Source of the DNA: an uncultured Gemmatimonadota bacterium
Lineage (GTDB): Bacteria; JAAXHH01
Assembly (NCBI GenBank): GCA_951812955.1
Contig: OX638340.1
Coordinates: forward strand, 800,001 to 864,000
Direction of reading: 5' to 3'
DNA: 64,000 nucleotides
This document shows positions 1-64,000 of this stretch, one piece after another; positions within the stretch are counted from its first letter, which is position 1, and each line of letters starts with the position of its first letter. Both the position numbers and the translations under genes were made by a program. Under the pieces are notes generated by a model that did not search any database, was not told where the DNA came from, and saw only the letters and a program-made list of their open reading frames with translations.

Positions 1-70
1 GGGTGATGGCGATGACCTGGCCGCGCATGCGCGCCAGTTCACGGAATACCTTGCGGTTCAGGATGGACAT
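1..70 (-). CDS. ABC transporter permease (FtsX/MacB-like), N-terminal fragment; gene runs off the window start
   Basis: Reverse complement of 1-70 translates MSILNRKVFRELARMRGQVIAIT..., the typical N-terminus of FtsX-family permeases. It lies directly downstream of an ABC ATPase on the same strand. Confidence 0.6.
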   Translation of the reverse strand, partial: MSILNRKVFRELARMRGQVIAIT

Positions 71-166
71 GGCTGTCTCGCTCCGAGGCAGGAAGCGAAA
101 TGAAACGGACGGAATCGATCATGCCGGGCCGACGTAGGCTACCAGTTCAAATCGGGACGACGCCGG

Positions 167-988
167 CTACCAGCTCAACTCGTCCGGACGTTTTTTCACC
201 GGATTGGCATAGACCTCGAAGATCTCGCCGCTGCGCAGCCGGATGACCCGGTCGGCCATGTCGGCGATCGCCACGTTGTGGGTTATGACAGCGGTCGTGG
301 TGCCCAGCGTGCTGTTGACCGTCTCAATTACTTCCAGCACCCGTTTGCCCGTCGCATAGTCCAGGGCGCCTGTGGGCTCATCGCACAGGAGCACTTCGGG
401 TCGTTTCGCAATGGCCCGGGCGATGGCCACGCGCTGCTGCTCTCCACCGGACATCTGGGCCGGGAAGTGATGCATGCGCGGTTCCAAACCCACGAGTTGC
501 AGAGCGTCTTCGGCCGGCATCGGATGTTCGGCGATCTCGGTGACCAGTTCCACGTTCTCCAGCGCGGTAAGACTCGGGATCAGGTTGTAGAACTGGAATA
601 CGAACCCCACGGATTTCCGTCGGAAACCGGTCCTTTCGCTTTCATCCGCCCCGGTCATTTCCCGTTCGCGATAGAATACCTGTCCACCCGATGGCACGTC
701 GAGACCGCCCAGGATGTTGAGCAGGGTCGACTTGCCGCTTCCCGATGCCCCCAGGAAGACGGCCAGTTCACCCGCGTACAGGTCCAGATCGACCCCCCGC
801 AGGGCGGACACGTCCACCTCGCCCATGCGGTAGACCTTGGAGATGTTGCGGGCGCGGAATACCGGAGCTGCCTGAACTGCGGCGTCGTTGTTGGCACGGT
901 ATACCGGACCTGCCTGTTCTGCGGCCACGCTGTGTCCTCCTGGTCGGGACGGTCTACGAAATGTCTGATCGGATCGAACCTGGTTCAT
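167..988 (-). CDS. ABC transporter ATP-binding protein (MacB/LolD/FtsE-like)
   Basis: Walker [17 protein letters not shown] signature [14 protein letters not shown], Walker [13 protein letters not shown]-loop ITHN. The ORF is open to 1069; the start is uncertain, and I chose ATG at 988 (MNQVR...). Confidence 0.85.
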
Positions 989-1028
989 CGCAACTGAGCA
1001 CATCAACCGGAATGCGGGGCCGGCCTCG

Positions 1029-2873
1029 CTATCTGTGCCACGGGAACCTGGCCGTCGGCTGGTTGGCATAGCGTTTCAGACCTAACGTCAGTCGCGCGCC
1101 GGACCCGGGCGCCAGACGCACCGTGAAATCGGTATCGTCCACGTCAATCCGCAGGCCGTCGTACTCGACAGCGCGTACCTGGTGCTCCCCATAGGCGCCA
1201 CCCTGCACGGTCACGGTGCGGGCGTCGACCGGGTTGACGTTCACGAGATGCACATCGAGCCCGTCCCTGTCGATCCGGTCGATCAGCACCGCCACGTCTT
1301 CCGGAACGCCTGGCCTGCCGCGTTCCGGGTCGAAATACCAGAGCCTGCAGTGCAGCGGGCGGGCATAGGCTGGCCTGGCTCCGCCGGTCATGAGGTTCAC
1401 GAGGGTCTCGATCCGCGCCGGATTGAAGGGATTGGGATTGTCCGACAGACGCGTGTCCGGAGTAGACATATCACTGCGGATCTTCTCGACCTGGTCCCGC
1501 AAATCGGAGAAATCCTGCTTCAATGCTTCTACGGGAAAACCGGGGTTCGTTCCGTCCAGGTAATTCAACCAGGGTTGATCGCCGGCCAGCGCGCGGTCGC
1601 CGGGATTCATGGACCAGTCGTACACCTCGACCGCTCCCCGGTCATAGGGTTCGGGCGCGTAGTCGTACCATCCTTCGTCGCCATGCATGTGGGGATACAT
1701 CTCGACCCCGTCAACGGTCTTTTTGTTGGCATTAACCGACTCGAGTACGGTGCGCCAGACGTCCACGTACTTCTGGTCACCGGTGAGCAGCAGGGCGTTC
1801 CCGAACCCGTCAACCGCGTGCGCGACGGCGTTCAGGGTGAAATTGTCCAGCCGGCCGTGGCGATGGGCGAAGACCTTGTGGTTCCATCCGTAGACACCGC
1901 CCCACCACCGTCCTTCGCAGGCACTGCCGATGACGCCGTCCAGGCCCACGTTCGAGGGGATCACGCCCCCATTGGCATAGGTGCGTTCCACCCACGCGTC
2001 GGCATATTCCAGGATCCAGTCCCGGTACTTCGTCTCGCCGGTGAGCGCATAGGCGTTGAAGGCCAGTCCCGTGCAGATGAGGTTCAGCGGATGGTCGCCG
2101 GCCACGTCGTTGTAGGTCTCGAACCGCTCGCACATCTCCGCGTAGTCCCGCTGGCCGTGCAGCAGGTCGAACCGGCCGTCCTCCAGCGGGTCGCCTACCC
2201 AGTCCAGGGCCGTGGTCTTGCGCAGCATCGGTCCCCGGCTGCCGTTGAACATGCTCCGGATTAACCTGAGCTCAGGGTCGTAGTTCTTCGCCTGGGGATC
2301 CTCGTCCATGTAGAAACCAGCGAATCTTCTAGTCCGGCGTATATGGTTATCGTCGTCCGGATCGCAGTTCCCCAACAGGTTGAACACCACCAGCCCCTCG
2401 GCGTGATGGGCCCAGTCGCTGTGCACCGGGAATTCCTTGTAGTACATGCCGTCCCGGGCAAAGGGCACGTCGACGGTCTTCGCCTCCGTGTACTGGCGGA
2501 TGTGGCCGTCCTGCGCCGTCTTACACATGTCCCGTATGCGGTCTCCCCCGCCGAGCAGGTAGACGACGGGCCAGTGGGCCAGGTTCTCGATGGCGTCGTC
2601 CGGACCGTCCAGCGCGCCCCAGCGGGGAACGCATTCCAGGTATCCCTTCTCGTCGAAATACTTGTCGTAGAACAGTTCTAGGGCCTGGGTCATGGATCGA
2701 ATGAGCGATCGCTCCAGCAAGGCCCACTGCGGCGGGGCCTGGGGCGTGTCGATATGGATGATGCGATTCGGCATAGAGTAGATTCCCCGGGTGACGTGCA
2801 GGACATTGGTGGTCAGGATGTTCTTTACATCATTTATATCGCGCGCTAGCTTGCCGTGCTGCTTGAAAGTCAA
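1029..2873 (-). CDS. hypothetical protein, 614 aa, no recognised domain (possibly an alpha/alpha-toroid polysaccharide-active fold)
   Basis: Long uninterrupted ORF with coding-like composition; no signal peptide; no motif I can assign. Confidence 0.5.
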
Positions 2874-3157
2874 AGCGTCCTGGCAAGCAAGACGATCGGG
2901 TACTTAAGTTACTGTTTTATAAGCAGTTGCAAGCGATGAACCGGAATTTGGGCTGGTCACGAAGATAGAGCCTGGCCGGTCCAACGTCAAGCGGATCATA
3001 TACCGGTTTCTCAGCGCATTACGGCTACTCGCGCGTGTTGAATTCCTGAATGTTGTGCATCCCCACTTGTATACAAATGAACGATCTTATTGTGAAGAAG
3101 CCACGGTATAATGAACGGTCTTTTTATGAAAAGTGCCACGTGATTCGGAACAATCCA

Positions 3158-4579
3158 ATGAGAAGACGCATGGCTGGTCGAAGCGTAATGCTGATCGCCG
3201 GAATGTTTATGCTGGCTGTGACCGGGTTCGAGACCCTGGCCCAGCCGGAAACGATCGACCGGTCGAACCTGGTCCTTGAACTGTTGTTCGACGGGGACGC
3301 CCGGGATACGAGCGGAGGCGGGCACCACGGTGAAGTAGACGGTGCGGTGCTCACGGCCGACCGCTTCGGACGACATAATGCAGCCTATGCATTCGATGGC
3401 CGGAACGATTTCATCAGCATCTCGCCCCCGCCGTCGCTCCTGGAAGACGCGTTTACGCTTTCTGTCTGGGTCAATTATGATGACGATGCTTTCTCGCGAT
3501 ACTGGACCAATGGCGTCATCACGCAGGACGACGGCGGCGGCAAACGGCGCGTATTTCAGCTCAGTACGCTCGGTCCGCTGCCCACCTGGCATCTCATGGG
3601 CCGTGGCCGAGACCCGCTCATCACCCGTCCCATCGGCACCTCCTTGTGGCGGCACCTGGCCGTAACACATGACGGTACGGTACACCGGCTGTACCTGGAC
3701 GGCGTTCTGCACGATCAGACCGAAGCGCCCTTACCACCACACGCGGAGGAACCCATCAACGTCGGCCGCAAGGGTTCTGGCGAATCGGAGTTCTACTTCA
3801 AGGGCGCCATCGACGACGTGCGTATCTACACGAGAACGCTCTTTCAGGAAGACATCATGAAGCTTGCCCGTGAAAACGGATGGCAGCCTCCCCCGCTTTC
3901 AGAATTGGACGTGCCAGACCCGCCCGAGTCATCGCTCGAAGACGCCCTCGTTGCCCACTGGCCGATGGAGACTGCCGAAATGCGCGACGTGTCGAGCAGC
4001 ACACTGAAGTCTATTGTAATGGGCAACCCCGAACCCATTGAAGGTCCAAGAGGTGGGGCGCTGCGATTCGATGGCAACGAGGACTGGGCGGTGGTAAAGC
4101 ACGAAAAGCTCGATCTGCTTCACTACCTGACGATTACCTGCTGGGTCAGGGGGTTCGATACCGAAACCAGGTACAGCCAGGTGCTCTGGTACGGCGACGG
4201 CGCCTGGGGACAGGACCCCTACTCCATGTCGATACAGGAAGGAAAGATCGGATTTCGTGTTGACGACGTGGCAACGCAGTGGGAACTGACGACCGAATCA
4301 CAGCCCGCGCCGGACGCGTGGACGTTTGTGGCGGCAACGCTGAATACCCGGCCGGACGGCCTCATGGATCAGAAAATCTACGTCAACGGGGTGCTTTCCG
4401 TGGAACAGGTGACGCCGAATCCCTACCGGTATATCGAACTGGGGCGCATGTGGCTCACCTTCGCGTCCTTCGGGAGCGGTTACGATAAGACTCGGCTGGA
4501 TCTCGACGACGTAAGGATCTATAACCGGGCGCTGAGCCGGCAGGAAGTCGAATCCCTTTACGCAGAACCGCAGGAGTAG
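3158..4579 (+). CDS. secreted LamG-like (concanavalin A-like lectin/glucanase fold) two-domain protein
   Basis: N-terminal signal peptide MRRRMAGRSVMLIAGMFMLAVTGFETLAQ. Two repeats of a LamG-like pattern (...FDG..D...I...; ...DDVRIY.RALS..E). Start taken at ATG 3158 inside the longer ORF 3050-4579. Confidence 0.65.
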   Translation: MRRRMAGRSVMLIAGMFMLAVTGFETLAQPETIDRSNLVLELLFDGDARDTSGGGHHGEVDGAVLTADRFGRHNAAYAFDGRNDFISISPPPSLLEDAFTLSVWVNYDDDAFSRYWTNGVITQDDGGGKRRVFQLSTLGPLPTWHLMGRGRDPLITRPIGTSLWRHLAVTHDGTVHRLYLDGVLHDQTEAPLPPHAEEPINVGRKGSGESEFYFKGAIDDVRIYTRTLFQEDIMKLARENGWQPPPLSELDVPDPPESSLEDALVAHWPMETAEMRDVSSSTLKSIVMGNPEPIEGPRGGALRFDGNEDWAVVKHEKLDLLHYLTITCWVRGFDTETRYSQVLWYGDGAWGQDPYSMSIQEGKIGFRVDDVATQWELTTESQPAPDAWTFVAATLNTRPDGLMDQKIYVNGVLSVEQVTPNPYRYIELGRMWLTFASFGSGYDKTRLDLDDVRIYNRALSRQEVESLYAEPQE

Positions 4580-4582
4580 GGC

Positions 4583-5971
4583 ATGGATCGCGATAGAGAC
4601 CGCGCGAACGAAGCGCATCAGGACCATACGGCAGGCGAAGGCATAGCGGCCGACGATAATCCGGCGGACAATACGGCATCGGACGCGCGAGGCAGCCGCC
4701 GACAGTTCCTGAAGCGCAGTATCGCCGCGGCCACCGGCGTAGCGGCAACCTCCGTGTGGGATGCGTCGTCAGCATTCGCGCAGGAACAGGAAGTACCTCT
4801 TCCCGGCCCGCCTGACGAGATTGGCGACGAATCCTACTGGGAGAAGGTCCGTGCGCAGTTTCATCTGAATCCCGATACCATTTACCTGAACAACGGAACC
4901 CTCGGCCTGTGCCCGAAGCCAGTCACGAAGGCTGTATTCGATGGATACGTTTACCTCGCTGAAACGGGCAGCGAAGGCAGGTATCAACTGTGGGATGAAG
5001 TGGAAGAGAGCCGGAAAATGGCCGCCGGCTTTCTCGGGGCGAGCGAGAAAGAAATCGCCCTGACCCGGAATGCAACGGAAGGGCTACGGTTTATCGTTAA
5101 CGGGATCCGCATGGAACCCGGAGACGAAATGCTCATGACCACGGACGAGCACATCGCGGGTTACCAGCCATGGAACCAGCGGGCTCGGCGTTATGGCATT
5201 CGAGTCAACCAGGTTCAGATTCCCAGTCCACCCAGGGATAAACAGGAAGTGATGGATCTTTTCGAACAAGCTTTGACGCCCAAAACCAAAGTGATTTTCT
5301 TCTGCCATGTTACCCGTGGTCCCGGCCTGCTCTATCCCGTCAGGGAACTGTGCGACATGGCCCGCGAGAAGGGTATTGTATCGGCCGTAGACGGCGCCCA
5401 GACACCCGGCATGAATCCGGTGAACTTGCATGAAATGGGATGCGACCTCTTCGCCACGAGCCTGCACAAGTGGGCGCTGACGCCCTCCGGAACAGGATGT
5501 CTATACGTTCGGGAGGGGTTCCAGGATAACTTCTGGCCCGGTTCGGGCGGGAACGGACCATGGAACGATCGTGAACAGGGTATGTGGCACGTCGGACCCC
5601 ACGGCACCTATGAGAGACCCGTCAGGGCAGCCATCAAGACCGCATTGAACTTCCTCGATTCCATCGGGATGGATGCCATCTATGCGCGAGACCGGATGCT
5701 GTCCGACAATCTGAAGGAACGACTACTGGAATTGCCGGGGGTCAGTCTGGGGACCTCCCGCGACCACGCGCTCTCCAGTCCCGGGATCACCTCGTTCAGC
5801 GTGGAAGGTTGGGACACCAGTCTGCTGCGTGGAATCCTGGAAGGAAAGGCCGGCATAATCCTGAGCAGGGATCAACGTAGATACCACGATCTGGTCAGAG
5901 TATCTACCCACTTCTACAACACCCCCGCGGAAATCGATCGACTGATCGAACTGTTGAAAGAAATCCTGTAG
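4583..5971 (+). CDS. class-V aminotransferase-fold PLP enzyme (isopenicillin-N epimerase / cysteine desulfurase-like) with twin-arginine (Tat) signal
   Basis: Tat motif SRRQFLKRSIAAATGVAA...AFAQE. PLP-enzyme blocks such as LNNGTLGLCP, AVDGAQTPG and the lysine region SLHKWALTPSGTG. Starts 4 nt after the LamG gene stop. Confidence 0.8.
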   Translation: MDRDRDRANEAHQDHTAGEGIAADDNPADNTASDARGSRRQFLKRSIAAATGVAATSVWDASSAFAQEQEVPLPGPPDEIGDESYWEKVRAQFHLNPDTIYLNNGTLGLCPKPVTKAVFDGYVYLAETGSEGRYQLWDEVEESRKMAAGFLGASEKEIALTRNATEGLRFIVNGIRMEPGDEMLMTTDEHIAGYQPWNQRARRYGIRVNQVQIPSPPRDKQEVMDLFEQALTPKTKVIFFCHVTRGPGLLYPVRELCDMAREKGIVSAVDGAQTPGMNPVNLHEMGCDLFATSLHKWALTPSGTGCLYVREGFQDNFWPGSGGNGPWNDREQGMWHVGPHGTYERPVRAAIKTALNFLDSIGMDAIYARDRMLSDNLKERLLELPGVSLGTSRDHALSSPGITSFSVEGWDTSLLRGILEGKAGIILSRDQRRYHDLVRVSTHFYNTPAEIDRLIELLKEIL

Positions 5972-5994
5972 CGGCCCGCCCATGTCACGCCGGG

Positions 5995-6927
5995 TTACTG
6001 CTCCTCGCCGTTAAAGTGCTCCGCTTCGCGATCCCGCAGAAAATCCAACGCGCATTTCAAGTCGGGAATACCGCTCCTTCCGCCTAGCCGGGTGCAGCTC
6101 ATGGCGGCGACGGCCGATGCAAATTCGGCGGTCTTCTCCACCTCCCACGCCTGAAGCAGGCCGAATATAAACGCGCCGTGGTACACATCGCCCGCTCCGG
6201 TGGTGTCGACAACGCCTACGGGAAAGGCCGGTGTGTGAAACGATCTGCCACCAGCCAGCGTATGACTTCCTTCCTCGCCCACGGTTACGACCGTGACGGC
6301 AGGGCCATAAGCGGACAGGGCCTTCGCGGCTTCCGACGGATCGGTCTGGGTCGTCAACTCTTCAGAAAACACCCGGGATGCGATCAGGTAATCCGTCAGA
6401 TGCAGCAGGTCTTCGAGATCTTCCGGTGGGGTCACGGTGTCCGCGTCGAGCACCACGGGCACGCCGGAATCCCGCGCGAGCCGCGCCGCGGTAAGTGCCG
6501 CCCTTCGATTGGTGTTGTCCAGATGAAGGTATTTGGCGGAGGCGACCATCTCGGCGGGAACTTCGGCAGCAGGAAATGCTACGGTCGTGCCGCCAGCCAT
6601 GATGGTTCGCTGGCCGGTCGATTCGTCGACGAGGATCATGCTGATGGGCGTTGATGCGCCCGACACTATGCCCAGGTGGGTCACGTCGACCCCGTACAGG
6701 TCGAATTCCTCCTTCACGACCCGGCCAGCCATGTCATCGCCGATTTTACCCACAAAAGCCGTGGACGCTCCCAACCTGGAAAGCGCAACCAGCGCGGTGG
6801 AGACCATCCCGCCGCCCTGCTGTGTCGAGTCGCTCATCCAGACCTGTTCGTCCCGGTCCGGCAAGCGGGGCACGATCCCCAGGAAGTCCAGGCAAGCGCA
6901 ACCGAGTCCGACTACATCATATGCCAT
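5995..6927 (-). CDS. PfkB-family carbohydrate kinase (ribokinase-like)
   Basis: N-terminal VVGLGCACLDFL and C-terminal DTTGAGDVYHGAF (the PfkB signature 2 region). Start chosen at MAYDVV, ATG 6927, with GAGG upstream. Confidence 0.8.
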   Translation of the reverse strand: MAYDVVGLGCACLDFLGIVPRLPDRDEQVWMSDSTQQGGGMVSTALVALSRLGASTAFVGKIGDDMAGRVVKEEFDLYGVDVTHLGIVSGASTPISMILVDESTGQRTIMAGGTTVAFPAAEVPAEMVASAKYLHLDNTNRRAALTAARLARDSGVPVVLDADTVTPPEDLEDLLHLTDYLIASRVFSEELTTQTDPSEAAKALSAYGPAVTVVTVGEEGSHTLAGGRSFHTPAFPVGVVDTTGAGDVYHGAFIFGLLQAWEVEKTAEFASAVAAMSCTRLGGRSGIPDLKCALDFLRDREAEHFNGEEQ

Positions 6928-7232
6928 TATCGGGATTCCTCGTATCAAAATCCATCCACGTGTATACCTGTTTCATCCGCGATGACCGGAAGCGAATCGG
7001 AACACGTGAGATACTCCGTATGTATAGACATTCTCTATTTGTAGTGTATGAAGTCAGGGCAAATTAAACAGCCCGCGCGAAGCGTCAAGCCCAAATCAAT
7101 TGACAGGCTCCGGTGGCTGCGATACCATTTCACGACGATTCTGGATACACGGAGCCGAAACGTTCGGCGATCTCACATTTGTGTGTGATCCAATCTCCAT
7201 CGTCGTACCAATATCACAAGGATTCCCAGCCG

Positions 7233-8411
7233 ATGTCACTTACGTCAGAAGTACAGTCCATGCTGCCGGATCTGGACGGATTCGCTTATTTCCAGACCAG
7301 CGGATTTTCGCCCAAGTTGACTCCGATTATCGACGAGGTTATCCGTTCGCTGAGGATTCAAAGCCGTGGTCCCGCCCTGCCCTTCGTTGCCCGGAAGTTG
7401 CAACAGCAGATGCAGGAAACCCGGGGCAAGGTAGCGGATACGATCAACGCCACGCCGGAAGAGATCGTTCTGACTGAAAACACCACCATCGGCATCAATA
7501 TCGTGGCCAACGGGATCGACTGGAAACCGGGCGACAACGTCCTGCTGAGCACGCACGAGCACCCGGGCAACCGGCTGACCTGGTACAACCTGACTGGCAG
7601 ATACGACGTGGAGCTTCGGTTCGCCCCACTGTATAACGATCACGATAGAACGCTGGAAGAGATGGATCGGTTGATCGATGATCGGACCAGGCTGGTCAGC
7701 GTAAGCCACGTCTCCAGGCGCACGGGTCTGCGCCTGCCGGGCCGGGCAATCTGCGACCTGGCCCATGCGAAAGACACGCCCGTCCTATATGATGGCGCGC
7801 AGTCCTTCGGGGCCATTCCGATCGATGTCCGGCACCTGGACTGCGACTTCTACAGCTTCTGCGGGCACAAATACACCATGGCCCCGCAGGGAACCGGGGG
7901 ACTGTACATCCGTAAAGACCGCATCGAATGGCTCAAACCGAGCTGGATAGGATCCCACTCGCAGAAATCATTCGACCAGGATGGCAACATGGACCTTTTG
8001 GACGAAGCCAAACGGTTCGAGTTTGCCACGCGAAGCGTGCCTGACCAGGCTGGATTCGGCAAGGCCCTGGACATCTGGGCCGGTTTTGGCTGGGACAAGG
8101 TTTTCGCCGGGATCGCGGCCTATACGGATCGAATGAAATCCGCCCTGTCGGAGATTCCCGGCCTGGTTCTTGAGACCCCGCTTGCCTACGACGATTCTTC
8201 CGGCATTGTCACGTTCCATGTACCGGGACTGGAATCGGGCCCCCTGGCTGAGAGCCTGCAGCAACAGGAGAAGGTGCTGGTCTCTCCGCTAGAATTCGCG
8301 GCGGAAAGCACGCGTGTTTCGACCCATGTGTTCAACTCGGATGAAGATCTGGAGCGACTGACGTCGGGTATACGCAGAATTCAGCGCGATGGATTGGGAT
8401 CGGCGAACTAG
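7233..8411 (+). CDS. class-V aminotransferase-fold PLP enzyme (cysteine desulfurase-like), cytoplasmic paralog
   Basis: Blocks LTENTTIGINIV, YDGAQSFG and FCGHKYTMAPQGTGGLYIR (PLP-lysine region). Start at MSLTSEV, 7233. Divergent from the PfkB kinase. Confidence 0.8.
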   Translation: MSLTSEVQSMLPDLDGFAYFQTSGFSPKLTPIIDEVIRSLRIQSRGPALPFVARKLQQQMQETRGKVADTINATPEEIVLTENTTIGINIVANGIDWKPGDNVLLSTHEHPGNRLTWYNLTGRYDVELRFAPLYNDHDRTLEEMDRLIDDRTRLVSVSHVSRRTGLRLPGRAICDLAHAKDTPVLYDGAQSFGAIPIDVRHLDCDFYSFCGHKYTMAPQGTGGLYIRKDRIEWLKPSWIGSHSQKSFDQDGNMDLLDEAKRFEFATRSVPDQAGFGKALDIWAGFGWDKVFAGIAAYTDRMKSALSEIPGLVLETPLAYDDSSGIVTFHVPGLESGPLAESLQQQEKVLVSPLEFAAESTRVSTHVFNSDEDLERLTSGIRRIQRDGLGSAN

Positions 8412-8418
8412 CTCGATA

Positions 8419-9513
8419 TTAGCGAAACCAGTCGTAATTCAGACCCAGCGAGCGGTCCTCCAGGGGCAGGTCGATGCGTACGCCACCCCTCGAAGACGAC
8501 AGTTTGAGGGCGATTTCCACCTCCAATGCCATCGCCACCCTGCGGCCCGAATTCTTGGGTTCGTCGAGCTTCCCTGCGAGGCAATCCATCACGTCGTTTA
8601 ACGAATAGATCCCGCCATAGGGCGGTACGAACTGAGGACCAGGCCACGGCACCTCGACCCGGTAGGGCCGACCCTCCACCTCCATGACTTCCCATCGTTG
8701 CCAGGCCGTCACGAAATCGTAGGCCAGGTCGCCCTTGCTTCCATGCAACCGCACGCCTGGCGCGCCCGCTCGAAAATGCACCACGAGGCCGCTTTCGGTC
8801 ACCATCATGCCCTGTCCGGTAAATTCGTCGCTTCCCGATTCCCGGCGCGGTTCATCACCGGTACCGATCACCCAGGCCGGGGCGCTGTCCACGAAATACG
8901 ACCAGTTCTGGTGTTGGGCAAAGGGCCCCGGAGCCTCTATGGACAACAACTCGCCGATTTCACCGCCGCGTACCATTGCTCCGGCCCGCGAGAAGGAAGG
9001 ATGTGTAGTAGCGATGGCGCCGCAACTCAAAGGAACGCCTGCTTCGGCACAGGTCCTCACCATGCGGTCCGTTTCTTCCAGCGTATGGGCCATGGGTTTC
9101 TCGGTGAAGATACCTTTCGCGCCATGACGTACGGCGAGGCAAGTGAGATCGGCGCGGTGCTTCGTGTTCGTGGCAATGGCTACGATATCCGGCCGTTCTA
9201 TGGCCAGCAAATCCCCTGCATCGTCATAGAGGGAGACTACACCGTATCTCTCGCGGAAAGCTTGCAGCCGTTTCACATCCCGGTCCGCCGCTGCGATCAG
9301 GTCTACCTCCGGCCTGTCCCACAATGCTTCGGCATAGGATGATGGAAGGCCCTCTGTTCCGGGGTTTTCATGGTAAAGGAAACGCCGATGGATATTCAGT
9401 TCCGGCGTGGGTCGATCCACATCATCCACGTCCCAAACACCCGTCCTTTCCGCCAGATCGTAAAGCATACCCATCCAGCCGAGTCCGATGAGTCCTGCCC
9501 GGTACTTTGCCAC
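8419..9513 (-). CDS. Gfo/Idh/MocA-family oxidoreductase
   Basis: N-terminal Rossmann segment AGLIGLGWMG, ...DIVAIATNTKHRADL..., and EKPMA consensus. Confidence 0.8.
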   Translation of the reverse strand: MAKYRAGLIGLGWMGMLYDLAERTGVWDVDDVDRPTPELNIHRRFLYHENPGTEGLPSSYAEALWDRPEVDLIAAADRDVKRLQAFRERYGVVSLYDDAGDLLAIERPDIVAIATNTKHRADLTCLAVRHGAKGIFTEKPMAHTLEETDRMVRTCAEAGVPLSCGAIATTHPSFSRAGAMVRGGEIGELLSIEAPGPFAQHQNWSYFVDSAPAWVIGTGDEPRRESGSDEFTGQGMMVTESGLVVHFRAGAPGVRLHGSKGDLAYDFVTAWQRWEVMEVEGRPYRVEVPWPGPQFVPPYGGIYSLNDVMDCLAGKLDEPKNSGRRVAMALEVEIALKLSSSRGGVRIDLPLEDRSLGLNYDWFR

Positions 9514-9514
9514 G

Positions 9515-9761
9515 GTATACTCCTTATATTCTAATCTTAATTACATGTCGAATAGGCGCTGTGAGAGGAATTCATATATACACAATAATAGAATATGTTG
9601 TATTGCTTATGTTTCTTACTACAATATATAGTAATAACTGAGGATTACTACTATTTGTGACCTCGTTTAGTGTGATGTGAGCTGTATATCTAACCGTTCA
9701 AGTGGTAATTGATCTGATTCTTGCAGATATCAAGGGTATAATTAGTTAAAAACAAGGGATT
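9515..9761. other. AT-rich ~250 bp intergenic island in a GC-rich background (probable promoter/regulatory region of the 8419-9513 gene)
   Basis: The sequence is visibly AT-rich (ttacatgtcgaatagg...tatatacacaataatagaatatg...). It holds repeated TTACTAC words (9616, 9648) and their inverse TAGTAA. Confidence 0.4.
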
Positions 9762-10769
9762 CTAGCCATTCCAGGGCAGCGGTACATCCAGTCGCGTGCT
9801 CATTTCCCTAACCGTATCCTGTTCGATTTCGCCAAAGCGGATTCCCTGCTTCCGGTGTAGGGCCATGCGCTGTTCTTCGATTGCTCCGGGGAGCAGCGCT
9901 TCGTCATAGCCTGGCATTGGCTCATAGGATTCCCGCACGTCCTTTACGAAACGGTCAACCTCTTCGCGAAAGTCCTCTTCAGGGATTACCGTCTCGATAT
10001 GAATGGCCAATACCATACCGCCATGGTTTGCCGCCGGCCACCGCTCTTGTACCTCATCGGCCTCTGGCAGCGCGGCTCCGGCCAAGGCGCCTCCAAGTAT
10101 CGTTGCCACTGCCCCGTAGCCGATGCTCTTGAAGAAAGCGGCCGGTATGCGGGTCAGTAGATCATCGAATTCAGGTGATTGCTGATAGTCAGCCAGTATA
10201 CGCGTAGCCACATCCTGCACCACGGGAGGCTCTTCGCCCGACGGGATGCCAAAACAAAGCGGCGGGTTTCCGATGTATCCGATCTGGGGTTTCGGATCCT
10301 GGCCGCGGGCGTTTCCCATGTTGCGGTAACCCTGTACCGAGAACCCGATACATCCGGCTTCCATGCACATCCGGGTGTAGTGTCCCGCCGAACCGTAATG
10401 TCCGATATGACGGACGAGTCCCATGCCCATCCCATTTTCCCGGGCCTTTCGGATGGCGCCATTGGTCGCTTCGACCATGGGCCAGTACCCGAGCGTTCCG
10501 TCACCGTCGACGACTACAGACGTGGGGGACTCCGAGATGATTTTCACATCGGGACGGGTGTTGCAGTTGCCTTCGGCGAAAGTACGCGTGTATCCTGACG
10601 CCGCGCGCACGCCGTGGCTGCGTACACCCCGCATGTCGGAATTGACCAGCAGTCGGCTGATGAGCGCCGCATGGTGGCTGGACAATCCCACTTTTTCGAA
10701 ACAGGCTGTCGTAAAAGATACGAGCTCGTTTTCCTGAACATGGATGAATGCTTCCGGTGGTCGATTCAT
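9762..10769 (-). CDS. Ldh_2-family (malate/L-lactate/sulfolactate dehydrogenase family 2) oxidoreductase
   Basis: Characteristic ...DMRGVRSHGV... and HIGHYGSAGHY segments of Ldh_2 enzymes. Confidence 0.7.
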   Translation of the reverse strand: MNRPPEAFIHVQENELVSFTTACFEKVGLSSHHAALISRLLVNSDMRGVRSHGVRAASGYTRTFAEGNCNTRPDVKIISESPTSVVVDGDGTLGYWPMVEATNGAIRKARENGMGMGLVRHIGHYGSAGHYTRMCMEAGCIGFSVQGYRNMGNARGQDPKPQIGYIGNPPLCFGIPSGEEPPVVQDVATRILADYQQSPEFDDLLTRIPAAFFKSIGYGAVATILGGALAGAALPEADEVQERWPAANHGGMVLAIHIETVIPEEDFREEVDRFVKDVRESYEPMPGYDEALLPGAIEEQRMALHRKQGIRFGEIEQDTVREMSTRLDVPLPWNG

Positions 10770-10833
10770 CGATCCTCCCTGGACTTGCTATAGACCAAAT
10801 AATGAGTAAGTTGGTTGCGCGGTTGGTTTTAGA

Positions 10834-11559
10834 TCAGATGACCATAGGCGTCTGCAGCACGGTTAGTCCCATGTCGATGTATTTTTCCCGCTTCGATGGG
10901 TCCAGAAGCGCCAGGCTGACCGCGACCGAAGTTCCCTCCATCTCCCGCGCCACGTGACGGACGCAGTCATCGACGGATCGGAAGAGTGGTCTATGGTAAC
11001 GTTCGATGTCGTACATCAGGTCATTGGGACCGAAGGTGAGGACGTCCACGCCGTCCAGGGCCAGTTGCCGGCAGTTGATGACGGCTTCGACCGACTCGAG
11101 TTGCAGCCATAGCACGCCGGTGTCGTTCCACCAGGCCGCGTATTCGAGACGGTCGGAACGATCGCGGATGCCATGACGCGCGCTCCCACCCCAGCTTCTT
11201 CCACCGAACTGAGGATAGTAGAAGAAGTGGACCGCTTCTTGCACGGTGGCTTCTTCCTTGACTTCGGGAACGAGGATGCCTGCGGGACCCAGATCCAGGT
11301 AATTTCCAATCAGGTAGGTGTGTCTCGTGTGCTTAATCCGAAGGATCACCGGAACGCCCAACTCCTCGGCCGAGGCACAGAACGAAACGATCCGGTCCTC
11401 GCTCTGGGGCCCATGCTGACAGTCGACATTGAAGAAATCGATCTCGCCCTCCCGTAGAAACCGCTCCAGGTCCTCCCTGCGGGAATCCATGGATACGCCC
11501 AGGCCGTTTACGATTTCACCGCTGCGGATGCGGTGTTTCAGCGAGATTGGCTCTACCAT
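10834..11559 (-). CDS. HpcH/HpaI-family aldolase (2-keto-3-deoxy-sugar-acid aldolase / citrate lyase beta-like)
   Basis: About 240 aa TIM-barrel pattern with ...VDCQHGP... and LTFGPNDL motifs typical of HpcH/HpaI aldolases. Confidence 0.7.
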   Translation of the reverse strand: MVEPISLKHRIRSGEIVNGLGVSMDSRREDLERFLREGEIDFFNVDCQHGPQSEDRIVSFCASAEELGVPVILRIKHTRHTYLIGNYLDLGPAGILVPEVKEEATVQEAVHFFYYPQFGGRSWGGSARHGIRDRSDRLEYAAWWNDTGVLWLQLESVEAVINCRQLALDGVDVLTFGPNDLMYDIERYHRPLFRSVDDCVRHVAREMEGTSVAVSLALLDPSKREKYIDMGLTVLQTPMVI

Positions 11560-11578
11560 TACGGGGATCTCCCTTTCG

Positions 11579-12322
11579 TTACACCTTCGTCAAAACCCTG
11601 AATTGGACCGGTAGTTCCACCCGGATTACCGTCGCCGGGTGGCGCAGCATGGTTCGTTCCAGGTGACGACGATCTGAAACCGACATATGCGCCTTGTCCC
11701 ACTTGTCTGCCCGGTACAGGTCGAAGGTCGCCAGACTGTCGTGGTAGTACCGAAATCTGATTACCTCGCGACAGTTCACGACAAATCTCTGGTCCCTCAC
11801 AGCTTCGGCCAACACCCGATCCGCGAAGTGAAAATCCACGTAGTCCCGGGCCAGCGTTCCCACGTGGATTTCCTCTTTCTCCACCTGGCAGAAGACCTGC
11901 TGGCGCGCATCACGACGGTTACCCTGGCTTACCGGAAAGTAGGGACGTATGTCTAAGACGCACCCGCCGGGGTTCAACACGCGAAATGCTTCGTGAAGGG
12001 CATGCCCCATGCCCTCTTGTTGTACTCATCACAACGACCAGGAAAACAGGGCGAGGTCGAAACTGCGGTCCTGAAAGGGCAGGCGGGACGCATCGGCCAC
12101 GGCGAACTTCGCCACGTCATCCAGCAATTTGCGGCCGTGGGCACGCCGCAGGTCCCGCTCCGACAGGTCGATTCCGACAATCGAATGAACCCAGTTCCTG
12201 ATTCGGTTCGACAGCCGGCCATCTCCGCAACCGATGTCGAGCACGCGTGCACCGGCGAATGGCACATGTCGCTTGAGCAACCGCATTTCCCGCCGTTCCG
12301 GATCGACCCTGACTCCCTTCAT
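11579..12322 (-). pseudogene. class I SAM-dependent methyltransferase interrupted by two consecutive in-frame TGA codons
   Basis: ORF 12029-12322 carries motif I VLDIGCGDG. ORF 11579-12010 in the same frame carries the post-I region EAFRVLNPGGCVL. They are separated only by TGA TGA (12031-12026), so the reading is ...FSWSL**VQQEGMGHALHEAF... Confidence 0.6.
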
Positions 12323-12336
12323 ACCGGCCTCCCATT

Positions 12337-13350
12337 TCAGCTATTGGAACCCAAACCTGCAGTGTCTTCGATTTCGACCCAGCCACCGGAGTCCTTCGAC
12401 TGCTCGATGGCGAGTCCCGTGAGATAGAGCTGTGCGGCCATTCTGCCATTTGTGCGGTTCGGTGTGCCATGCGCTACCGTATCCAGGAATTCGGCGACAC
12501 TCTCCGCCTCGCCGGGCCAACCGCCCACGACCGGCAGCGCGGGCTCTACGTGGATCACTTCGCCATCGGCATCGGACTTGCCGCGCACCTTTATCGTATT
12601 TCGGAAATAGTCGACGAGGAGATCACCTTCATCGCCGGTCACCTCGATTGTAGTCTCCATCTCGTCGACAGAGTTGATGTTCAGATGAATCGTGCCCCAG
12701 AGGCCGTCGTAGTCGAGATGAGCCAGGCTGAGGAACTGACGTCGGCCAGCCTGCCCATGGCCGTCCATGACGAGCACGCGGCTGGGCGACCGGCCCAGGA
12801 TGCTGTTCAGTCCGTCCACGTACCAGGGGCCCAGGTGGTGGGCGAGGCAGAGGTCTGGACCACCGAATCCCGCCCAGTTGCTCCGCAGTTTCAGGTGTGC
12901 AGTCTGCAGCGCGCCGATCGCTCCCTCCCGTAACAGCTCGGCGGCGCGATGCACGACTGTTGCAAAGCCAATCTCGAGGTCGCCATGGGTCACCTGGCCG
13001 GTGGTGACCAGGCGCTTCAGCATCTTGCGTATGCGTTCTGGGTCGGAGGCGAGCGGTGGTTCGTAATAGACGGCGATGCCGGAGTCGAGGACGGCGTTCA
13101 TGGCGGCTTCGTGGAAGGGATCCGGTATCGCAATCATGACGGCATCGAGCTCCGGACCGTCCAACAAGGCCTCGAATCCGCCGTAGACCCGTACATCCGA
13201 TCCCAGTTCCTCGCGGATTCGATGCTGTGATGCCTCGCTGAACGCCGCGGCGGACACGATACTGACCTGGTCGTGTTGCTTTAGTGCGGGCACGAAAGCC
13301 AGCCGGGTCCAACCGCCGTATCCGATCAGGCCGACGCGTATGCTGGACAT
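12337..13350 (-). CDS. Gfo/Idh/MocA-family oxidoreductase
   Basis: N-terminal VGLIGYGGW, ...DAVMIAIPDPFHEAAMNAVLDSG.... Confidence 0.8.
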   Translation of the reverse strand: MSSIRVGLIGYGGWTRLAFVPALKQHDQVSIVSAAAFSEASQHRIREELGSDVRVYGGFEALLDGPELDAVMIAIPDPFHEAAMNAVLDSGIAVYYEPPLASDPERIRKMLKRLVTTGQVTHGDLEIGFATVVHRAAELLREGAIGALQTAHLKLRSNWAGFGGPDLCLAHHLGPWYVDGLNSILGRSPSRVLVMDGHGQAGRRQFLSLAHLDYDGLWGTIHLNINSVDEMETTIEVTGDEGDLLVDYFRNTIKVRGKSDADGEVIHVEPALPVVGGWPGEAESVAEFLDTVAHGTPNRTNGRMAAQLYLTGLAIEQSKDSGGWVEIEDTAGLGSNS

Positions 13351-13554
13351 GGTACGCCTTTCTGGATCTTACATATCATTTCATTGCAGGCAGGTATCGA
13401 CGTATATTACGACAATGAAAACCGCGGGGTATCGGTATGGCAAGAATTATGTAATTCAGTTTATCCCGGATGGTTTTGGAAATCGAGCGGCGGCCGCATC
13501 AGATCCGGCTTGCTCTTTTTCCGGCGAGTCCTGGTCCGAGGATGGAGTATCCAG

Positions 13555-14325
13555 TTGAAAAGATTGCGCACGCTCATGTTTATATCCATGTATCTGACGG
13601 CAGGACAAGCCCTGGCCCAGGTCAACATCGAGGCGTTGCGCCGGGACGCGGGTTCCACCGGTTTATCTGGCGCCCTGTCCATGAACCTGGAGATGCATAC
13701 GGGCAATACGGACCTGAAGGAAATCGGACTGGAAGGACGGATGGACTACAATCACCCCAGGGTGAACACGTTTATTCTGGCCCGAAATGACTTCGGATGG
13801 GAACAGGGCGAGCGTTTTGCCGATGAAGGGCTGATTCACCTGCGGCAGCACTATCCCCTGCATGGGCGGATCGGCATCGAAGCTTTCACCCAGTATAACT
13901 ATGATACGACCTATCGGCTCGACACCCGCGTACTGGCTGGAGGGGGATTCCGCTTCCACCTGATCGAATCCGATGCGTTCCGGCTATGGGAAGGAGCGTC
14001 CGCTTTTCTGGAGCACGAACGGCTGAGTGAGCTTTCTGACCGTGACGATCATCCTGAGAAAACATCCGTAGTTCGCTGGAATCATTACCTGTCCTCCCGG
14101 ATCGCCGTCAATGACCGGGTGGCCACCACGTGCACGGTGTATTTCCAGCCCCTGTGGAACGCGATCGGCGACACCCGCGTCCTTGGAGAACTCAACCTGG
14201 AGATCGACCTGGCGGGGCCGCTCGTGCTGACCCTTAACTTCGTCACGCGCTATGACAGCCGCCCGCCGGAAGGCGTCGACAAGCTGGATACCGTGCTGGA
14301 GAACGGGCTGGCCGTTACGTTTTAG
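13555..14325 (+). CDS. DUF481-like outer-membrane beta-barrel protein
   Basis: Signal peptide (L)KRLRTLMFISMYLTAGQALAQ, then an alternating beta-strand pattern ending in aromatic ...LAVTF. Start uncertain: TTG 13555 or ATG 13576. Confidence 0.55.
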   Translation: MKRLRTLMFISMYLTAGQALAQVNIEALRRDAGSTGLSGALSMNLEMHTGNTDLKEIGLEGRMDYNHPRVNTFILARNDFGWEQGERFADEGLIHLRQHYPLHGRIGIEAFTQYNYDTTYRLDTRVLAGGGFRFHLIESDAFRLWEGASAFLEHERLSELSDRDDHPEKTSVVRWNHYLSSRIAVNDRVATTCTVYFQPLWNAIGDTRVLGELNLEIDLAGPLVLTLNFVTRYDSRPPEGVDKLDTVLENGLAVTF

Positions 14326-14537
14326 TCTGTGACTGACTTCCGCCCACGCCAGGTAGTTTCAGCAGTGGATTACCTGAGGCAGAAACAGGTGTTCTTGCGT
14401 TGAACTGAAACTATCGCACTTTGGTATTTCTTGCTTTTCACCTGCGCTATGCGTCCGGTTCCGGATTCAGGCAACTCTAACGGCCTTTCCAATATGCTCG
14501 ATCCAAGCAGGTTTCCAGGCTGACCCGGCTCGTCCAT

Positions 14538-15390
14538 ATGGCCATGGCCGTACCGGATCTGGCACTCTGTACCGACTTCTACGGCAGGGCTCTGGGACTT
14601 CCGCAGTCAGGTGAAGGTGTCGACAGTCACGGGCATGCATTTCAAAAATACCGGATCGGTCCAACGGATCTCATTCTGTCGGAAGATCCCGCTGCCCTTC
14701 CGTACGCGAAATTGGCCGGCAATGCTCGCACCGAAGTCGATCATTTCGCGTTATACGTTGAGGATGTAGCCGCCGTCTTCGAAAACCTGAGGAGCCGGGG
14801 GATATCGTTTCGGGACAAACCGCACGCCACCGAACTGGGACACCGCAACATGCAGCGGTCCCTTGTATCGTTCGAGGGACCCCTTCGGCTTTACGTTACA
14901 GCTGTCCCAGACGGTCGATCCCCGTCCCCGGCTCGCGTCGAGAATCGAAGCCAAGAAAGCCATGGCCTGCATTACCGGTCAGACTGCCGCGCCCAGTCCA
15001 TTCGGCGGAATAGATCACGTTTCAAGCTACTGTACCGATTTCACGGCCAATCGCGCGTTGTACCGGGATATCCTCGGTCTCGACGAATTCTTCTACAGCA
15101 CGACGCGGGAAGAAGGCGCGACAGTTGGTACGGGATTCGAACAGGGGGCGTTCGCGGTCGGGGGTACGGACATTGAACTGGCATCGGACGACGAGTGGCG
15201 GCATCTTGCCCATGGACCTGTTCGCGGGCTGGGACTTCTATCAGACCAGATCGATCGTGCACGCGCGTCCTTGCGAGCCCAGGGCGTGCCCTTTGAAGAA
15301 CGCGCCAGCGACGGGGCACTGTACTATCCCGGTCGATCCAGTCTGACATTTAACAGTCCGGACGGTATGCAACTGCACATCGTGGGATAA
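14538..15390 (+). pseudogene. two-domain VOC (glyoxalase/bleomycin-resistance/dioxygenase fold) protein with an apparent +1 frameshift near 14850-14880
   Basis: Domain 1 lies in frame of 14538 (MAMAVPDLALCTDFYGRALGL...HFALYVEDV...). The end of domain 1 (RDPFGFTLQLSQ) and all of domain 2 (GIDHVSSYCTDFTANRALYRDILGL...DGMQLHIV) lie in the frame of ORF 14863-15390. This may be a genuine frameshift or a sequencing error. Confidence 0.5.
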
Positions 15391-15491
15391 TCCGGCTGCA
15401 CATCGCAAGCGCGTGCGAATCTTACAGAATGCGAGCCCGCAGGCTAAAGATCCAGTCAGGGCGGACTGGTATTTTCAAGGAGTATACGTAT

Positions 15492-16244
15492 ATGAAATTT
15501 AACAGCCGACTGAAGGAAGACTTCGACCGTGACGGATTCGTACTGGTGGAGGGTTATCTCTCCGCGGGAGAAGCGGGAGAAATAAACGACAATATCCAGC
15601 GCTTCATCGACGAAGTGCTGCCGAAATCGCCGGACACGACGGCCTTTTACGAGGACATGGACGATCCCGCGTCGATCAAGCGACTGCAAAACATGGCCGA
15701 CCTGGATCCTTATTTCGGGGAACTGTTTCAGTCCGATCGGTTCACCGAACTGTCTGGATTCCTGCTCGCGGACGAAGTGGTTCCCAAGAGCCCGCAATGG
15801 TTCAACAAACCTGCCCGGGTTGGCACGGTCACCCCGCCCCACCAGGATGGCTTCTACTTCATGCTGGAACCCAACGAGGCCATCACCCTATGGCTCGCGC
15901 TTGACTACATCGACGAGGAGAACGGTTGCATGCGCTACGTGCGGGGATCGCACAGGCGCGGCATGCGGCCTCATCGCTCGTCCAACGTTCTCGGCTTCTC
16001 ACAGGGGGTTTCGGATTACACAGATGAGGACCGGGACCGGGAAGTGGCCATGTGCGCCAAACCGGGTGACCTGTTCGCACACCACAGCATGGTCATACAC
16101 CGGGCGGACGCAAACCAGTCCGATCGCCGCCGCGCGGCCCTGGGCCTTGTTTACTTCGCGGCCCGGGCCAGGAAGGACGAGGAAAAGGCGGAACGCTACA
16201 GAAAAGAGCTCTTCGCCCGATGGGAGAAGGAAGGCAAGATCTAG
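15492..16244 (+). CDS. phytanoyl-CoA dioxygenase (PhyH) family Fe(II)/2-oxoglutarate oxygenase
   Basis: HxD facial triad HQDGFY, distal His HHSMVIHRADAN, and RYVRGSH. RBS AAGGAG 10 nt upstream of ATG 15492. Confidence 0.75.
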   Translation: MKFNSRLKEDFDRDGFVLVEGYLSAGEAGEINDNIQRFIDEVLPKSPDTTAFYEDMDDPASIKRLQNMADLDPYFGELFQSDRFTELSGFLLADEVVPKSPQWFNKPARVGTVTPPHQDGFYFMLEPNEAITLWLALDYIDEENGCMRYVRGSHRRGMRPHRSSNVLGFSQGVSDYTDEDRDREVAMCAKPGDLFAHHSMVIHRADANQSDRRRAALGLVYFAARARKDEEKAERYRKELFARWEKEGKI

Positions 16245-16251
16245 CGGCGAT

Positions 16252-16752
16252 TCAAGCCTGCCGATCAGCCTCGCGATCCTCCGCAAGCTGCACACCCCAC
16301 AGGTGCATGGTATTGACCGGCTTGCCCTGTAGTTTCAAATAGTAGAACAGCTGCGCTTTGTGCAGGGCAAGATGTTGTACCATCTCCATCATGCGATGGC
16401 CAAGCACGGGCGATGTCGGGTCCCACGGTGCGGGGGCGGGTTCATTCTGCATTCTTTCCTCGCCGGCAAGCCTGAGCATTTCAAAAGCCAGGTCCCGGTC
16501 CGCCGCGAGTTTTTCCTTTGCTTCCGCTACCGAGGCGACGGTAGACATCGCTTCAGCCGGGGGCAGCATGTCACCCGATCCCATGTCGTCCACGCTCACG
16601 CCTTCAGGCAGACCGAAGTCTCCGGTGACGAATCCCTTGATCGCCATTCCGCAGGATTCGGCCACATGATAAAGCAGCTGGCCGGTTGTCATCCAGTTGT
16701 CGCCCGACGATGGTTTCCAGTCGAGATCTTTGTCCTCGACTAGATCCATCAA
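16252..16752 (-). CDS. DinB/YfiT-like (DinB_2 superfamily) four-helix-bundle protein
   Basis: About 165 aa with His-rich helices (LYHVAESCG; MVQHLALHKAQL) typical of DinB-family metal-binding proteins. Moderate confidence. Confidence 0.45.
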   Translation of the reverse strand: MMDLVEDKDLDWKPSSGDNWMTTGQLLYHVAESCGMAIKGFVTGDFGLPEGVSVDDMGSGDMLPPAEAMSTVASVAEAKEKLAADRDLAFEMLRLAGEERMQNEPAPAPWDPTSPVLGHRMMEMVQHLALHKAQLFYYLKLQGKPVNTMHLWGVQLAEDREADRQA

Positions 16753-16850
16753 TCCATCTGCCGCCTGGTACGTGTATTTCAGTTCATGGGTTAGTATGTC
16801 GGTCCAGTTAATGCTTGCTCCATTTCTCTACATCTCTGCGCCTTGAGGTG

Positions 16851-17267
16851 TTAATCGTTCTCGCCGGAACTACTCTCCCAATTTCCTTCATCCAGTTCTA
16901 CAAGCATGATATAGTTACCGCAGGTATCGTCGAAAATGGCCTGGATGCCGAAGTCCTGTTTCGTGGGTTCCGCGCTGAATCGGACGCCCAGTTTCTTCAG
17001 ACGTTCGTATTCGGAAGCGATATCGTCCACGGAGAACACGATGTAGGGCATTCCAGCATCATAGACCTCCTGGTGAAACACCTTGGCCCACTCGGTACCC
17101 TTCGGCTCGAGCAGAAGGCTGGTGCCATCCGGTTCTTCGGGAGAGGCTACGATGGCAAGGTCGGCATCGGGCACATACATCACTTCTACAAAACCAAGAA
17201 CCGTTGTATAAAACTTGTGCGCCTCGTGGGGATCGTTAACCATGATTCCCGTCATCTCGATTCGCAT
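16851..17267 (-). CDS. VOC-family protein (glyoxalase/bleomycin resistance fold)
   Basis: N-terminal ...IMVNDPHEAHKFYTTVLGF and C-terminal ...DTCGNYIMLVE, a typical VOC beta-alpha-beta-beta-beta module. Confidence 0.7.
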   Translation of the reverse strand: MRIEMTGIMVNDPHEAHKFYTTVLGFVEVMYVPDADLAIVASPEEPDGTSLLLEPKGTEWAKVFHQEVYDAGMPYIVFSVDDIASEYERLKKLGVRFSAEPTKQDFGIQAIFDDTCGNYIMLVELDEGNWESSSGEND

Positions 17268-17416
17268 TGTTCACTCCTCCTTTGATTCTGCTTTTCCGGT
17301 ACCTCTGGCGATTATCGTCTGGTTGTGTGGCGAAAATCCTGGCTAATGTACAAACCTGGCATGCAGCGCGCCACGGTTTTCGACCAGGAATTCATCTTGG
17401 CATAACGGTCGGAATG

Positions 17417-17445
17417 TTGACAGGCCATAGACCGCCGTCTACATT
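17417..17445 (+). promoter_or_regulatory. sigma70-like promoter upstream of the BNR gene, with adjacent palindrome CTGATAATCAG (17464-17474)
   Basis: TTGACA (17417-22), 17 nt spacer, TACATT (17440-45). A perfect 5-1-5 palindrome follows about 20 nt downstream and is a candidate operator. Confidence 0.4.
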
Positions 17446-17537
17446 GTCAGTCGGTTGTCTGTGCTGATAATCAGTCGGTAGTTCCGTGATTTTAGCCATT
17501 GGACTGGTAAGACTGGCGAAGACACAAAGGAGCGAAT

Positions 17538-18653
17538 ATGGGCAGGGTCAGGGTGCTGGTAGGCACTCGTAAAGGGGCGTTTATCCTCTCAGCGGATGGG
17601 AACCGTAGAGACTGGGAAATCGACGGGCCTCATTTTGGAGGTTGGGAGGTCTATCACATCAATGGATCCAGGGTCAATCCTGATCGCCTTTACGCAGCCC
17701 AGGCCACCGGCTGGTTCGGCCAGTTGGTGCAGAAATCGGACGACGGGGGTAAAAGCTGGAACCCGGTGAGCAACAAATTCGCCTTCGAGGGAGAGGTGGG
17801 CACTCACCTTGATTTCGACGACACCCCCCGTCCCTGGGGATTCAAGCGGGTCTGGCACTTCGAATCTTCGCTTTCCGATCCGGACACCGTGTACGCGGGC
17901 GTCGAGGACGCGGCGCTCTTCCGCTCGACGGACGGGGGCCAGTCCTGGCTGGAACTCGCCGGCCTGAGAAACCACCCGTCTAGCACGGGCTGGCATCCCG
18001 GTGCGGGCGGCCTTTGCCTGCACACCATTCTACTGGACCGGGGCGACCCGAATCGGTTGATCGTAGCTATTTCCGTGGCCGGTGCCTTCCGTTCCCTGGA
18101 CGGCGGCTTTTCCTGGCAACCGATCAACCAGGGCCTGCATTCCGACTACATGCCTGAACCCGATGCCGAGGTGGGTCACTGCGTCCATCGGCTCGCGATG
18201 CATCCAATCCGACCGGACTTGCTGTTCATGCAGAGCCACAGGAACATCATGCGCAGCGACAACGGGGGAGATTCCTGGAGCAATGTGAGCGGCAACCTGC
18301 CCAGCGATTTCGGATTCCCGATCAGTGTGCACGCCCACGAACCCGAAACGGTCTATGTCGTCCCGATGAAGAGCGATTCCGAGCACTATCCGGATGAAGG
18401 CCACCTGCGCGTCTACCGGAGCCGGACCGGCGGTAACGAATGGGAGCCGCTGTCGTCCGGACTGCCGCAGAAAGACTGCTACGTCAATGTCCTCAGGGAT
18501 GCCATGGACGTGGATACGCTCGATGACTGCGGGGTATACTTTGGAACTTCCGGGGGAGCGGTCTACGTTTCCCCAGACGGTGGAGATCACTGGACGGCCA
18601 TCACGCAGAATCTGCCTCCGGTGATGTCCGTCCAGGTCCAGACGCTCCCATGA
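17538..18653 (+). CDS. BNR/Asp-box repeat beta-propeller protein (Ycf48/sialidase-like fold)
   Basis: Five SxDxGxxW Asp-box motifs: [40 protein letters not shown]. Confidence 0.75.
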
Positions 18654-18952
18654 TACGCGTCGTTCTGCCCCATCACCTGCGGAACCTGGCGGGATGCCGG
18701 GACAGGGAAGTCATCCTGCAGGTCGCCGGCGGGATCGTGACCCAGCGCAAGATCCTGGACGCGCTCGAAGCACGCTTTCCCCAACTCGGCGGTACGGTCC
18801 GGGACTACGAGACCGGTGCTCGCCGGCCTCTTGTGCGGTTTTTCGGCTGCGGAATGGACCTCTCCCTCGAATCACCCGACGCACCGGTGCCCGACACCAT
18901 TTCACGGGGCGAGGAGCCCTACCGGATCGTGGGTTCGGTCGCCGGGGGGTAG
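18650..18952 (+). CDS. MoaD/ThiS/CysO-like ubiquitin-fold sulfur-carrier protein ending in Gly-Gly
   Basis: 100 aa, [15 protein letters not shown]...[12 protein letters not shown]...IVGSVAGG*. C-terminal AGG and overall pattern resemble CysO/MoaD. ATGA start/stop overlap with the upstream BNR gene. Confidence 0.55.
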
Positions 18953-18960
18953 CCCTGGCC

Positions 18961-21207
18961 CTATTTCAACATTTTCACGATTTCATCATGCCCGGCTTTC
19001 TGCGCACGCGCAAACGGCGTAGCCCATTCCGCGCCCCCGGCACTGGGATCCGCGCCTCGTCCAAGCAGGAACTCCACCATGTCCCGGTGCCCCCAGCGCG
19101 CAGCCCATCCAAGCGGCGTCGAGCACCACTCGTCATCGATGGCTTCAATGGCCGCGCCGCGATCCAGCAACAGGGCGGCCTTTTCCACGTCACCGATCGC
19201 GGCCAGCTTGTGCAGGTAGGTGACGCCGTGCCAGTTGGCGTTATTGGGATCAGCCCCGCTGTCAAAAAACAGGTTCAGCATGTCCAGGATATCGTCATGC
19301 GGTCGCAAGGCGGCTCCGTCCAGTTTCCAGCCCTTTCGCCGTCTGAAGGCGTATCCCATGTAGTTGTTGGCGTACCACGGACGGTTCAGTTCGGCGCCAG
19401 CGCGGATCAGCATTTCGATAATCTCCTTGCGGGCGAATCCGGCTGCCATGCAAAGCACCCCGTAGTCGCCTCCGTAATTGGCCAGTCCTGGGTCCGCGCC
19501 GAGCAGTTCTCCAACGACCGGAATGTTATCTCTTAAAACGTACAAACCAATATCTGCCGTTGCACCGTGCTGATAGAGCAGGTTGATCATTTCCTCATTT
19601 TTGTCCCGTCCCAGTGCCTGGGTCAATGGATTGCCGCTCGACTCCACCGGCGCATTCGGGTCGGCTCCGCGTTCCAGCAGGAGTTTTGCGGTCTCGAGGT
19701 GATCGCCGGCTACGGCTTCGTACAACGCGTGACCGCGAGGCGCGTTGTACTCTGGCGCGTTGGGATCGGCCCCTTGGTCCAGCAGAAGTCGAACGATATC
19801 GGTATACCCCTGCCCCGCCGCGCTGTAGAGGGGGGAGAACCCGCAGGAATCCTGGTCGCTGACCAGGTTGCTGTCCCGCGCGAGCAGTTCCCGTACTCGC
19901 CGTTCGTCCCCCAGGGCACACGCGACGGTCATGCTGTATTCCGCTCCCCTCGCGACCAGGTATCCAGTCAGCAGCGGATTGGTCCGCCCCTGGGTTTTGC
20001 GGGCTCGAAACACGGCCAGGTGAAGGGGTTTGCATCTATCCCACCTTACCGGATCCGGTTCGGCCCCCAAATCCAACAGCAGGGCCGTCATTCCCAGGTT
20101 GTATTCTTCCACGGCCACGTGCAGCGGCCGACTGCCGCGTTCGTCGCCGGCGTTAACCAATTCCGGCGAGGCATTAAAAAACGCACGGGCCTCTTCCAGA
20201 TCGCCCTCCCGAACGATCTCGCAGGCGCGCTGGCCTACAGGGGGCGCTTCGTACCTGTTTGAAATCGCCTCCGTCAACAGTCCGGCGATCTCGTCGTATC
20301 CGCGGTCCCGGGCCCGATCCAGCGGCGGCACGTGGTATTCGAGTCCCGATGCCGAGGCGGGATCCGCGCCATGGTCGAGCAACAGGCGTACTGCTTCCGC
20401 ATGCCCTTCCCTGACAGCGAAGTGGAGCGGCTGGTAGTAAGCCCAGTTGCAGTTCGCCAGCCCCGGCTCTTTAAGCAACAGATCCTGGATCCTGGCCAGG
20501 TCTCCTTCAACCGCGGCCAACAGCATGTCCCATACCCTATCTGGCTTGCCATCCATGAAAAGACCTTGCTCGTTCGTGAAATCGGGTCGAATCCATTTCA
20601 TAACTCGGTCTCCGAATGCATCGTCCGTCGACGGCGCGTAATGATTGAGGTCCTGGTAAAGGACGCGGAAAAGACGGGGTTTCAGTTTGTTGCGGGCTTC
20701 GTAGAGCCGCTTGCGTACCGTGCCCGCTTTCAAACCCATGAACCCCGCGATTTCAGTCGGGGAATAGTCTCCAATATACCTCAGCAGCGTTACTTCTCTT
20801 AACGTCTCCGGCAGTGCTTCGACCGCCTCGCGGACCTTGTCGCTCAGGTCTTCGCGCGTAACCCGGTCCAGGGGACTTTCCCCGGTGGCCTGTAGTTTGT
20901 CCTCCATGGGCACAAGTACGTGGTTCTGACTTCTCCGGTACCGATAGCACTGCCATTGCACGATGCGTCGCAGCCAGGCCGGAAACGCGTCCGGTTCACG
21001 CAGCGACCGGATGTTCTGCCACGCGGCGACAAACCCTTCCTGCGTGGCGTCCTCCGCCAGGTGGCGTTCACCCAGGAGGCTTAGCGCGTAACCGAAAGCC
21101 ATGTCCTGATAGTAAGCCACCAGCTTGCCGAAGGCGAATCCTCGATCTGAATCGGGTACCGTGGCGTCCGTGGAGGCCTGTATGCATTTTAAAATATCGT
21201 TGGTCAT
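18961..21207 (-). CDS. ECF (group IV) sigma-70 factor fused to a ~550-aa C-terminal ankyrin-repeat domain
   Basis: Region 2 (...FVAAWQNIRSLREPDAFPAWLRRIVQWQC...) and region 4 (LREVTLLRYIGDYSPTEIAGFMGLKAGTVRKRLYEARNKL), followed by many ANK repeats (..PLHFAVREGHAEAVRLLLDHGADP..). Start taken at ATG 21207 (MTNDILK). Confidence 0.8.
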   Translation of the reverse strand: MTNDILKCIQASTDATVPDSDRGFAFGKLVAYYQDMAFGYALSLLGERHLAEDATQEGFVAAWQNIRSLREPDAFPAWLRRIVQWQCYRYRRSQNHVLVPMEDKLQATGESPLDRVTREDLSDKVREAVEALPETLREVTLLRYIGDYSPTEIAGFMGLKAGTVRKRLYEARNKLKPRLFRVLYQDLNHYAPSTDDAFGDRVMKWIRPDFTNEQGLFMDGKPDRVWDMLLAAVEGDLARIQDLLLKEPGLANCNWAYYQPLHFAVREGHAEAVRLLLDHGADPASASGLEYHVPPLDRARDRGYDEIAGLLTEAISNRYEAPPVGQRACEIVREGDLEEARAFFNASPELVNAGDERGSRPLHVAVEEYNLGMTALLLDLGAEPDPVRWDRCKPLHLAVFRARKTQGRTNPLLTGYLVARGAEYSMTVACALGDERRVRELLARDSNLVSDQDSCGFSPLYSAAGQGYTDIVRLLLDQGADPNAPEYNAPRGHALYEAVAGDHLETAKLLLERGADPNAPVESSGNPLTQALGRDKNEEMINLLYQHGATADIGLYVLRDNIPVVGELLGADPGLANYGGDYGVLCMAAGFARKEIIEMLIRAGAELNRPWYANNYMGYAFRRRKGWKLDGAALRPHDDILDMLNLFFDSGADPNNANWHGVTYLHKLAAIGDVEKAALLLDRGAAIEAIDDEWCSTPLGWAARWGHRDMVEFLLGRGADPSAGGAEWATPFARAQKAGHDEIVKMLK

Positions 21208-21431
21208 CGTCTGCCGTTGGGTTTCACCTGCAGCATCATTAATTAGTGAAATTCGTATTAAACTAGTACCATAAATCCTACCAGACGTTACAAATAGTTG
21301 ATAGATTGACACCACATTTTACGATTTCCGGGAATCGAAGCCGATCAGGCGGGCTGAATGATCACGAATATGATGAGATGAACAAAAGTCAACCGTAGCA
21401 AGTCGTTTACGTTGAATGTGGGGATAGCGCT

Positions 21432-21803
21432 ATGACCGACCTGAAAGTAAGCGCGCTCAGGGTTTTTGTCCCATCTAAGGACCACGAAACTTCGACCCGG
21501 TTCTACGAGGACCTCGGATTCGAAGCGGTCTGGTCCGGCCATGGGGTGACTGAGCTGCGGATTGAAGGATTCAGCTTTTTCCTTCAGAACTACTATCAGA
21601 AGGAATGGGCGGATAACTTCATGATACAGTTAAGGGTATCGGACCTGGATGCGTGGTGGCGGCACATCGTGGATAAGGATCTCGTGGCGCGATATGAGGG
21701 CGTCCGTGCCGCGGAGCCCAGGGTCCAGCCGTGGGGGCTTCGCGAGATCAACCTGATCGATCCCGCCGGCGTACTGTGGCACATCGCCGAAGAGCGGGAC
21801 TGA
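21432..21803 (+). CDS. VOC-family protein (glyoxalase/bleomycin-resistance fold)
   Basis: 123 aa; LRVFVPSKDHETSTRFYEDLGFE ... REINLIDPAGVLWHI. Confidence 0.7.
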   Translation: MTDLKVSALRVFVPSKDHETSTRFYEDLGFEAVWSGHGVTELRIEGFSFFLQNYYQKEWADNFMIQLRVSDLDAWWRHIVDKDLVARYEGVRAAEPRVQPWGLREINLIDPAGVLWHIAEERD

Positions 21804-21822
21804 CCCGCTAAACTGACCCTGA

Positions 21823-22737
21823 TCAGGTCCCCCCGGAGCCGTAATCCGCCAGGAGGTAATGCACGGCCAGGTTGGTGAAGTTGCCCCAACGGTCCGCGAA
21901 TTCCCGGATTCGCTCCTCGGAAACCCGCTCTCCGTTGAAGTAATGCCGCTCGATGGAGCGCTTAACCGCCAGGTCGCCCGCGGCGATGACGTTGCCCCTC
22001 CCCACGTAACGGGCGAGAAACCAGTCCGCCGTCCAGCGGCCGATTCCCACCAGGGCCGTCAGCGCCCGTTGCACCGAAGCGTCGTCCATTTCCGCCAGTC
22101 CATCCAGGTCGACTTCGCCCGACTGGATCGCCTGCGCCAGGTTGATGATATACCGTTCCTTCTGCCTGGAAAACTGCAATGGAACCAGATCGCCCGGGTT
22201 CAGTTGCGCCAGCCGCCCGGGGGTCGGGAAGGCATAGTGGGTTTCGCCACCGAAATCCACGGACTCTCCAAACTCGGCGACTAGCCTTCCCCGTACCGTG
22301 TAGGCGAACCCGAGGTTGATCTGCTGGGCCGTGATGGAGGAAACGAGCATCTCGAAGGGATCTACCTGCAGGTTGGGTCGCAGGCCATGGTGTTTGTCGA
22401 CCGAGGCGGACAGGACAGGGTCCTTTGACGCGAATGCGTAGAATTCCGGTAGCGGGAAGGAAAGGCCGAGGATCTTTCCGGCCGCCCCGAGCGCCGTGTC
22501 GATCACCGAGGAATCCGCCTGTACAGCCGCATCCCTGTGCGTCAGACGCATATTGATCCGGTCACCCGATCGATACAGCGCGATCAGGCAAGACCCCTTC
22601 CCGGTTTCTATCACCTTGCTGAAGACACCATCCCGGAACCGGTTGGCGACGTCGCTGCCGTACCGCCGGTACCGATCGAGGGTGGCCTCGAAGTCGAGGA
22701 CCGTATCTTCATCTGCTACAGATAACTCTCCCGGCAT
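21823..22737 (-). CDS. alkA: DNA-3-methyladenine glycosylase II (AlkA-like, HhH-GPD superfamily)
   Basis: HhH-GPD region LTALVGIGRWTADWFLARYVGRGNVIAAGDLAV with the catalytic Asp; N-terminal AlkA-like domain. Confidence 0.7.
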   Translation of the reverse strand: MPGELSVADEDTVLDFEATLDRYRRYGSDVANRFRDGVFSKVIETGKGSCLIALYRSGDRINMRLTHRDAAVQADSSVIDTALGAAGKILGLSFPLPEFYAFASKDPVLSASVDKHHGLRPNLQVDPFEMLVSSITAQQINLGFAYTVRGRLVAEFGESVDFGGETHYAFPTPGRLAQLNPGDLVPLQFSRQKERYIINLAQAIQSGEVDLDGLAEMDDASVQRALTALVGIGRWTADWFLARYVGRGNVIAAGDLAVKRSIERHYFNGERVSEERIREFADRWGNFTNLAVHYLLADYGSGGT

Positions 22738-22853
22738 GATGGTCTGGTATTTCCCGACTCAACGAAGTCGACGCGGCCGTGCACGAACCGCACGAATCGT
22801 GTAGTCCGTGCGGTCTGAGCGGTCCGCAAGCTGCCTGATAAGACTTAATTCGA

Positions 22854-23207
22854 TCAGGATTCGTTTGGCTTCCAAAGACCGACGAAGGTGCCCTCGATAT
22901 CCGTTATCCACGCGAAATGCCCCATGCCCGGAACTTCGGTCGGCGGAACGATGGACGATCCGCCCAGTTCCTCGGCCTTCGCGATATACGCATCGAGATC
23001 GTCGACCTGTACATAGATCAGCGTATAGTTGTGCGGTTCATGGCCGAGCGCTGAAATGTGTCCGCTGATCCCCGAATCATCATCCGGCAGGATCATGGAA
23101 GCATGTTCATGGGATTCCATGTTCCACCCGAACAAACTGCCGTAGAAGGCCTGTGTCTCTTCCCGGTTCTTACAGCCGATCTCGAAGTGTACGACGGGGT
23201 TTGGCAT
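22854..23207 (-). CDS. VOC-family protein (glyoxalase fold)
   Basis: 117 aa; VVHFEIGCKNREETQAFYGSLFGW ... HFAWITDIEGTFVGLW. Confidence 0.7.
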   Translation of the reverse strand: MPNPVVHFEIGCKNREETQAFYGSLFGWNMESHEHASMILPDDDSGISGHISALGHEPHNYTLIYVQVDDLDAYIAKAEELGGSSIVPPTEVPGMGHFAWITDIEGTFVGLWKPNES

Positions 23208-23260
23208 GTTGATTCTCCCTGGGTTGTGGCGCGGGTACCTAGCGCGAGATTGAATACAAC

Positions 23261-23312
23261 GGTCAATACGTGGTGCTCAGCTCAGGTCAACACGTGGTGC
23301 TCAGGTCAATGG
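23261..23312. repeat. about 2.3 tandem copies of a ~24-bp unit GGTCAAYACGTGGTGCTCAG(CTCA), each containing CACGTG
   Basis: The repeat is read directly. It sits 54 bp upstream of the start of the VOC gene (23207, minus strand) and downstream of the ydeI-like stop. Confidence 0.5.
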
Positions 23313-23322
23313 TTGCGAAATA

Positions 23323-23913
23323 TCATCTGTACTTGTCGTGCAGGCCCTGTCCGGCCAGGATCATGGGCAGAATCTTCTCCAGACGCTTTTTTCTGGTCTC
23401 CTCACGTTTGGCCTCGGCGACATGCTCGGCGAATGCTCTCCGCTTTCCAGGGGAGAACGCTTCGAAGCGTTCGCGGAGGTCTTCGTTTTCGGCCAGGACG
23501 ACGGCTAATTCGTCAGGAATCTGGAGAGGCTTGTTACGGTCCGCCTTGATCTCCCGGCCCTGGCGCTGGTTCTCGATAGACTCTTCTACGTAGGACCGAA
23601 GCAGCCCTTCGTCGATTTCGTCCTCGGTCCGGATTCTCCACTGTCTCAGGGCCTTTGTCCTGCCTTCCTGGGCATTGACCAGCACACCTCGTTCGTCACG
23701 CAGCAGCGCGCCCTGGTGGAACCATATGCTGACGAAGTCCTTGAAGGCGGCCAGACCGATCAGGTTTTTACCCTGAAAGGTATAGCACGGCGCGCCCCAC
23801 TTGACGGTTTCTACGAGTTCCGATTCGGCCACCACGGTGCGTAACCGGTCCAGGACTGAGCGCCATTCGGCGTGCGCCTCCAGGTACTCGGGTACGGTCT
23901 TGAATCGTTTCAA
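23323..23913 (-). CDS. YdeI/OmpD-associated (DUF1801) family protein
   Basis: MKRFKTVPEYLEAHAEW...VKWGAPCYTFQGKNLIGLAAFKDFVSIWFHQGA is the DUF1801 pattern; C-terminal ...RAFAEHVAEAKREETRKKRLEKI is YdeI-like. Confidence 0.6.
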   Translation of the reverse strand: MKRFKTVPEYLEAHAEWRSVLDRLRTVVAESELVETVKWGAPCYTFQGKNLIGLAAFKDFVSIWFHQGALLRDERGVLVNAQEGRTKALRQWRIRTEDEIDEGLLRSYVEESIENQRQGREIKADRNKPLQIPDELAVVLAENEDLRERFEAFSPGKRRAFAEHVAEAKREETRKKRLEKILPMILAGQGLHDKYR

Positions 23914-23976
23914 ATGATGTCCTTTCGAAGACGGTCAGATTGTGGGCCGGTGCCGGTCCCAGTGCGTTGGGACAAT

Positions 23977-26488
23977 TTACCGGGGTCCTCGCACCGCCGT
24001 GGAATCTATCGCTTTAGAACCGGGCGTGGAGGCGCCGCCGAACAGACTGAGCCGGCCCGAGATCGCGGCTTCCACGTCCAGGTCGTAAACCTGGGAAATG
24101 GTGGTAACGATGGGACGGATCTGCTTTTCAATGTAATGACCGTAATCAACGGGCGCGTCAAGCTGGCCTTCCGGTTGAGGTCCGTCTCGCGTGATCACGT
24201 ACCGAATGACGCCGGTGGGATTGTCCATGAGTCTGGCGGCCTTTACGTGGGGCGGTACCGAGCGCGTGTAGAACTCCACCGGTTTTCGCAGGTTCTTTCT
24301 GTACACCAGCAGGTCGTCTTTTTGCCCGGACTGTACAGAGAGGACCCACCTGAAGATCTCGTCTTCGATCTCGACACCGGGCGATTCGTGAAATACCCGG
24401 TCGAGCAGGACGGCCTGCAGCTGGTGCGCCAGGTCGGTCCAGTCCCTTCGTACTGCTTCCATCCCGACGATTTCCACCCGGTCGCCATCGCGGTCGCGTC
24501 TGAGCCCCGCGTATCCCTTGGCCCGTCCCCGTTCGCTGTCCCCCCGCATGGATGGCAACAGAAACCGGTGGTAGTGCTTTTCCAGTTCCAGTTCGAGAAA
24601 AGAGGAAACGCCATACCGCTCCTTGACGTGCTCGGCAAGCCGTTCGTTGATACGATTGCACACCGCGCCACCGAGCCTAAGGGCTTCACCCGGATCGGCA
24701 AGGTCTGGCGCGTTCAGATCGACGAAAACCGAGTCGGTATCCCCATACAGCACCTTGTAGCCGTCTTTCTCCAGCTCGTCGCGACACCACCTTAGAATGT
24801 AGTGGCCGAACTCGGTGATTGCGCCGGCCAGCTGGGGCGCGGCGAATCGGCAGGAAGCCGACGCCAGCACGCCGTAGAACGAATTCATGACGATCTTGTA
24901 GGTGAAGGAAGCAAGGTCGTCGCCGCTGGCCTTGGCCTCCTCGCGGCTTTTAAAGAACTGCTCCAGCATGGAGGGCAGGATGCCGGGCGTTCGGGTGAAT
25001 CGCGCGCCGTTGGGCGCGGTAAGACAGTCATCTTCGTCCATCTCGTCCCGTGCCTCGATATGGGCCAGGGGATCGATGTTGAAGGTTCGTATGATGGACG
25101 GATAAAGGCTCTTGAAATCAAAGACGAATATGTTCCTGTACAGCCCTGCCTTCGACGGTATGATGAGCCCCCCCGGCGCGCCGGCGCCCGGGGTACGGTC
25201 CACGCCGGTTGTCGGCGCCACCATGCTGCGCTGATGCAGGGCGTTGATGTAGATATTGTCGAAGGCGGCCACGCTCACCCAGGCGCGTTCCAGTGGCAGG
25301 CCCGTGAGCAGTCCCCTGCGCAAGGTAAGGTTGATCAACCCTTCCGCTTCCAGGATATCCAGAACCAGCCGGGCATCCTCCAGGCAATAGGCGCAGAAGA
25401 GGTTACGGTCCTCGCGATAGACTTCCGTGATCTGCTCCGCCCTCGAATTCCCCGAATCCTCTTCGAGCAGCTTACCCCGGCCCAGGATGGCGTGGGCCAC
25501 CGTGCCCAGCCGGTAGTCATCGAACCTTTGCAGCGTGCCGCGCAGGAGATGCAGGGCATCCAGGATCTGGCGCCCGTGGATGACCATGGTGCTGCCGCCC
25601 CAAACTTCGCCGGACCGGTACCAGGACTGGTCCGCCGTCCGCCCGAGCTGAAAAGGCACGTTCAGGTCCCTGAAGCGCCGTTGCAGCACTTTCATATCGA
25701 AGTCGACCAGGTTCCATCCGGTGAGCAGGTCGGGATCCATTTCGAGCAACCTCGCCGACACACCGCGAAGCATCGACGCCTCGTCGGCCCAGCAGACCAG
25801 GGAGGCCGGGTCACCCGGAGCGGGTGCGCCCACCATGTGGATTTCTTCCGATTCGACGCCCGAGATCGTATCCGCGAGGATCAAGCCGACGGCGTAAATG
25901 GTGGTCGCTTTCGGATCCGTTTCTATGTCCAGAGCCAGTACGCGGAATGACGGCTCCCAGTAAGCAGGCTTCAGCGTAGGGTTGGCATACACTCGGTCGA
26001 CCCGGTCGCCGGGCGTCCAGGAACCGCTGATCCGGACGCCGCCGCGCAATCCAAGTCCGATCAGGAACTGTCTGCCGAAAGGCAGGTCGCCTTCGTAACT
26101 TCGCGTGCCCTGGGCCTCGAGCCCTTTGGCCAGGCCGCGCTGATCCCGTACGCGGTCGCACTGGACGCCGACCACCGGTTCGCCATCCATGGTTGTGTAT
26201 TCCGACGGGACTAACCGTGCCGTGACCTCGTTGGAACCGATCCGGTCGGATGCCGCCTGCGTTTCCGAGGTCCTGACGAAGAGTGCAGGAGAAACGCGAT
26301 CATCCGTAAACAGGAACGTATGACCACCCTGGAGCTTGCCGACGCCGCAGATGACGTCACGTCCGCGCTCCGTGCGATGAAAGACGTGGAGCAGGTAGCC
26401 TACGTCTCCTCCGCCATCCGGGGATTCGTGCTGATCCGCGGGGTCACTGGACGGAAGTGAGCGATCCCTGCCGGGGTTGTGTTCAGTT

Positions 26489-26502
<14 letters not shown>
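23977..26502 (-). CDS. polB: DNA polymerase II (family B, PolB)
   Basis: Exo motif LALDIETD; pol motifs [34 protein letters not shown]. Confidence 0.9.
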
Positions 26503-29446
<2,944 letters not shown>

Positions 29447-29476
29447 CCAGGTGACTCCGTAATACGTCTGGCACCT

Positions 29477-30481
29477 TCAGGGCCGGTAATGGTAGAAAGC
29501 GAGTTCTTCGTACTCCACGTTACTTTTAAGCGTCAGTCTGTGCGGGCTCGACACCCGGCTGATGATCTCTTTGTCCGCCAGCCATTCGCATACCGTCGTC
29601 ACGCCCCGGAGATTCATCTGGTTATCGAAGTATGTTTCGATTTCCGTGACCGAGCGGACCGAACCCTCCTCCGCCAGGTAATCGAGTATGGGCTGGAACA
29701 TTACAGGAATGCGCTCTTCCAGGTACGCCTCGATGCGCGTGAGGGCGCCGGCGATCGCTTCGCTGGAAACAGGCTGGTCGATCAGGCGGGTGTATACGGC
29801 ATCGAAAAAGTCCGGATTCAACCGAAGCGCCTGTTGGATGACTTCACGGCTGGCCAGTTGACTGTCGAGAAACACCTCAATCTTTGCCAGTCCGTTCACA
29901 CAGTGCAATATGTAAAGGAAACTGTAGTGAAGATCCTCCTTCACGTGAAACCACTTCTCGGCTTTGTACAGGGTAGGTATCACGAAAGCGCCGGCATGCA
30001 TGAGCTGCACCTGCCGGTCTCTCTCCTTAAGTTCCCCGATACCCTCGTACAGTTCGCGAATGGTTTCGTCCCGGGTAAACAGCAGGCGGCTTTCCGCGAA
30101 CGAGGCATGCATGAAGGAGCTTTGCAGGCCCCCTTCTATCATTTTCCTGAACGCGGAACGGGGCTGCATGAACACGTGAATGTATACGTCGTGTTCCAGG
30201 AGTGCCGCGCCTTCCGAGACCTCGTCGTCGTCCCTGCCTTCCTTGCGAAAAAGGTCCTTGTCGTCTCGTGTTACGACGATCAGGTCGATATCGGATTTCT
30301 CCCAGACACGGTCGGCGGAAAGGCTACCGAACAGAATCGCCGCAAGCACGTGGCGGTCCTGTTTCGCCTTCGCGACAAAGGCGTCGAGAGCTGCCTCGAA
30401 CCGCTGCTGTATAGACTGTGATGTGTTTTCCATCGAGGTATCCCGCCAGCCGAACAATTCTACCGCCCGGCCGTTTGACAT
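29477..30481 (-). CDS. nucleotidyltransferase-fold (Pol-beta superfamily; ANT/KNTase-like) protein
   Basis: GS...D.D NTase motif AAILFGSLSADRVWEKSDIDLIVV, followed by a ~200-aa helical C-terminal domain. Ends 30 nt upstream of uvrA on the same strand. Start is 30481 or 30433. Confidence 0.5.
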   Translation of the reverse strand: MSNGRAVELFGWRDTSMENTSQSIQQRFEAALDAFVAKAKQDRHVLAAILFGSLSADRVWEKSDIDLIVVTRDDKDLFRKEGRDDDEVSEGAALLEHDVYIHVFMQPRSAFRKMIEGGLQSSFMHASFAESRLLFTRDETIRELYEGIGELKERDRQVQLMHAGAFVIPTLYKAEKWFHVKEDLHYSFLYILHCVNGLAKIEVFLDSQLASREVIQQALRLNPDFFDAVYTRLIDQPVSSEAIAGALTRIEAYLEERIPVMFQPILDYLAEEGSVRSVTEIETYFDNQMNLRGVTTVCEWLADKEIISRVSSPHRLTLKSNVEYEELAFYHYRP

Positions 30482-30763
30482 GAGCGGTTAAATTAACCAT
30501 TTGGACGTGACGGGTCAACGCGCAAATACCTTGCTGAACGCCCTGCACGCCTCGGTTGGAGGCATGTCGACCGGGTTCAGTCCGTATCGAATTTGACGCC
30601 CGGTTCCGGCCGCTGTGTGCTACCGCAAGGTGGTTTCAGACCCCGATATTCCTTGAATTGCTCCACTAGATCGATCAAAATGGGTATAGATTCCCGATCC
30701 GATTCCTTGGCCGTGTCATTTCCGGACAAGTAGCCTGAGGTACCGAACCGTGAGGATGGTTCC

Positions 30764-32332
30764 GTGACCTTCACGCCCAATGGACCGCATTCTTCCGCCG
30801 TGCATGCCGTTCTGCGCCATCGGGGCGGCCTCGCCCCGGAGCTGAGGCCCGATCCGACGCTCTTCCAACGAGTCGGGGGCCGATCCGTGATCGCGAAGGT
30901 AATCGACGGGCTGTACGACCGGATCGAAGTAGATTCCGACCTGCGTCCGATGTTTACCCGGACATTGGCTCCGGAACGTATGAAACAGAAAGCCTTCCTC
31001 GAAGAATGGATGGGAGAAGAACCGGGCTATACCCATCATCACGCCTACGGCGGAATCAAAAACCGCCACGGGCATATTCACATCACGCCGGAATCCGCGG
31101 AACGGTGGCTGGCGCACATGACCGATGCGTTGCTCGAGCATGTGAGGGATGACCGGCTCGTGAACGAAGCGCTGGCCACCCTCGGTCCCCTCGCCCGCGG
31201 ACTCGTCAACGAGAAGAAGCCACCAGAAAGCCCCGGACAACTCAGATGCTTCAGGGAAAAACGATGGAGACAGCCGGCCAAAATGGCGGCCAGGGGACAG
31301 ATGGAAGCACTCGAGAACTTTCTCGAGGAGGATTCCACGGTATTGGGCGATCCTCGTCACAGCGCAATCATCCTCGCGGAAGCGGCGCTGAGGGGCCATA
31401 CGCGGGTCGCGGCCCTGCTGCTTGACCGGGGGGTGGACGTAAACATACCATCTGCCCATTCGAGCGATATCATGATGACCGCCTATTGTGCCGCGCGAAG
31501 CAAGAGAAAAGACGAAACGGCCGGTTACCTGGCGGACCGCGGCGCGGTGTACGATGTCTTCAGCGCCTGTTTTCTCGGAGACATGGACCGGGTTGCCGTC
31601 CTGCTCGAAGCCCATCCCGGCCTGGTCAACGCAAGCGACCCCGCCTGCGACCTGTTGCCCGTGACCCCGTTGCACCATGCCGTGTACGGCGGCCATGAAC
31701 CCGTCGCCAGGTTCCTCTTTGAACGTGGCGCGGAGACCGGCGTGAACAGCACAGCCCTGTTGAAATACGCGGCGGAACGGGGACAGGCGAGCCTGGTCCG
31801 GTTGTTGCTGGCACACGGGGCGGATGCTTCGAGGATCGGTTGCGGCCGCTGGGTCGTCGATCCCGAGATCTCCGCGCTCCTGCTCGCCCGCGGCGCGGAC
31901 GTGAACTATCCCGATGGGAATTGGGTCTGGACGGCATGCACGGGAAACAACAGCCAGCGGGACGACCCCGCCTACGTGCAGGCACTGCTGGACAAGGGGG
32001 CCCGGATCGATACGGTTCTGCGCGGCGCCCAGGCACTGCACTTTGCCGCAAAGGCGGGATTCACTGGGGTCATGGAAGTGCTGTTGGAAAACGGGGCGCC
32101 GGTCGACGGGCAAAATGACGATGGCGAAACCCCCCTGTTCTACGCGCTGAAGGCGGGTCCCAGGGCCGATGTTGTCAAATCCGTGGAACTGCTGTTATCC
32201 CATGGCGCAGATCCGAATATTGAAGACAGGCTGGGCAAGACGCCCCTGGGAAATGCCTGCCGGATGAAGCGTCCCGATAAAGCTCGAATCGTCTCGGTGC
32301 TCGAAGCGGCTAGTCCTTCCTTACCGGCGTAA
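30764..32332 (+). CDS. truncated hemoglobin (2/2 Hb) N-terminal domain fused to an ankyrin-repeat domain
   Basis: Globin part: LFQRVGGRSVIAKVIDGLYDRIEVDSDLRPMF...KQKAFLEEWMGEEPGYTHHHAYGGIKNRHGHIHITPESAERWLAHM (the trHb pattern, with proximal-His region). Then seven or more ANK repeats (..TPLHHAVYGGHEPVARFLFERGAE..). Start codon uncertain (GTG/ATG near 30764). Confidence 0.65.
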   Translation: MTFTPNGPHSSAVHAVLRHRGGLAPELRPDPTLFQRVGGRSVIAKVIDGLYDRIEVDSDLRPMFTRTLAPERMKQKAFLEEWMGEEPGYTHHHAYGGIKNRHGHIHITPESAERWLAHMTDALLEHVRDDRLVNEALATLGPLARGLVNEKKPPESPGQLRCFREKRWRQPAKMAARGQMEALENFLEEDSTVLGDPRHSAIILAEAALRGHTRVAALLLDRGVDVNIPSAHSSDIMMTAYCAARSKRKDETAGYLADRGAVYDVFSACFLGDMDRVAVLLEAHPGLVNASDPACDLLPVTPLHHAVYGGHEPVARFLFERGAETGVNSTALLKYAAERGQASLVRLLLAHGADASRIGCGRWVVDPEISALLLARGADVNYPDGNWVWTACTGNNSQRDDPAYVQALLDKGARIDTVLRGAQALHFAAKAGFTGVMEVLLENGAPVDGQNDDGETPLFYALKAGPRADVVKSVELLLSHGADPNIEDRLGKTPLGNACRMKRPDKARIVSVLEAASPSLPA

Positions 32333-33347
32333 TGTCTTTCAAAAACTTAACAAGAGATTTTCGCTCCGCCGTCGGGCCGTGTATTTCAATCCCCACTTCC
32401 GCCCATACCAGCGGCGTCGTGCCGTGTTCATCGTCTGTCGCGGCGGGATCGGCGCCGGATTCGACGAGCAACTTCGCGATCTCCCTGTTCCCGCATAGAT
32501 GGAGGGGCGTCTGCCCGAAATCCGCACGGGCGTTAGCATCCGCTCCCCAGTCCAGCAGCGCCCGGACCGTATCCTCCCATCCATGCTGAACCGCGGCGTG
32601 AAGTGGCGTGCCCACCACGGCGTGGACGCCGATCTTTCCCGAATATGCTGTGACACCCCCATCTCTTTTGTGGACCTGGCGTAGTTCGTCTGTCCTTCCA
32701 AGCGCCGCAAGCTGGCACGGGTCGGCCGGCGCGCCGCGCGCAATCAGGAATTCCGCGACCGCGCGGCACCGCTCCCCGCGGGAAAGGGCCGCGCCCAATG
32801 GCGTGTTGCCCTCGCTGTCGAGCGTATTCAGGCGCGCTTGGTGGTCGAGAAGCAGCCCGGCCGTTTCGACTGACATGGCCACGTGGAGGGGTGATACTCC
32901 GCCTAGGTCAGGGCGGGCCGCCGCTTCAGGATCTTCCGCGAGAATCGCACGAACGGTAGAGACGTCATCTAGCAGGCACGCGGCGTGGATGTCGACCCTG
33001 GCGCCCCGGTCCCGCAATAGAGCGGCGGCCTCAAGGTGTCCCCAGTGTGCGGCCAGGTGCAAGGCGCTCCAACCGCCGTAGGAATCGGCGCCGTGGTTCG
33101 GATCCGCTCCATTCCGCAGCAGCAATTCGATCACCCTCGTATCCCCGCGCTCGGCCGCCAGTTGTATAGGCACGGGACGGCCTCCCCAACGGGGATGGGC
33201 CACCGGTTCATTAACGATACCGGGCTCACGGGAAAGGACTTCTTCGACCTGCTCCGGGTCACCCTGCCAGATGGCGGCTCGCAGTCGTTCCTTCGCCGTC
33301 TCGCCGTTCCGGGCCGTCTGACCGCCGGGTTCAAGGGGAGTGGACAT
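32310..33347 (-). CDS. ankyrin-repeat protein
   Basis: ANK repeats (..SALHLAAHWGHLEAAALLRDRGARVD..; ..TPLHLCGNREIAKLLVESGADP..). Start chosen at MSTPLEP (ATG 33347, RBS AAGGAAGGA); the ORF is open to 33470. Confidence 0.8.
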   Translation of the reverse strand: MSTPLEPGGQTARNGETAKERLRAAIWQGDPEQVEEVLSREPGIVNEPVAHPRWGGRPVPIQLAAERGDTRVIELLLRNGADPNHGADSYGGWSALHLAAHWGHLEAAALLRDRGARVDIHAACLLDDVSTVRAILAEDPEAAARPDLGGVSPLHVAMSVETAGLLLDHQARLNTLDSEGNTPLGAALSRGERCRAVAEFLIARGAPADPCQLAALGRTDELRQVHKRDGGVTAYSGKIGVHAVVGTPLHAAVQHGWEDTVRALLDWGADANARADFGQTPLHLCGNREIAKLLVESGADPAATDDEHGTTPLVWAEVGIEIHGPTAERKSLVKFLKDITPVRKD

Positions 33348-33534
33348 CGGTCTATCCTTCCTTTCTCCATGTTCTGTCATCGAACGGTCGAACGATTCGT
33401 CGATGAATGGGTGTACGTTTACACGATCCAGCGTAGTGGAAAGGCTGGAGGGGAACGGTATTGGGCCCATGATCTGTCCGTCCGGGTTCCTGCCGGGATA
33501 GGTTTTTTCAGGCGACGGCTCTTGTTTTTCGGAG

Positions 33535-33621
33535 GCGATCCGCGATGGCCGCGAAGAAGGCGTCCATGTCCGCGTGCAGGATCGTACGGGATTGATTCAC
33601 GATGGGCTGGATTGGACTACA
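33535..33621 (-). pseudogene. remnant of a dinB (Pol IV) 5' end, duplicated together with the downstream ankyrin gene
   Basis: Minus strand translates ...VNQSRTILHADMDAFFAAIADR..., matching MNRIRTILHADMDAFFAAVEQR of the intact dinB at 44674. About 40 nt are near-identical at DNA level. It is stopped after ~19 more codons. Confidence 0.5.
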
Positions 33622-33840
33622 TCACACAAAAACCGCGTTGCAGGATTGTTAGTCCTGATTATACTGTCTGGCGTGGATTCTTACAAGCGCATCGGGAAAG
33701 CGGATCAGCAAAAATCAGTCTATCGCGCGGGATGTGCGTTGGATGTGCGTTGGAAATTGCGTCGATCCATTTGCGGTGGGACGGTTGAATGTCGTGATAC
33801 CGCGCGGACCCGACTCAACCGCAGCATTGAGGGAGGTAAC

Positions 33841-34452
33841 ATGCCCGGTTATGAGGCACTGAACCAGGCGCTGATCCGTGCCGTGGAAGACGGTGATGTC
33901 GAAAGGGTAAGGGAGGCTGTAAGGCAGGGCGCCGATGCGGCGTGCATTACGCCCGCGCATATTCCTCCCCAGAAGGAAACCGACGAACATTACGAGATTA
34001 TGCGATATCTTTTTGCTAGGGGGACCGATGTCAACTTCGCCGGATTCGAAGAAGGGATACTCATGACCTTCTCGGCATACCGCGGACAGTTGCGTTATCT
34101 TCGCCTCTACCTGGAAGCCGGCGCCGACATCAATCTCGCCCAGCCTATGAACGGCGTTACGGGCCTGCACGTGGCGGTTCAGCACAATCTACTGGAAATC
34201 GTACGATTCTTTCTCGACCATGGCGCCAGGGTCGACCAGGCCTGCCACGATGACGCGCCGACCCCGGATCCCGGTCACGTATACGGAGAAACGGCCCTGC
34301 ATTTCGCCGCGGCGGGCGCCGACAGGGAGATCGTACAAATGCTCCTGGATGCCGGTGCGGACCGGTCCGCTATTTCTTCCCGAGGCGAATCGCCGCTGGA
34401 CTACGCGATGCAGAATAACCGGCCGGAAGACGTGCTTCGGCGGCTCAGGTAG
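33841..34452 (+). CDS. small ankyrin-repeat protein (paralog A; ~80% identical to 44808-45419)
   Basis: MPGYEALNQALIRAVEDGDVERV...ITPAHIPPQKETDEHYEIMRYLF...GVTGLHVAVQHNLLEIVRFFLDHGARVD..; RBS GGGAGG. Confidence 0.8.
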   Translation: MPGYEALNQALIRAVEDGDVERVREAVRQGADAACITPAHIPPQKETDEHYEIMRYLFARGTDVNFAGFEEGILMTFSAYRGQLRYLRLYLEAGADINLAQPMNGVTGLHVAVQHNLLEIVRFFLDHGARVDQACHDDAPTPDPGHVYGETALHFAAAGADREIVQMLLDAGADRSAISSRGESPLDYAMQNNRPEDVLRRLR

Positions 34453-34578
34453 GTTGAAAGGGGTAGCAGTAATCCGTTTGAACACGCCCTTAATACGTTG
34501 ACAAAAAGGGCCTAATGCCAGCAAATCATCCTCGCTTCATGCGCTTTTCGCAGGATTTATGCACAATAAAGGTTAACC

Positions 34579-35757
34579 ATGCAACATAGTATCGTTATGA
34601 AAGAAAAGGGACGCTACAACGCGTTTCCTGTATTGACTCAACTTCCGGACGGGCGGTTGACGATCGGCTGTTTCTCTTCGCCTTTCGGGGATCACTACGG
34701 TCTGGCAGACTGGCTGACGTTCGTGTCCTGCAACAACGGACGAACCTGGACGCTGTCGGAAGATCCTTCGTTGCCACCCAACTGGCCCGGTACATCGCCG
34801 CGGGAGCGGTACGACAGACTTTCCGGCATTTTACCCGATGGAACCTTTATGGCTGTGGGCTCGGTGGGACCGGAAATCTGGACACTGGACCGTCGGGAGG
34901 AAGCGGAGGCGCGGGGCCTGAGTTTCGTAGAGGATGAGACGTACACGTCTCTTTTTCCGGGAAAGCTGATCATAAAGGGTTATCGACTGTCGACGGTACG
35001 ATCCCGGGATGAGGGACATTCCTGGGATCGGCGCACCTGGACCGTGCCAGGCTATGAATTTACGGTCGGTTTTCCACGCGGAATTGTACTCGAAGACGGT
35101 ACGTGGTTGTTTCCTGTTTACACAATGCGAGCCGGGGGCGGGGGCGGGGGCGATTGTCTCATATTCCGGTCCAGCGACGACGGAGAGACCTGGCATCTCC
35201 ATGAGGCGGTGCCGCGTATCGGCAGCGAATGGGCACTGGTAGAGACCGAGCCGAACCGTGTCCTGGGCCATATCCGCTCGACGTGTTACTGGGCGCCGGG
35301 TGTTGTTAAGCATACCTATCAGAAGGACCGGTTCTACACCTTGGAAGTCTGGTCCGAAGACGGCGGCAGGACCTGGACCTGCCCGGTAGAGACGTCATTC
35401 GAGGGCTATCCGAACCACCTGCTCAAATTGAGTGACGGACGTATTCTATGTACCTATGGCTATCGCCGAGCCCCGATGGGTATACGGGCCTTGATTAGTG
35501 AGGACGGCGGACGCACCTGGGACACAGACCGCGAATACGTGCTCCGGGATGACGGCGGTGGCTTATCGAATGAGTGGCCTCCGGAAAAGCGTGCCCGGAT
35601 GGGCGGCGCGGACGTGGGCTATCCGATTTCAGCGGAATTGGGTGACGGTACCATGCTGACCGTCTATTACATCACGACGGAAGATGGCATCACCCATGTC
35701 GCTGCCACCCACTGGCATCCTGACCACGATAGACCTACAAGTCCTCGAAGAGGGTAA
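34579..35757 (+). CDS. BNR/Asp-box repeat sialidase-like (exo-alpha-sialidase fold) protein
   Basis: Asp-boxes SCNNGRTW, SRDEGHSW, SSDDGETW, SEDGGRTW (twice). Contains a (GGGGGC)3 tract encoding a Gly6 run. Confidence 0.7.
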   Translation: MQHSIVMKEKGRYNAFPVLTQLPDGRLTIGCFSSPFGDHYGLADWLTFVSCNNGRTWTLSEDPSLPPNWPGTSPRERYDRLSGILPDGTFMAVGSVGPEIWTLDRREEAEARGLSFVEDETYTSLFPGKLIIKGYRLSTVRSRDEGHSWDRRTWTVPGYEFTVGFPRGIVLEDGTWLFPVYTMRAGGGGGGDCLIFRSSDDGETWHLHEAVPRIGSEWALVETEPNRVLGHIRSTCYWAPGVVKHTYQKDRFYTLEVWSEDGGRTWTCPVETSFEGYPNHLLKLSDGRILCTYGYRRAPMGIRALISEDGGRTWDTDREYVLRDDGGGLSNEWPPEKRARMGGADVGYPISAELGDGTMLTVYYITTEDGITHVAATHWHPDHDRPTSPRRG

Positions 35758-35843
35758 GCAATAGTCGCTATTGCGGTGGGTATTACAAGGGCAGATCCTG
35801 CTCCGTACCGCGTCAGGTCCCTTGCCTTCCGCCATCTGTGCGC

Positions 35844-37577
35844 TCAGGAAACGGCACCGGCTTCCCGCAGACGGTCCGCGATGGACGCGTGCCCGTACCG
35901 TTCCGCCCAGGCGAGCGGTGTGGTCCAGGGTTCCCCATCGGGCTGAGGATCGGCACCGTGCTGGAGATACAGTTCGACCAGATCCTCGCGTGCCCAGCGG
36001 GACGCCCAGGCGAGCGGCGTGGAGTGGAGCAGCGTGTCCCTGCCTTCGAGCGTGGCGCCGTGGTCGAGAAACAGGCGGGCGAACTCGATCCGCTCGTCCT
36101 CTCTCAGCACCGGCTCTCCCCAGACCTTGCCCGTTGCCGCGATATGATGAAGGAGGGATGTGTCGCGCCGGCCCTTCACGTTCGGGTCCACCCCGTGGTC
36201 GAGGAACATGCGTACGATATCGGGGAATATGGATCGATCGAAATCACGGTACTGGCGATGGGGACAACAGGGCCAGAGACGAATAGGCTGGATGATCAGA
36301 CCGTACCACCGGGGGTCGTCCAGGGCCCAGTCCAGTTTGCGCAGGCACACGCCCACCACGCTGGGATCACCGCCGCAGGCGGCCCCCCAAAGAATCTCCT
36401 CGACCAGTTCAGGCTTGAGGCTCAGCGCCATGACCGCCGCAGAGGTATCGCATTCCAGGGCCGCACTGTCGGGAGTCATCGAACCGCCGTACCTGTAGAG
36501 CAGACGCTTCATGCGTTCGTCCCTGTTGTTGTAGGCGCGGCTCATGGGATCGCCAGACGCGTAAACGGCGGCGTTAGGATCGGCACCGCGATCCAGAAGC
36601 AGTTGCGCGATGTCGTACATCCCGTCGCCCGCTGCGATCCAAAGCGGTTCGCCCCAGTTGTATGTTTCTTCTTCCAGGGATTGTATTCGGTACCGCTGGT
36701 CCGGGTCCATGCCGAGATCGAGCAGCAGCTTCACCATCTCGTATCGTTTATGACGGACAGCATCACCCAGCAGGTGGGTTTCGGTTTCAATATCCGGTTC
36801 GAACTGGTCCTGGTGACTTTCCGCGATCTGACGTACGGCTTCCAGGTCTCCAAGCATGACACTCGTTCGAAGACTTCGCGGGGCCCCCGCGGTCATCAGG
36901 ATGCCCGCGGCCATGAAACAGCCTTCAGCCCGGCGCCTGTCCGTTGCGACGGTTTGTTCCGCAGCCAGCTCGAGCGGAGTCCGGCCCTCCAGGTTGGTCT
37001 TGCCCGTATCGGCGCTGGCAGTCAGCAGCGCTTGAACGAGACCGGGATAGCCGTGGCTGGCGGCGTGGTGCAGGACCGTGTTTCCGTTCTCGTCGCAGGC
37101 CTCCGCTAGTTCGGGCGTTTCGTGTATATCCCGCATCGCGCCCGCCACATCGCCATCCTCCACTTTTCGGGCGAGCAGAACGACCTCTGGGGAAACGGTC
37201 AGGTTCGGACAGAGGTTCGCCTCGCGTCTCCGCTCCAGTTCTTCATTGATTGTTTCTATGATATCACCGAATCCGCGGTCGCGAGCCATAGCCAGGGGCG
37301 TGGACGCGTCCCTGTGGGGATAGACCCCCTGGTTGGGATCGGCGCCCGCGGCCATGAGTGCGGAAACGGCTTCCGTCTGGCGGTTTACCACCGCGTGATG
37401 CAGGGCACGGTGCTCATCGAAAGAAGCCGTATCCACACCCACCAGGTGGGGTGCGACGGCCAGAATGGTATTAAGGCGTTTCATGTCTCCGGCGGCGGAC
37501 GCCTGGCACAGTTCGGCCACGGTGAAGACGCCGGAGGTCATCCCGTTCGTCATGATTCCTTCTCCTCGATTCGTCAT
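35844..37577 (-). CDS. ankyrin-repeat protein (577 aa)
   Basis: Many ANK repeats (..TVLHHAASHGYPGLVQALLTASAD..). Two alternative ATG starts (37577, 37553) created by a 24-bp tandem duplication; overlaps the upstream SRPBCC stop (ATGA). Confidence 0.85.
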   Translation of the reverse strand: MTNRGEGIMTNGMTSGVFTVAELCQASAAGDMKRLNTILAVAPHLVGVDTASFDEHRALHHAVVNRQTEAVSALMAAGADPNQGVYPHRDASTPLAMARDRGFGDIIETINEELERRREANLCPNLTVSPEVVLLARKVEDGDVAGAMRDIHETPELAEACDENGNTVLHHAASHGYPGLVQALLTASADTGKTNLEGRTPLELAAEQTVATDRRRAEGCFMAAGILMTAGAPRSLRTSVMLGDLEAVRQIAESHQDQFEPDIETETHLLGDAVRHKRYEMVKLLLDLGMDPDQRYRIQSLEEETYNWGEPLWIAAGDGMYDIAQLLLDRGADPNAAVYASGDPMSRAYNNRDERMKRLLYRYGGSMTPDSAALECDTSAAVMALSLKPELVEEILWGAACGGDPSVVGVCLRKLDWALDDPRWYGLIIQPIRLWPCCPHRQYRDFDRSIFPDIVRMFLDHGVDPNVKGRRDTSLLHHIAATGKVWGEPVLREDERIEFARLFLDHGATLEGRDTLLHSTPLAWASRWAREDLVELYLQHGADPQPDGEPWTTPLAWAERYGHASIADRLREAGAVS

Positions 37578-37593
37578 GATTCCTTCTCCTCGT
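37546..37593. repeat. perfect 24-bp tandem duplication (TTCGTCATGATTCCTTCTCCTCG[A/T]) spanning the RBS/start junction of the SRPBCC-ankyrin gene pair
   Basis: Read directly. On the coding (minus) strand each copy carries GGAGAAGGAATC-ATGA, that is RBS, ATG and the overlapping TGA. Confidence 0.6.
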
Positions 37594-38074
37594 TTGAGTC
37601 GTCGTTACCCGCGACCAGGTGGCCGTACCGATCCACGTAAGTCTTCATGAGATCGTCGTAACGGTCTTCTACGGTGGTCCCGGCCAGATACGGTCCCAGG
37701 TGGTCGATGAAGGCGTGCCAGCCCGCGGCGAAACCCATCAGGATATCCGGGGTAACGTGGGAATTCGTGAATCGCAGCCGTGTGCCGCCTTCACGGGGTC
37801 CAAGCTCCCATCTTAGCACGGAGAGTCCCCAGGTATAGGCGAACACCCGTTCAGGCGCCCATTCACAGACAATGCCCTCCAGGTTCCCTTCTGATTTGAA
37901 ATCCACGAAAAACCGGCCGCCGATCCGGCGCTCCAGCGAGGTCTCATACTTCATCCACGCAGAGATTCCGTCCGCCGTCGTGACGGCATCCCACACCCGG
38001 GAGACCGGATGGGCGTACGTCCGTTCGATTTCTATACAGTATTCCGGCGTTATCCTGGCCAGAGATTCTGCCAT
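37574..38074 (-). CDS. SRPBCC-superfamily protein (AHSA1/Aha1-like, START/Bet v1 fold)
   Basis: 166 aa; ...VWDAVTTADGISAWMKYETSLERRIGGRFFVDFKSEGNLEGIVCEWAPERVFAYTW... is the AHSA1-domain pattern. Confidence 0.65.
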   Translation of the reverse strand: MAESLARITPEYCIEIERTYAHPVSRVWDAVTTADGISAWMKYETSLERRIGGRFFVDFKSEGNLEGIVCEWAPERVFAYTWGLSVLRWELGPREGGTRLRFTNSHVTPDILMGFAAGWHAFIDHLGPYLAGTTVEDRYDDLMKTYVDRYGHLVAGNDDSNEEKES

Positions 38075-38324
38075 CTCGATCTCACTTCTTTAGTGTCCGT
38101 TAGCACGGTTGCCGTTACTAATAGTGGCTGTTTCAACAGCTAACGTTACAAATACTGAAATTGCGGTTGATGCCGCAAAACTCTATCTGCAAGGATCTGC
38201 GATCCGATGCATTTCCGAAACGTTTCGACAGGCGCACGCTGGCGATGCGCATATCGACGTTTGTATTGACAGTACCGCACGGTGGCACTAACCATGTTTT
38301 AACGGTATATTATTGGAGATGAAA

Positions 38325-39119
38325 ATGCGGTTTGACAAGGAAAAACAGTGGATCGGCGCAGTGTACGCCGAAGACCTCGAACTCATGGCCGAAATGTTGG
38401 CGGAGGACCCGTCGCTGGCCGATTTCAAGCATGAAGCCTTCGATGATCCGTACCGCTCGGGACGCTTCCCTGTCGCCACCCTCGTTTTTGCCGTAACCGG
38501 ACCGCCCCAACAGCAGATCGACTGGCGCCAGGTAGAGTGCAGAATCAACTTCGACATGGTCAGGTTGCTGGTCGAAGCAGGCGCCGACCCCAATATCGAC
38601 AACGTGCACGGCCGTCCGCTCTGCACGTGCCGGGACGAGCAAATCGCACAGTACCTGATCGATCACGGCGCCGACATCAACCTGTGGCACGGTAACGGCG
38701 GCGCGCCCGTCTACTTTTCGGTCTGGCAAATCGATCCCGAAAGATTGAAGATGCAGATCCGGCTGGGAGCCGACCCAGGTCAGATCAATCCTCAAAACGG
38801 ATCATCCGCGTTTCATTCAGCCGCGGAAGTGAGACCTGGCGATCACCAGCTACCGGATCACCGCGAGACCATCCGGATTCTCGGCGACGCCGGCCTGGAC
38901 CCCAATCACCGGGCGGGAATAGGCGTACAGTCCGACTGGGGGCCCATCTACCAGGGGGATGCGCCCCTGCACATGGCCGCCCAGTTAAACCGGCCCGAAG
39001 TAATCGAGGCCCTGGTCGCGGCCGGATGTAGCCGGACCCTTACGAATGCCAACAACGAAACGCCGCGAGAAGTGGCAGTTAGAGTCGGTCGCGGTCCGGA
39101 CATTGCCGGGCTTCTTTAA
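38325..39119 (+). CDS. ankyrin-repeat protein
   Basis: ANK repeats (..DMVRLLVEAGADPNIDNVHGRPL..; ..APLHMAAQLNRPEVIEALVAAG..). Start at ATG 38325 or 38313. Confidence 0.8.
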   Translation: MRFDKEKQWIGAVYAEDLELMAEMLAEDPSLADFKHEAFDDPYRSGRFPVATLVFAVTGPPQQQIDWRQVECRINFDMVRLLVEAGADPNIDNVHGRPLCTCRDEQIAQYLIDHGADINLWHGNGGAPVYFSVWQIDPERLKMQIRLGADPGQINPQNGSSAFHSAAEVRPGDHQLPDHRETIRILGDAGLDPNHRAGIGVQSDWGPIYQGDAPLHMAAQLNRPEVIEALVAAGCSRTLTNANNETPREVAVRVGRGPDIAGLL

Positions 39120-39151
39120 ACCCGGCGCCGGGAGCGCGTCGTTCCGATGGA

Positions 39152-39382
39152 ATGAAATACCTCGTTGATCGGCATCGGAGGCTTTACGTGAAAATCGAAA
39201 AACTGCACCAGGTCACCGTACTGTCCCGCGACCTGGATGAAACCAGGACTTTTTATGAAGAATCCCTCGGCGCCCGGCTATTGGCCTATTCACAGGTCCG
39301 CCGGGATAGGTCCTGCTGCTGTGTCGGGGCATTCCGATTTTGCCCACTCACTGGTCCAGGTGGGCCAGTATCACAGGATTAA
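39152..39382 (+). pseudogene. possible N-terminal fragment of a VOC-family gene (76 aa), truncated
   Basis: IEKLHQVTVLSRDLDETRTFYEESLGARLL resembles the first beta-alpha-beta of a VOC domain, but the ORF ends after 76 aa, 3 nt before the ZIP transporter gene. Confidence 0.3.
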
Positions 39383-39385
39383 CCC

Positions 39386-40243
39386 ATGTCACTCTTGACA
39401 TTCAAGTTACTCTCCGCCACCGCGATATTAGCCATCGCCGTGATCGGCGGTTTGATTCCCCTTTATTTCGCCCGACATGAATCCAGCAGGCGGTTTTTTT
39501 CGCTGGGAAACGCCTTCGCGGGTGGGCTATTCCTCGGGGTCGGCTTCATTCACCTGCTGCCCGAGGGAATAGAAAAGCTCGAAGGAGTCACGGATTATCC
39601 GCTGGCCGCGCTACTGGCAGCACTCGGTCTCGTAGCCCTGCTACTGATTGATCGAGTAATCTATGGAGATCACCACGGCGCCGACCATGAAGAGAGTACA
39701 TCACAACATTGCATATACCCGTACGTATTGCTTGTCCTGCTATCTATCCATTCCGTCATCGCCGGTATTTCACTCGGCATCGAATCCCACTTGTCCGGCC
39801 TGGTCATCATAATGCTCGGGATTCTCTGTCACAAGGGATCGGCCGCTTTCGCCCTGATGGTCAGCGTTCACAGGGCGGGCATCCCGAAGAACCGCCAGAA
39901 GCCCATGCTGGCAGTCTTTGCCGCCATGACTCCCCTGGGCGTGCTTGCGGGGTTGGCAGGCCACATGGCCCTGGAAGGCAGCGTTATGGTCACTGCCGTA
40001 ATTGAAGGCAGTTTCAACGCCCTCGCCGCGGGCACGTTCATCTACGTCGCGATCATAGACATCATCGACGCGGAACTGTCCAGGCGCAACGTGCGTGTTG
40101 CGAAGTTCGTCATGAGCGTGCTCGCCGGGGAAGACGACCAGCCCATGCCGACGCGGGACCATGACCGCGTTTTCAAGTTCGCCCTGGTTATCCTGGGTAT
40201 CGTATTGATGGCGTTTCTGGTCGAATGGGCACACGCTCACTGA
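39386..40243 (+). CDS. ZIP-family divalent metal (zinc/iron) transporter (ZupT-like)
   Basis: Eight predicted TM segments; conserved HSVIAGISLG and HKGSAAFALMV metal-binding helices. Confidence 0.85.
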   Translation: MSLLTFKLLSATAILAIAVIGGLIPLYFARHESSRRFFSLGNAFAGGLFLGVGFIHLLPEGIEKLEGVTDYPLAALLAALGLVALLLIDRVIYGDHHGADHEESTSQHCIYPYVLLVLLSIHSVIAGISLGIESHLSGLVIIMLGILCHKGSAAFALMVSVHRAGIPKNRQKPMLAVFAAMTPLGVLAGLAGHMALEGSVMVTAVIEGSFNALAAGTFIYVAIIDIIDAELSRRNVRVAKFVMSVLAGEDDQPMPTRDHDRVFKFALVILGIVLMAFLVEWAHAH

Positions 40244-40366
40244 CCGGCGGCAGGAAACCCACCCAATGCGGCTCTTCCCCGGAACCGCGCTTTCATTTCG
40301 CGGCGAACTGGCCCTAAAACCCCTCGTGATCTCCTATTCGAAAGTCCGCGAACGCTCCCAACTCAC

Positions 40367-41410
40367 TTAACCGATGTACACTTTTTCACCAGTCCGCGCG
40401 CTCTCGTACATCGCATCGAGCAGCTGCATGAACCTGTACGCGTCATCCGCGTTGACGTCGGGAGCTACCCGACCCGCTATAGCTCGTGCGAAATGTTCCA
40501 CCTCGTGGTAGAAGGGCAGTCCCTCGCCCGGTGGTTCTGTATACGGCACGTCGGATTCGTCCTCGATCTGCTGCGCGTTAAAAACGCCATCCTCCCACTG
40601 CCATAGTTGACCGTGCGAATAGGCGCCTTCGCTCCCGTATACCTCCACCACCGTGGGCGTATCGCAGTGCACCCAGCGGGAGCAGTCTATCTGGATCGTC
40701 TTGCCTCCATCGAAACCGGCAAGACCTGAAAAATAGTCTTCGGCCGGACCTTCCGGTCCGTCGTAAAGCGCCTCTACGACGTGCTTGGCGGCAAAGGCCC
40801 ATTTGGGATCCGGACAGCCCATCCACCACCAGGCCAGGTCCAACTCGTGCGATGCATGCTGCCCCAGTGCGCCGCCCTTCTGACCATACACGTGGGTCCA
40901 GCCTTCGGGACTGTCCAAAGGCGCCCTGTGGTTGAATTTCAGGAAGATGCGGGCGTGGTACGGCTCACCGATGCGGCCGCGGCTTAACGCGGTGCGGGTT
41001 CTGCGGTTCACCGGATCGTGACGCATAAAGTAGCAGAACTGCAGCGTCACGCCGGCGCGCTCGGCCGCTTCTTCGATGTCCAGGACCTGCTCGGCGCGGG
41101 TTGCGTGCGGTTTCTGCACGAGTACGTGCTTACCGGCCTCGATGGCATCGAAGACCATGGGATAGCGGGCGGGCGGATTCACGGCCAGGAGCACGGCATC
41201 CACTCCTTTATCGACCAGCAGATCCTGGTAGGGACCGTATCTATTGGGCACTCCCTCCTCACGGGCCACGCGGTTTCGACGTTCCTCACCCAGGTCGCCG
41301 ATCGCGACGACATCCAGGAGTGCGCTAGCCTGGGCCGATCGCACGGCGGCATGGCCGGCCCATCCGCAGCCCACGACACCGAGCCGAATCGCGTTCTCCT
41401 TCTGCATCAC
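40367..41410 (-). CDS. Gfo/Idh/MocA-family oxidoreductase
   Basis: LGVVGCGWAGHAAVRS...AVLLAVNPPARYPMVFDAIEAGKHVLVQKP (the EKP-like consensus). Confidence 0.8.
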   Translation of the reverse strand: MMQKENAIRLGVVGCGWAGHAAVRSAQASALLDVVAIGDLGEERRNRVAREEGVPNRYGPYQDLLVDKGVDAVLLAVNPPARYPMVFDAIEAGKHVLVQKPHATRAEQVLDIEEAAERAGVTLQFCYFMRHDPVNRRTRTALSRGRIGEPYHARIFLKFNHRAPLDSPEGWTHVYGQKGGALGQHASHELDLAWWWMGCPDPKWAFAAKHVVEALYDGPEGPAEDYFSGLAGFDGGKTIQIDCSRWVHCDTPTVVEVYGSEGAYSHGQLWQWEDGVFNAQQIEDESDVPYTEPPGEGLPFYHEVEHFARAIAGRVAPDVNADDAYRFMQLLDAMYESARTGEKVYIG

Positions 41411-41567
41411 TGCCTGTTTTCCTGGTTTGGGGATGTCGTTAACTCGATGAACTTCCCGGCATCGCCGGCATCATCTCCACCTGTCTGGATTATGACCTGA
41501 CAGGTATGGAAATCGGTCTGCCGGATCGCCGGGACAGTTGAATGCGCGATTCAGCCGCAGGAAGGAA

Positions 41568-42206
41568 TCAGGGCGACAACCGTTCATTCACCCATTTCCC
41601 GCCCGCGTCTTGCTTGTAGCGAATACGGTCATGCAGACGTAGTTCCCGTCCCTGCCAGAATTCGAACTCATCGGGCGAAACGCGGAACCCGCCCCAGTTG
41701 TCGGGACAGGGGACGTCACCGGTCGGGTATGCCGATTCAAGCGCCTCGTACCGTTCCTCGAGGATCCTTCGATCGGCTATGACCTCGCTTTGGCTCGAGG
41801 CCAGGGCCGCCAGGCGGCTTTCCAGGGGTCTCGAATTGAAATAGCGGGCGGATTCTTCCATAGATATCCTGCGAACCGCACCCGTAATCCGGATCTGCCT
41901 CCCGAGTTCACGCCAGTAAAACACCAGCGCGGCCCTGGGATTCTCGTCCAGGTCCCGGCTCTTCGGACTTCTGTAATCCGTGTAGAATACGAATCCACGT
42001 TCATCGACACCCCGCAGAACGACCATCCTGGCAGATGGGGAGCCGGTCGGTGACGCCGTCGCGACCGTCATCACGTCCGCCAGTTCGATCCCCGCATCGA
42101 CCGCGTTCCTGAACCACTCGTCGAACTGCCTGAACGGGTTATCATCCAGGTCCTGCTCATTCAGACTGTCGAATACGTATTCCCTGCGAAGCGCGTCCAG
42201 ATCCAT
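41568..42206 (-). CDS. pdxH: pyridoxamine 5'-phosphate oxidase
   Basis: ...MTVATASPTGSPSARMVVLRGVDERGFVFYTDYRSPKSRDL... ; C-terminal RIRY..D..GKW..ERL is the PdxH signature. Start at MDLDAL (ATG 42206, RBS AGGAAAGG). Confidence 0.85.
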   Translation of the reverse strand: MDLDALRREYVFDSLNEQDLDDNPFRQFDEWFRNAVDAGIELADVMTVATASPTGSPSARMVVLRGVDERGFVFYTDYRSPKSRDLDENPRAALVFYWRELGRQIRITGAVRRISMEESARYFNSRPLESRLAALASSQSEVIADRRILEERYEALESAYPTGDVPCPDNWGGFRVSPDEFEFWQGRELRLHDRIRYKQDAGGKWVNERLSP

Positions 42207-42325
42207 AGATGGCCTTTCCTGCCCGTTTCTTCTTCCCAGTCCGTTTTGACTCGCGTGCCCGAGGCTGGCCAACCGCGACCTGCTCTCCGCATTTATCGCG
42301 CGGCATCAGACGCCATGCACGACAA

Positions 42326-42730
42326 CTACCGCCACACGGCGAGAATCGCACCCATCAGCACACTGTAGAGCGCACGATACCCTGACTGGATCAACCACAG
42401 GGTCAGCCCCGTGTCGCCGAAGGCGCTGTCCGACGCCATCGCCGTGGCAATGAAGCCGATGCCCACGAGGAGCCCAATCACCACGCCGCCGCCCAGTGTC
42501 GATATGTTCAGGGCATTGATGAGAAGCGCTAGTACGACCGCCGTGATCAGGGAAGTAAAGAAACTGATAATGAACGGGGTGGGTGAAGGCTGTATCTGAT
42601 CCGCCGTTTTTCCCAACGCGGCCAGCCAGGTGTCGCCGAAAAGCGGGCCGTACCAGATCCCGCCGAGTGCAAATCCAGCCACCGTGGCCACGAGTATGGC
42701 CAGCCAGTTCAGTCCGGTAAACTCTAGCAT
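42326..42730 (-). CDS. DUF1761-like small integral membrane protein
   Basis: 134 aa with four predicted TM segments; WYGPLFG motif. Confidence 0.45.
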   Translation of the reverse strand: MLEFTGLNWLAILVATVAGFALGGIWYGPLFGDTWLAALGKTADQIQPSPTPFIISFFTSLITAVVLALLINALNISTLGGGVVIGLLVGIGFIATAMASDSAFGDTGLTLWLIQSGYRALYSVLMGAILAVWR

Positions 42731-42754
42731 ATTTCCTCCTGAATTAGATTGGGT

Positions 42755-43450
42755 TCATTCTACTTCAACTACATTTTCCTCCACAGGTTCCACAACAGTC
42801 TCTTCCACGGAGACAGAATCGGCCTCGTCCGTCGCAAATTTCTCCTGCCTACCGATCTCATACCGCAGAATGGTGACGTATTCATCGGGATTGCCACTAA
42901 ATATCATGCCGGGGCCCTTCAGGTATTCTTCCTCGTGGGGTCCGGTGAAGGTATATCCCCGCTCTTCAACATAATCCCGCATGCGCTGGATGGAAGGCGT
43001 TTCGTCGTCGTAGGGGCCGATGTATAGCAGTTCCACGACTTCACCGTACGTCCAGGTCTCTAGCGAGGTCTTCATACCGGGAATCGCAGTATGTTCCGGG
43101 AGTTCCGTGGCGGAATCCGGGACCGGGATACCGTAAATGCCGATCCACTCATCCTTGGGCCGGTCGGGCGCAACGGTCCAACGGGCCCTCGGAGCGGGAA
43201 GGGGCCACATATCCACTCCACCTGTTCCGTAATACAGCTCATACAGCAGTTCGTACGCGCCCTGTGCCACGACATTCGGATCGCCCCTGACCTCGACCAC
43301 AATCATCTTCTGGGGCGGCTTGGTCGAAATCGCAGGTTCAATCAGATAGTCGTATCTTGTGAGATCGGGTCCCTTCCACATGTAGTAGACCATCACGCTT
43401 ACGACGGCCAGCACGAAGACGCCAAAGACCAGCATCAGTTTTTTAATCAT
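42755..43450 (-). CDS. membrane-anchored hypothetical protein (possible GyrI-like ligand-binding fold) with acidic C-terminal tail
   Basis: N-terminal TM MIKKLMLVFGVFVLAVVSVMVYY; acidic repeat tail EETVVEPVEENVVEVE; RBS GGGAAGG. Confidence 0.35.
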   Translation of the reverse strand: MIKKLMLVFGVFVLAVVSVMVYYMWKGPDLTRYDYLIEPAISTKPPQKMIVVEVRGDPNVVAQGAYELLYELYYGTGGVDMWPLPAPRARWTVAPDRPKDEWIGIYGIPVPDSATELPEHTAIPGMKTSLETWTYGEVVELLYIGPYDDETPSIQRMRDYVEERGYTFTGPHEEEYLKGPGMIFSGNPDEYVTILRYEIGRQEKFATDEADSVSVEETVVEPVEENVVEVE

Positions 43451-43504
43451 TTCGCCGCCTTCCCGATGTAGCAACCCGTCAACTGTCCATCACGGTTTTG
43501 TCGA

Positions 43505-44674
43505 TCAGGGTTCTATTGATGAAATACCATGGTGTATCGCGCGACGTCCGTAACGGTCCCGTATGGTATCCAGCGCGCGCACGAGACGATCCGACTTCTC
43601 GTGGCCGCTCTTGAATAGATCGGTTTGAATGGGCTCCTCCGGCCTGACCAGGTTACCGACGGCCAGGCCGAGCAGCCGAATACCCTTCTTGCCGTCCCAT
43701 ACCGCATCAAACAGTTCCACGGCCGCTTTGCCAATTACGAAATCGTTATCCATCGGCGCCACGGCCGTCTGCCTCGTCAGCGTCTTGAAATCTCCGTAAC
43801 GGACCTTGATCCGGACCGTTCTGCCCTGGCGTCCCGCCTTACGAAGACGGCGACCCACCTTGCCGCTCTGGTCCACCAGGACGCCGTGGCATGCCTCCCG
43901 GTCCAAAAGGTCCGTACCAAACGTATTCTCGTGACCGACCGACTTCGCCGGATTGCCGGAGACCACGGGCCGGTCGTCCTGACCACGGGAGATGTTCGCA
44001 AAATGAGCGCCGGCAGCATTACCGATCAATCGCTGCAGTTCCTCCGATGGTCGTTTCTGAACATCCCCAATCGTACTGAAACCCAGACGTACCAGACGAT
44101 CCTGCATGTCCTTGCCCGCGCCCCAGAGACATGAAACGGGCAGCGGTGCCAGGAAATCCACTATGCTATCCGGCGGAACGATCACCAGTCCATCGGGCTT
44201 GTCCAGGTCGGAAGCCACTTTCGCCACATACTTGCACGGCGCGACGCCGACGGATATGGTGAGACGCGTTTCATTCAGCACGTCCGTCTTGATTGATCGG
44301 GCGATCGCTTCGCCGTCGCCGAAGAGCTGCGATGAACCCGTGACATCCATGAATGCTTCGTCAAGCGACAAAGGCTCGACGAGCGGTGTATACCGGTTGA
44401 AAACGTCATGGATCTGCCGTGAAACCTCGCCGTAAGCCTTCGATCTGACGGGCAGAAAGATACCGTGTGGACATAGTTTCCTGGCCGTCGAGCCCGGCAT
44501 GGCCGAGTGGACACCGAACTTGCGAGCTTCGTACGAACAGGTCGACACGACAGACCGTGGTCCATCACCACCGACGATGACCGGTCTTCCGCGCAATTCC
44601 GGCCGGTCCCGCTGCTCGACGGCCGCGAAGAAGGCGTCCATATCCGCGTGTAGGATGGTGCGTATGCGATTCAC
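43505..44674 (-). CDS. dinB: DNA polymerase IV (Y-family, DinB)
   Basis: MNRIRTILHADMDAFFAAVEQRD..., SLDEAFMDVTG, and the little-finger domain. Confidence 0.9.
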   Translation of the reverse strand: MNRIRTILHADMDAFFAAVEQRDRPELRGRPVIVGGDGPRSVVSTCSYEARKFGVHSAMPGSTARKLCPHGIFLPVRSKAYGEVSRQIHDVFNRYTPLVEPLSLDEAFMDVTGSSQLFGDGEAIARSIKTDVLNETRLTISVGVAPCKYVAKVASDLDKPDGLVIVPPDSIVDFLAPLPVSCLWGAGKDMQDRLVRLGFSTIGDVQKRPSEELQRLIGNAAGAHFANISRGQDDRPVVSGNPAKSVGHENTFGTDLLDREACHGVLVDQSGKVGRRLRKAGRQGRTVRIKVRYGDFKTLTRQTAVAPMDNDFVIGKAAVELFDAVWDGKKGIRLLGLAVGNLVRPEEPIQTDLFKSGHEKSDRLVRALDTIRDRYGRRAIHHGISSIEP

Positions 44675-44807
44675 GATAGCCAGGCAGGCAAACGATGGAA
44701 AAGTGAATACATTGACCAGTAACTATACAACCAATTAAACTATACCTACTGCCGGCGTACAAGTGCTTTGTTGACCTGGTAAACTGACCACCGGGAGGGA
44801 GAAAACA

Positions 44808-45419
44808 ATGACCGACAAGGCCGATCTCAACAAGTTACTGATAGATTCCGTGGAGCATGGTGACCCGGTGACAGTATCCAGGGCGGTTGAAATGGGAGCC
44901 GATCCATCCTGCATTACTCCTGCACACATACCGCCTCAGCGGGAAACCGAGGAGCATTTCGAGATCATGCGATACCTGTTCTCCGTGGGTACTGACGTCA
45001 ATTTCGCCGGGCTCGACGAGGGCATCCTCATGACCTTTTCCGCTTACCGCGGACAATTGCGATACCTGCGCCTGTACCTCGAAGTCGGCGCGGATATCAA
45101 CCTCGCCCAGCCCATGAACGGCGTCACGGGACTGCACGTGGCGGTCCAGCATAATCTGCCGGACGTCGTACGATTCTTCCTCGAAAACGACGCCATCGTC
45201 GATCAGGCCTGCCACGATGACGCGCCGACAACCGATCCCGGTCACGTATTTGGAGAAACAGCCCTGCATTTCGCCGCAGCAGGCGCCGACAGGGAAATTG
45301 TTGAAATGCTCCTGGCCTTCGGAGCGGACCGCGCTTCGAAATCTTCCAGGGGAGAAACACCGCTGGACTACGCGGTTCGCAACAGCCGGTCTCCGGACGT
45401 GCTGCGTTTACTCAAGTAG
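44808..45419 (+). CDS. small ankyrin-repeat protein (paralog B of 33841-34452)
   Basis: MTDKADLNKLL...ITPAHIPPQRETEEHFEIMRYLF...GVTGLHVAVQHNLPDVVRFFLEN...; RBS GGGAGG. Confidence 0.85.
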   Translation: MTDKADLNKLLIDSVEHGDPVTVSRAVEMGADPSCITPAHIPPQRETEEHFEIMRYLFSVGTDVNFAGLDEGILMTFSAYRGQLRYLRLYLEVGADINLAQPMNGVTGLHVAVQHNLPDVVRFFLENDAIVDQACHDDAPTTDPGHVFGETALHFAAAGADREIVEMLLAFGADRASKSSRGETPLDYAVRNSRSPDVLRLLK

Positions 45420-45443
45420 GTTGCCACTTCCACAAATGCTGCC

Positions 45444-46490
45444 TCACAGGATGCCAGCCTGCAACCGGCGCGGCATACGAAAGTCAAGCAGCGCCTGTTG
45501 AAACCCTGGTGTCGGAACAGGGTCGCCCTCGATCCTGAAAGCCCAGCCATCCGAGTTTTCGACCGGTTTCTCGTAGAGACCGGACAGCACGCCTGCCATG
45601 CTCTCCGATTCGTCGATCGAGGACCGGATGGGGAACACCTCGCCGGAGCGCTTCCTCGTCTTTTTTGACAATTCGATCAAATACCTCGTAAGCGACACGC
45701 GATATCCTGTCCCGTCACGCTCGACTTGAACCAAGTGGCCCCGATCCACGCATTCCCTGCGAATCACGTCCCACGGTATCGTTACCCGCGGATTCAAAAC
45801 GCGGTAACGCAGATCCGGCGTCCATTCCAGTGCCACCGCGATGACGGGCAGCCTGTCCTCCACATCGCAGAACGCGCTGCTGAACGCGAGATCCGTGTGG
45901 TAATCCGGAAGAAACCGATTTGCGTTTCCATGGTGAATGAGAAACAGCAGCGCACTTCTTTGTCCTTCCCTGTTCATTCGAGCCAGCGAAAGCAGATGCC
46001 GTCGCCCCCGTTCCGTGACCGCGTCGGGAAACATGGCGATACCATTCGCGGAAAGGGTACAGGACTTGACTTCCAGGTACAGGTCTCCTTCGCCATCCCG
46101 TAACAGCATGTCGAACCGGTGGTCGCCAACGGTCACCTCCGTCCGTTCAACACTGAAGTCCCTCAAACCGGGAATCGCCCGGGCATCGATCAGGCGCTGC
46201 GACGCGACGTTGTTCAGATGGGTGTGGAGGAACACAATGTGATCCTGGTACTTTACGGCCATCACCGTATACCGCGTATTGCGGTAGTCCAGTCGGCCGT
46301 GATCTGCCAAGATCAGTTTCACTCCCGGAAGAAGCAGTTCTTTCATTCTGCCGGGATTTGGCATGAAAACATTCGTCTCCCGGCCGTCTATCATGCAGTG
46401 AACGCAGAATCGGTTGGGACGGGTGAGAAAAGTCCCCTCGACCAGTGGACGGGAAGTGATGGGCGAGTAAAAACCGGTCATGTCGGTCAT
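45444..46490 (-). CDS. sfsA: SfsA-family (sugar fermentation stimulation protein A / DNA-binding nuclease fold) protein with ~110-aa C-terminal extension
   Basis: GTFLTRPNRFCVHCMIDGRE...; conserved FPDAVTERG and EVKSCTL blocks of SfsA. Confidence 0.7.
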   Translation of the reverse strand: MTDMTGFYSPITSRPLVEGTFLTRPNRFCVHCMIDGRETNVFMPNPGRMKELLLPGVKLILADHGRLDYRNTRYTVMAVKYQDHIVFLHTHLNNVASQRLIDARAIPGLRDFSVERTEVTVGDHRFDMLLRDGEGDLYLEVKSCTLSANGIAMFPDAVTERGRRHLLSLARMNREGQRSALLFLIHHGNANRFLPDYHTDLAFSSAFCDVEDRLPVIAVALEWTPDLRYRVLNPRVTIPWDVIRRECVDRGHLVQVERDGTGYRVSLTRYLIELSKKTRKRSGEVFPIRSSIDESESMAGVLSGLYEKPVENSDGWAFRIEGDPVPTPGFQQALLDFRMPRRLQAGIL

Positions 46491-46567
46491 TCTGGCTCAG
46501 ATCGACCCGATAGAGAGATAGGGTGCGGGTATAAGGTCGCGGAAAAGGGTGCGGTTGCGAATACCGA

Positions 46568-47650
46568 TCAGTCGGACAAAAGTTCCTGCAACCGATTGAT
46601 TACCAGGTCTACCTCTCCCGGTTGCAGCGTACCGAGTTTCACCCGGAAACGGCTGTTCCTGCACCAGGTTACGATGGAAGGTTCACCGTCAAGCAACAGC
46701 CTTTCGAATTCCAGGTCGGAACATCCAATCCGCTCGAGGTCGATTTCTACGGAGACCACGTCGCCGCTTCGCTTGACCGAGTTTACCAGGGAGGATGAGG
46801 CCAGCCCCTTTCGGATCGCCAGGCCCATGCGGTTGTATTCCCTGCGGACCGCGTCCTCGTCCCTTTCCATGATGTACTTTACCGCTGCGTAGATGCCGGC
46901 CAGCTCTTCCTTTCCTACCTTCATGGTTCGGCCAATGGCCCGGTTGGGATTGCCGTGGGCGGCACATCCCTCGATGATGGACCGCTTGCCGATTACGAGT
47001 CCGGTGGTCTGTGGGCCGCGAATCGCCTTTCCGCCGCTGGCGATTATGGCATCCACTCCCAGTTCACGGGTGAAATACCGGAAATTCGCTTTCGGAGGTA
47101 TACTGAAGGCCGCGTCAACGAGAACGGGTACGTTATGCCCGTGGGCGATGTCGACGATACGGTCAATGGGCAGCATGCGACCCCAGGGAGACAGCGTCAG
47201 CACGGCAGCCGTTCGTTCGTTGATACAAGCCGCAAGTTGTTCCTCCGTGGCGCCGCGCTCGTCTCCCATTTCCACGATCACCGCGCCGGGGGACTGGATG
47301 GCGATGTCCTCGTAAAACCGCGCGCAGCGGTGCACGATGACCTCGTTCTTCATGCCGGACGTATCGGGCAGTCTTTCGATCTTTTCCGGGTCCGTTCCGG
47401 CCATGCAGGCGGCGACCGCCAGCGCGATCCCACCCGCGGCACCGCAGCTCACGTACGCGGCCTCGTTTCCGGTCATTTCGGCAATGGCCTTGCCGACACG
47501 TGTCTGCATCTCGTGCAGGTTGACGTACTGGCGGGACGCTTCGACCATGGCTTCCACCGCGCAGGGCCACATGATCGATCCGCCGAACCGCGTGTAGTTG
47601 TCGGCGGCGTTTATGAAAGGGCGGACGCCCAGTTCCTCGTAAACATCCAT
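46568..47650 (-). CDS. SelA-like PLP-dependent enzyme (L-seryl-tRNA selenium transferase / DgaE-related fold); shorter than true SelA
   Basis: ...YVNLHEMQTRVGKAIAEMTGNEAAYVSCGAAGGIALAVAACM... and ASGGKAIRGPQTTG (PLP-lysine region) resemble the SelA/DgaE family. It is 360 aa, whereas SelA is ~460. Confidence 0.45.
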   Translation of the reverse strand: MDVYEELGVRPFINAADNYTRFGGSIMWPCAVEAMVEASRQYVNLHEMQTRVGKAIAEMTGNEAAYVSCGAAGGIALAVAACMAGTDPEKIERLPDTSGMKNEVIVHRCARFYEDIAIQSPGAVIVEMGDERGATEEQLAACINERTAAVLTLSPWGRMLPIDRIVDIAHGHNVPVLVDAAFSIPPKANFRYFTRELGVDAIIASGGKAIRGPQTTGLVIGKRSIIEGCAAHGNPNRAIGRTMKVGKEELAGIYAAVKYIMERDEDAVRREYNRMGLAIRKGLASSSLVNSVKRSGDVVSVEIDLERIGCSDLEFERLLLDGEPSIVTWCRNSRFRVKLGTLQPGEVDLVINRLQELLSD

Positions 47651-47829
47651 GCAAGCTCCCTTAACACTTTTTTTGCATCGAGCTTATGATACAGTGCGGT
47701 TCGACTGGTTTCAGACTTTGAAAACCAACGTACTCCACACAGGAAAGACGGACAAGCCCAAACTCCTGCGTGGATTCTCTTTGCCAGCTTGCCAGGTGAT
47801 AGATAGGTTTTATAGCGTCAGGATAACAA

Positions 47830-48957
47830 ATGTGGAGGGGTATGAACCACGACGCATTGCAGGTATCAAGGCAAGCCGATGGCAGATGGAGGCTTCATCT
47901 CGACCGGAATGGAGAGGAGCTCTGTCGGATCGTACTGGTCAGGGAAATCCTGCGCATCGGACGATCTCGGATAACGGCCGGTGGGGTAGCGGGACTCTAT
48001 ACACCACCTGATCGTCGCATGGAAGGACATGCTCGAGAGTTGATGGCGGCGTCCCATGATTTCCTGCGGGAAAAAGACTGCTCCATTTCCTTGATGAATG
48101 CCATCCCCGGTTTCTACCACCACTTCGGTTACGACGTGGTGTTTCCGGTGTATAGACTCTTTGTAGATACGGATACGCTGCTTCAAAACCGCAGGCAACA
48201 CAGCGTGCGACGGGCTCGCAAGATTGACCAGCCTGTGCTGGTGAGGCTTTATAACGCGTGTAATCGGTACCGTACAGGCACCCTGGTTCGTAGTGCGGAC
48301 TGGCGCTTCGACGGGCTCGTCAACTATGGCCGCCCGCCGGGGGTCTTGTTGATGACGGAGGACAGTCGGAGCCGGGTGACGGGATACACCCTGTGCAGGC
48401 CCCGGGGTGACCGGTATTTCGTACAGGAGCTCAATGGCCGTACACAAGAAGCTTTCGAGTCGCTGGCCCACGCAATTGGAACGCGTGCTCGCCGGGCCGG
48501 ATTCAAGCGGGTCCACTTCAGGATGCCGCTTGACCATCCATTCGGCGTGTTTTGCAGTCGGCTGGGTTGCGAGTGGGAGATCCAGTACCACGTAAACGCG
48601 GAGGACATGGGGCGCGTGCTCGATCTGCCACGATTCCTGTCGGAATTGCGTGCGGAACTAGGCTTCAGGCTACGTAATTCATTGTGCACCGCAGACACCA
48701 GTCTCTGGTTTCACACCGAGTCCGGAGGAGCAGGACTGAAGATCGAGCGTGGCAGTATACGTCGAATCAAGCATCCTGGCCCTGACGCTCAGGAAATAAC
48801 CATCCCGCAGACCGCCCTGCTGCAACTGGCATTGGGTTTTCGCTCGGTATCCGAGGTGGCAGGTACGGCAGACGTGCGAATGCCCCGCTCCGTAAAACCC
48901 GTGATGGAGGTTCTTTTTCCGCAAACACCCGTGACCATGCCCATGATCGGAGTATAG
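47830..48957 (+). CDS. GNAT-family N-acetyltransferase, Eis-like architecture (GNAT + C-terminal SCP-like domain)
   Basis: Acetyl-CoA motif region ...RIGRSRITAGGVAGLYTPPDRRMEGHARELM...; about 375 aa with a C-terminal amphipathic domain. Confidence 0.45.
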   Translation: MWRGMNHDALQVSRQADGRWRLHLDRNGEELCRIVLVREILRIGRSRITAGGVAGLYTPPDRRMEGHARELMAASHDFLREKDCSISLMNAIPGFYHHFGYDVVFPVYRLFVDTDTLLQNRRQHSVRRARKIDQPVLVRLYNACNRYRTGTLVRSADWRFDGLVNYGRPPGVLLMTEDSRSRVTGYTLCRPRGDRYFVQELNGRTQEAFESLAHAIGTRARRAGFKRVHFRMPLDHPFGVFCSRLGCEWEIQYHVNAEDMGRVLDLPRFLSELRAELGFRLRNSLCTADTSLWFHTESGGAGLKIERGSIRRIKHPGPDAQEITIPQTALLQLALGFRSVSEVAGTADVRMPRSVKPVMEVLFPQTPVTMPMIGV

Positions 48958-49014
48958 GGACTGCTGTGCGAGGGTGTTCTCTATCTTCTTCACAACAATC
49001 AATGGGGGAACGCG

Positions 49015-49425
49015 ATGGGTAAAACGATCAGAGTCATCCTTGCAGTTTTGGCAGGCATGGCGGTTGGCAGCGCGGTAAATATGGGTCTGATTCTGTTGAG
49101 CCCCATGGTCATTCCGCCTCCGCCCGGCGTCGATGTGACCGATATGGACTCCCTGGCGTCGTCCATGCACCTGTTCCAGTTCAAGCATTTTATCTTTCCC
49201 TTTCTGGCCCATGCACTCGGTACCCTGGCTGGTGCATATCTGGCCGTGACGATCGCTTCAGGATACAGACTTAAAATATCCATGCTCATTGGATCGTTGT
49301 TCCTGCTCGGTGGAATCGCCAATGCCATGATGCTACCCGCGCCGGGGTGGTTTATAGGGGTGGACCTGATCGGCGCTTATTTGCCCATGGCCTGGATCGG
49401 TGGTCGATTGACCGGCAAGGACTAA
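49015..49425 (+). CDS. hypothetical small membrane protein (3 TM)
   Basis: MGKTIRVILAVLAGMAVGSAVNMGLILL...; hydrophobic segments; RBS GGGGGAA. Confidence 0.4.
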   Translation: MGKTIRVILAVLAGMAVGSAVNMGLILLSPMVIPPPPGVDVTDMDSLASSMHLFQFKHFIFPFLAHALGTLAGAYLAVTIASGYRLKISMLIGSLFLLGGIANAMMLPAPGWFIGVDLIGAYLPMAWIGGRLTGKD

Positions 49426-49452
49426 TGCGCGAGGCGAAGGTCTTAAGACGAT

Positions 49453-50343
49453 ATGGCGTCCAATACAGGCGAATTCGAATCCTTCCTGGCGATGTTTGAA
49501 CGCGGTGATTTGGAGGCCGCAAGCGCCTATGTAGAAAGCCATCCCCTGCTGGCCGATTACGATGGCATCCAGGCCCACCCTCTACTTCGGGAGTTCGTTC
49601 GCAGGAATTGCGGCCACTGCTACAAATCGTCCCATCGGGCCATCGCAGATCTCCTTATTCCTGATCGGATTCGAGCCTTTCGGAATGACGTGATGGCCGA
49701 CCGGACCGATAACGTCAAGTCACGACTGAACGCGGAACCCAATCTCGTGCATGCAGAGTTTACCGGCGGCCGGGGAATCGCCCGAGCGATACACCACTGG
49801 CGGTCCATCCCTGTCGGCAAGCTGCTGCTGGACGGCGGGGCCGACGTGAATGCCCTTACGACTGTAGGTTGTGCCGGGGAAACACCCCTCATGATGCAAC
49901 TTCGTTTCGGTACCGTGGAAGGCGTGCGCTTTCTTTTGGCAAACGGCGCGGAAACGAATCTGGGCGGACTCAAGCATTCGCCGAGCACATCGATGGCCGC
50001 GGGGCTCAAGCTGCTGCTTCGGCACGGATGGGACATCAACGAGCGGGTAGGCGGCCGCACCCTGCTGCACCATGACGCCAATCACGGTCACGGTAAGCGC
50101 GTTCAACTGCTGCTGGGGCATGGCGCCGATCCCAACATTAAAGATGCCGAGGGTCGAACCGCGTTGCACCTGGTCAGTGCGAGAGGGGTCGGCGCGGAGA
50201 CGATCCGCGCCCTGGTGGAAGCCGGCGCACTCGTGGATGCCCGTGATGATCAAGATAGAACTCCATTAGACCTGGCCGCTTCGGCCAGGAGCCAGGCAGC
50301 GCTCCGAGCGCTTCAGAAGCTTGGCGCCCCTGGCGCCCGGTGA
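49453..50343 (+). CDS. ankyrin-repeat protein
   Basis: ANK repeats (..TPLMMQLRFGTVEGVRFLLANGAE..; ..TALHLVSARGVGAETIRALVEAGALVD..). Confidence 0.85.
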   Translation: MASNTGEFESFLAMFERGDLEAASAYVESHPLLADYDGIQAHPLLREFVRRNCGHCYKSSHRAIADLLIPDRIRAFRNDVMADRTDNVKSRLNAEPNLVHAEFTGGRGIARAIHHWRSIPVGKLLLDGGADVNALTTVGCAGETPLMMQLRFGTVEGVRFLLANGAETNLGGLKHSPSTSMAAGLKLLLRHGWDINERVGGRTLLHHDANHGHGKRVQLLLGHGADPNIKDAEGRTALHLVSARGVGAETIRALVEAGALVDARDDQDRTPLDLAASARSQAALRALQKLGAPGAR

Positions 50344-50384
50344 TCGCGCGTACACAGCCCAACTATCGGTTAAGGTAGGATCAG

Positions 50385-52085
50385 GTGTCCCAAAAACACG
50401 CTTTGGAAATCTGTGGAAAATACCCTGAACGCGCAGAACGCATGGCCTTCCCAGGCAAGTTCCTTGGGCGGGTACATCTCGATGCGTGCCGGACCGGTTG
50501 CATGATTTGTCCGGGGCTGGGCCCGGAGCTCGGTCGCCCCTATTATGACGACCGCTGGGGCGACGATACCGACTGGATCGACGGCGAATCCGCCTGGACT
50601 CTGTTCAAAGCAAGCACGGCAGGTGACCTGGAAGTTATCGCAGCACTCCTCGACGAAGACCCGCGTCTCGTGAATGCGATGCACTGGTACACCCAGCCCG
50701 TACACCTGGCCGCCCGGCACGGGCACGCCGAAGCGACGGAGTTGCTTCTCGCTCGGAACGCCGACCCGGGGCTGGTTATTTTCGATTCGACCTGGTCAAG
50801 CCTGCTCGAGAACACACGATCCCGTGGGTTTGAGGACGTAGTGGAAGTGATTTCCGGTGCGATGCGAGATCGATTCGGCTACGATCCCGCGTTCATGGAG
50901 ATAGCCGGGCTGATTGAGAACAGCAACGTTGAAATGGTTAAAACGGCGCTGAATGACAATCCCGAACTCGTTGATCGATCCGACGCGGCAGGAAACAACG
51001 GTCTTCACCTCGGTGTGATAAATGGCCGTAAAAACCTGGTCGAACTGTTTCTCGAACGCGGTCTGCCCATAGATTCACGACGTGCTGACGGGAAAACACC
51101 GCTGACACTGTCTTTCGACACGGGTTTCGGACAACATCCACCGGACCCGAAACTGGGTATAACCGAGAATCTTTTGATGAATGGTGCGGATTACGCCATC
51201 ACGGCAGCCAGTTACCTGGGTGATCATGCCCGGGTTCGTTCGATCCTCGATGAGAATCCATCGGCTGCCGGCCGCGACGCGTCGATGAAGAGCCCCCTGG
51301 CGTACGCGGCTAGAGCGGGGCACGAAGATATTGCCCGGATGCTGCTTGACGCAGGAGTCGATGGCCATGTCGTGGACGAAGCGCTTTTTGAAGCTGTATG
51401 GTGTAAGCACGCGGGTGTTGCTGACCTGTTGCTGGAATACGGAGCCAACCCGAACGTGGAATTGGATTCTTGCGGATATGCCGCGGGTACCGATGAACAC
51501 GCGATACGGGATCTGCTCGTGCGTAATGGCGGGGTGACTCCACCATATTGGGAACTGGGTCAAAACGAACTCCGTCAGCTGGTGGATTGCAGAGCCGCAA
51601 GGGTCCGAGATCCCTACCTGATTGCGAATGTGCTCGAATCCGAGGACGAGAAACTGATCGACAGGTTACTGGATGGTGATCCACTTGCACTCGGCCGCCT
51701 GGAGGAACTTCAATACCTGCCGGGATGGGGTGACCATGCTGTGATTACGCGCAAACTGGTCGCGGCGGGGCTCGATCCGAACCGAAGGACATTCGAAGGC
51801 CAGACCTATCTTCACGTCTGTGCCAGGCAGGGCTGGGAGAAGACGGCTCAGGCATTAATCGAACAAGGTGCTGCGGTAAACGTACTGGATGAGAAGGAAG
51901 GCTGGACACCGCTGGCGATCGCGGTCAAAAACGGCCGGATCGGTATGGTTCGGCTGTTGTTGGAACGCGGCGCGGATCCCTACCTGGCCGATTGGCCATG
52001 GACTCGACCGCTAACGGTTGCAGAGGAGATTGATAACGAAGGAATTACAGAACTTTTACGTCTCTACAAAGGCAATACTGCATAA
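50385..52085 (+). CDS. ankyrin-repeat protein (566 aa)
   Basis: More than 10 ANK repeats (..QPVHLAARHGHAEATELLLARNADP..; ..TPLAIAVKNGRIGMVRLLLERGADP..). Confidence 0.85.
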   Translation: MSQKHALEICGKYPERAERMAFPGKFLGRVHLDACRTGCMICPGLGPELGRPYYDDRWGDDTDWIDGESAWTLFKASTAGDLEVIAALLDEDPRLVNAMHWYTQPVHLAARHGHAEATELLLARNADPGLVIFDSTWSSLLENTRSRGFEDVVEVISGAMRDRFGYDPAFMEIAGLIENSNVEMVKTALNDNPELVDRSDAAGNNGLHLGVINGRKNLVELFLERGLPIDSRRADGKTPLTLSFDTGFGQHPPDPKLGITENLLMNGADYAITAASYLGDHARVRSILDENPSAAGRDASMKSPLAYAARAGHEDIARMLLDAGVDGHVVDEALFEAVWCKHAGVADLLLEYGANPNVELDSCGYAAGTDEHAIRDLLVRNGGVTPPYWELGQNELRQLVDCRAARVRDPYLIANVLESEDEKLIDRLLDGDPLALGRLEELQYLPGWGDHAVITRKLVAAGLDPNRRTFEGQTYLHVCARQGWEKTAQALIEQGAAVNVLDEKEGWTPLAIAVKNGRIGMVRLLLERGADPYLADWPWTRPLTVAEEIDNEGITELLRLYKGNTA

Positions 52086-52093
52086 CAGCCAAT

Positions 52094-52972
52094 CTACCGC
52101 TCCTGTGACTTGAATTCGTTCCAGTAGTCACGGACCGTCGCTTCCACGCTCTCTGGATATTCGAACGACAATTGTACGGCCAGCGTGCGCCCCACGCGCG
52201 AAACCTCGTCCCGATGCAGTTCAATCGATTCCATCAGCTCCAACCGCGTACGCCCTGGCACTCCCAGGATATCCAACGGGCTATCGTAAAACCTCAATAT
52301 CGATCGGACCTGGGGCGTTAAGGAATGAATGCTTGGCCGCAATGCCCCTGTATCCTGCCCTATGGCATGAATCGTCCACAGACGCATGATTATCGTACGT
52401 TCGTTCTGCAATCCCAGGACAACCATGGGGTCCAGTCCGCGATAGAGAATCTTGCAATGTTTGTTACTCCGAAGCCAGAAATCTATGATCACCTGTCGTA
52501 CCTGCGCAGGATCGGGATCTATAAACGGCGATTCGGGTGATGCGTGTACCGGCTCCGTGAGCGATCTGGCAAGCGCCGGATCCCGACATCCCAGGACAAC
52601 GCAGGCTTCGCCGGGGGAAACCCCTTGAACCTCCTGTATACCAAGGTCGTACATGTCGCCGGTGTCCAGCAGAAGATGAAGCAGCATACTTTCCTCGTTC
52701 TGGAATAGTTGTTGGTGTGCGACACATCTGCCCTCGAAAAGTGCCGTCAAATCGGGCGTTTCCCATTCCTTGAGCCGCGTGGCGGGAACCGCCAGTCGCA
52801 GATCCACGTCGCTATACAGATCCGCGTCGCTATACAGATCCGCGTTTCCCTGTCCGAAACTTCCTTCAACCCAGATCGCCCGTACCTCTTCGTTGCGCCA
52901 CAGGTTCGATGCGATTCGCTTCAGTGTCTTAGTCTGAGGTAGATCGGGGAGGGATGAAAAATCCAGCTCCAT
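52094..52972 (-). CDS. nucleotidyltransferase-fold protein, ANT(6)/AadK-like (aminoglycoside nucleotidyltransferase family)
   Basis: IWVEGSFGQGNADLYSDADLYSDVDL matches the ANT(6) VTLEGSRAN...SDYDI motif; the core contains an in-frame 18-bp tandem duplication. RBS AGGAG before ATG 52972. Confidence 0.5.
   Translation of the reverse strand: MELDFSSLPDLPQTKTLKRIASNLWRNEEVRAIWVEGSFGQGNADLYSDADLYSDVDLRLAVPATRLKEWETPDLTALFEGRCVAHQQLFQNEESMLLHLLLDTGDMYDLGIQEVQGVSPGEACVVLGCRDPALARSLTEPVHASPESPFIDPDPAQVRQVIIDFWLRSNKHCKILYRGLDPMVVLGLQNERTIIMRLWTIHAIGQDTGALRPSIHSLTPQVRSILRFYDSPLDILGVPGRTRLELMESIELHRDEVSRVGRTLAVQLSFEYPESVEATVRDYWNEFKSQER
52802..52844. repeat. about 2.4 copies of an 18-bp in-frame tandem repeat (ATCC[A/G]CGTCGCTATACAG) inside the NTase catalytic loop
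   Basis: Read directly; it encodes ADLYSD-ADLYSD-VDL. Confidence 0.55.
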
Positions 52973-53145
52973 GATAGACTCCTGTTTTGGATTTCGACTC
53001 AGGATATAAACCGCGCGGAACACATCCGTGTATTTGGGCTAAATGAAAATTCGAGTGTCATTCCCAAAAATGAATTGATTTTAGTCTCTACTGTAATCCT
53101 ATTGGAGCCAGTATACAAACACGATGAAACAAGCTGAGAACAAGC

Positions 53146-54372
53146 ATGATGAACGCCACCATCAGACAATTGCCCGATCAGCCGAATCTGCGACTACTCG
53201 AAAACGAGGCATCTGAACTGCTCGAGAATGGCTCCTGCACTACACAGGCCGAGGCACGTTTCAAACTAGCGCACCTGTACGGTTTTAAGAGTTGGCCGAA
53301 ACTGGAAGCCTACGTATCATCCATCGGATCCATGGGAGAACTCGAACAGGCAATCCAGGACGACGACGTCGATAGAGTGAAGCGGATATTGGACGAGGAC
53401 CCGGGGCTGATTCACCGTGAAGGGCACTGGGTCAAACGCCGCAGGCACAACGGCTACCTGCCGCTCGCATACGCTGCGTTTTTCGGTAAGGTAAACGTGC
53501 TGGCGGCACTGGTCGAGGCCGGTTCGAATGTACGCGCTGGGGAGGACAAGGCGTTACGAGCCGCGGCGTGTTTCGACAAAAACCTCCCCGCGGTCGAATT
53601 ACTGATCCGCCATGGAGCAGACCCAAACGCATCGACTACATCGCCTTCCGGTGTCCCGTACCGGGTGATCGATTATCCATGCATGACGTTGGCGCCCAAG
53701 ATGTTAGCCCACCTGGTTGAGAAGGGCGGTATTTTGAAGCCGGCCAATGCCGGGATGGTACTCGCGACGAATGAACGCAGACCCCGGGAGAAAGCCGCCT
53801 GCCTTCGCGTGATGGAACATGCGGGTATCCCGTTTCCGGATTCCCCTCCGATGGCCCTTCATCTCAGGGACTCGAACCGTCTGGAATCGCATCTGCTCAG
53901 GGATCCCGGATTGCTCTCGAGGTCGTTCAGCGAAGAAGACATCTTCCCAACGGGTTTCGAAATCAAGCGTCCTACGCCCTACGCTTACGCAACACCGCTG
54001 ACCGGTGGGGTCTCCCTGCTTCACATGGCTGTCGAGTTGTGTGACGTGGAACTGGCGCGGTGGCTCATCGAGCATGGCGCCGACGTTAATGCCGCCGCGG
54101 GGACAGACGACGAGGGATACGGCGGATGGACGCCCCTGTTCCACGCCATGGTCACGCTGCGCGTCCCACGTGGTTTTGCCGAAATCGTCGATCTGCTCCT
54201 GGATCATGGCGCCGACCCGGAAGTGCGAGCGTCCCTGCGTAAACCGACTCCAGAGGGTGGAGAAGCCACCTGGCGCGACGTTACGGCGGCCGATTACGCC
54301 CGAAGATTCATCTACACGGATTTAGTCAATCACGACGCGCTGCAGCGGGTCATGGTGGCCGGTGCGAAATAG
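53146..54372 (+). CDS. ankyrin-repeat protein
   Basis: ANK repeats (..LPLAYAAFFGKVNVLAALVEAGSNV..; ..SLLHMAVELCDVELARWLIEHGADVN..). Confidence 0.85.
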   Translation: MMNATIRQLPDQPNLRLLENEASELLENGSCTTQAEARFKLAHLYGFKSWPKLEAYVSSIGSMGELEQAIQDDDVDRVKRILDEDPGLIHREGHWVKRRRHNGYLPLAYAAFFGKVNVLAALVEAGSNVRAGEDKALRAAACFDKNLPAVELLIRHGADPNASTTSPSGVPYRVIDYPCMTLAPKMLAHLVEKGGILKPANAGMVLATNERRPREKAACLRVMEHAGIPFPDSPPMALHLRDSNRLESHLLRDPGLLSRSFSEEDIFPTGFEIKRPTPYAYATPLTGGVSLLHMAVELCDVELARWLIEHGADVNAAAGTDDEGYGGWTPLFHAMVTLRVPRGFAEIVDLLLDHGADPEVRASLRKPTPEGGEATWRDVTAADYARRFIYTDLVNHDALQRVMVAGAK

Positions 54373-54400
54373 GGCGGGAAGCGGCGTTTGAAACATACGC

Positions 54401-56284
54401 ATGGACCCCGCCATGACTCCGAAAACGCCTTCTACCAGTCTACAGGTTGGTACCGTGTCCGATCACGATTATGCCCCCTCGAAGAACTGGCCCTACCCGG
54501 TCACAAAGTCACAAATCATGGACGAGGTCCGGAAACTGTCATTGGCCATCCAGGACGGTCGTGCCGAAGCCATGGCAGAAAAAAACAGGTATGGAAGTTC
54601 AGCTGATCCGTCATCGTTCTCCCCGGACGACGCACGGAACGTACTCGCCCTAAGTTACGGATTCCCGGGCTGGACACAGGTAGAACGGTACTTCGATACG
54701 GTAGACAGGTATTCGCGCGACCCTAACATGGAACCCACGCCAACCAATTCGGATGACGCGTCTTCGCTCGCCGATGTTTTCCTTCGTCTTGCCTGCCTGA
54801 CGCAGGGCGTCCAGGACCACCCGTCTCGGTGGGCAAGGGCCAGGGCCTTGCTCGATGACCATCCGAAACTATCCCGGTTGAATATCTACACCGCTTCGGT
54901 CGCCGGCGACGTTTCAGCCGTGGGCGAATACCTGGAAGCGGATTCTGAACTGGCTACGACGCCTGGCGGCCCCCATGACTGGGAGCCCCTGCTATACCTG
55001 GCGTATTCCCGTCTGGACCGCGAGACCTCGGGGCATTCCGCCGTCGAAATCACCCGGTTGCTCCTCTCCCATGGCGCCGACCCGAACGCGGGCTACCTCT
55101 GGGCGGGTTTCCCCTGCCCTTACACCGTACTGACCGGAGTCTTCGGCGAGGGTGAGAACGGTCCGGTCAGGTGTCCTCCACACCCTAACTGCTGCAAACT
55201 GGCGGAAATCCTGTTGGAGGCCGGGGCCGATCCCAACGACGCCCAGACACTATACAACAGGATGTTCAGCCGCGACGACGAACACCTTCGGTTCCTGTTC
55301 ACGCACGGCCTGGGGAAGGACCGGGACCGGCCCTGGCACCGGTTGTTGGGCGAACAATCCCGCGGCTGGGTGAGCAGTCCCGCGAGCATACTGGCCTACC
55401 AGCTTCAGTGGGCAGCCCGATGGAACTACCTGGATCGCGTCAAGTTACTGGTCGAAAACGGCGCCGACGTAAACAGGCCCTCCAACCGGCCCGATGCGCG
55501 ATCACCTTACCGCGAGGCCGTGTTCCACGGAAACGAGTCCATCGCCGAATACCTGGCAATCTGCGGCGCGGAGACGTTTGTGCTGGACGACCTGGACCGT
55601 TTCGCCGGCGCGTGCATCAGTGGAGACCTGGGTCGTGCCCGCGCGATGCTCGCACGCGATCCGTCACTCGTTGAAAAACTTGGAGAACGCGGGAACACGC
55701 TCATGGAGAACGCCGTTGGGTCGGACAACCGGGACGCGGTCCGGCTGATGTTCGAACTGGGCTTCGACTTGAAGAAATCCGGTATGCAAGAAGCGGCCCG
55801 TTATGGCCACCTGGACATGATCAAACTGCTGGTCGAGCTTGGGACTGATGTTTCCCAAACGGACGCGGGCCACGAGATCTGTGCCCTGGGCTATGCCAGC
55901 CATTACCAGCAAAATAACGTGATCGACTACCTGGCGCAGTTCGCCGGGATACACAGAGCAGTGCAGTCGGACTTGTTGGAACGGGTCGGGGAACTGCTTG
56001 ACGAAGATCCCGGTCTCGTACACGCTCGAGATACCAGCGGCAACTCGCCGCTGCACTGTCTCGACGTGGACAACAGGATGGAAGATACGGAGGAGATACT
56101 CCGTCTGCTCGTAACGCACGGAGCCGATGTCAATGCCAGAAACAAGGAAGGCCTGACACCGCTCGACAGGCTGGAGCTTCTTTCCGGTTTCAGTCGAAGA
56201 GACGGTTTGGCGGAACTGTTGCGCGGGTACGGGGCCGTGGAGTCAGACGCCGCCGACGGGTCAAAGAACCGTCCGGAGTCGTGA
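54401..56284 (+). CDS. ankyrin-repeat protein (627 aa)
   Basis: Many ANK repeats (..EAARYGHLDMIKLLVELGTDV..; ..SPLHCLDVDNRMEDTEEILRLLVTHGADVN..). Confidence 0.85.
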   Translation: MDPAMTPKTPSTSLQVGTVSDHDYAPSKNWPYPVTKSQIMDEVRKLSLAIQDGRAEAMAEKNRYGSSADPSSFSPDDARNVLALSYGFPGWTQVERYFDTVDRYSRDPNMEPTPTNSDDASSLADVFLRLACLTQGVQDHPSRWARARALLDDHPKLSRLNIYTASVAGDVSAVGEYLEADSELATTPGGPHDWEPLLYLAYSRLDRETSGHSAVEITRLLLSHGADPNAGYLWAGFPCPYTVLTGVFGEGENGPVRCPPHPNCCKLAEILLEAGADPNDAQTLYNRMFSRDDEHLRFLFTHGLGKDRDRPWHRLLGEQSRGWVSSPASILAYQLQWAARWNYLDRVKLLVENGADVNRPSNRPDARSPYREAVFHGNESIAEYLAICGAETFVLDDLDRFAGACISGDLGRARAMLARDPSLVEKLGERGNTLMENAVGSDNRDAVRLMFELGFDLKKSGMQEAARYGHLDMIKLLVELGTDVSQTDAGHEICALGYASHYQQNNVIDYLAQFAGIHRAVQSDLLERVGELLDEDPGLVHARDTSGNSPLHCLDVDNRMEDTEEILRLLVTHGADVNARNKEGLTPLDRLELLSGFSRRDGLAELLRGYGAVESDAADGSKNRPES

Positions 56285-56307
56285 GCCGGCACCCGCCGCC
56301 GCGTGGA

Positions 56308-56634
56308 TCACTTTCCCCATTTCGAAACGACCAGCCCCGCTAGCAGTCCGACGACGATCCCCGGCCCTACGATCTCCGCGTAGGATCCCGTGGGGACGGC
56401 CGCCAGCAGAGAAAGCGCCGCGCCGATCGCACCGCCGGCCATCACGTTCTTGCCGACCCCCTCGACCCTGCACGCGATAACGCCGACCAGCAGCCCGGTG
56501 ACCAGCCCCTTCACCGTTCCCGCTACGATGATCATGGTCATCATACCCTGGGCTTCAGGAACCAGAAACGCGGACAACCCGTCAAGCAGGCCGAGCGCGG
56601 CGCCGGCGATCAATCCCAATGGTACGCGATTCAT
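56308..56634 (-). CDS. small Gly/Ala-rich integral membrane protein (hypothetical)
   Basis: 108 aa, three hydrophobic helices; ATGA overlap with the upstream PhnB-like gene. Confidence 0.4.
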   Translation of the reverse strand: MNRVPLGLIAGAALGLLDGLSAFLVPEAQGMMTMIIVAGTVKGLVTGLLVGVIACRVEGVGKNVMAGGAIGAALSLLAAVPTGSYAEIVGPGIVVGLLAGLVVSKWGK

Positions 56635-57056
56635 GATGGCTGGTCCGGTGTATTCAGGTGGCAGTTGAACATCCAGTTTATACCGAATTTGTCCGTAATC
56701 ATCCCAAAACGAGAGCCCCAGAACGTATCCTGCAGCGGCATGGTCACCTCGCCGCCGGCCGACATGGCATCGAACACCTGCTCCAGTTCATCCACGCCCG
56801 CGAAGTCGATCGACAACGAGATGTTGGTATCCTCAGAGACCGTATCAATGTGGTCGGAACCCATGATCGCGTTGTCACCGAACCTGATGGACATGTGCAT
56901 GGCCTTGCCCACCATGTGGTCGGGGATTTCCATGCCGATGTCCTGGTCCTTGCTGTAGTAACTGATGTTCTCGACGGTACCGCCCAGACATTCCCGGTAA
57001 AATCCGAGCGCTTCCTCACATTGGCCGTTGAACGCCAGGTAGGGAACCAGCTTCAT
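56631..57056 (-). CDS. PhnB/YjdN-like VOC-family protein
   Basis: MKLVPYLAFNGQCEEALGFYRECLGG...DTFWGSRFGMITDKFGINWMF is the classic PhnB-like pattern. Confidence 0.75.
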   Translation of the reverse strand: MKLVPYLAFNGQCEEALGFYRECLGGTVENISYYSKDQDIGMEIPDHMVGKAMHMSIRFGDNAIMGSDHIDTVSEDTNISLSIDFAGVDELEQVFDAMSAGGEVTMPLQDTFWGSRFGMITDKFGINWMFNCHLNTPDQPS

Positions 57057-57087
57057 GATACGACCTCCTCGATTTGCTCGTTACCGG

Positions 57088-57106
57088 ATCGGTAACGAAT
57101 CTGCTC
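57088..57106. promoter_or_regulatory. inverted repeat CGTTACCG-GATC-GGTAACG between the AraC regulator stop and the PhnB-like gene start
   Basis: Perfect 8-bp arms, read directly; about 30 nt upstream of the PhnB-like start codon. Candidate operator or hairpin. Confidence 0.35.
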
Positions 57107-57177
57107 ACTATGAACTGCAATCATACCCCAAGATACAATACAGCAGGGTTGAAAATTGTAAAAAAGCGACAACCACC

Positions 57178-58020
57178 TTACATGTCCGCGAATTTCACGT
57201 TGTTTTTGGCAAAGAAAGCCTTCGGCGTGAACCCGGAAAACGCCGTGAACTCCCTGATAAAATGAGCCTGGTCGAAATACCCGCATTCGTAGGCCAGTTG
57301 CGTCAGCGTCTTTCCCCGATACCCATCCAGATGATGGCAGATATTCAGGAACCTGCTGGTGCGGGCGAAGGTCTTCGGCGTCGTGCCGACCGTAGCCGCA
57401 AACTTCCTTTCCAATTGCTTTTTTGAAAGACCGACGCGCTGACCGACTTCTTCGATGGATAACTGCCCTCCGGCGGATCGAATGAGCTTTACCGCTTTAT
57501 CGAGGGCGGAATCGTTCGTGCGATACTCCGTCAGACGATCCAGCAGGAACTGTTGCACGACTTGGGCGAAATCCGTACCGCCCGCGGCCTTGCAGAGTTT
57601 CTCCATCAAGTCCTTATGATACGACGACCAGAGTGTCTCGGTGTCTACCGCATCGTCCAGAAAACTGCTGACCGGTTTGTCGAAAAAGTGATAGGCGCCC
57701 CACGGAAAGAAGCGTACCGAGACGAAGCCGGTCCGGCCGTTGGACTCGATTTCTATGCACCTGCGCATCTGGGAAATAGCGAAACTCTTCGGCTGGATCC
57801 TAAATTCCCTGCCCGCTACAGTTGTTATCCAGGGATCGCCGTAGTGAAAGACGACCTCCACGATACCGTCTGGTACGATGAGAGACTTTGGCGCGTGGTC
57901 ATCCTCGTGCTCGGATTCCATCATCCACACGAGCTGGACATAGGGAGCCAGGCCGGCGTGCGTTTTAAATTCGCGATATATCATGACGTGTACGAATTCT
58001 CCCGGTTTCGTGACCGTCAT
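57178..58020 (-). CDS. AraC-family transcriptional regulator
   Basis: C-terminal double HTH: LSIEEVGQRVGLSKKQLERKFAATVGTTPKTFARTSRFLNICHHL...LAYECGYFDQAHFIREFTAFSGFTP. Start possibly at MIYRE (57984). Confidence 0.8.
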   Translation of the reverse strand: MTVTKPGEFVHVMIYREFKTHAGLAPYVQLVWMMESEHEDDHAPKSLIVPDGIVEVVFHYGDPWITTVAGREFRIQPKSFAISQMRRCIEIESNGRTGFVSVRFFPWGAYHFFDKPVSSFLDDAVDTETLWSSYHKDLMEKLCKAAGGTDFAQVVQQFLLDRLTEYRTNDSALDKAVKLIRSAGGQLSIEEVGQRVGLSKKQLERKFAATVGTTPKTFARTSRFLNICHHLDGYRGKTLTQLAYECGYFDQAHFIREFTAFSGFTPKAFFAKNNVKFADM

Positions 58021-58170
58021 TCGGTGTCATGCGCGACTCGCCGGGCCGGCGATGCCCGGAATGACGGATTAAGTAACCGGCAAAAAGCGACCGCGTCAAG
58101 CCAGAGCGTGTGCTCTACAGGTACAAGCCGGACTGAAGAAGCCTGACCGTCGTTCCGCCGACCGCTTTCT

Positions 58171-58199
58171 CTTGACGCATCCCTGGAGCGCCTGTATTT
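58171..58199 (+). promoter_or_regulatory. sigma70-like promoter upstream of the ankyrin gene 58354
   Basis: TTGACG, 17 nt spacer, TATTTT. Confidence 0.4.
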
Positions 58200-58353
58200 T
58201 GCCGATATCGGCGTGTGCAGGACGCCGCCCGTCCGCGGAAAGAACATAAGTTCACCTGTGTCGGTTCCCAATCTATCGTGGCAACCTTCTTCCTGCCCGT
58301 CCGGCGGACGCACGGGTGCTTCGGCGGTCTCATGATCGCTTGAAGGAGGTTCC

Positions 58354-59874
58354 ATGCCGTCCCTGCCTTCACAACCCGATATACGCCATCTCAGTCTGCA
58401 GGCGAAAACGCTTCTGAAGTCCGCGCGCAGCGGCGAAGAGCATGCCGTAGACAGAATCCGCTCGGCCATCGGAGTGCGACGCGAACGCCTCGTGCTGTCG
58501 GACGCCTACCATGCCATCGCCAGGGAATACGGGTTCAGGTCCTGGCCCCATCTCAAGATACACATCGAAATCGTCGCTAGAAACCTGGACGAACAGCGCG
58601 AGATGTTTCTGTCATCGGCATGGCTGTGGGGCGATCGGCAGAGAGCCGAGGCCCTGCTCGCTACCGCTCCGGAACTCTCCAAGGGAAACATCCATGCCGC
58701 CTGCGCCGCCGGGGACGTGGATGCCGTCGCAGGTATCCTGGAGGCCGACCCCGCTTCGGCCACGACGAAGGGCGGTCCGAGAGACTGGCCCCCGATACTC
58801 TACGCGACGTGGTCCTGCTTTCTTTCCGAACGTGCCGACGCCATGGTCCGAGTCCTGGAATTGCTGCTGCGGCACGGCGCCGACCCGGACAGCTACTGGG
58901 TGAACGAGTCGGACTGGAAAGAGTCGGCCCTTTACGGATGCGTTGAAAACAACTGCGTACCGGCGGCCAGGGTGCTGGTGGACGCGGGCGCCAACCCAAA
59001 TGACAACGAATCCCTCTACCACGCCTGTGAGAAATTCAACCTGGAACTGCTCGACACGGTCGCGGCGAACGGACTGGACGCGGAAGGCGTCTCCTATTGC
59101 ATCAAGCATGCCATGGACATGACATGGACCGAGGCCGTCATGTGGTTTCTCGACCAGGGCGCCGATCCCAACGCCATCCATCCCGCCGACCGGGAGACCT
59201 CCCTTCACTGGGCGGTAAAGAGAAACTGCACAGCAGACGTGATCAGTGCGCTCCTGGACGCCGGAGCGGACCCCAACGCACGCACGTCGACCGGGAAGAG
59301 TACGGCCCTCGGGATCGTCGGCTGGACGCCCCTCGATTTCGCCTTCCGGCTCGGTCGCGGGGAGGTCGCCGCGCTCCTACAGCGGAATAGCGCCGAACCG
59401 TCCCCCATGTCCGAATACGACCGCTTCGTAGTCGCGTGCGCCAATACGGACCTCGATATCGTGGAGCAACTGAAAGACCGTCACCTGGCCAACTTGACTG
59501 ACGACGACCGGACCCTCATCAGCCACGCGGCCCAGATGGACAACTGGGCGGCGGTCCGTCTCATGGCGGACCTGGGCTGGCCGGTAGACGCCCGGGGCTG
59601 GATGGATGCCACGCCCCTCTACTGGGCCCTGTGCAAAGGCCATGCCGAAATGGTCGATTTCCTGCTTCGGCGGGGTGTCTCCATCGAACCCATCGGCGGA
59701 TACTTCCAGGATCCGGTCCATGCCGTGATTCATTGCCAGTGGAATGGGGACAAAAGCGGGTACCCGGTCGCGCTCGGTCGACTGCTCGACCATGGCCTCG
59801 GCGTTCCGGAAGGACGCTATCCATGCGGCAATGTCGCGATGGACGAGGTGCTGTCGCGCTACGTCGAAAACTGA
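58354..59874 (+). CDS. ankyrin-repeat protein (506 aa)
   Basis: ANK repeats (..TSLHWAVKRNCTADVISALLDAGADPN..; ..TPLYWALCKGHAEMVDFLLRRGVS..); RBS GAAGGAGG. Confidence 0.85.
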   Translation: MPSLPSQPDIRHLSLQAKTLLKSARSGEEHAVDRIRSAIGVRRERLVLSDAYHAIAREYGFRSWPHLKIHIEIVARNLDEQREMFLSSAWLWGDRQRAEALLATAPELSKGNIHAACAAGDVDAVAGILEADPASATTKGGPRDWPPILYATWSCFLSERADAMVRVLELLLRHGADPDSYWVNESDWKESALYGCVENNCVPAARVLVDAGANPNDNESLYHACEKFNLELLDTVAANGLDAEGVSYCIKHAMDMTWTEAVMWFLDQGADPNAIHPADRETSLHWAVKRNCTADVISALLDAGADPNARTSTGKSTALGIVGWTPLDFAFRLGRGEVAALLQRNSAEPSPMSEYDRFVVACANTDLDIVEQLKDRHLANLTDDDRTLISHAAQMDNWAAVRLMADLGWPVDARGWMDATPLYWALCKGHAEMVDFLLRRGVSIEPIGGYFQDPVHAVIHCQWNGDKSGYPVALGRLLDHGLGVPEGRYPCGNVAMDEVLSRYVEN

Positions 59875-60006
59875 GGCTGAATTCGGAGGAAGAGGACTGA
59901 GGCGGAGTCCGGCGGAACGCCGAACGGCCTGCTCGGTTTCCCGCTCGGAAGCATGGCTACACTATCCTGAATCATGGCTTCGATAACGGGAAAGGCCACG
60001 GCCACC

Positions 60007-60035
60007 TTGACAAACAAAGGGCGGGCCGGTATATA
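60007..60035 (+). promoter_or_regulatory. near-consensus sigma70 promoter for the yggX-radical SAM operon
   Basis: TTGACA (60007-12), exactly 17 nt, then TATATA (60030-35); about 75 nt upstream of yggX. Confidence 0.5.
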
Positions 60036-60110
60036 GCCTGTGTTTCATCGCACCCGATGCCAACCGGCATATGATCAACCAAGATGACGCCCGTTTCGAG
60101 GAGGCACTGC

Positions 60111-60386
60111 ATGGCCCGCATGGTCCAATGCGTAAAGCTCAACAAAGAACTCGAAGGTCTCGAATTCGTACCATTCCCCAACGAGCTTGGCCAGCGCATC
60201 TACGACAACATTTCCAAAGAGGCCTGGCAGATGTGGATCCACCATTCGGTCATGGTCATCAACGAGTACCGCCTGAATCTCGCCACGACCGAAAGCCAGG
60301 AAATCTACGACCGGCACCTGGAGGAGTTCCTTTTCGGTGAAGGCGCCGAAATGCCGCCGGGATACCGCCCTCCCCAGACGAAATGA
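60111..60386 (+). CDS. yggX: Fe(II)-trafficking / oxidative-damage protection protein YggX
   Basis: MARMVQCVKLNKELEGLEFVPFPNELGQRIYDNISKEAWQMW...FLFGEG aligns along its length with E. coli YggX (91 aa). RBS GAGGAGG 6 nt before ATG 60111. Confidence 0.8.
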   Translation: MARMVQCVKLNKELEGLEFVPFPNELGQRIYDNISKEAWQMWIHHSVMVINEYRLNLATTESQEIYDRHLEEFLFGEGAEMPPGYRPPQTK

Positions 60387-60419
60387 CCCACATCGCCTGC
60401 ACTGCCACATGGTTCGATC

Positions 60420-61868
60420 ATGAAACGTGATGATGGCATCCTCCTCATTTCCTGCTATGAACTGGGTCATCAGCCCTTCAGCCTCGCTTCCCCCGCGGCC
60501 CGCCTGAAGTCCGAAGGATACGAAGTCTCCGTAGTCGATGCCGCGATCGAGCCGATCCCGGAAGATGCCGTCCAGCGTGCCGGGTTTATCGGCATCTCGG
60601 TTCCCATGCATACGGCCATGCGGGTGGGCATGGACCTGTCCGGCCGAATCCGGAACCTCAATCCGGACGCGCACCAGTGCTACTACGGACTCTACGCCAC
60701 GCTGAACGCAGACTATCTCCTGTCCCACGGCGCCGATTCGGTAATCGGAGGCGAATTCGAACAACCGCTCTGCGACCTTGTGGATAGATTGTGCGCGGGT
60801 GATGCCGCCATGCCGGACCCCGATCCGTCCACCGCACCATCCACCGCTCCATATCTTTCACGCCAGACCTGGCTGGTCCCGGACCGAGGGAGTCTGCCCG
60901 CTTTGAAACGGTACGCCCAGCTGGACACCGGAACGGAGACGCTGCCCGCCGGTTATACCGAGACCACGAGGGGTTGCCTCCATACCTGTCTTCATTGCCC
61001 GATCACGCCGGTGTACAACGGCCGGTTCTTTGCCGTACCTGCCAACGTCGTGCTCGCCGACATAGCCCAGCAGGTGCGCATGGGCGCCCGCCACATCACC
61101 TTCGGGGACCCGGATTTCCTGAACGGTCCGACCCATGTCCTTCGCATTCTGCGCAGGCTGAAGGAAACCCATCCCGGAATCACCTTCGATTTCACCACCA
61201 AGATCGAACATATCCTCCGGCACGCGGGGTTTTTCCCCGAGGCGAAGGCGCTCGGCGCGCTTTTCGTCGTATCGGCCGTCGAATCGGTCAGCGATCTCGT
61301 GCTCATGCGCCTGGAGAAAGGTCACACTCGGGAGGACATCGTCAGGGCGCTCGCTATCCTCCGAGACGCGGACCTGCCCATGCGGCCTTCGCTGGTGGCC
61401 TTCACACCCTGGACGACGCTGGACGACTATCTGGAATTGCTGGATTTCGTCGAAGTTCACGACCTGGTCGATCACATCGACCCGGTGCAGTACACCATAC
61501 GACTGCTCGTGCCGCCCGGTTCGGCCCTGCTGGAAACAGAGGATGCCAGGACCTGGATCGGCAAGCTGGATGAAGCCGGGTTTACTTACGAGTGGAGCCA
61601 TTCCGATGCTAGAATGGACCACCTGCATCGGCGGGTATCCCGTCTTGTGGAAGGAGCCGACGCTTCGGGGGAGGAGCGGGACAACCGGAGCATCTTTCAC
61701 CGGATCCGGCGCCTCGCCGCGGAGACGGCCGGAGTCGAAGCGGTCGAAGGACCCACGGAACGGCCCTTTGAAGTCCTGTCGCCGAAACGGCGACGGATCC
61801 CCAGGCTGACCGAGGCCTGGTTCTGCTGAGCGGAGCCCACGGCGAGCCGGAAAGGCTCGTTCATTTGA
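60420..61868 (+). CDS. B12-binding-domain radical SAM protein with C-terminal CUAEP tail, where U is a predicted selenocysteine encoded by in-frame TGA 61827-61829 (CUAEP/CCAEP-tail family)
   Basis: Radical SAM CxxxCxxC (RGCLHTCLHC) after an N-terminal B12-binding-like domain. The annotated ORF stops at TGA 61829 right after ...EAWFC, but the frame continues: TGA-GCG-GAG-CCC gives C-U-A-E-P-TASRKGSFI, then TGA at 61866-61868. Confidence 0.75.
61843..61859 (+). ncRNA. candidate bacterial SECIS hairpin (CGAGCC-GGAAA-GGCUCG) 14 nt downstream of the recoded UGA
   Basis: Perfect 6-bp stem with a 5-nt loop, read directly. The position, with the apex about 24 nt after UGA, is compatible with SelB-dependent SECIS elements. 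Confidence 0.4.
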
Positions 61869-61884
61869 TCTTTACGGGTGAAAA

Positions 61885-63084
61885 TCAGGAAGCATAACCG
61901 TCCTGGACGGGGCCGCAGTGCTGCGACCGGGCGGGCGCCCGATACTGCACGCGGTGATCGGGCGTCTCGATGCGTATGCCGCCCTGCTGTTTCGAAGTAA
62001 GACAATGATCGAGGATGCCGCATACGGTCAACGTCCGTTCAACCGGGATCGGTGATACGCCGGTCTCGAACATCTCGTCGATCCTCGACACAAGGCAGGC
62101 CGAGTAGGTAACCGGAGGAGTGGGCGGCAGGAAGAACTGGGTCGAACAGGGCTCAGGTTCGTCTTTGAGGCGGGCGGCGAAACAATAGTCGCCGATCGCG
62201 CCATTGAGCATGAGCAGCGTGGTCTGAAGACCGTCCATGTGTTCGATGAAGTAGGCGGCCGGCTCAGTGGCGAGCCGGTGCAATTCGCCCGTCCCCAGCA
62301 GGTCCTGCGTGCGGCCATCCTGCTCGGGCAGTCCCTTCGGACTGTCACAGCGCGACAGTGCCGATTCCAGCAATTCCTTCGAGTAACGTCCCTGGTCGCC
62401 GGCCTCCCACACCGCGTCCCCCACGATCATCTGGACAGACCTGACGCCCGTCTCGCCACCCCTGCGACGCTCGATCATGCACTGCATGGCCTCGAGTGCG
62501 TGATAGTCCATGGCGTCCGAACCGCCGACCCCTACCATCAGCGCTTCGTCGATATCGCATTCCAGCGGCAGTTCGAGGTCGGGCAGCCGCCATGTGACCG
62601 GAAGGCTCGAACCCGCGAGCACTGGAAAACCGAGCCGCTTGGAATCGGCCACCATTTCCAGGCCCCTTGCAAAGCTGTAGGAGAGATTCTTGTCGTTGTA
62701 GACCGGCACTGAGCGGCCGTCCTGCTCGAAAACTTCGACGCAGGCCTTGAACATCTCGTAGCGCGGGTAGAGTTTCTGTCCCTTCTCGTTGTCCGAATAG
62801 TCGCCGTGTTCGCAGATGATCAGGATCCCGTCCACCGCCAGGGAATCCCCGCCGCACCGCAGGGCTTCGGCTATGGTGGGATAGACCTCGAAACCGAACT
62901 CGCGGGCGCGGTCTGTGCTCTGGTCGCCTTCGGGACGCTGATCCACGTAAAGCGACACAACCTCGACGTCCGGCCTGCGCCAGCGGCCCGAATTCGGATA
63001 GCCGACGAGGAACCGGTCCGCGAAATGCTGCGAGTGGGAGAGATAGGTGTAGATTGAACTGATGACGGCGAGCCGCTTCGGCAT
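61885..63084 (-). CDS. hypothetical protein (399 aa), tandem paralog 1 of 2; function unknown
   Basis: Long ORF, convergent with the radical SAM gene. Paralogous to the next gene, sharing blocks EHGDYSDNEKGQKLYPRYEMF, GSSLPVTWR and LEAMQCMIERR. Weak resemblance to a degenerate Rossmann-like oxidoreductase N-terminus. Confidence 0.5.
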   Translation of the reverse strand: MPKRLAVISSIYTYLSHSQHFADRFLVGYPNSGRWRRPDVEVVSLYVDQRPEGDQSTDRAREFGFEVYPTIAEALRCGGDSLAVDGILIICEHGDYSDNEKGQKLYPRYEMFKACVEVFEQDGRSVPVYNDKNLSYSFARGLEMVADSKRLGFPVLAGSSLPVTWRLPDLELPLECDIDEALMVGVGGSDAMDYHALEAMQCMIERRRGGETGVRSVQMIVGDAVWEAGDQGRYSKELLESALSRCDSPKGLPEQDGRTQDLLGTGELHRLATEPAAYFIEHMDGLQTTLLMLNGAIGDYCFAARLKDEPEPCSTQFFLPPTPPVTYSACLVSRIDEMFETGVSPIPVERTLTVCGILDHCLTSKQQGGIRIETPDHRVQYRAPARSQHCGPVQDGYAS

Positions 63085-63087
63085 GGT

Positions 63088-64000
63088 TCAATATCTCCAG
63101 AAGGTGGAGTTTTCAGGCGCGGGGTATTCGACGTCGAGATGGGGCGTTTCCAGCCTTACCTGTCCTTCGTGCAGGCTGTCGACGCCGGCCGCGGTCAGTC
63201 CCGATGTCAGGAGGGTCCGCTCGACGGGATAGGCGGCCTCGCCGGACAGGAACATCTGTTCCACGTTGTTGACCTGCGGCGAGAAGAAGTTGGCCAGCGA
63301 GGTGCGCGCAGGCGGCATAGGCAGGTACATCTGGGTCGACAGCGGTTCGCTGCGCCCCGACAGGCGAGCCGCGAAGTTGAAGTCTTCGACCAGCCCGCTA
63401 AACAGGATCATGGTGCACTTGACCCCGTCGCGGTGCTCGTAAGTGTAGGCGACGGGATCCTCCACCATCCGCTTCATCTCGTTGATGGTCGGGAAGACGT
63501 TGTTGAACCCGTCGCGGGATGGTTTCAGCGTGTGACTGCGACACAGTGCCGCTTCGAAGAGTTCGCGGGACCACACTTCGTCGTGGAAAGCCTCCCAGAA
63601 TGCCTCGAGCCGACGGGCGTGGAGCCAGGAGACGCCCGACTCGCCGCCCTTGCGCCGTTCGACCATGCATTGCAGGGTCTCCAGGCCGTGGAAATCGTAA
63701 CTGTCGACCCCGCCGTAGCATACGCACACGGCTTCTTCGACCTCGGCGTGAAGCGGCATGTCGACTGAGGGCGTCCGCCACGTGACCGGCAGGCTGGATC
63801 CGGCCATGAAGGCAAAACCCAGGCGCTGCGCGGTATCGTACATTTCCTTGGCCCAGTCCCAGTTCCACGACAGGTGCTTGTCGTTGAATATGGGAACGGT
63901 ACGGCCGCTTCGCTCATAGACTTCCACGATCTCGCGGAACAGTTCGTAGCGTGGATAAAGCCGTTGTCCCTTCTCGTTGGTTTGATACTCGCCGTGTTCT
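63088..64000 (-). CDS. hypothetical protein, tandem paralog 2 of 2; N-terminus beyond window end
   Basis: The frame stays open to position 64000 (...EHGEYQTNEKGQRLYPRYELFREIVEVYERSGRTVP...). The ORF-track start at 63927 is an internal GTG. Paralogous to 61885-63084. Confidence 0.5.
   Translation of the reverse strand, partial: EHGEYQTNEKGQRLYPRYELFREIVEVYERSGRTVPIFNDKHLSWNWDWAKEMYDTAQRLGFAFMAGSSLPVTWRTPSVDMPLHAEVEEAVCVCYGGVDSYDFHGLETLQCMVERRKGGESGVSWLHARRLEAFWEAFHDEVWSRELFEAALCRSHTLKPSRDGFNNVFPTINEMKRMVEDPVAYTYEHRDGVKCTMILFSGLVEDFNFAARLSGRSEPLSTQMYLPMPPARTSLANFFSPQVNNVEQMFLSGEAAYPVERTLLTSGLTAAGVDSLHEGQVRLETPHLDVEYPAPENSTFWRY

What the first reader, a model, noticed from the sequence alone, without database searches (positions are those of the whole stretch)
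33535..34452. Segmental duplication: an ankyrin gene was copied together with a fragment of the dinB 5' end
The small ANK genes at 33841-34452 and 44808-45419 are about 80% identical at protein level. Paralog B sits directly divergent from intact dinB (start 44674). Upstream of paralog A, the minus strand of 33535-33600 encodes ...SRTILHADMDAFFAAIADR, a near-identical ~40-nt copy of the dinB N-terminus (MNRIRTILHADMDAFFAAVEQR) that then runs into a stop. This marks a past duplication of the dinB-promoter/ANK unit. The intergenic spacers have since diverged completely, which implies selection to keep the ANK copy but not the promoter context. It is direct evidence that the ANK repertoire here is expanding by local duplication.
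Basis: seen in the sequence. Interest (0 to 1): 0.6.

Follow-up and report, generated by a model that had tools for sequence, protein, structure and literature searches.

The report
Second ankyrin gene with dinB scar
A symbiont-type bacterium carries an extra copy of a small ankyrin gene that still drags along the first ~20 codons and promoter region of the neighbouring DNA-polymerase gene dinB, but the extra copy is a different lineage's version of that cassette rather than a diverged copy of the one already in the genome, so this is an ordinary though nicely documented case of gene-family growth by allele import.

Summary
Window 33543-33603 matches the dinB 5' end at 44617-44677 (51/61 nt, E 5e-11), collinear with two 203-aa ANK genes (79% nt, 75-77% aa). 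In 13 related Latescibacterota species and 9 further contigs whose neighbours are visible, this ANK gene is single-copy and always beside dinB and/or sfsA. Relatives show an empty site upstream of the BNR gene, so 33529/33545-34456 is a 0.91-0.93 kb insertion with microhomology at its ends and no transposon features. The two copies are not sisters (0% bootstrap). ANK-A, its dinB scar and its whole 240-nt spacer belong to the "A-type" cassette of other species (100% bootstrap), including a conserved divergent promoter core. The spacers therefore did not "diverge completely". The resident dinB/ANK-B cassette looks vertically inherited: 94-98% identity to a sister lineage, and dS to relatives equal to the backbone. 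ANK-A is about twice as close to A-type orthologs (dS 0.37-0.47) as the backbone is (0.78-0.98). The best reading is ectopic capture of a foreign-lineage allele, kept under purifying selection (omega about 0.12). An earlier in-genome copy followed by replacement of the resident allele is not excluded. Interest is modest.

The parts
33529..33600 (-). dinB 5' scar. GTG start at 33598-33600, then 16-24 dinB codons (VNQSRTILHADMDAFFAAI...). The frame runs on to a TGA at 33508-33510. The left junction lies somewhere in 33529-33552.
   Evidence: blastn 51/61 to 44617-44677 and tblastn E 1.4e-5. Identity is 57-58/66 to A-type dinB (L003, L004, L011) but 52/66 to the window's own dinB, with diagnostic bases GATGGCC and CCATGTCC. 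GATGGCCG (33545-33552) also occurs in the native-site relic of L010 and, as GTTGGCCG, L027.
33601..33840 (.). A-type divergent intergenic region copied with the gene. Minus-strand promoter-like site TTGTAA (33686-33681)-17-TATAAT (33663-33658) points into the scar. Plus-strand TTGCAG (33638-33643)-16-TATACT (33660-33665) points to ANK-A. SD AGGGAGG lies at 33830-33836. An 11-nt tandem duplication GGATGTGCGTT x2 lies at 33730-33751.
   Evidence: Full-length alignment with the spacers of L003, L017, L022-L026 and partial alignment with L004, with no alignment to spacer B. The minus-strand promoter was found by the scan at 10/12. The plus-strand site was read by eye and aligns with the TTGACC-18-TAAACT site the scan found in spacer B.
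33841..34452 (+). ANK-A: intact 203-aa ankyrin-repeat gene, an A-type allele.
   Evidence: Pfam Ank_2 E 2.8e-24. 100% bootstrap with L003/L004/L017. dN/dS 0.11-0.13 vs A-type orthologs. Protein identical in L001/L002.
34453..34456 (.). Right junction: GTTG microhomology, shared by the 3' flank of the ANK locus and the native sequence upstream of BNR.
   Evidence: A/B homology ends at 34456. Flank homology to L027, L028 and L055 starts at 34452/34453 ('CG|GTTGAAAGGGGTAGCAG').
33357..33528 (.). Native left flank of the insertion site.
   Evidence: Homologous to sequence lying next to the BNR upstream region in L010, L012, L014 and L015.
34457..34578 (.). Native right flank of the insertion site (BNR upstream region).
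   Evidence: Homologous to L010, L012-L015, L027, L028 and L055.
43505..44674 (-). Resident full-length dinB (Pol IV), B-type.
   Evidence: Pfam IMS/IMS_C/IMS_HHH_1. Groups with the B-group at 95% bootstrap. 94.3% identical to sister lineage L059.
44675..44807 (.). Resident B-type divergent intergenic region.
   Evidence: About 80% identical to the spacers of L009-L015. Promoter-like TTGACC-18-TAAACT at 44712-44741. 96.2% identical to L059.
44808..45419 (+). ANK-B: resident 203-aa ankyrin-repeat gene at the ancestral dinB-adjacent position.
   Evidence: Pfam. Same position (dinB <- -> ANK, sfsA <-) in the 13 relatives and in L017, L019, L020, L023, L027 and L059; short contigs show only one neighbour. 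97.7% identical to L059.

Best explanation
Window 33529/33545-34456 is a 0.91-0.93 kb ectopic copy of the 'dinB 5' end / divergent promoter region / small ANK gene' cassette. It was joined by microhomology-mediated illegitimate recombination into the intergenic site upstream of the BNR (sialidase-like) gene, 11 kb from the native cassette and in the same orientation. The copy does not derive from the cassette now resident in this genome (B-type, vertically inherited). It is the A-type allele, which in other Candidatus Latescibacterota species occupies the native dinB-adjacent site. The most likely history is import of DNA from an A-type lineage and its retention as a second, xenologous ANK gene. 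Import may have gone through a transformation-type tandem-duplication intermediate later trimmed by a deletion that left the dinB scar. Shown: the insertion, its junctions, the A-type identity of scar, spacer and gene, the vertical status of B, and purifying selection on both copies. Inferred: the direction and mechanism of transfer, and that the copied dinB-type promoter now reads towards the neighbouring 345-aa ANK gene (32310-33356, minus strand).
For: Single copy beside dinB and/or sfsA in 13 species plus 9 further contigs whose neighbours are visible; both neighbours are seen in 19 of these 22 loci. Empty site in L010/L012/L014/L015 and L027/L028/L055. ANK tree: A with the A-clade 100% (third positions alone 100%, positions 1+2 98%), B with the B-group 100%, A+B 0%. 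21 of 22 A/B diagnostic sites in the A unit are A-like. Scar and spacer align with A-type loci, not with the resident locus. Resident dinB and ANK-B have dS 0.64 and 0.77 to the B-group, against a pooled backbone of 0.82-0.90. ANK-A has dS 0.37-0.47 to the A-clade, against a backbone of 0.78-0.98. Sister lineage L059 shares the B cassette at 94-98% identity, like its flanks, and no A-type ANK protein is recorded on its 387,783-bp scaffold. Exchange between lineages demonstrably happens here: the BNR patch is 93-96% identical to L005-L008 and the AHSA1 patch is also discordant. Three independent assemblies carry identical junctions.
Against: The insert lies only 11 kb from the native cassette, in direct orientation, exactly bracketing the BNR...dinB block. 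That geometry is what a purely in-genome tandem duplication plus deletion or a template switch would give, and it would be a coincidence for a random foreign insertion. No donor is sampled: the closest ortholog is 92% aa with dS 0.37. Within the A-clade itself, ANK and dinB also show a low distance relative to the backbone (ratio 0.53-0.61), so rate heterogeneity could mimic 'younger than the backbone'. One backbone gene (AHSA1) has an equally low dS. Absence of the A unit in L059 is indirect, because the fetched locus stops about 300 nt short of the A position. No vehicle was found: no IS element, integrase, TIR or TSD.
Confidence: 0.58

Rival explanations
1. In-genome origin with later allele turnover. 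An A-type cassette once sat at the native site of this lineage, either vertically or after introgression by homologous recombination. It was copied 11 kb upstream by tandem duplication plus internal deletion, or by replication template switching. The native cassette was then replaced, or reverted, by homologous recombination with a B-type allele.
For: The geometry fits. The copies are direct repeats offset by 10,967 nt. The right junction joins the ANK 3' end to the BNR upstream region, as a tandem-duplication junction would. The left junction looks like a microhomology deletion (GATGGCCG). Homologous allele replacement between lineages is evident nearby: the BNR and AHSA1 patches, and the L011 chimera with A-type dinB plus B-like spacer and ANK.
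Against: The resident B cassette is shared with sister lineage L059 at background identity, and its dS to the B-group equals the backbone. B therefore looks ancestral, and at least three events are needed (introgression, duplication, reversion), or else an unsampled donor plus loss in L059. ANK-A's dS to the A-clade is half the backbone value, which does not fit a vertical A-type.
Confidence: 0.27
2. One reading: simple local duplication of the resident dinB-promoter/ANK unit, followed by divergence of the two copies and complete decay of the spacer.
For: There are two collinear homologous pieces in the same orientation 11 kb apart.
Against: A+B sister grouping has 0% bootstrap. Each copy nests in a different clade of single-copy orthologs. 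Spacer A is conserved with A-type spacers. The scar matches A-type dinB better than the genome's own dinB. dS(A,B) of 1.1 equals the between-species divergence, yet the insert is absent from all 13 sampled species.
Confidence: 0.03
3. Ancient duplication in the common ancestor of all these species, with the ectopic copy lost everywhere except here, and A-type or B-type fixed at the native site by gene conversion.
For: The A/B divergence is deep (dS about 1).
Against: Relatives show clean empty sites of two different kinds. The A/B distinction extends over the whole of dinB and GyrI, far beyond the 0.93-kb unit, so conversion from the ectopic copy cannot explain it. Many independent losses would be required.
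Confidence: 0.05
4. Assembly chimera: reads of a co-occurring A-type strain were mis-joined in a MAG.
For: The source is a metagenome-assembled genome from a community that holds related lineages.
Against: Identical junctions occur in three independent assemblies from different samples: the 3.8-Mb contig, a 298-kb scaffold and a 32-kb contig. The junction lies inside dinB codon 16-24, not at a repeat boundary.
Confidence: 0.02

Closest known systems
Xenologous paralogs: protein-family expansion by horizontal transfer rather than duplication
   Same: A second family member sits in one genome, and its nearest relatives are orthologs in other lineages rather than the co-resident copy. Both copies are kept under purifying selection.
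   Different: The donor is a close relative, from a species complex at about 80-85% nt identity. The insert is tiny (0.93 kb), carries no mobile-element genes, lands 11 kb from the native locus, and carries a scar of the neighbouring gene that proves cassette-wise copying.
Tandem duplication (merodiploidy) triggered by natural transformation, then trimmed (Johnston et al. 2013, PMC3784515)
   Same: Donor DNA that is partly homologous to the chromosome can create a tandem duplication whose novel junction holds donor sequence. This would explain both the foreign allele and the position bracketing the BNR...dinB block.
   Different: In S. pneumoniae the junctions form at IS-sized repeats by homologous pairing, and the duplications span 100-900 kb. 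Here the junctions are 4-8 nt microhomologies, the unit is 11 kb, and no intermediate was found. Competence of this organism is unknown.
[quoted passage not shown]
   Same: Ectopic DNA is joined at microhomologies at both ends without homologous arms, and it replaces a stretch of native sequence.
   Different: SPDIR is described as producing microindels. This insert is 0.93 kb and holds a complete gene. The left microhomology is ambiguous.
Eukaryote-like ankyrin-repeat proteins of sponge symbionts (PMC12993501; PMC7081726; Nguyen et al. 2014 Mol Ecol, listed in the reference section of PMC7081726)
   Same: The genome is ANK-rich, with about a dozen ANK genes at roughly 30-60 kb in the window. 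The phylum and sources match sponge- and coral-associated Latescibacterota/PAUC34f, where ANK genes are reported as enriched.
   Different: No function has been tested for this 203-aa family. It is distinguished by a strictly conserved divergent pairing with dinB. No signal peptide is evident by eye.

Membership tests
In-genome segmental duplication of the resident cassette | The two copies are each other's closest relatives, compared with orthologs in other genomes. | tested here: not met
   A+B sister grouping has 0% bootstrap. A groups with L003/L004/L017 at 100% and B with the B-group at 100%.
In-genome segmental duplication of the resident cassette | The non-coding parts of the two copies are homologous to each other. 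| tested here: not met
   Only the 61-nt dinB piece aligns. Spacer A aligns with A-type spacers and spacer B with B-type spacers.
In-genome segmental duplication of the resident cassette | The extra copy is derived, meaning absent at that site in outgroups, and lies near the source in direct orientation. | tested here: met
   Empty sites in L010, L012, L014, L015, L027, L028 and L055. The offset is 10,967 nt on the same strand.
Horizontally acquired (xenologous) allele | The gene tree conflicts with the resident copy and the backbone, and the copy nests in another lineage's clade. | tested here: met
   (21 of 22 diagnostic sites are A-like).
Horizontally acquired (xenologous) allele | Synonymous divergence to the donor clade is lower than the genome backbone's divergence to that clade. 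| tested here: met
   dS is 0.37-0.47 against 0.78-0.98 pooled over up to 16 backbone genes (12-14 per A-clade genome). Caveat: A-clade genomes show a similarly low ANK/backbone ratio among themselves.
Horizontally acquired (xenologous) allele | The copy is absent from the closest sister lineage. | tested here: inconclusive
   No A-type ANK protein is recorded on L059's 387,783-bp scaffold.
Horizontally acquired (xenologous) allele | An identifiable donor or a near-identical source sequence exists. | tested here: not met
   Outside the species, the best match is 92% aa (P0054) and 88-91% nt.
Transposon / IS-mediated insertion | Terminal inverted repeats, a target-site duplication, or a transposase or integrase in the insert. 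| tested here: not met
   No flanking TIR or TSD. The insert holds only the scar, the spacer and ANK. A weak transposase-like relic (DUF772, E 0.005, below cutoff) exists at the empty site of relatives, not in the insert.
Y-family DNA polymerase IV (DinB; Pfam IMS PF00817) | IMS catalytic core plus the little-finger (IMS_C) domain. | tested here: met
   The resident gene 43505-44674 matches IMS at 5.9e-53 and IMS_C at 7.4e-28. The copy at 33529-33600 keeps only codons 1-16/24 and ends in a stop, so it is a scar and not a member.
Ankyrin-repeat proteins (Pfam Ank_2 PF12796 / Ank PF00023) | Significant matches to the ANK repeat models over most of the protein. | tested here: met
   ANK-A matches Ank_2 at 2.8e-24 and ANK-B at 3e-19.
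Microhomology-mediated illegitimate recombination | Short identical sequences shared by the two partners at each junction, with no long homology. | tested here: met
   Right junction: GTTG (34453-34456) is shared by the ANK 3' flank and the native BNR upstream sequence. Left junction: GATGGCCG is shared by A-type dinB and the L010 relic, but the exact breakpoint within 33529-33552 is ambiguous.

The most novel reading that the evidence does not exclude
The dinB-ANK cassette exists as several deeply diverged haplotypes (A, B and an L006-L008 type; dS about 1) that move between Latescibacterota species by recombination. L011 is a chimera with A-type dinB and a B-like spacer and ANK. A-type ANK and dinB are less diverged among their carriers than the backbone is. 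This genome has captured two haplotypes at once. That would point to diversifying or balancing selection on a host-interaction ANK protein whose expression is wired to an SOS-polymerase promoter region. The copied dinB-type promoter would now additionally drive a neighbouring ANK gene.
Probability: 0.2. Interest if true: 0.5.

Novelty: new member of a known kind. Interest (0 to 1): 0.3.

Why it matters
The scar of a neighbouring gene acts as a natural barcode. It proves cassette-wise copying and, together with the spacer, lets the source allele be identified. Here it shows that an apparent "local duplication" in an ANK-rich symbiont genome is really retention of a second allele from a related lineage. 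This cautions against reading paralog pairs in MAGs as in-genome duplications. It also adds a concrete, junction-resolved example to the view that symbiont eukaryote-like protein repertoires grow through exchange within a recombining species complex. It does not reveal a new kind of system.

Tried and rejected
(1) Searching for a tandem-duplication intermediate or other occupied sites: the exact junction pattern gave 0 hits in JGI metagenome contigs. The 17-mer native-flank pattern gave 30 hits, of which only L055 was a true relative, and that was another empty site.

(2) Looking for an ectopic copy in other lineages: wherever neighbouring genes are visible, every A-type homolog context fetched (L003, L004, L017, L022-L026) places the gene beside dinB and/or sfsA.

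(3) Co-import of the A unit with the neighbouring high-identity BNR patch: rejected. BNR is closest to L005-L008 (93-96%), whereas the A unit is closest to L003/L004/L017.

(4) Using fixed A-vs-B diagnostic sites to type the backbone: too few such sites outside GyrI-dinB-ANK to be useful. Pooled dS shows a star-like radiation with no nearest clade.

(5) Transposon-type insertion: no TIR or TSD.

(6) A first bootstrap run timed out and was redone with numpy. One Pfam call failed on a stop codon and was redone.

(7) The exact left breakpoint could not be fixed. Native relic sequence and dinB are both about 70-75% similar to the window in 33529-33552.

Full report
**1. Observation**

The window (59% GC) carries an intact dinB (43505-44674, minus strand; IMS + IMS_C). 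It is divergently paired with a 203-aa ankyrin-repeat gene, ANK-B (44808-45419). A second 203-aa ANK gene, ANK-A, lies at 33841-34452.

- The two ANK genes share 419/530 nt (79%) without gaps. At protein level they are 77% identical over 197 residues and 75.4% over all 203.
- Upstream of ANK-A, 33543-33603 matches 44617-44677 at 51/61 nt (E 4e-14 locally, 4.8e-11 in a whole-window self-comparison).
- The minus strand there encodes VNQSRTILHADMDAFFAAIADRLRKTRAVA*. That is dinB's GTG start and its first 16-24 codons, running into a stop at 33508-33510.
- It is the only dinB fragment in the window.
- The same sequence and junctions occur in two independent metagenome assemblies that are about 96.6% identical to the window (L001, L002).

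**2. Who the relatives are and where their copy sits**

A scan of one genome per GTDB species found 13 genomes with this gene. They are Candidatus Latescibacterota MAGs, some labelled Gemmatimonadetes or just "bacterium". Several isolate and sample names (Plut, IRC1, SB0665, TARA) hint at sponge or coral sources, but I did not verify this.

- Each genome has exactly one copy, always arranged dinB <- -> ANK with sfsA downstream. This is the position of the window's copy B.
- Nine further contigs reached through protein homologs, on which neighbouring genes are visible, show the gene beside dinB and/or sfsA. Six of them show both neighbours; the three shortest show only one. Three more contigs are too short to identify a neighbour.
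- The family is small: 49 clusters in 5.8 billion proteins.

**3. The A unit is an insertion with defined ends**

In L010, L012, L014 and L015, sequence homologous to window 33385-33471 (to about 33529 in L010) lies tens of bases from sequence homologous to 34489-34632. In the window these are about 1 kb apart.

In L027 (the L005 genome), L028 (the L008 genome) and L055, the flank homology starts at window 34452/34453 ("...CG|GTTGAAAGGGGTAGCAG"). Homology to ANK loci ends at 34456 ("TAG GTTG"). The right junction is therefore a 4-5 nt microhomology.

The left junction lies in 33529-33552. There, A-type dinB (…GCTGCTCGATGGCCGCG…) and a relic sequence present at the native site in L010 and L027 (…GGCGCCGGCGCAG(A/T)TGGCCG…) are both similar to the window, sharing GATGGCCG.

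The insert is therefore 0.91-0.93 kb. It has no terminal inverted repeats, no target-site duplication and no mobile-element gene. I infer that it replaced roughly 150 nt of relic sequence.

**4. The two copies are not sisters**

- In a gap-free 612-nt alignment, ANK-A groups with L003/L004/L017 at 100% bootstrap. The same holds for third codon positions alone (100%) and for positions 1+2 (98%).
- ANK-B (with L016, a 96% relative) groups with L009, L010, L012-L015 and L019 at 100%. A+B as sisters gets 0%.
- The window's dinB groups with the same B-group at 95%.
- Of 22 sites in the A unit that are fixed differently between A-clade and B-group, 21 are A-like.
- The scar matches A-type dinB 5' ends better (57-58/66) than the genome's own dinB (52/66). 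It carries the diagnostic bases GATGGCC and CCATGTCC, and an upstream CACGATGGGCTGGAT that is nearly identical to L004.

**5. The spacers did not "diverge completely"**

Spacer A (240 nt) aligns over its whole length with the spacers of L003, L017 and L022-L026, and over its first ~90 nt with L004.

- The shared stretch includes the core GCGTTGCnGGATTGTTAGTCCTGATTATACTGTCT…TTACAAGCGC.
- On the minus strand this core is a strong sigma-70-like promoter, TTGTAA-17-TATAAT (10/12), pointing into dinB.
- On the plus strand it reads TTGCAG-16-TATACT, pointing to ANK. I read this site by eye. It aligns with TTGACC-18-TAAACT, which the scan found in spacer B.
- Spacer B aligns with the B-type spacers at about 80%.

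The promoter context was therefore copied intact. The two spacers are two pre-existing haplotypes.

**6. Which copy is native?**

- **Backbone.** Pooled over up to 16 backbone genes (12-16 available per relative), the window is equidistant from all relatives (dS 0.78-0.98). This looks like a star-like radiation.
- **Resident cassette.** Resident dinB (dS 0.64) and ANK-B (0.77) to the B-group fit that backbone.
- **ANK-A.** It is at dS 0.37-0.47 from A-clade orthologs, about half the backbone value. Only one of 19 genes (AHSA1) is as low.
- **Sister lineage.** L059 is 92-98% identical to the window over 21 kb. It shares the B cassette at dinB 94.3%, spacer 96.2%, ANK-B 97.7% and sfsA 98.3%, contiguous with equally similar flanks. 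B was therefore resident before these lineages split.
- **Absence of A in L059.** No A-type ANK protein in any of the seven A-type clusters sits on a contig of L059's length, 387,783 bp. That scaffold, which spans the A position, apparently lacks the insert.

Together this favours import of an A-type cassette over the in-genome alternatives.

**7. What argues the other way**

- The insert lies 11 kb from the native cassette, in direct orientation, exactly bracketing the BNR…dinB block. A tandem duplication of 10,967 nt followed by an internal deletion would produce precisely this arrangement. The novel junction would join the ANK 3' end to the BNR upstream region, and the deletion would run between GATGGCCG repeats.
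- Rate normalisation shows that A-clade genomes have the same low ANK/backbone distance ratio among themselves (0.53-0.61) as ANK-A has to them (0.50-0.61).
- Recombination between lineages is common in this region. BNR (34579-35757) is 93-96% identical to L005-L008 against about 80% for its flanks. AHSA1 is discordant even within the species. L011 has A-type dinB with a B-like spacer and ANK.

A history in which an A-type allele once sat at the native site, was copied locally, and was then replaced therefore remains possible (about 0.27). One mechanism would reconcile foreign origin with the geometry: transformation-triggered tandem duplication, with donor DNA at the junction (Johnston et al. 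2013, PMC3784515), followed by trimming. That is inference.

**8. Function**

- Both copies are under purifying selection. A-vs-B gives dN 0.158, dS 1.11, omega 0.14. A against A-type orthologs gives omega 0.11-0.13.
- ANK-A is protein-identical in L001 and L002, with 2 synonymous differences in 612 nt. It sits in a low-diversity tract (7 mismatches in 1,096 nt, against 3.4% overall) that ends at the right junction.
- The genome thus expresses, or can express, two alleles that are 75-77% identical, of a small ANK protein that is single-copy and dinB-paired everywhere else.
- The copied dinB-type promoter now points through the 30-codon scar ORF towards the 345-aa ANK gene at 32310-33356. This possible promoter capture is an inference.
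- ANK and other eukaryote-like proteins are reported as typical of sponge-associated Latescibacterota/PAUC34f (PMC12993501, PMC7081726). No function has been tested for this family.

**9. Verdict**

This is a well-resolved example of a known process, family expansion by a xenologous allele joined by microhomology. I rate it as a new member of a known kind, with interest about 0.3.

Noticed in passing
window 34579-35757 (BNR/sialidase-like gene) and its upstream region from 34453: This gene is 92-96% identical to L005-L008, while the genes on either side are about 76-84% identical to the same genomes. It is a lineage-discordant recombination patch whose left edge coincides with the right junction of the ANK-A insert. 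Its affinity differs from that of the A unit.
   Followed up: partly
window 33357-33470 (minus strand): The first ~38 codons of the 386-aa ORF 32310-33470 are homologous to the 5' end of a different, non-ANK gene (no Pfam match) that lies upstream of BNR in L012/L014/L015 (MDRIPIPHSLSITLDRINERHF...). The ORF then continues into ANK repeats. Gene callers start the ANK gene at ATG 33356. This is a second '5'-end scar' about 60 nt from the dinB scar, suggesting that the ANK genes at 30764-33356 also displaced an older gene.
   Followed up: partly
L027 9389-9999; L028 9380-9485; L055 about 8280-8885; L010 about 85-115: At the empty site upstream of BNR, relatives carry a decayed relic with a weak transposase-like match (DUF772, E 0.005, below cutoff). 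L027 also has a 157-nt copy (87%) of the 3' end of the ANK gene 35844-37577. The site looks like a repeated target for insertions.
   Followed up: partly
window 37574-38074 (AHSA1-like gene): This gene is only 85% identical between the window and the same-species contig L001 (overall 96.6%). Its dS is 0.24-0.26 to L003/L017 against 0.64-0.77 to the B-group. It is another recombinant patch.
   Followed up: partly
L011 9600-10612: L011 has a chimeric cassette. Its dinB groups with the A-type at 100% bootstrap, but its spacer and ANK are B-like. This implies a recombination breakpoint at the dinB start or spacer and shows that cassette haplotypes are shuffled between species.
   Followed up: partly
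window 33730-33751: An 11-nt tandem duplication (GGATGTGCGTT x2) lies in spacer A and is absent from all A-type relatives. In the same spacer, a motif conserved in both A-type and B-type spacers next to the dinB -35 box (ACAAGCGCTTTGT, palindrome-like) has lost its right half in the window's copy A (ACAAGCGCATCGG).
   Followed up: no
window 50385-54372 (two ANK genes and 52094-53023): These genes are much closer to L006-L008 (dS 0.50-0.70) than to all other relatives (1.2-1.45). This is a further discordant block in the ANK-rich region.
   Followed up: no
window 47824-49014 (GNAT-like gene 47830-48957): This gene is absent from the otherwise collinear sister lineage L059, giving a presence/absence polymorphism of about 1.2 kb.
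   Followed up: no
window 62443-62811 vs 63631-63999; 27389-27483 vs 29249-29343: These are the other internal repeats in the window self-comparison. The first is a 375-nt pair at 67% near the right end, spanning two adjacent minus-strand ORFs. The second is a 95-nt pair at 73% inside the UvrA-like gene, probably its two ABC domains.
   Followed up: no
window 23977-30481: A family-B DNA polymerase, a UvrA-like ABC protein and a Pol-beta-type nucleotidyltransferase lie immediately left of the ANK cluster. The arrangement is syntenic in L001 and L027, so dinB is not the only repair gene in this neighbourhood.
   Followed up: no

Follow-up and report, generated by a model that had tools for sequence, protein, structure and literature searches.

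The convergent genes at the end of the analysed DNA (hereafter the window, the whole stretch of 64,000 nucleotides) are best explained as two independent units, which are neighbours only through lineage-specific synteny. One is an operon of yggX and a gene for a radical SAM (rSAM) selenoprotein, and the other is a pair of paralogous genes, B and A, of the Gfo/Idh/MocA fold. We give this explanation a probability of roughly 0.72, a joint figure for the whole of it, including the proposed make-up and roles of both units. All the features that a preliminary description of the region had listed are indeed present, but the single system that it proposed for the four genes is not supported. The coordinates are collected in Table 1.

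Table 1. Features of the yggX-rSAM operon and of the convergent B-A pair (positions counted from the first nucleotide of the window).
Feature	Position	Strand	Basis or details
Candidate sigma-70-type promoter	60007..60035	+	-35 TTGACA 60007-60012, 17-nt spacer, -10 TATATA 60030-60035
Shine-Dalgarno GAGGAGG of yggX	60093..60099	+	sequence
yggX, Fe(2+)-trafficking / oxidative-damage protection protein, 91 aa	60111..60386	+	NF003817, PF04362
CUAEP-tail radical SAM selenoprotein, 482 aa including Sec470	60420..61868	+	NF040546
CxxxCxxC [4Fe-4S]/SAM motif (C186, C190, C193)	60975..60998	+	invariant in homologue alignment; sequence
UGA selenocysteine codon (Sec470), motif WFC-U-AEPT	61827..61829	+	Sec/Cys alternation, conserved downstream frame
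SECIS hairpin	61841..61861	+	6 Watson-Crick and 2 G-U pairs, loop GGAAA, starts 11 nt after UGA
Paralog A (399 aa), the second of the B-A genes; Gfo/Idh/MocA fold, GxGxxG loop absent	61885..63084	-	
Paralog B, C-terminal 303 of ~397 aa, cut by window end; first gene of B-A pair	63088..64000	-	

Conservation of the candidate yggX promoter

The promoter upstream of yggX had been described as a near-consensus sigma70 promoter. Its elements and their spacing are as described, but with only 10 of 12 matches the site is not strictly near-consensus. A consensus promoter scan returned no site, the candidate being unlisted because its -10 element lacks the T at position 6, and the promoter claim therefore rests on conservation. 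The block cTTGACAa-N15-gGTATATAg, located approximately 100 nt upstream of yggX, is kept in the window and in the related loci L001, L004, L011 and L012, and a variant of it is found upstream of yggX in L091, while the upstream DNA around the block has otherwise diverged among the relatives. As far as such a comparison of sequences can tell, the conserved block is footprint evidence that the putative yggX promoter is real. The Shine-Dalgarno sequence of yggX is kept in L001 and L011, and reads AGGAGG in L004.

The yggX gene itself has family scores well above cutoff: the protein is like the members of its family over the full length, scoring 129 bits against NF003817 (cutoff 74) and 127 bits against PF04362.

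The rSAM gene encodes a selenoprotein of family NF040546

The distance of 33 nt between yggX and the rSAM start at 60420 is as previously described. The encoded protein consists of an N-terminal B12-binding-like domain, whose match falls just under the Pfam threshold (30.5 versus 32.1 bits), and a radical SAM core. When U is entered as C, its score against NF040546 is 690.5 bits over model positions 1-465 of 468, which exceeds the curated cutoff of 500 over the full length, and both CxxxCxxC and the C-terminal C(U/C)AEP are present. NF040546, the CUAEP/CCAEP-tail radical SAM (seleno)protein family, was noted as uncharacterised by Haft (2022; bioRxiv 10.1101/2022.07.06.499078). Nothing sets the protein in the window apart from this family, with which it shares CxxxCxxC, the WFC-U-AEPT tail and the alternation of Sec and Cys at the same site. 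NF040546 is among the small number of selenoprotein families that contain a Cys-Sec dipeptide. Among solved structures, none was closer to it than 9ccb (E 4e-4). Searching the literature on CUAEP, and on YggX together with radical SAM, we came across neither a characterisation of the family or the pairing nor a description of SECIS covariation or of a neighbourhood pattern for NF040546. The family is already named; what is new here is a SECIS backed by covariation and the pattern of neighbouring genes, with yggX or Nfu, an L-amino-acid ligase and DUF169.

The rSAM reading frame runs past the in-frame TGA as AEPTASRKGSFI to the stop codon at 61866-61868. The codon after WFC is TGA in 56 loci and TGC or TGT in 22, and it is followed in frame by a conserved AEP(T); this motif and the residues beyond it are conserved alike in the Sec and the Cys forms. 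Of the database homologues, 117 out of 120 are truncated at ...WFC. For annotation, the gene in the window reaches 39 nt beyond the called stop. The hairpin downstream of the UGA also covaries. Across 54 distinct Sec loci, 84.9% of the cells pair, compared to 70.8% in shuffles, and changes on both sides of a pair were seen in 76 cells versus 32, the observed value being reached by none of 500 shuffles. The 48 nt after the codon have a more stable fold in Sec than in Cys loci (p = 7e-4), and the hairpin is absent from or weaker in the Cys loci. An Rfam scan of 59700-62100 gave no match to a SECIS family (Rfam holds no model to compare), and its only return was a chance-level RT-19 match (E 0.29, 21 bits versus a gathering score of 78). 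Three of the features by which a bacterial selenoprotein is recognised are found together, namely a UGA at a Cys site, a conserved in-frame continuation and a SECIS downstream. The earlier call of a selenoprotein is borne out by the Sec/Cys alternation, the conservation of the downstream frame and the covarying SECIS.

Partners of the rSAM gene across phyla

The tight pairing of yggX and rSAM, previously noted in the window, turned out to be a conserved module: yggX lies directly upstream of rSAM and on the same strand in 30 of the 75 loci with upstream sequence, though the linkage is limited to two or three lineages (Chloroflexota with 29 loci, and for the rest the Latescibacterota-like clade of this organism). 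Judged by gene order and strand, yggX-rSAM is a conserved bicistronic operon. Unlike in E. coli and Salmonella, where it is a gene of the general stress response, yggX here and in Chloroflexota belongs to an operon with a specific radical SAM enzyme. In other phyla, the position adjoining rSAM is occupied by an NfuA-like Fe-S carrier. The two partners are mutually exclusive; where both flanks were available (63 rSAM loci), 29 had only yggX, 12 only Nfu, none both and 22 neither. Genes for an L-amino-acid ligase and a DUF169 protein recur beside rSAM, and exporter-like genes also recur near it; neither arsM nor other ars genes were recurrent beside the rSAM loci. A search of the whole window for the recurrent rSAM partners (L-amino-acid ligase, DUF169, Nfu, Fmt-like, ATG22) found none of them.

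The preliminary description had seen no obvious precursor-peptide ORF in 59875-60110. Our small-ORF scan of this interval likewise found nothing credible, its DNA is not conserved in the relatives save for the promoter block, and downstream of rSAM the gap to the 3' end of the convergent paralog A is only 16 nt (61869-61884). A RiPP-type rSAM system was rejected, as no conserved small precursor ORF lies beside rSAM.

The B-A pair: a Gfo/Idh/MocA fold with an altered cofactor site

The two tandem, convergent paralogs of about 400 aa were confirmed in their coordinates and in their relatedness, A and B being 44% identical over 300 aa (E 8e-94); the full length of B is 397 aa in the near-identical contig L001. 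Pfam and NCBIfam scans of both paralogs gave no match even at E <= 10, five members of the paralog family gave none at E <= 10 in Pfam, including PF01408 and PF02894, and when PDB sequences were searched with a profile built from the aligned paralogs, only chance matches came up. Both proteins nevertheless have the two-domain Gfo/Idh/MocA fold, with an N-terminal Rossmann-like and a C-terminal alpha/beta domain, at 9-17% identity to GenD2 (6nor), DgpA1 (9m3d), inositol dehydrogenase (3mz0), GFOR and GH109.

The GxGxxG dinucleotide-binding loop is absent, the N-termini reading AVISSIYTYLSHSQH in A and IAAITTVYHPYAHTQH in B, and only 7 of 81 full-length representatives of the paralog family have the pattern GxGxx[GA]. 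In addition, the EKP motif of Gfo/Idh/MocA proteins is replaced by EHG. Since the glycine loop is missing and the lysine of EKP is a histidine, the paralogs may make no use of NAD(P), or may even lack enzymatic activity altogether, by analogy to Gal80, a non-catalytic protein of the same fold. A GGSDxxDYH motif is present in the paralog alignment, at a position that we take to be the catalytic Asp/His site of Gfo/Idh/MocA enzymes.

B precedes A in every locus with enough flank, and a single protein, P0241, is a B-A fusion. The paralogs thus form an obligate pair or a fusion, whereas known Gfo/Idh/MocA enzymes are encoded by single genes and form homo-oligomers. From gene order, B-A is an autonomous two-gene cassette. 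We infer that A and B, which would stem from an ancient duplication, most likely assemble into a cytoplasmic heteromer with a sugar or cyclitol as its substrate. Indirect hints at NAD(P)-dependent chemistry on such a substrate are that distant members of the family are fused to a 3-keto-disaccharide hydrolase, or to GSDH and cytochrome c, and that Tat signals occur in relatives. The paralogs expose a large family without a curated model, comprising at least 3,244 clusters at 50% identity across several candidate phyla, in which a recognisable fold is joined to a non-canonical cofactor site. Clustering of the genes around the pair revealed no recurrent partner; the commonest cluster, found in 11 of 83 loci, is an ORF that by our own reading of its sequence is presumably aldo/keto-reductase-like. 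PhyH is found near the pair in L007 and L009, and there was no PhyH-like cluster among the recurrent neighbours.

Comparison with ArsL and proposed chemistry

Next to NF040546, the best family for the rSAM protein is ArsL (NF040542), with 321.8 bits over model positions 1-407 of 423; this is below the ArsL cutoff of 450, and all other rSAM models scored below 40 bits. The two proteins are homologous over almost the whole length, have the same two-domain layout and end in a short Cys-rich tail at the same position. The tails themselves differ, C-U-AEPT offering two chalcogen ligands, one of them selenium, while the As(III)-binding RCCLKC of ArsL offers three thiols. The surroundings differ as well: beside the rSAM gene are yggX or Nfu and genes for DUF169 and an L-amino-acid ligase, with no recurrent ars genes. 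ArsL, the only characterised relative, performs unusual organometallic chemistry: it generates a 3-amino-3-carboxypropyl (ACP) radical and forms the C-As bond of arsinothricin, with As(III) bound by the tail (bioRxiv 10.1101/2024.02.01.577332; bioRxiv 10.64898/2026.04.29.721666).

In our reading of the operon, the UGA is decoded as selenocysteine with the help of the SECIS hairpin, which lies inside the last 13 codons. The enzyme would use a [4Fe-4S] cluster and SAM, as suggested by the sister family ArsL, and its flexible C-terminal Cys-Sec dipeptide would be either a redox centre or the site at which a thiophilic substrate is presented. Supply or repair of iron for the cluster would fall to YggX or, in other phyla, to the NfuA-like carrier.

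Alternative explanations

The single pathway of the preliminary description, with yggX, rSAM and both paralogs acting together and the pair handling the substrate or product of the rSAM enzyme, draws on the physical adjacency of the genes, whose convergent 3' ends nearly touch, and on the Latescibacterota-like loci L001, L003, L011 and L091, where the pair adjoins yggX or yggX and rSAM. Among the loci compared, however, the association of the pair with rSAM is confined to close relatives. Across bacterial phyla the paralogs lie near rSAM in 1 of 80 rSAM loci, that of a 93%-identical relative, and among 80 metagenome loci of the pair, only the close relative L091 has rSAM and yggX within reach, with a TPR/thioredoxin-like gene intervening between the units. 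The relative L004 (87% identical) has retained yggX and the pair with no rSAM between them, distant complete-genome contigs carry the pair with neither rSAM nor yggX nearby, and the operon and the pair lie on opposite strands, transcribed towards each other. A single pathway is therefore very improbable, being largely refuted by these neighbourhood data, and the B-A pair and the rSAM operon should not be merged into one system in annotation. Of the two findings that the preliminary description had named as refuting its model, the lack of co-localisation is borne out apart from close relatives, whereas membership of the paralogs in a well-known housekeeping family is not, since their family is unnamed. 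The convergent synteny of yggX and the pair is kept over relatives of 79-93% identity and, given this persistence, there may be a local functional link between the B-A pair and the yggX region. Within the rSAM operon, we give hardly any credence to the UGA as a true stop, with a protein ending at Cys469 and the hairpin serving as the intrinsic terminator of the operon. In favour of such a role are the terminator-like score of the hairpin, the T-rich stretch after it and its modest single-sequence z-score in the window (-1.3). A further point is that Sec machinery was detected neither in the window nor close to any of the loci: tRNA-Sec was found neither in the window, which is without any tRNA, nor in the 56 loci around rSAM or the pair, and the protein encoded at 46571-47650 is DgaE/SelA-related with a score under the SelA cutoff. 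A stop at this position is at odds with the AEP(T) kept in frame after TGA as well as after TGC or TGT, with a hairpin that covaries and is specific to TGA loci, and with the NF040546 model, which aligns through the tail.

With selenocysteine as the preferred reading of the UGA, the use of the Cys-Sec dipeptide has to be considered. The flexible GCUG tail of mammalian thioredoxin reductase carries a redox-active selenenylsulfide, and the tail of the rSAM protein could similarly re-reduce the enzyme or its substrate instead of being a substrate site, the enzyme being a canonical 5'-dA enzyme, for example a modifier of small molecules or macromolecules. The position of the CU dipeptide near the C-terminus, the Sec/Cys alternation and the conserved neighbouring residues speak for such a tail, and the many loci without biosynthetic partners, among them those with neither yggX nor Nfu, would fit a housekeeping role. 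We still find a purely redox-active tail rather unlikely: in ArsL, the nearest family, the Cys-rich tail found at this position binds the substrate As(III), a small amino-acid product is suggested by the L-amino-acid ligase and exporter-like genes that recur nearby, and CU motifs elsewhere have been linked to heavy-metal or organometallic chemistry (Haft, bioRxiv 10.1101/2022.07.06.499078). A more far-reaching reading, which we offer as speculation and doubt as a whole, combines a second non-canonical rSAM enzyme of the ArsL type with a ligase step, a dedicated iron donor and a new cofactor-binding mode in B-A. The 3-amino-3-carboxypropyl group of SAM would be moved onto As, Sb, Se, Te or Hg held on the Cys-Sec tail, giving an organo-(metalloid) amino acid from which, in many phyla, the adjacent BacD/DdaF-like L-amino-acid ligase would make a dipeptide antimetabolite. 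With its unique iron taken up by an Fe-C intermediate, the catalytic cluster would need a donor of iron or Fe-S of its own, either YggX or the NfuA-like protein, and the B-A pair would, separately, define a new mode of cofactor binding in the Gfo/Idh/MocA fold. In any case, the mutually exclusive YggX and NfuA-like partners, together with the recurrent L-amino-acid ligase and DUF169 genes, provide concrete hypotheses for enzymologists. Cultured hosts among the rSAM loci include Ktedonosporobacter rubrisoli, Thermogemmatispora carboxidivorans, Thermosporothrix hazakensis and Dictyobacter arantiisoli.

The radical SAM gene encodes a CUAEP-tail selenoprotein

The radical SAM gene downstream of yggX (hereafter rSAM) belongs, as a new member, to a family that is named yet uncharacterised. 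Read-through past its TGA codon gives AEPTASRKGSFI before the next stop, and the resulting 482-aa protein, with selenocysteine written as cysteine, scores 690.5 bits against NF040546 ("CUAEP/CCAEP-tail radical SAM (seleno)protein"; cutoff 500). The second-best family was ArsL (NF040542; 322 bits, model positions 1–407 of 423), and all other radical SAM models stayed below 40 bits. The Pfam Radical_SAM domain was significant, and the B12-binding domain fell just below threshold.

Among the 120 best database homologues of rSAM, 117 end at ...WFC, as gene callers halted at the UGA, and 2 continue as CCAEP. Using the family alignment, we recovered 80 genomic rSAM loci; WFC is followed by TGA in 56 of them and by TGC or TGT in 22, and AEP(T) comes next in frame in both groups alike. 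Thermogemmatispora (L052) carries a natural Cys form. Just past the UGA lies a hairpin, and across 54 distinct Sec-type loci 84.9% of the cells of its seven-pair helix are paired, against 70.8% after shuffling, with 76 double-sided changes against 32. The observed helix value was reached by none of 500 shuffles, and sliding the partner columns lowered pairing to 57% or less. Over the 48 nt past the codon, Sec loci also fold more stably than Cys loci (mean −15.4 versus −11.6 kcal/mol; Mann-Whitney p = 7e-4). No Rfam model matched the hairpin region. The selenoprotein call of the preliminary description is thus borne out by the alternation of TGA with Cys codons, the in-frame AEP(T) and the covarying hairpin, and we consider the assignment sound.

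No Sec machinery was found within the 64-kb window. A DgaE/SelA-related PLP enzyme gene, which adjoins an SfsA-like gene, was rejected as a genuine selenocysteine synthase on its scores (179 bits to TIGR01437, cutoff 385; 34 bits to SelA), and therefore provides no evidence for such machinery.

Positions of the features discussed, in window coordinates
Feature	Position	Strand	Description
SfsA-like gene	45444-46490		
PLP enzyme gene	46571-47650	-	DgaE/SelA-related
Ankyrin-repeat genes	49453-50343, 50385-52085, 53146-54372, 54401-56284, 58354-59874		Five genes
AraC-family regulator	57178-58020	-	N-terminal DUF6597 domain; divergent from ankyrin gene at 58354
RT-19 sRNA match	59961-60069	+	Weak Rfam match over promoter region
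Promoter motif	60007-60035		TTGACA-17-TATATA
yggX	60111-60386	+	NF003817 equivalog, 129 bits (cutoff 74); PF04362, full length
rSAM	60420-61868	+	Starts 33 nt 3' of yggX; 469 codons to TGA 61827-61829; stop 61866-61868
Hairpin	61841-61861		Loop GGAAA; begins 11 nt past UGA
A	61885-63084	-	399 aa
B	63088 to beyond 64000	-	Cut off by window end

yggX and rSAM form an operon module

The gene coordinates reported previously agree with our ORF map and with the raw sequence. With YggX started at 60111, the family profiles align from its first residue, making the alternative upstream ATG at 60084 unnecessary. As for the near-consensus sigma70 promoter proposed for yggX, the sequence is present as described, but a consensus scanner was silent there, because the −10 element lacks a T at position 6. 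The motif cTTGACAa-N15-gGTATATAg is kept approximately 100 nt 5' of yggX in the window and in four related contigs (L001, L004, L011 and L012), with a variant in a fifth (L091). Since it is retained while the surrounding DNA has diverged among these relatives, the motif is reasonable footprint evidence for a putative yggX promoter. A conserved ribosome-binding site for yggX, GAGGAGG, lies 3' of it. The RT-19 sRNA match in the same region was taken as a chance match (21 bits, where the gathering score is 78; E 0.29). In two of the relatives, genes for tRNA-Gly(GCC) and tRNA-Cys(GCA) lie just 5' of the promoter (L012 9392-9541, L091 15426-15578), a position held in the window by an ankyrin gene.

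We searched YggX by tblastn against the 80 rSAM loci. In 31 of them yggX lies directly 5' of rSAM in the same orientation, 24–340 nt away (30 of the 75 loci whose upstream sequence reaches 400 nt or more), a linkage that represents no more than two or three independent lineages. The 31 loci comprise the Latescibacterota MAG L011, whose rSAM is 80% identical, L012, and 29 loci assigned to Chloroflexota by record title; cultured Chloroflexota with the pair include Ktedonosporobacter, Thermogemmatispora, Thermosporothrix and Dictyobacter. Two Ktedonobacteria loci carry two tandem yggX copies directly 5' of rSAM (L061 9423-9944, L073 1951-2481).

The ORFs neighbouring rSAM were clustered and then annotated with Pfam and NCBIfam. 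An NfuA-like protein (Nfu_N + NifU) is encoded in 14 of 68 loci, from Acidobacteriota, Rokubacteria and Planctomycetota, nearly always just 3' of rSAM and on the same strand. Of the 63 loci with both flanks, yggX alone is found in 29, Nfu alone in 12, neither in 22 and both in none. This mutual exclusion of iron or Fe-S delivery proteins beside rSAM is the strongest functional signal in our data, and it supports the earlier reading of an Fe-S enzyme plus iron chaperone; yggX-rSAM is a genuine, coherent operon module.

Other recurrent neighbours are an ATP-grasp L-amino-acid ligase (LAL_C2, with weak BacD/DdaF similarity; 27 of 68 loci, several phyla), DUF169 (14 of 68; Nitrospirota and Planctomycetota), a divergently transcribed Fmt-like formyltransferase (24 loci, Chloroflexota) and an ATG22-type (ATG22/MFS) transporter (6 loci, Acidobacteriota). 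Taken together, ligase, DUF169, formyltransferase and transporter resemble a compact biosynthetic gene set whose product would derive from an amino acid. None of these partners, nor Nfu, is present anywhere in the 64-kb window, where the module is the minimal yggX-rSAM pair. A RiPP-type precursor is likewise unsupported, as the small-ORF check of 59875-60110, where the preliminary description had seen no precursor peptide, gave no credible ORF between the ankyrin gene and yggX, and the gap 3' of rSAM is only 16 nt.

NF040546 is listed as uncharacterised, and CU motifs have been tied to heavy-metal/organometallic chemistry (Haft 2022, bioRxiv 10.1101/2022.07.06.499078). Because of this link, and because the CUAEP family is the nearest relative of ArsL and has a short Cys-Sec tail where ArsL has its own tail, we favour a mechanism like that of ArsL: the CU tail would present to a SAM-derived fragment either a soft element or a substrate, and YggX or Nfu would maintain the rSAM cluster. 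The main rival would be a thioredoxin-reductase-like redox role for the tail, with rSAM acting as a canonical 5'-dA enzyme.

The convergent paralogs are neighbours by inherited synteny

The preliminary description had suggested that yggX, rSAM and the tandem paralogs A and B, which are convergent to them, could make up one four-gene system. A and B stand beside rSAM in only 1 of the 80 genomic loci (L011, 93% identical to the window in A/B). A further 80 metagenome loci were found with the paralog alignment; the B-type gene directly precedes the A-type gene, in the same orientation, in every locus with ~1.2 kb of flank, and yggX and rSAM accompany the pair in only one (L091, a 79%-identical relative), where a TPR/thioredoxin-like gene separates A from rSAM. 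The contig L004, with A 87% identical, has the pair and the convergent yggX and lacks rSAM, the yggX-to-A gap being 76 nt (11200-11277; counterpart 60387-61884 in the window), so rSAM was either acquired or lost, cleanly, at this site between the resident yggX and the pair. Two distant complete-genome-scale contigs carry the pair in unrelated contexts, and neighbour clustering around it (83 loci) revealed no recurrent partner, the commonest neighbour being a cluster of ORFs, aldo/keto-reductase-like by reading of the sequence, in 11 of 83 loci. The scarce co-location, the rSAM-less L004 and the want of a recurrent partner indicate that yggX-rSAM and the pair are adjacent in the window through synteny passed down within a single Latescibacterota-like clade. 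Thus, the yggX-rSAM operon and its selenoprotein stand, while the four-gene system does not.

Beyond the window end, the near-identical contig L001 (2720-8644) carries sucA, sucB, NfeD and a Band_7/stomatin-like gene 5' of B on the same strand, an order that recurs in L004. The gap before B is 130–160 nt, and co-transcription with these genes is uncertain.

A and B belong to an uncurated branch of the Gfo/Idh/MocA fold

A and B are 44% identical over 300 residues, in line with the shared conserved blocks already noted, and neither has a Pfam or NCBIfam match, the preliminary description having recognised nothing like them. A was modelled with AlphaFold2 on an alignment of 26 sequences (mean pLDDT 82.5, pTM 0.86), and the model was compared with Gfo/Idh/MocA oxidoreductase structures, to which the sequence identity is 9–17%. 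In both paralogs (I/V)Y-x-Y-L-S-H-x-Q-H replaces the glycine-rich dinucleotide loop. EHG stands where the EKP motif is expected, and a GGSDxxDYH motif presumably sits where these enzymes carry the catalytic Asp/His. An exhaustive profile search with the paralog family returned 3,244 clusters at 50% identity (E <= 1e-3), 756 of them with E <= 1e-30; the branch that holds A and B is a large one without curation, and its fold is a known one.

The best match, P0241 (799 aa), is a B-A fusion with a Pro-rich linker and the order of the genes, its N-terminal half best matching B and its C-terminal half A, which argues that B and A act as one complex. Among 81 full-length representatives of the family, only 7 have a GxGxxG pattern, and twin-arginine signals occur in 34, in distant single-copy members. 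Fusions to a 3-keto-disaccharide hydrolase domain, or to glucose/sorbosone dehydrogenase together with cytochrome c, occur in some distant members (P0271, P0312, P0324 and P0243/P0246/P0251 are fused or Tat-signal members). The signals and fusions hint at periplasmic sugar oxidation in these relatives. With low to moderate confidence, we propose that A and B assemble into a cytoplasmic heteromer that catalyses redox steps in sugar, glycoside or cyclitol metabolism, its cofactor site being non-canonical. They may instead be non-catalytic, for which Gal80 is a precedent within the fold.

Ankyrin-repeat genes

The AraC-family regulator has no evident link to the yggX operon. Lastly, five ankyrin-repeat genes lie within the 10 kb just 5' of yggX, and L001 also has several. 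Symbionts of sponges, or others that live with a host, typically have ankyrin-rich genomes of this kind, and the five genes suggest that the organism may be host-associated.

Follow-up and report, generated by a model that had tools for sequence, protein, structure and literature searches.

Selenocysteine at an in-frame UGA of a CUAEP-tail radical SAM gene, and a possible ArsL-like role for its Cys-Sec arm

Does a UGA codon near the 3' end of a radical SAM gene terminate the protein or encode selenocysteine (Sec), and what might an enzyme with such a tail do? The question is raised by an open reading frame on the forward strand of the window (the whole 64-kb stretch of DNA that was analysed; all features of the locus given below lie on this strand). 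In its nominal form the frame runs from an ATG at 60420 to a TGA at 61827-61829 and comprises 469 codons, ending in ...LTEAWFC. Past this TGA it continues as GCG GAG CCC and so on to give AEPTASRKGSFI, followed by a second TGA at 61866-61868. The first-pass annotation, made from the sequence alone, had proposed that translation continues through the UGA into a selenocysteine-containing tail. Taken as a whole, the data are best explained by a recoded UGA selenoprotein that would be an ArsL-like enzyme carrying a Cys-Sec arm for a soft atom, a reading to which we give a probability of roughly 0.85.

The extended protein belongs to a family that already has a name. Against NF040546 (rSAM_CUAEP), a whole-protein HMM with a curated cutoff of 500 bits, the coding sequence at 60420-61868 reaches 690.5 bits, of which the tail contributes 19, and truncation at the UGA leaves 671.5 bits; the CUAEP family that the first-pass annotation had named is thereby confirmed. 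Near-identical GenBank proteins are already named CUAEP/CCAEP-tail radical SAM (seleno)protein, and an exact-protein lookup gave no record identical to the window protein. The family was named by Haft and is functionally uncharacterised in that work, as had been stated at the outset (10.1101/2022.07.06.499078). Since the family is already known, the window gene is a new member and not a discovery, ordinary except for the variant SECIS loop and distal tail of its clade described below. Family carriers comprise at least 569 species-level genomes in which the Sec form predominates. Judged by organism names, the family is common in lineages that are generally considered aerobic, among them Thermomicrobia, Ktedonobacteria, Blastocatellia, Nitrospira, Gemmatimonadota, and sponge symbionts. 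The CUAEP family is missing from a selenoproteome review of 2026, according to which selenoproteins are seldom kept by aerobes (PMC13188914). The clade of the window consists of MAGs with names suggesting a sponge or coral origin; two relatives of the window, OZ253560.1 and OZ245326.1, show about 81-82% identity.

Comparison with related genomes indicates that the UGA at 61827-61829 is read as selenocysteine, aided by a small RNA hairpin. Of 80 related loci, 79 carry the motif WFC[TGA/TGC/TGT]AEPT, 65 of them with TGA and 14 with a Cys codon. In the window it reads AWF-C-TGA-A-E-P-T at 61824-61841 and aligns with the WFCCAEPT of the Cys forms, the dyad at 61824-61829 consisting of the Cys469 codon TGC and the Sec470 codon TGA. 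Among 120 database homologues, 20 read WFCCAEP, in line with the expectation that Cys-containing homologues would carry CCAEP at this position, while 99 end exactly at WFC because gene callers truncated them. In this way about 83% of the database homologues are cut short at the UGA codon, and recognising the recoded UGA gives the protein back its functional end. The RefSeq entry of the cultured Thermomicrobium roseum is also truncated at the UGA. Beyond the UGA, the translated tail (61830-61865) retains AEPT across phyla in both loci and protein alignments, and all five variable tail columns among the window and its nine closest relatives are either synonymous third-position changes or TGA/TAA exchanges at the stop. 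The 12 codons past the UGA are thus shown, on comparative grounds, to evolve like coding sequence, and for the orthologues, too, the UGA is not the functional end. Twelve residues follow Sec470, so the dyad motif does not lie at the extreme C-terminus, where it had first been placed.

The hairpin that would direct this recoding lies at 61841-61861. Its perfect core, CGAGCC-GGAAA-GGCTCG at 61843-61859, pairs 61843-61848 with 61854-61859 around the loop GGAAA (61849-61853) and is flanked by two G-U pairs; 13 nt separate it from the UGA, the stem starting at the 14th. As a measure of chance, a perfect 6-bp hairpin starting 11-20 nt past the codon accompanies 1.3% of the window's TGA triplets, a share that falls to 0.5% if one of the first two loop positions must also be a G. 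At such rates the hairpin on its own is only suggestive, and the comparative data are decisive. In 65 of 65 TGA loci the stem keeps one register, with positions +17 to +22, counted from the U of the UGA, pairing with +28 to +33. Compensatory changes are frequent: GC (29 loci) alternates with AU (26) at pair 20-30, CG (33) with UA (20) at pair 21-29, and CG (24) with AU (14) and GC (8) at pair 17-33. Covariation scores 0.50 compared with 0.26 for shuffles (0 of 500 shuffles as high), and it does not exceed 0.20 when the stem register is slid. The window loop GGAAA departs from the family norm AGUUN, which counts against recoding, but C22, G24, and G28, invariant across the TGA loci, are kept in the window hairpin. 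In the 14 Cys-codon loci the stem columns pair at 40%, which is chance level. The abundant compensatory changes, the invariant loop G, and the loss of the stem from the Cys-codon loci identify the hairpin as a SECIS element and not a terminator, as had been suspected from its position. Rfam gave no SECIS family, either for the whole window at gathering thresholds or for 61780-61920 searched permissively, where only chance hits with E > 1 appeared. Like other bacterial SECIS elements, the hairpin would be bound by SelB-GTP-Sec-tRNA(Sec) with the ribosome at the UGA.

The opposite reading is that the UGA is an ordinary stop, that the protein ends at Cys469, and that the hairpin is the intrinsic terminator of an operon formed with the upstream yggX gene. 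A consensus scan does list 61841-61861 among terminator-like structures, counting 8 pairs and then CATTTGATCT. TGA also serves as a genuine stop more often than any other codon in the window, closing 24 of the 48 ORFs that have 150 codons or more; the one at 18651-18653, already singled out as a true stop, is an example. The Sec machinery is absent from the 64-kb window. However, a terminator would hardly keep one register with the UGA throughout the 65 TGA loci while the true stop lies anywhere from -1 to 194 nt past the stem. The ORF extends at least 15 nt beyond the stem in 25 loci, and only 3 of the 65 show at least six T among the 10 nt that come next. The Cys-codon genes lack the hairpin, although a terminator would still be needed there, and the conserved AEPT and purely synonymous variation in the closest clade have no place after a stop. 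We therefore consider an ordinary stop highly improbable. Among the 28 predicted window genes that end in TGA, only the radical SAM gene has a strong, correctly spaced hairpin, and neither TGA-split ORF pairs nor TGA-ended genes with hairpins yielded another convincing selenoprotein candidate in the window.

The Sec machinery would be encoded somewhere beyond the 64-kb window, which, as first noted, contains no selA, selB, or selD that could be found and no tRNA genes, hence no tRNA-Sec. The only SelA-like ORF, on the minus strand (46571-47650) and with a Pfam SelA match, proved to be a DgaE-type lyase (selA_rel 179 bits vs. 34 bits for true SelA), and the two class V aminotransferases in the window are SufS-like and below threshold. 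In three related loci (L028, L030, and L035) the radical SAM gene adjoins a selD with an in-frame TGA at its own active site, while in a fourth, L020, the adjacent selD and radical SAM gene both have Cys codons; the TGA/Cys state of the two genes thus switches together in four related loci. The placement of selD beside the operon is seen in one Blastocatellia subclade, and an FAD-dependent disulfide oxidoreductase is found near the gene in the selD-linked loci. This placement, and the fact that selD is kept in L020, where both genes have gone from Sec to Cys, are hints that selenium itself may be the substrate, but this selD could equally serve a neighbouring EgtB/SenA-like gene. A tblastn search with SelD against a collection of plasmids, aimed at the T. 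roseum megaplasmid, did not place Thermomicrobium among the best 60 of 168 matches.

The Cys-or-UGA column, the covarying hairpin lost in the Cys forms, and the coding-like 12 codons together show, at the level of sequence comparison, a mature product of 482 residues (482 codons including Sec470) with one predicted [4Fe-4S]/SAM site and a C-terminal arm reading ...PRLTEAWF-Cys469-Sec470-AEPT... The cluster motif C186-x3-C190-x2-C193 (60975-60998), read from the sequence, is accompanied by a Pfam PF04055 match of 46.7 bits, and its three cysteines are invariant in all 121 aligned sequences. An N-terminal Rossmann-type, B12-binding-like domain (60444-60779, residues ~9-120) contains Cys12 and Cys87, conserved in 89% and 97% of homologues, respectively; neither is invariant, and both are missing from the ArsL-family sequence, making them specific to the CUAEP family. 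Beyond the SAM-cluster cysteines there are thus four conserved thiol/selenol groups (C12, C87, C469, and U470). A PDB sequence search gave no close relative, the best match being 9ccb_A (E = 4e-4), and an AlphaFold2 (AF2) model of a natural Cys-form homologue stood in for the window protein. In this model the WFCC segment has a pLDDT of ~78-91, which suggests that it is docked and not disordered, and the fold neighbours are AprD4, TsrM, OxsB, MgmA, CysS, TokK, and MiaB.

Alignment and profile scores point to ArsL as the nearest characterised homologue of the CUAEP enzyme. The ArsL model NF040542 gives 321.8 bits over model positions 1-407 of 423, below its cutoff of 450, and ArsL-family genes are ~37% identical across residues 1-403. 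In the tail, the CC of the ArsL sequence RCCLKC aligns with C469-U470, and this vicinal pair alone aligns. ArsL forms the C-As bond of the antibiotic arsinothricin. Its tail serves to bind As(III) and does not house an auxiliary cluster, and deletion of the tail abolishes C-As bond formation while SAM cleavage is kept (10.1101/2024.02.01.577332; 10.64898/2026.04.29.721666) and Fe/S content is unchanged (10.1101/2024.02.01.577332). Our best inference, drawn by analogy, is that the CUAEP protein is an ArsL-like enzyme whose Cys-Sec arm would bring a soft atom to the active site.

With its B12-binding-like and radical SAM domains, the protein might instead be a class B cobalamin-dependent radical SAM methyltransferase in which the tail is only accessory, and the structural neighbours TsrM, OxsB, MgmA, CysS, and TokK are indeed cobalamin enzymes. 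The domain had been called B12-binding from the start; this stands as far as the predicted fold of the homologue, which is of that class, but not for the Pfam match itself, PF02310 giving 30.5 bits, just short of the 32.1-bit gathering cutoff. Moreover, the top structural match is AprD4, which has the B12-class fold but is not known to use cobalamin, and every class B NCBIfam model scores below 40 bits compared with 322 for ArsL. The text of the paper on the in vitro reconstitution of ArsL contains neither 'cobalamin' nor 'B12' (10.1101/2024.02.01.577332). A class B methyltransferase is thus quite improbable.

A further possibility is that the Cys-Sec arm is purely redox-active, cycling between selenenylsulfide and selenol/thiol without binding a substrate and either supplying the radical SAM site with electrons or a hydrogen atom or resolving a covalent intermediate. 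The GCUG tail of thioredoxin reductase (TrxR), which the CUAEP arm resembles, is distinguished by just such a vicinal Cys-Sec pair in a C-terminal extension, and the dyad is interchangeable with Cys-Cys, as in TrxR orthologues. Sec is generally favoured in redox roles (PMC13188914), and the disulfide oxidoreductase in the selD-linked loci would suit such a function. Against this, the aligned CC-containing tail of ArsL binds substrate and is not a redox element, the dyad is followed by the conserved AEPT and at least 9 more residues, the segment is modelled as docked, and the protein has no flavoprotein fold. A TrxR-like function, offered as speculation by the first-pass annotation, is therefore not the best-supported one; we regard it as unlikely.

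The neighbourhood of the gene raises another explanation. A yggX-type gene for an Fe(2+)-trafficking/oxidative-damage-protection protein (60111-60386; Pfam PF04362 126.8 bits, NCBIfam PRK05408 128.8 bits), which probably starts at Met10 of the ORF as listed, lies 34 nt upstream on the same strand and is the sole linked neighbour in the window; the two genes are probably co-transcribed. YggX is directly upstream in 33 of the 80 related loci and Nfu is adjacent in 18 that do not overlap with these, giving a YggX or Nfu flanking gene in 51 of 80. This association would be explained if the tail, Cys12, and Cys87 ligated a second Fe-S cluster, perhaps consumed in catalysis as in LipA and MiaB. In LipA the sacrificial cluster is rebuilt by NfuA, the homologue model counts MiaB among its fold neighbours, and four conserved thiol/selenol groups are at hand. 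However, tail-deleted ArsL keeps its Fe/S content, C12 and C87 are not invariant, and we know of no precedent for a vicinal Cys-Sec pair as ligands of one cluster. Nfu and YggX are moreover missing at the ArsL-family loci, so that the association may simply mean cluster maintenance in aerobes. A second cluster is accordingly improbable. In our preferred reading, that of an ArsL-like enzyme, the co-transcribed YggX (Nfu elsewhere) would provide the oxygen-labile cluster or restore it after damage in largely aerobic hosts.

Other neighbours bear on the possible substrate and product. A tblastn search of the 80 loci and the window detected no ArsR, MIP, ACR3, ArsC, ArsD, or ArsN1, and for ArsM it yielded a single weak methyltransferase match, in L017; this absence of arsenic genes makes arsenic an unlikely substrate. 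An ATP-grasp ligase gene lies close to the CUAEP genes in at least 16-19 loci from several phyla, an ATP-grasp-rSAM-Nfu operon of a Blastocatellia strain being one example, and its relatives occur in three ArsL-family loci as well. Genes next to the T. roseum homologue were discarded as context evidence, the GNAT and MFS genes because they do not recur in other loci and the PLP aminotransferase because it recurs in close relatives alone. In ArsL, SAM is cleaved by a canonical CxxxCxxC core into MTA and a 3-amino-3-carboxypropyl (ACP) species, and the soft atom that becomes alkylated is bound by the Cys-rich C-terminal tail. By analogy, the CUAEP core would likewise generate ACP from SAM. Its dyad, whether Cys-Sec or Cys-Cys and perhaps with the help of Cys12 and Cys87, would deliver a thiophilic, non-arsenic atom to the active site or, alternatively, would itself be the nucleophile. 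The reaction would yield a small molecule resembling an amino acid, and where an ATP-grasp L-amino-acid ligase adjoins, as in some lineages, this may process the product further.

It is tempting to go further and see in the CUAEP family an ArsL-type 'heteroatom alkylase' that joins carbon to a chalcogen or to a metalloid other than arsenic, for example by moving ACP to Se (or S, Te, Sb) on the Cys-Sec dyad. The resulting new seleno- or metalloid amino acid could then be built into a peptide by the adjacent L-amino-acid ligase in some lineages. We hold this extension to be tentative and rather unlikely; if true, it would reveal a widespread, largely aerobic organoselenium or organometalloid natural-product pathway. 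The sister relation to ArsL provides a concrete, testable hypothesis, a tail-borne substrate and non-canonical SAM cleavage, and makes the CUAEP family a good experimental target.

How the protein compares with known systems may be summarised from the more distant to the closest. The best structural matches of the homologue model, AprD4 (PDB 6fd2), TsrM, OxsB, and MgmA, have E-values of 1e-19 to 1e-17 and a TM of ~0.6-0.7, but identity is only 14-19% and none has a Cys-Sec tail, so the dehydration or methylation chemistry of AprD4 and the class B enzymes is not implied. The rare Cys-Sec dipeptide is shared with HgcA, SAO-system proteins, some MerT, and the KCU-star family, where Haft argues that the CU motif signals contact with a heavy or soft atom (10.1101/2022.07.06.499078), but their folds and contexts are unrelated and no mercury or organometallic genes were seen at the CUAEP loci. 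The Gly-Cys-Sec-Gly tail of TrxR has in common with the CUAEP arm an adjacent Cys-Sec pair near the C-terminus that is Cys-Cys in some orthologues. TrxR is, however, a flavoprotein disulfide reductase and not a radical SAM protein, and its dyad is penultimate on a flexible tail, whereas at least 12 residues follow the CUAEP dyad, which appears docked in the model. Within the NF040546 family, the WFC[U/C]AEPT tail, the CxxxCxxC core, and the UGA-plus-hairpin arrangement (in 65 other genomes) are common to the window protein and its relatives, while the window clade differs from the family norm in its SECIS loop (GGAAA instead of AGUUN) and its distal tail (TASRKGSFI instead of TxxQ[FL]GPL). Compared with ArsL, whose tail RCCLKC has three Cys, the CUAEP tail C-U-AEPT lacks the third and is accompanied by a ~50-residue extra linker and the extra conserved Cys12 and Cys87, and its genomic context features YggX or Nfu in place of the ArsR, MIP, ACR3, ArsC, ArsD, and ArsN1 genes. 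Yet the whole core is homologous, a related ATP-grasp gene recurs near both, and ArsL, like the CUAEP protein, bears its vicinal pair, there a dithiol, on a C-terminal extension.

The open reading frame described in the first-pass annotation runs as claimed from ATG at 60420 to TGA at 61827-61829, directly after ...LTEAWFC, and its proposed read-through continues in the same frame as AEPTASRKGSFI, ending at a second TGA at 61866-61868. The curated family named for this gene was the right one: the read-through protein (60420-61868, forward strand) matches NCBIfam NF040546, in full "CUAEP/CCAEP-tail radical SAM (seleno)protein", whose cutoff is 500 bits, with a score of 690.5 bits (E = 1e-207). 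The UGA-truncated product reaches 671.5 bits, so that the tail itself is worth about 19 bits. Pfam Radical_SAM matches at 46.7 bits and B12-binding at 30.5 bits, slightly under the threshold of 32.1. UGA also serves as a true stop here, as had been stated; TGA is the commonest real stop in the window (24 of 48 long ORFs), so it is not reassigned across the genome. We put the probability that the window UGA is recoded and that the protein belongs to NF040546 at about 0.9 or higher. The gene is a correctly identified member of a family already curated, whose name is found on close GenBank relatives from Gemmatimonadota MAGs, and its existence is no surprise to a specialist. The family is called uncharacterised, and the CU motif rare, in one sentence of a preprint (Haft, 2022; 10.1101/2022.07.06.499078). 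No other mention was found in the literature, and the family is not among the entries of the prokaryotic selenoprotein table of a 2026 review (PMC13188914).

A scan of one genome per species yielded relatives in at least 569 genomes, of which the best 80 loci were examined. WF-C-[codon]-A-E-P is present in 79 of these, the last locus running off its contig end. At the variable codon, 65 loci (window included) have TGA and 14 have TGC or TGT. Among 120 database proteins, 99 stop exactly at ...WFC and 20 carry WFCCAEP. The alignment of orthologs thus agrees with the expectation that Cys forms read CCAEP where the window has C-UGA-AEP, both in the 14 loci and in the 20 proteins. The 99 proteins that stop at WFC are gene-caller truncations; that about 83% of the members are Sec forms truncated in databases is newly noted here. 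Across phyla the post-UGA peptide is kept as AEPT, usually followed by xxQ[F/L][G/D]PL. When the 42-nt tail of the window gene was compared with those of its nine nearest relatives (77-95% protein identity), all five variable columns proved to be synonymous at third codon positions or, at the true stop, to swap TGA for TAA; the tail is therefore translated.

The hairpin noted downstream, CGAGCC-GGAAA-GGCTCG at 61843-61859, is a perfect 6-bp stem 13 nt from the UGA, and two flanking G-U pairs lengthen it to 61841-61861. Taken alone it is only suggestive: 1.3% of all window TGA triplets are followed, 11-20 nt on, by the start of a perfect 6-bp hairpin, or 0.5% with a G early in the loop. Of the 28 predicted genes ending in TGA, the radical SAM gene alone has all of a Cys next to the TGA, a frame that stays open beyond it and a strong, correctly spaced stem. 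The stop of the preceding yggX gene (TGA 60384-60386) is in frame with the radical SAM start at 60420, 36 nt downstream; no sign of read-through was found at this stop, which has no hairpin and at which YggX models end.

Over the 65 TGA loci, the 42 nt from the UGA onward align essentially gap-free, and a stem between positions +17 to +22 and +28 to +33, exactly the register of the window hairpin, occurs in almost all of the sequences, and compensatory changes in it are numerous. Pair 17-33, for example, is CG in 24 loci, AU in 14, GC in 8 and GU in 4; pair 20-30 is GC in 29 and AU in 26, and pair 21-29 is CG in 33 and UA in 20. Over the eight pairs of the helix tested, 81% of cells are paired, most unpaired cells falling in the two outer pairs, and the covariation score is 0.50 vs 0.26 in shuffled controls (reached by 0 of 500) and at most 0.20 in registers slid by 1-3 nt. 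Three positions never vary: C22, G28 and, in the loop, G24. The stem columns of the 14 loci with a Cys codon pair at 40%, which cannot be told apart from shuffles and slid registers. A consensus scan marks the window hairpin as terminator-like, but its reading as a transcription terminator fails, since the stem keeps its place relative to the UGA and not to the true stop (whose distance past the stem ranges from -1 to 194 nt), the ORF runs at least 15 nt past the stem in 25 of the 65 loci, only 3 of them have a T-rich stretch after it, and Cys-form genes do not have it at all. With covariation in the TGA loci and chance-level pairing in the Cys loci, the SECIS-like hairpin is a SECIS. Three Cys-codon loci (L029:7384-7425, L039:3957-3998 and L058:7393-7434) keep a decayed 5-bp stem remnant in the family register; such remnants suggest (recent) Sec-to-Cys conversion, with Sec as the probable ancestral state. 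The window clade has a variant loop, GGAAA vs AGUUN elsewhere, and its distal tail peptide differs correspondingly. The formal covariation test of the family SECIS and this clade-specific SECIS/tail variant are additions of the present analysis.

The absence of selA, selD and tRNA-Sec from the window was borne out: the 64 kb hold zero tRNA genes, no selD and no true selA. The ORF at 46571-47650 (reverse strand) has a weak Pfam SelA match but is a DgaE-type "SelA-related" PLP lyase, and those at 4583-5968 and 7113-8408 (both forward) are SufS-like class V aminotransferases below threshold, one of them PvdN-like and with a Tat signal; none of the three belongs to the Sec machinery. Strong, though indirect, support comes from three Blastocatellia loci whose radical SAM gene has the TGA form (L028, L030 and L035). 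At 1.5-2.5 kb from that gene, and transcribed divergently, they have a genuine selD (324 bits against a cutoff of 125) with an in-frame TGA at its own canonical Cys/Sec active site (...SCAG-TGA-AAKL). In the related locus L020, the radical SAM codon is TGC and the selD active-site codon TGT. Two unrelated genes thus switch codon together, as predicted by UGA-to-Sec recoding. The selD neighbourhood spans about 2800-4500 in these four loci (selD of L030: 3427-4458, reverse strand). In this subclade selD is grouped with a MerA/RclA-like, FAD-dependent disulfide oxidoreductase and a gene resembling EgtB/SenA, and is transcribed divergently from an ATP-grasp-rSAM-Nfu operon. The retention of selD in L020 hints at selenium use beyond Sec, via the radical SAM pathway or a selenoneine-like pathway. 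A TGA-form gene (8953-10389, TGA 10387-10389) is also present on the megaplasmid of Thermomicrobium roseum DSM 5159 (NC_011961.1); its RefSeq protein WP_012643191.1 has the family name and an annotated end at the UGA, past which the frame reads AEPLEDPSGPVASQVRMVDQPLR and a hairpin has the register usual in the family. Being cultured and having a complete genome, T. roseum is an organism at hand for experiments.

The nearest loci come from MAGs labelled Gemmatimonadetes or Latescibacterota, whose isolate names (APA_bin, IRC1_bin, Plut_) suggest sponge or coral holobionts. The window holds at least nine ankyrin-repeat genes, at 18964-21315 (-), 30764-32329 (+), 32313-33470 (-), 35847-37577 (-), 49453-50340 (+), 50385-52082 (+), 53146-54369 (+), 54401-56281 (+) and 58354-59871 (+). 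Among their products are two fusion proteins, one of 784 aa that joins sigma-70 regions 2 and 4 to ankyrin repeats and one of 522 aa that joins a bacterial globin to such repeats. Ankyrin-repeat abundance is typical of sponge symbionts, and such sigma-70 and globin fusions are unusual; the ankyrin-rich window fits a symbiont. Three tandem genes at 23980-30481 (-), for a DNA polymerase of family B, a UvrA-like ABC ATPase of 985 aa and a nucleotidyltransferase of the Pol-beta type, may form a repair or defence module. Two paralogous genes (61885-63084 and 63088-63927, both -) without a Pfam or NCBIfam match converge on the radical SAM gene, with only 16 nt between its true stop and the stop of the first; the closest clade keeps the pair downstream of the radical SAM gene, with 17 copies in 10 loci.

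A yggX-type gene (Fe(2+)-trafficking/oxidative-damage-protection) lies 34 nt upstream of the window radical SAM gene. In 33 of the 80 loci, from Gemmatimonadota/Latescibacterota and Chloroflexota, YggX is directly upstream and its gene often overlaps the radical SAM gene by 4 nt, and an Nfu/NifU gene adjoins in 18 others (Blastocatellia, Rokubacteria, Poribacteria, Ignavibacteriales). The two sets are disjoint, so that an Fe or Fe-S delivery gene is found beside the radical SAM gene in 51 of 80 loci. This link may reflect upkeep of an oxygen-labile cluster in aerobes; a consumable auxiliary cluster is less likely. In 19 loci of several phyla the radical SAM gene has a nearby ATP-grasp ligase whose C-terminal domain is of the L-amino-acid-ligase type. 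These linkages and, in one subclade, that of selD are added by the present analysis.

The runner-up NCBIfam match is ArsL (NF040542), covering positions 1-407 of the 423 in the model at 322 bits, under the cutoff of 450, and ArsL-family genes on Bacillota plasmids show about 37% identity over residues 1-403. Experiments have shown ArsL to be a canonical CxxxCxxC radical SAM enzyme with non-canonical SAM cleavage, which yields MTA together with a 3-amino-3-carboxypropyl (ACP) species; the RCCLKC tail at its C-terminus holds no auxiliary cluster and binds the As(III) substrate, and tail deletion abolishes C-As bond formation and leaves SAM cleavage intact (10.1101/2024.02.01.577332; 10.64898/2026.04.29.721666). 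The ArsL-family loci on Priestia, Alicyclobacillus and Bacillus cereus plasmids, with RCCLKC-tail genes, have a conserved set of an AhpD-like carboxymuconolactone decarboxylase, ATP-grasp, ArsR, (ArsM), an MFS or MIP channel, a CobW-type GTPase and ArsN1 or GNAT, bigger than the three-gene arsQML cluster known from Burkholderia. Their ATP-grasp is homologous to that of the CUAEP loci (26% identity, E = 1e-17). ArsR, MIP, ACR3, ArsC, ArsD and ArsN1 were found neither in the 80 CUAEP loci nor in the whole window, where a search for ArsM gave a single weak methyltransferase match (in locus L017). ArsL enzymology and one partner are thus common to both, whereas the arsenic context is not.

Invariant in the CUAEP family are C186, C190, C193 and C469 followed by U/C470, and nothing else. 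For P0054, a natural homologue in the Cys form (56% identical), AlphaFold2 gives a confident model (pLDDT 93, pTM 0.91) that has the WFCC segment at pLDDT about 78-91 and so docked, not floppy. Its top structural neighbours are AprD4, TsrM, OxsB and MgmA; no solved structure of a close relative was found. The most likely mechanism, at somewhat less than even odds, is that of an ArsL-like enzyme in which the Cys-Sec arm would bring a thiophilic atom, or act as nucleophile, at the SAM/[4Fe-4S] site. This explicit, testable proposal, added here, gives a large uncharacterised radical SAM selenoprotein family of largely aerobic lineages a concrete mechanistic lead. When both families are aligned together, C469-U470 fall opposite the CC of RCCLKC; in contrast to ArsL, the CUAEP family lacks a third tail Cys, has an additional variable linker of about 50 residues, and carries the family-specific, near-invariant cysteines C12 (89%) and C87 (97%) in its N-terminal domain.
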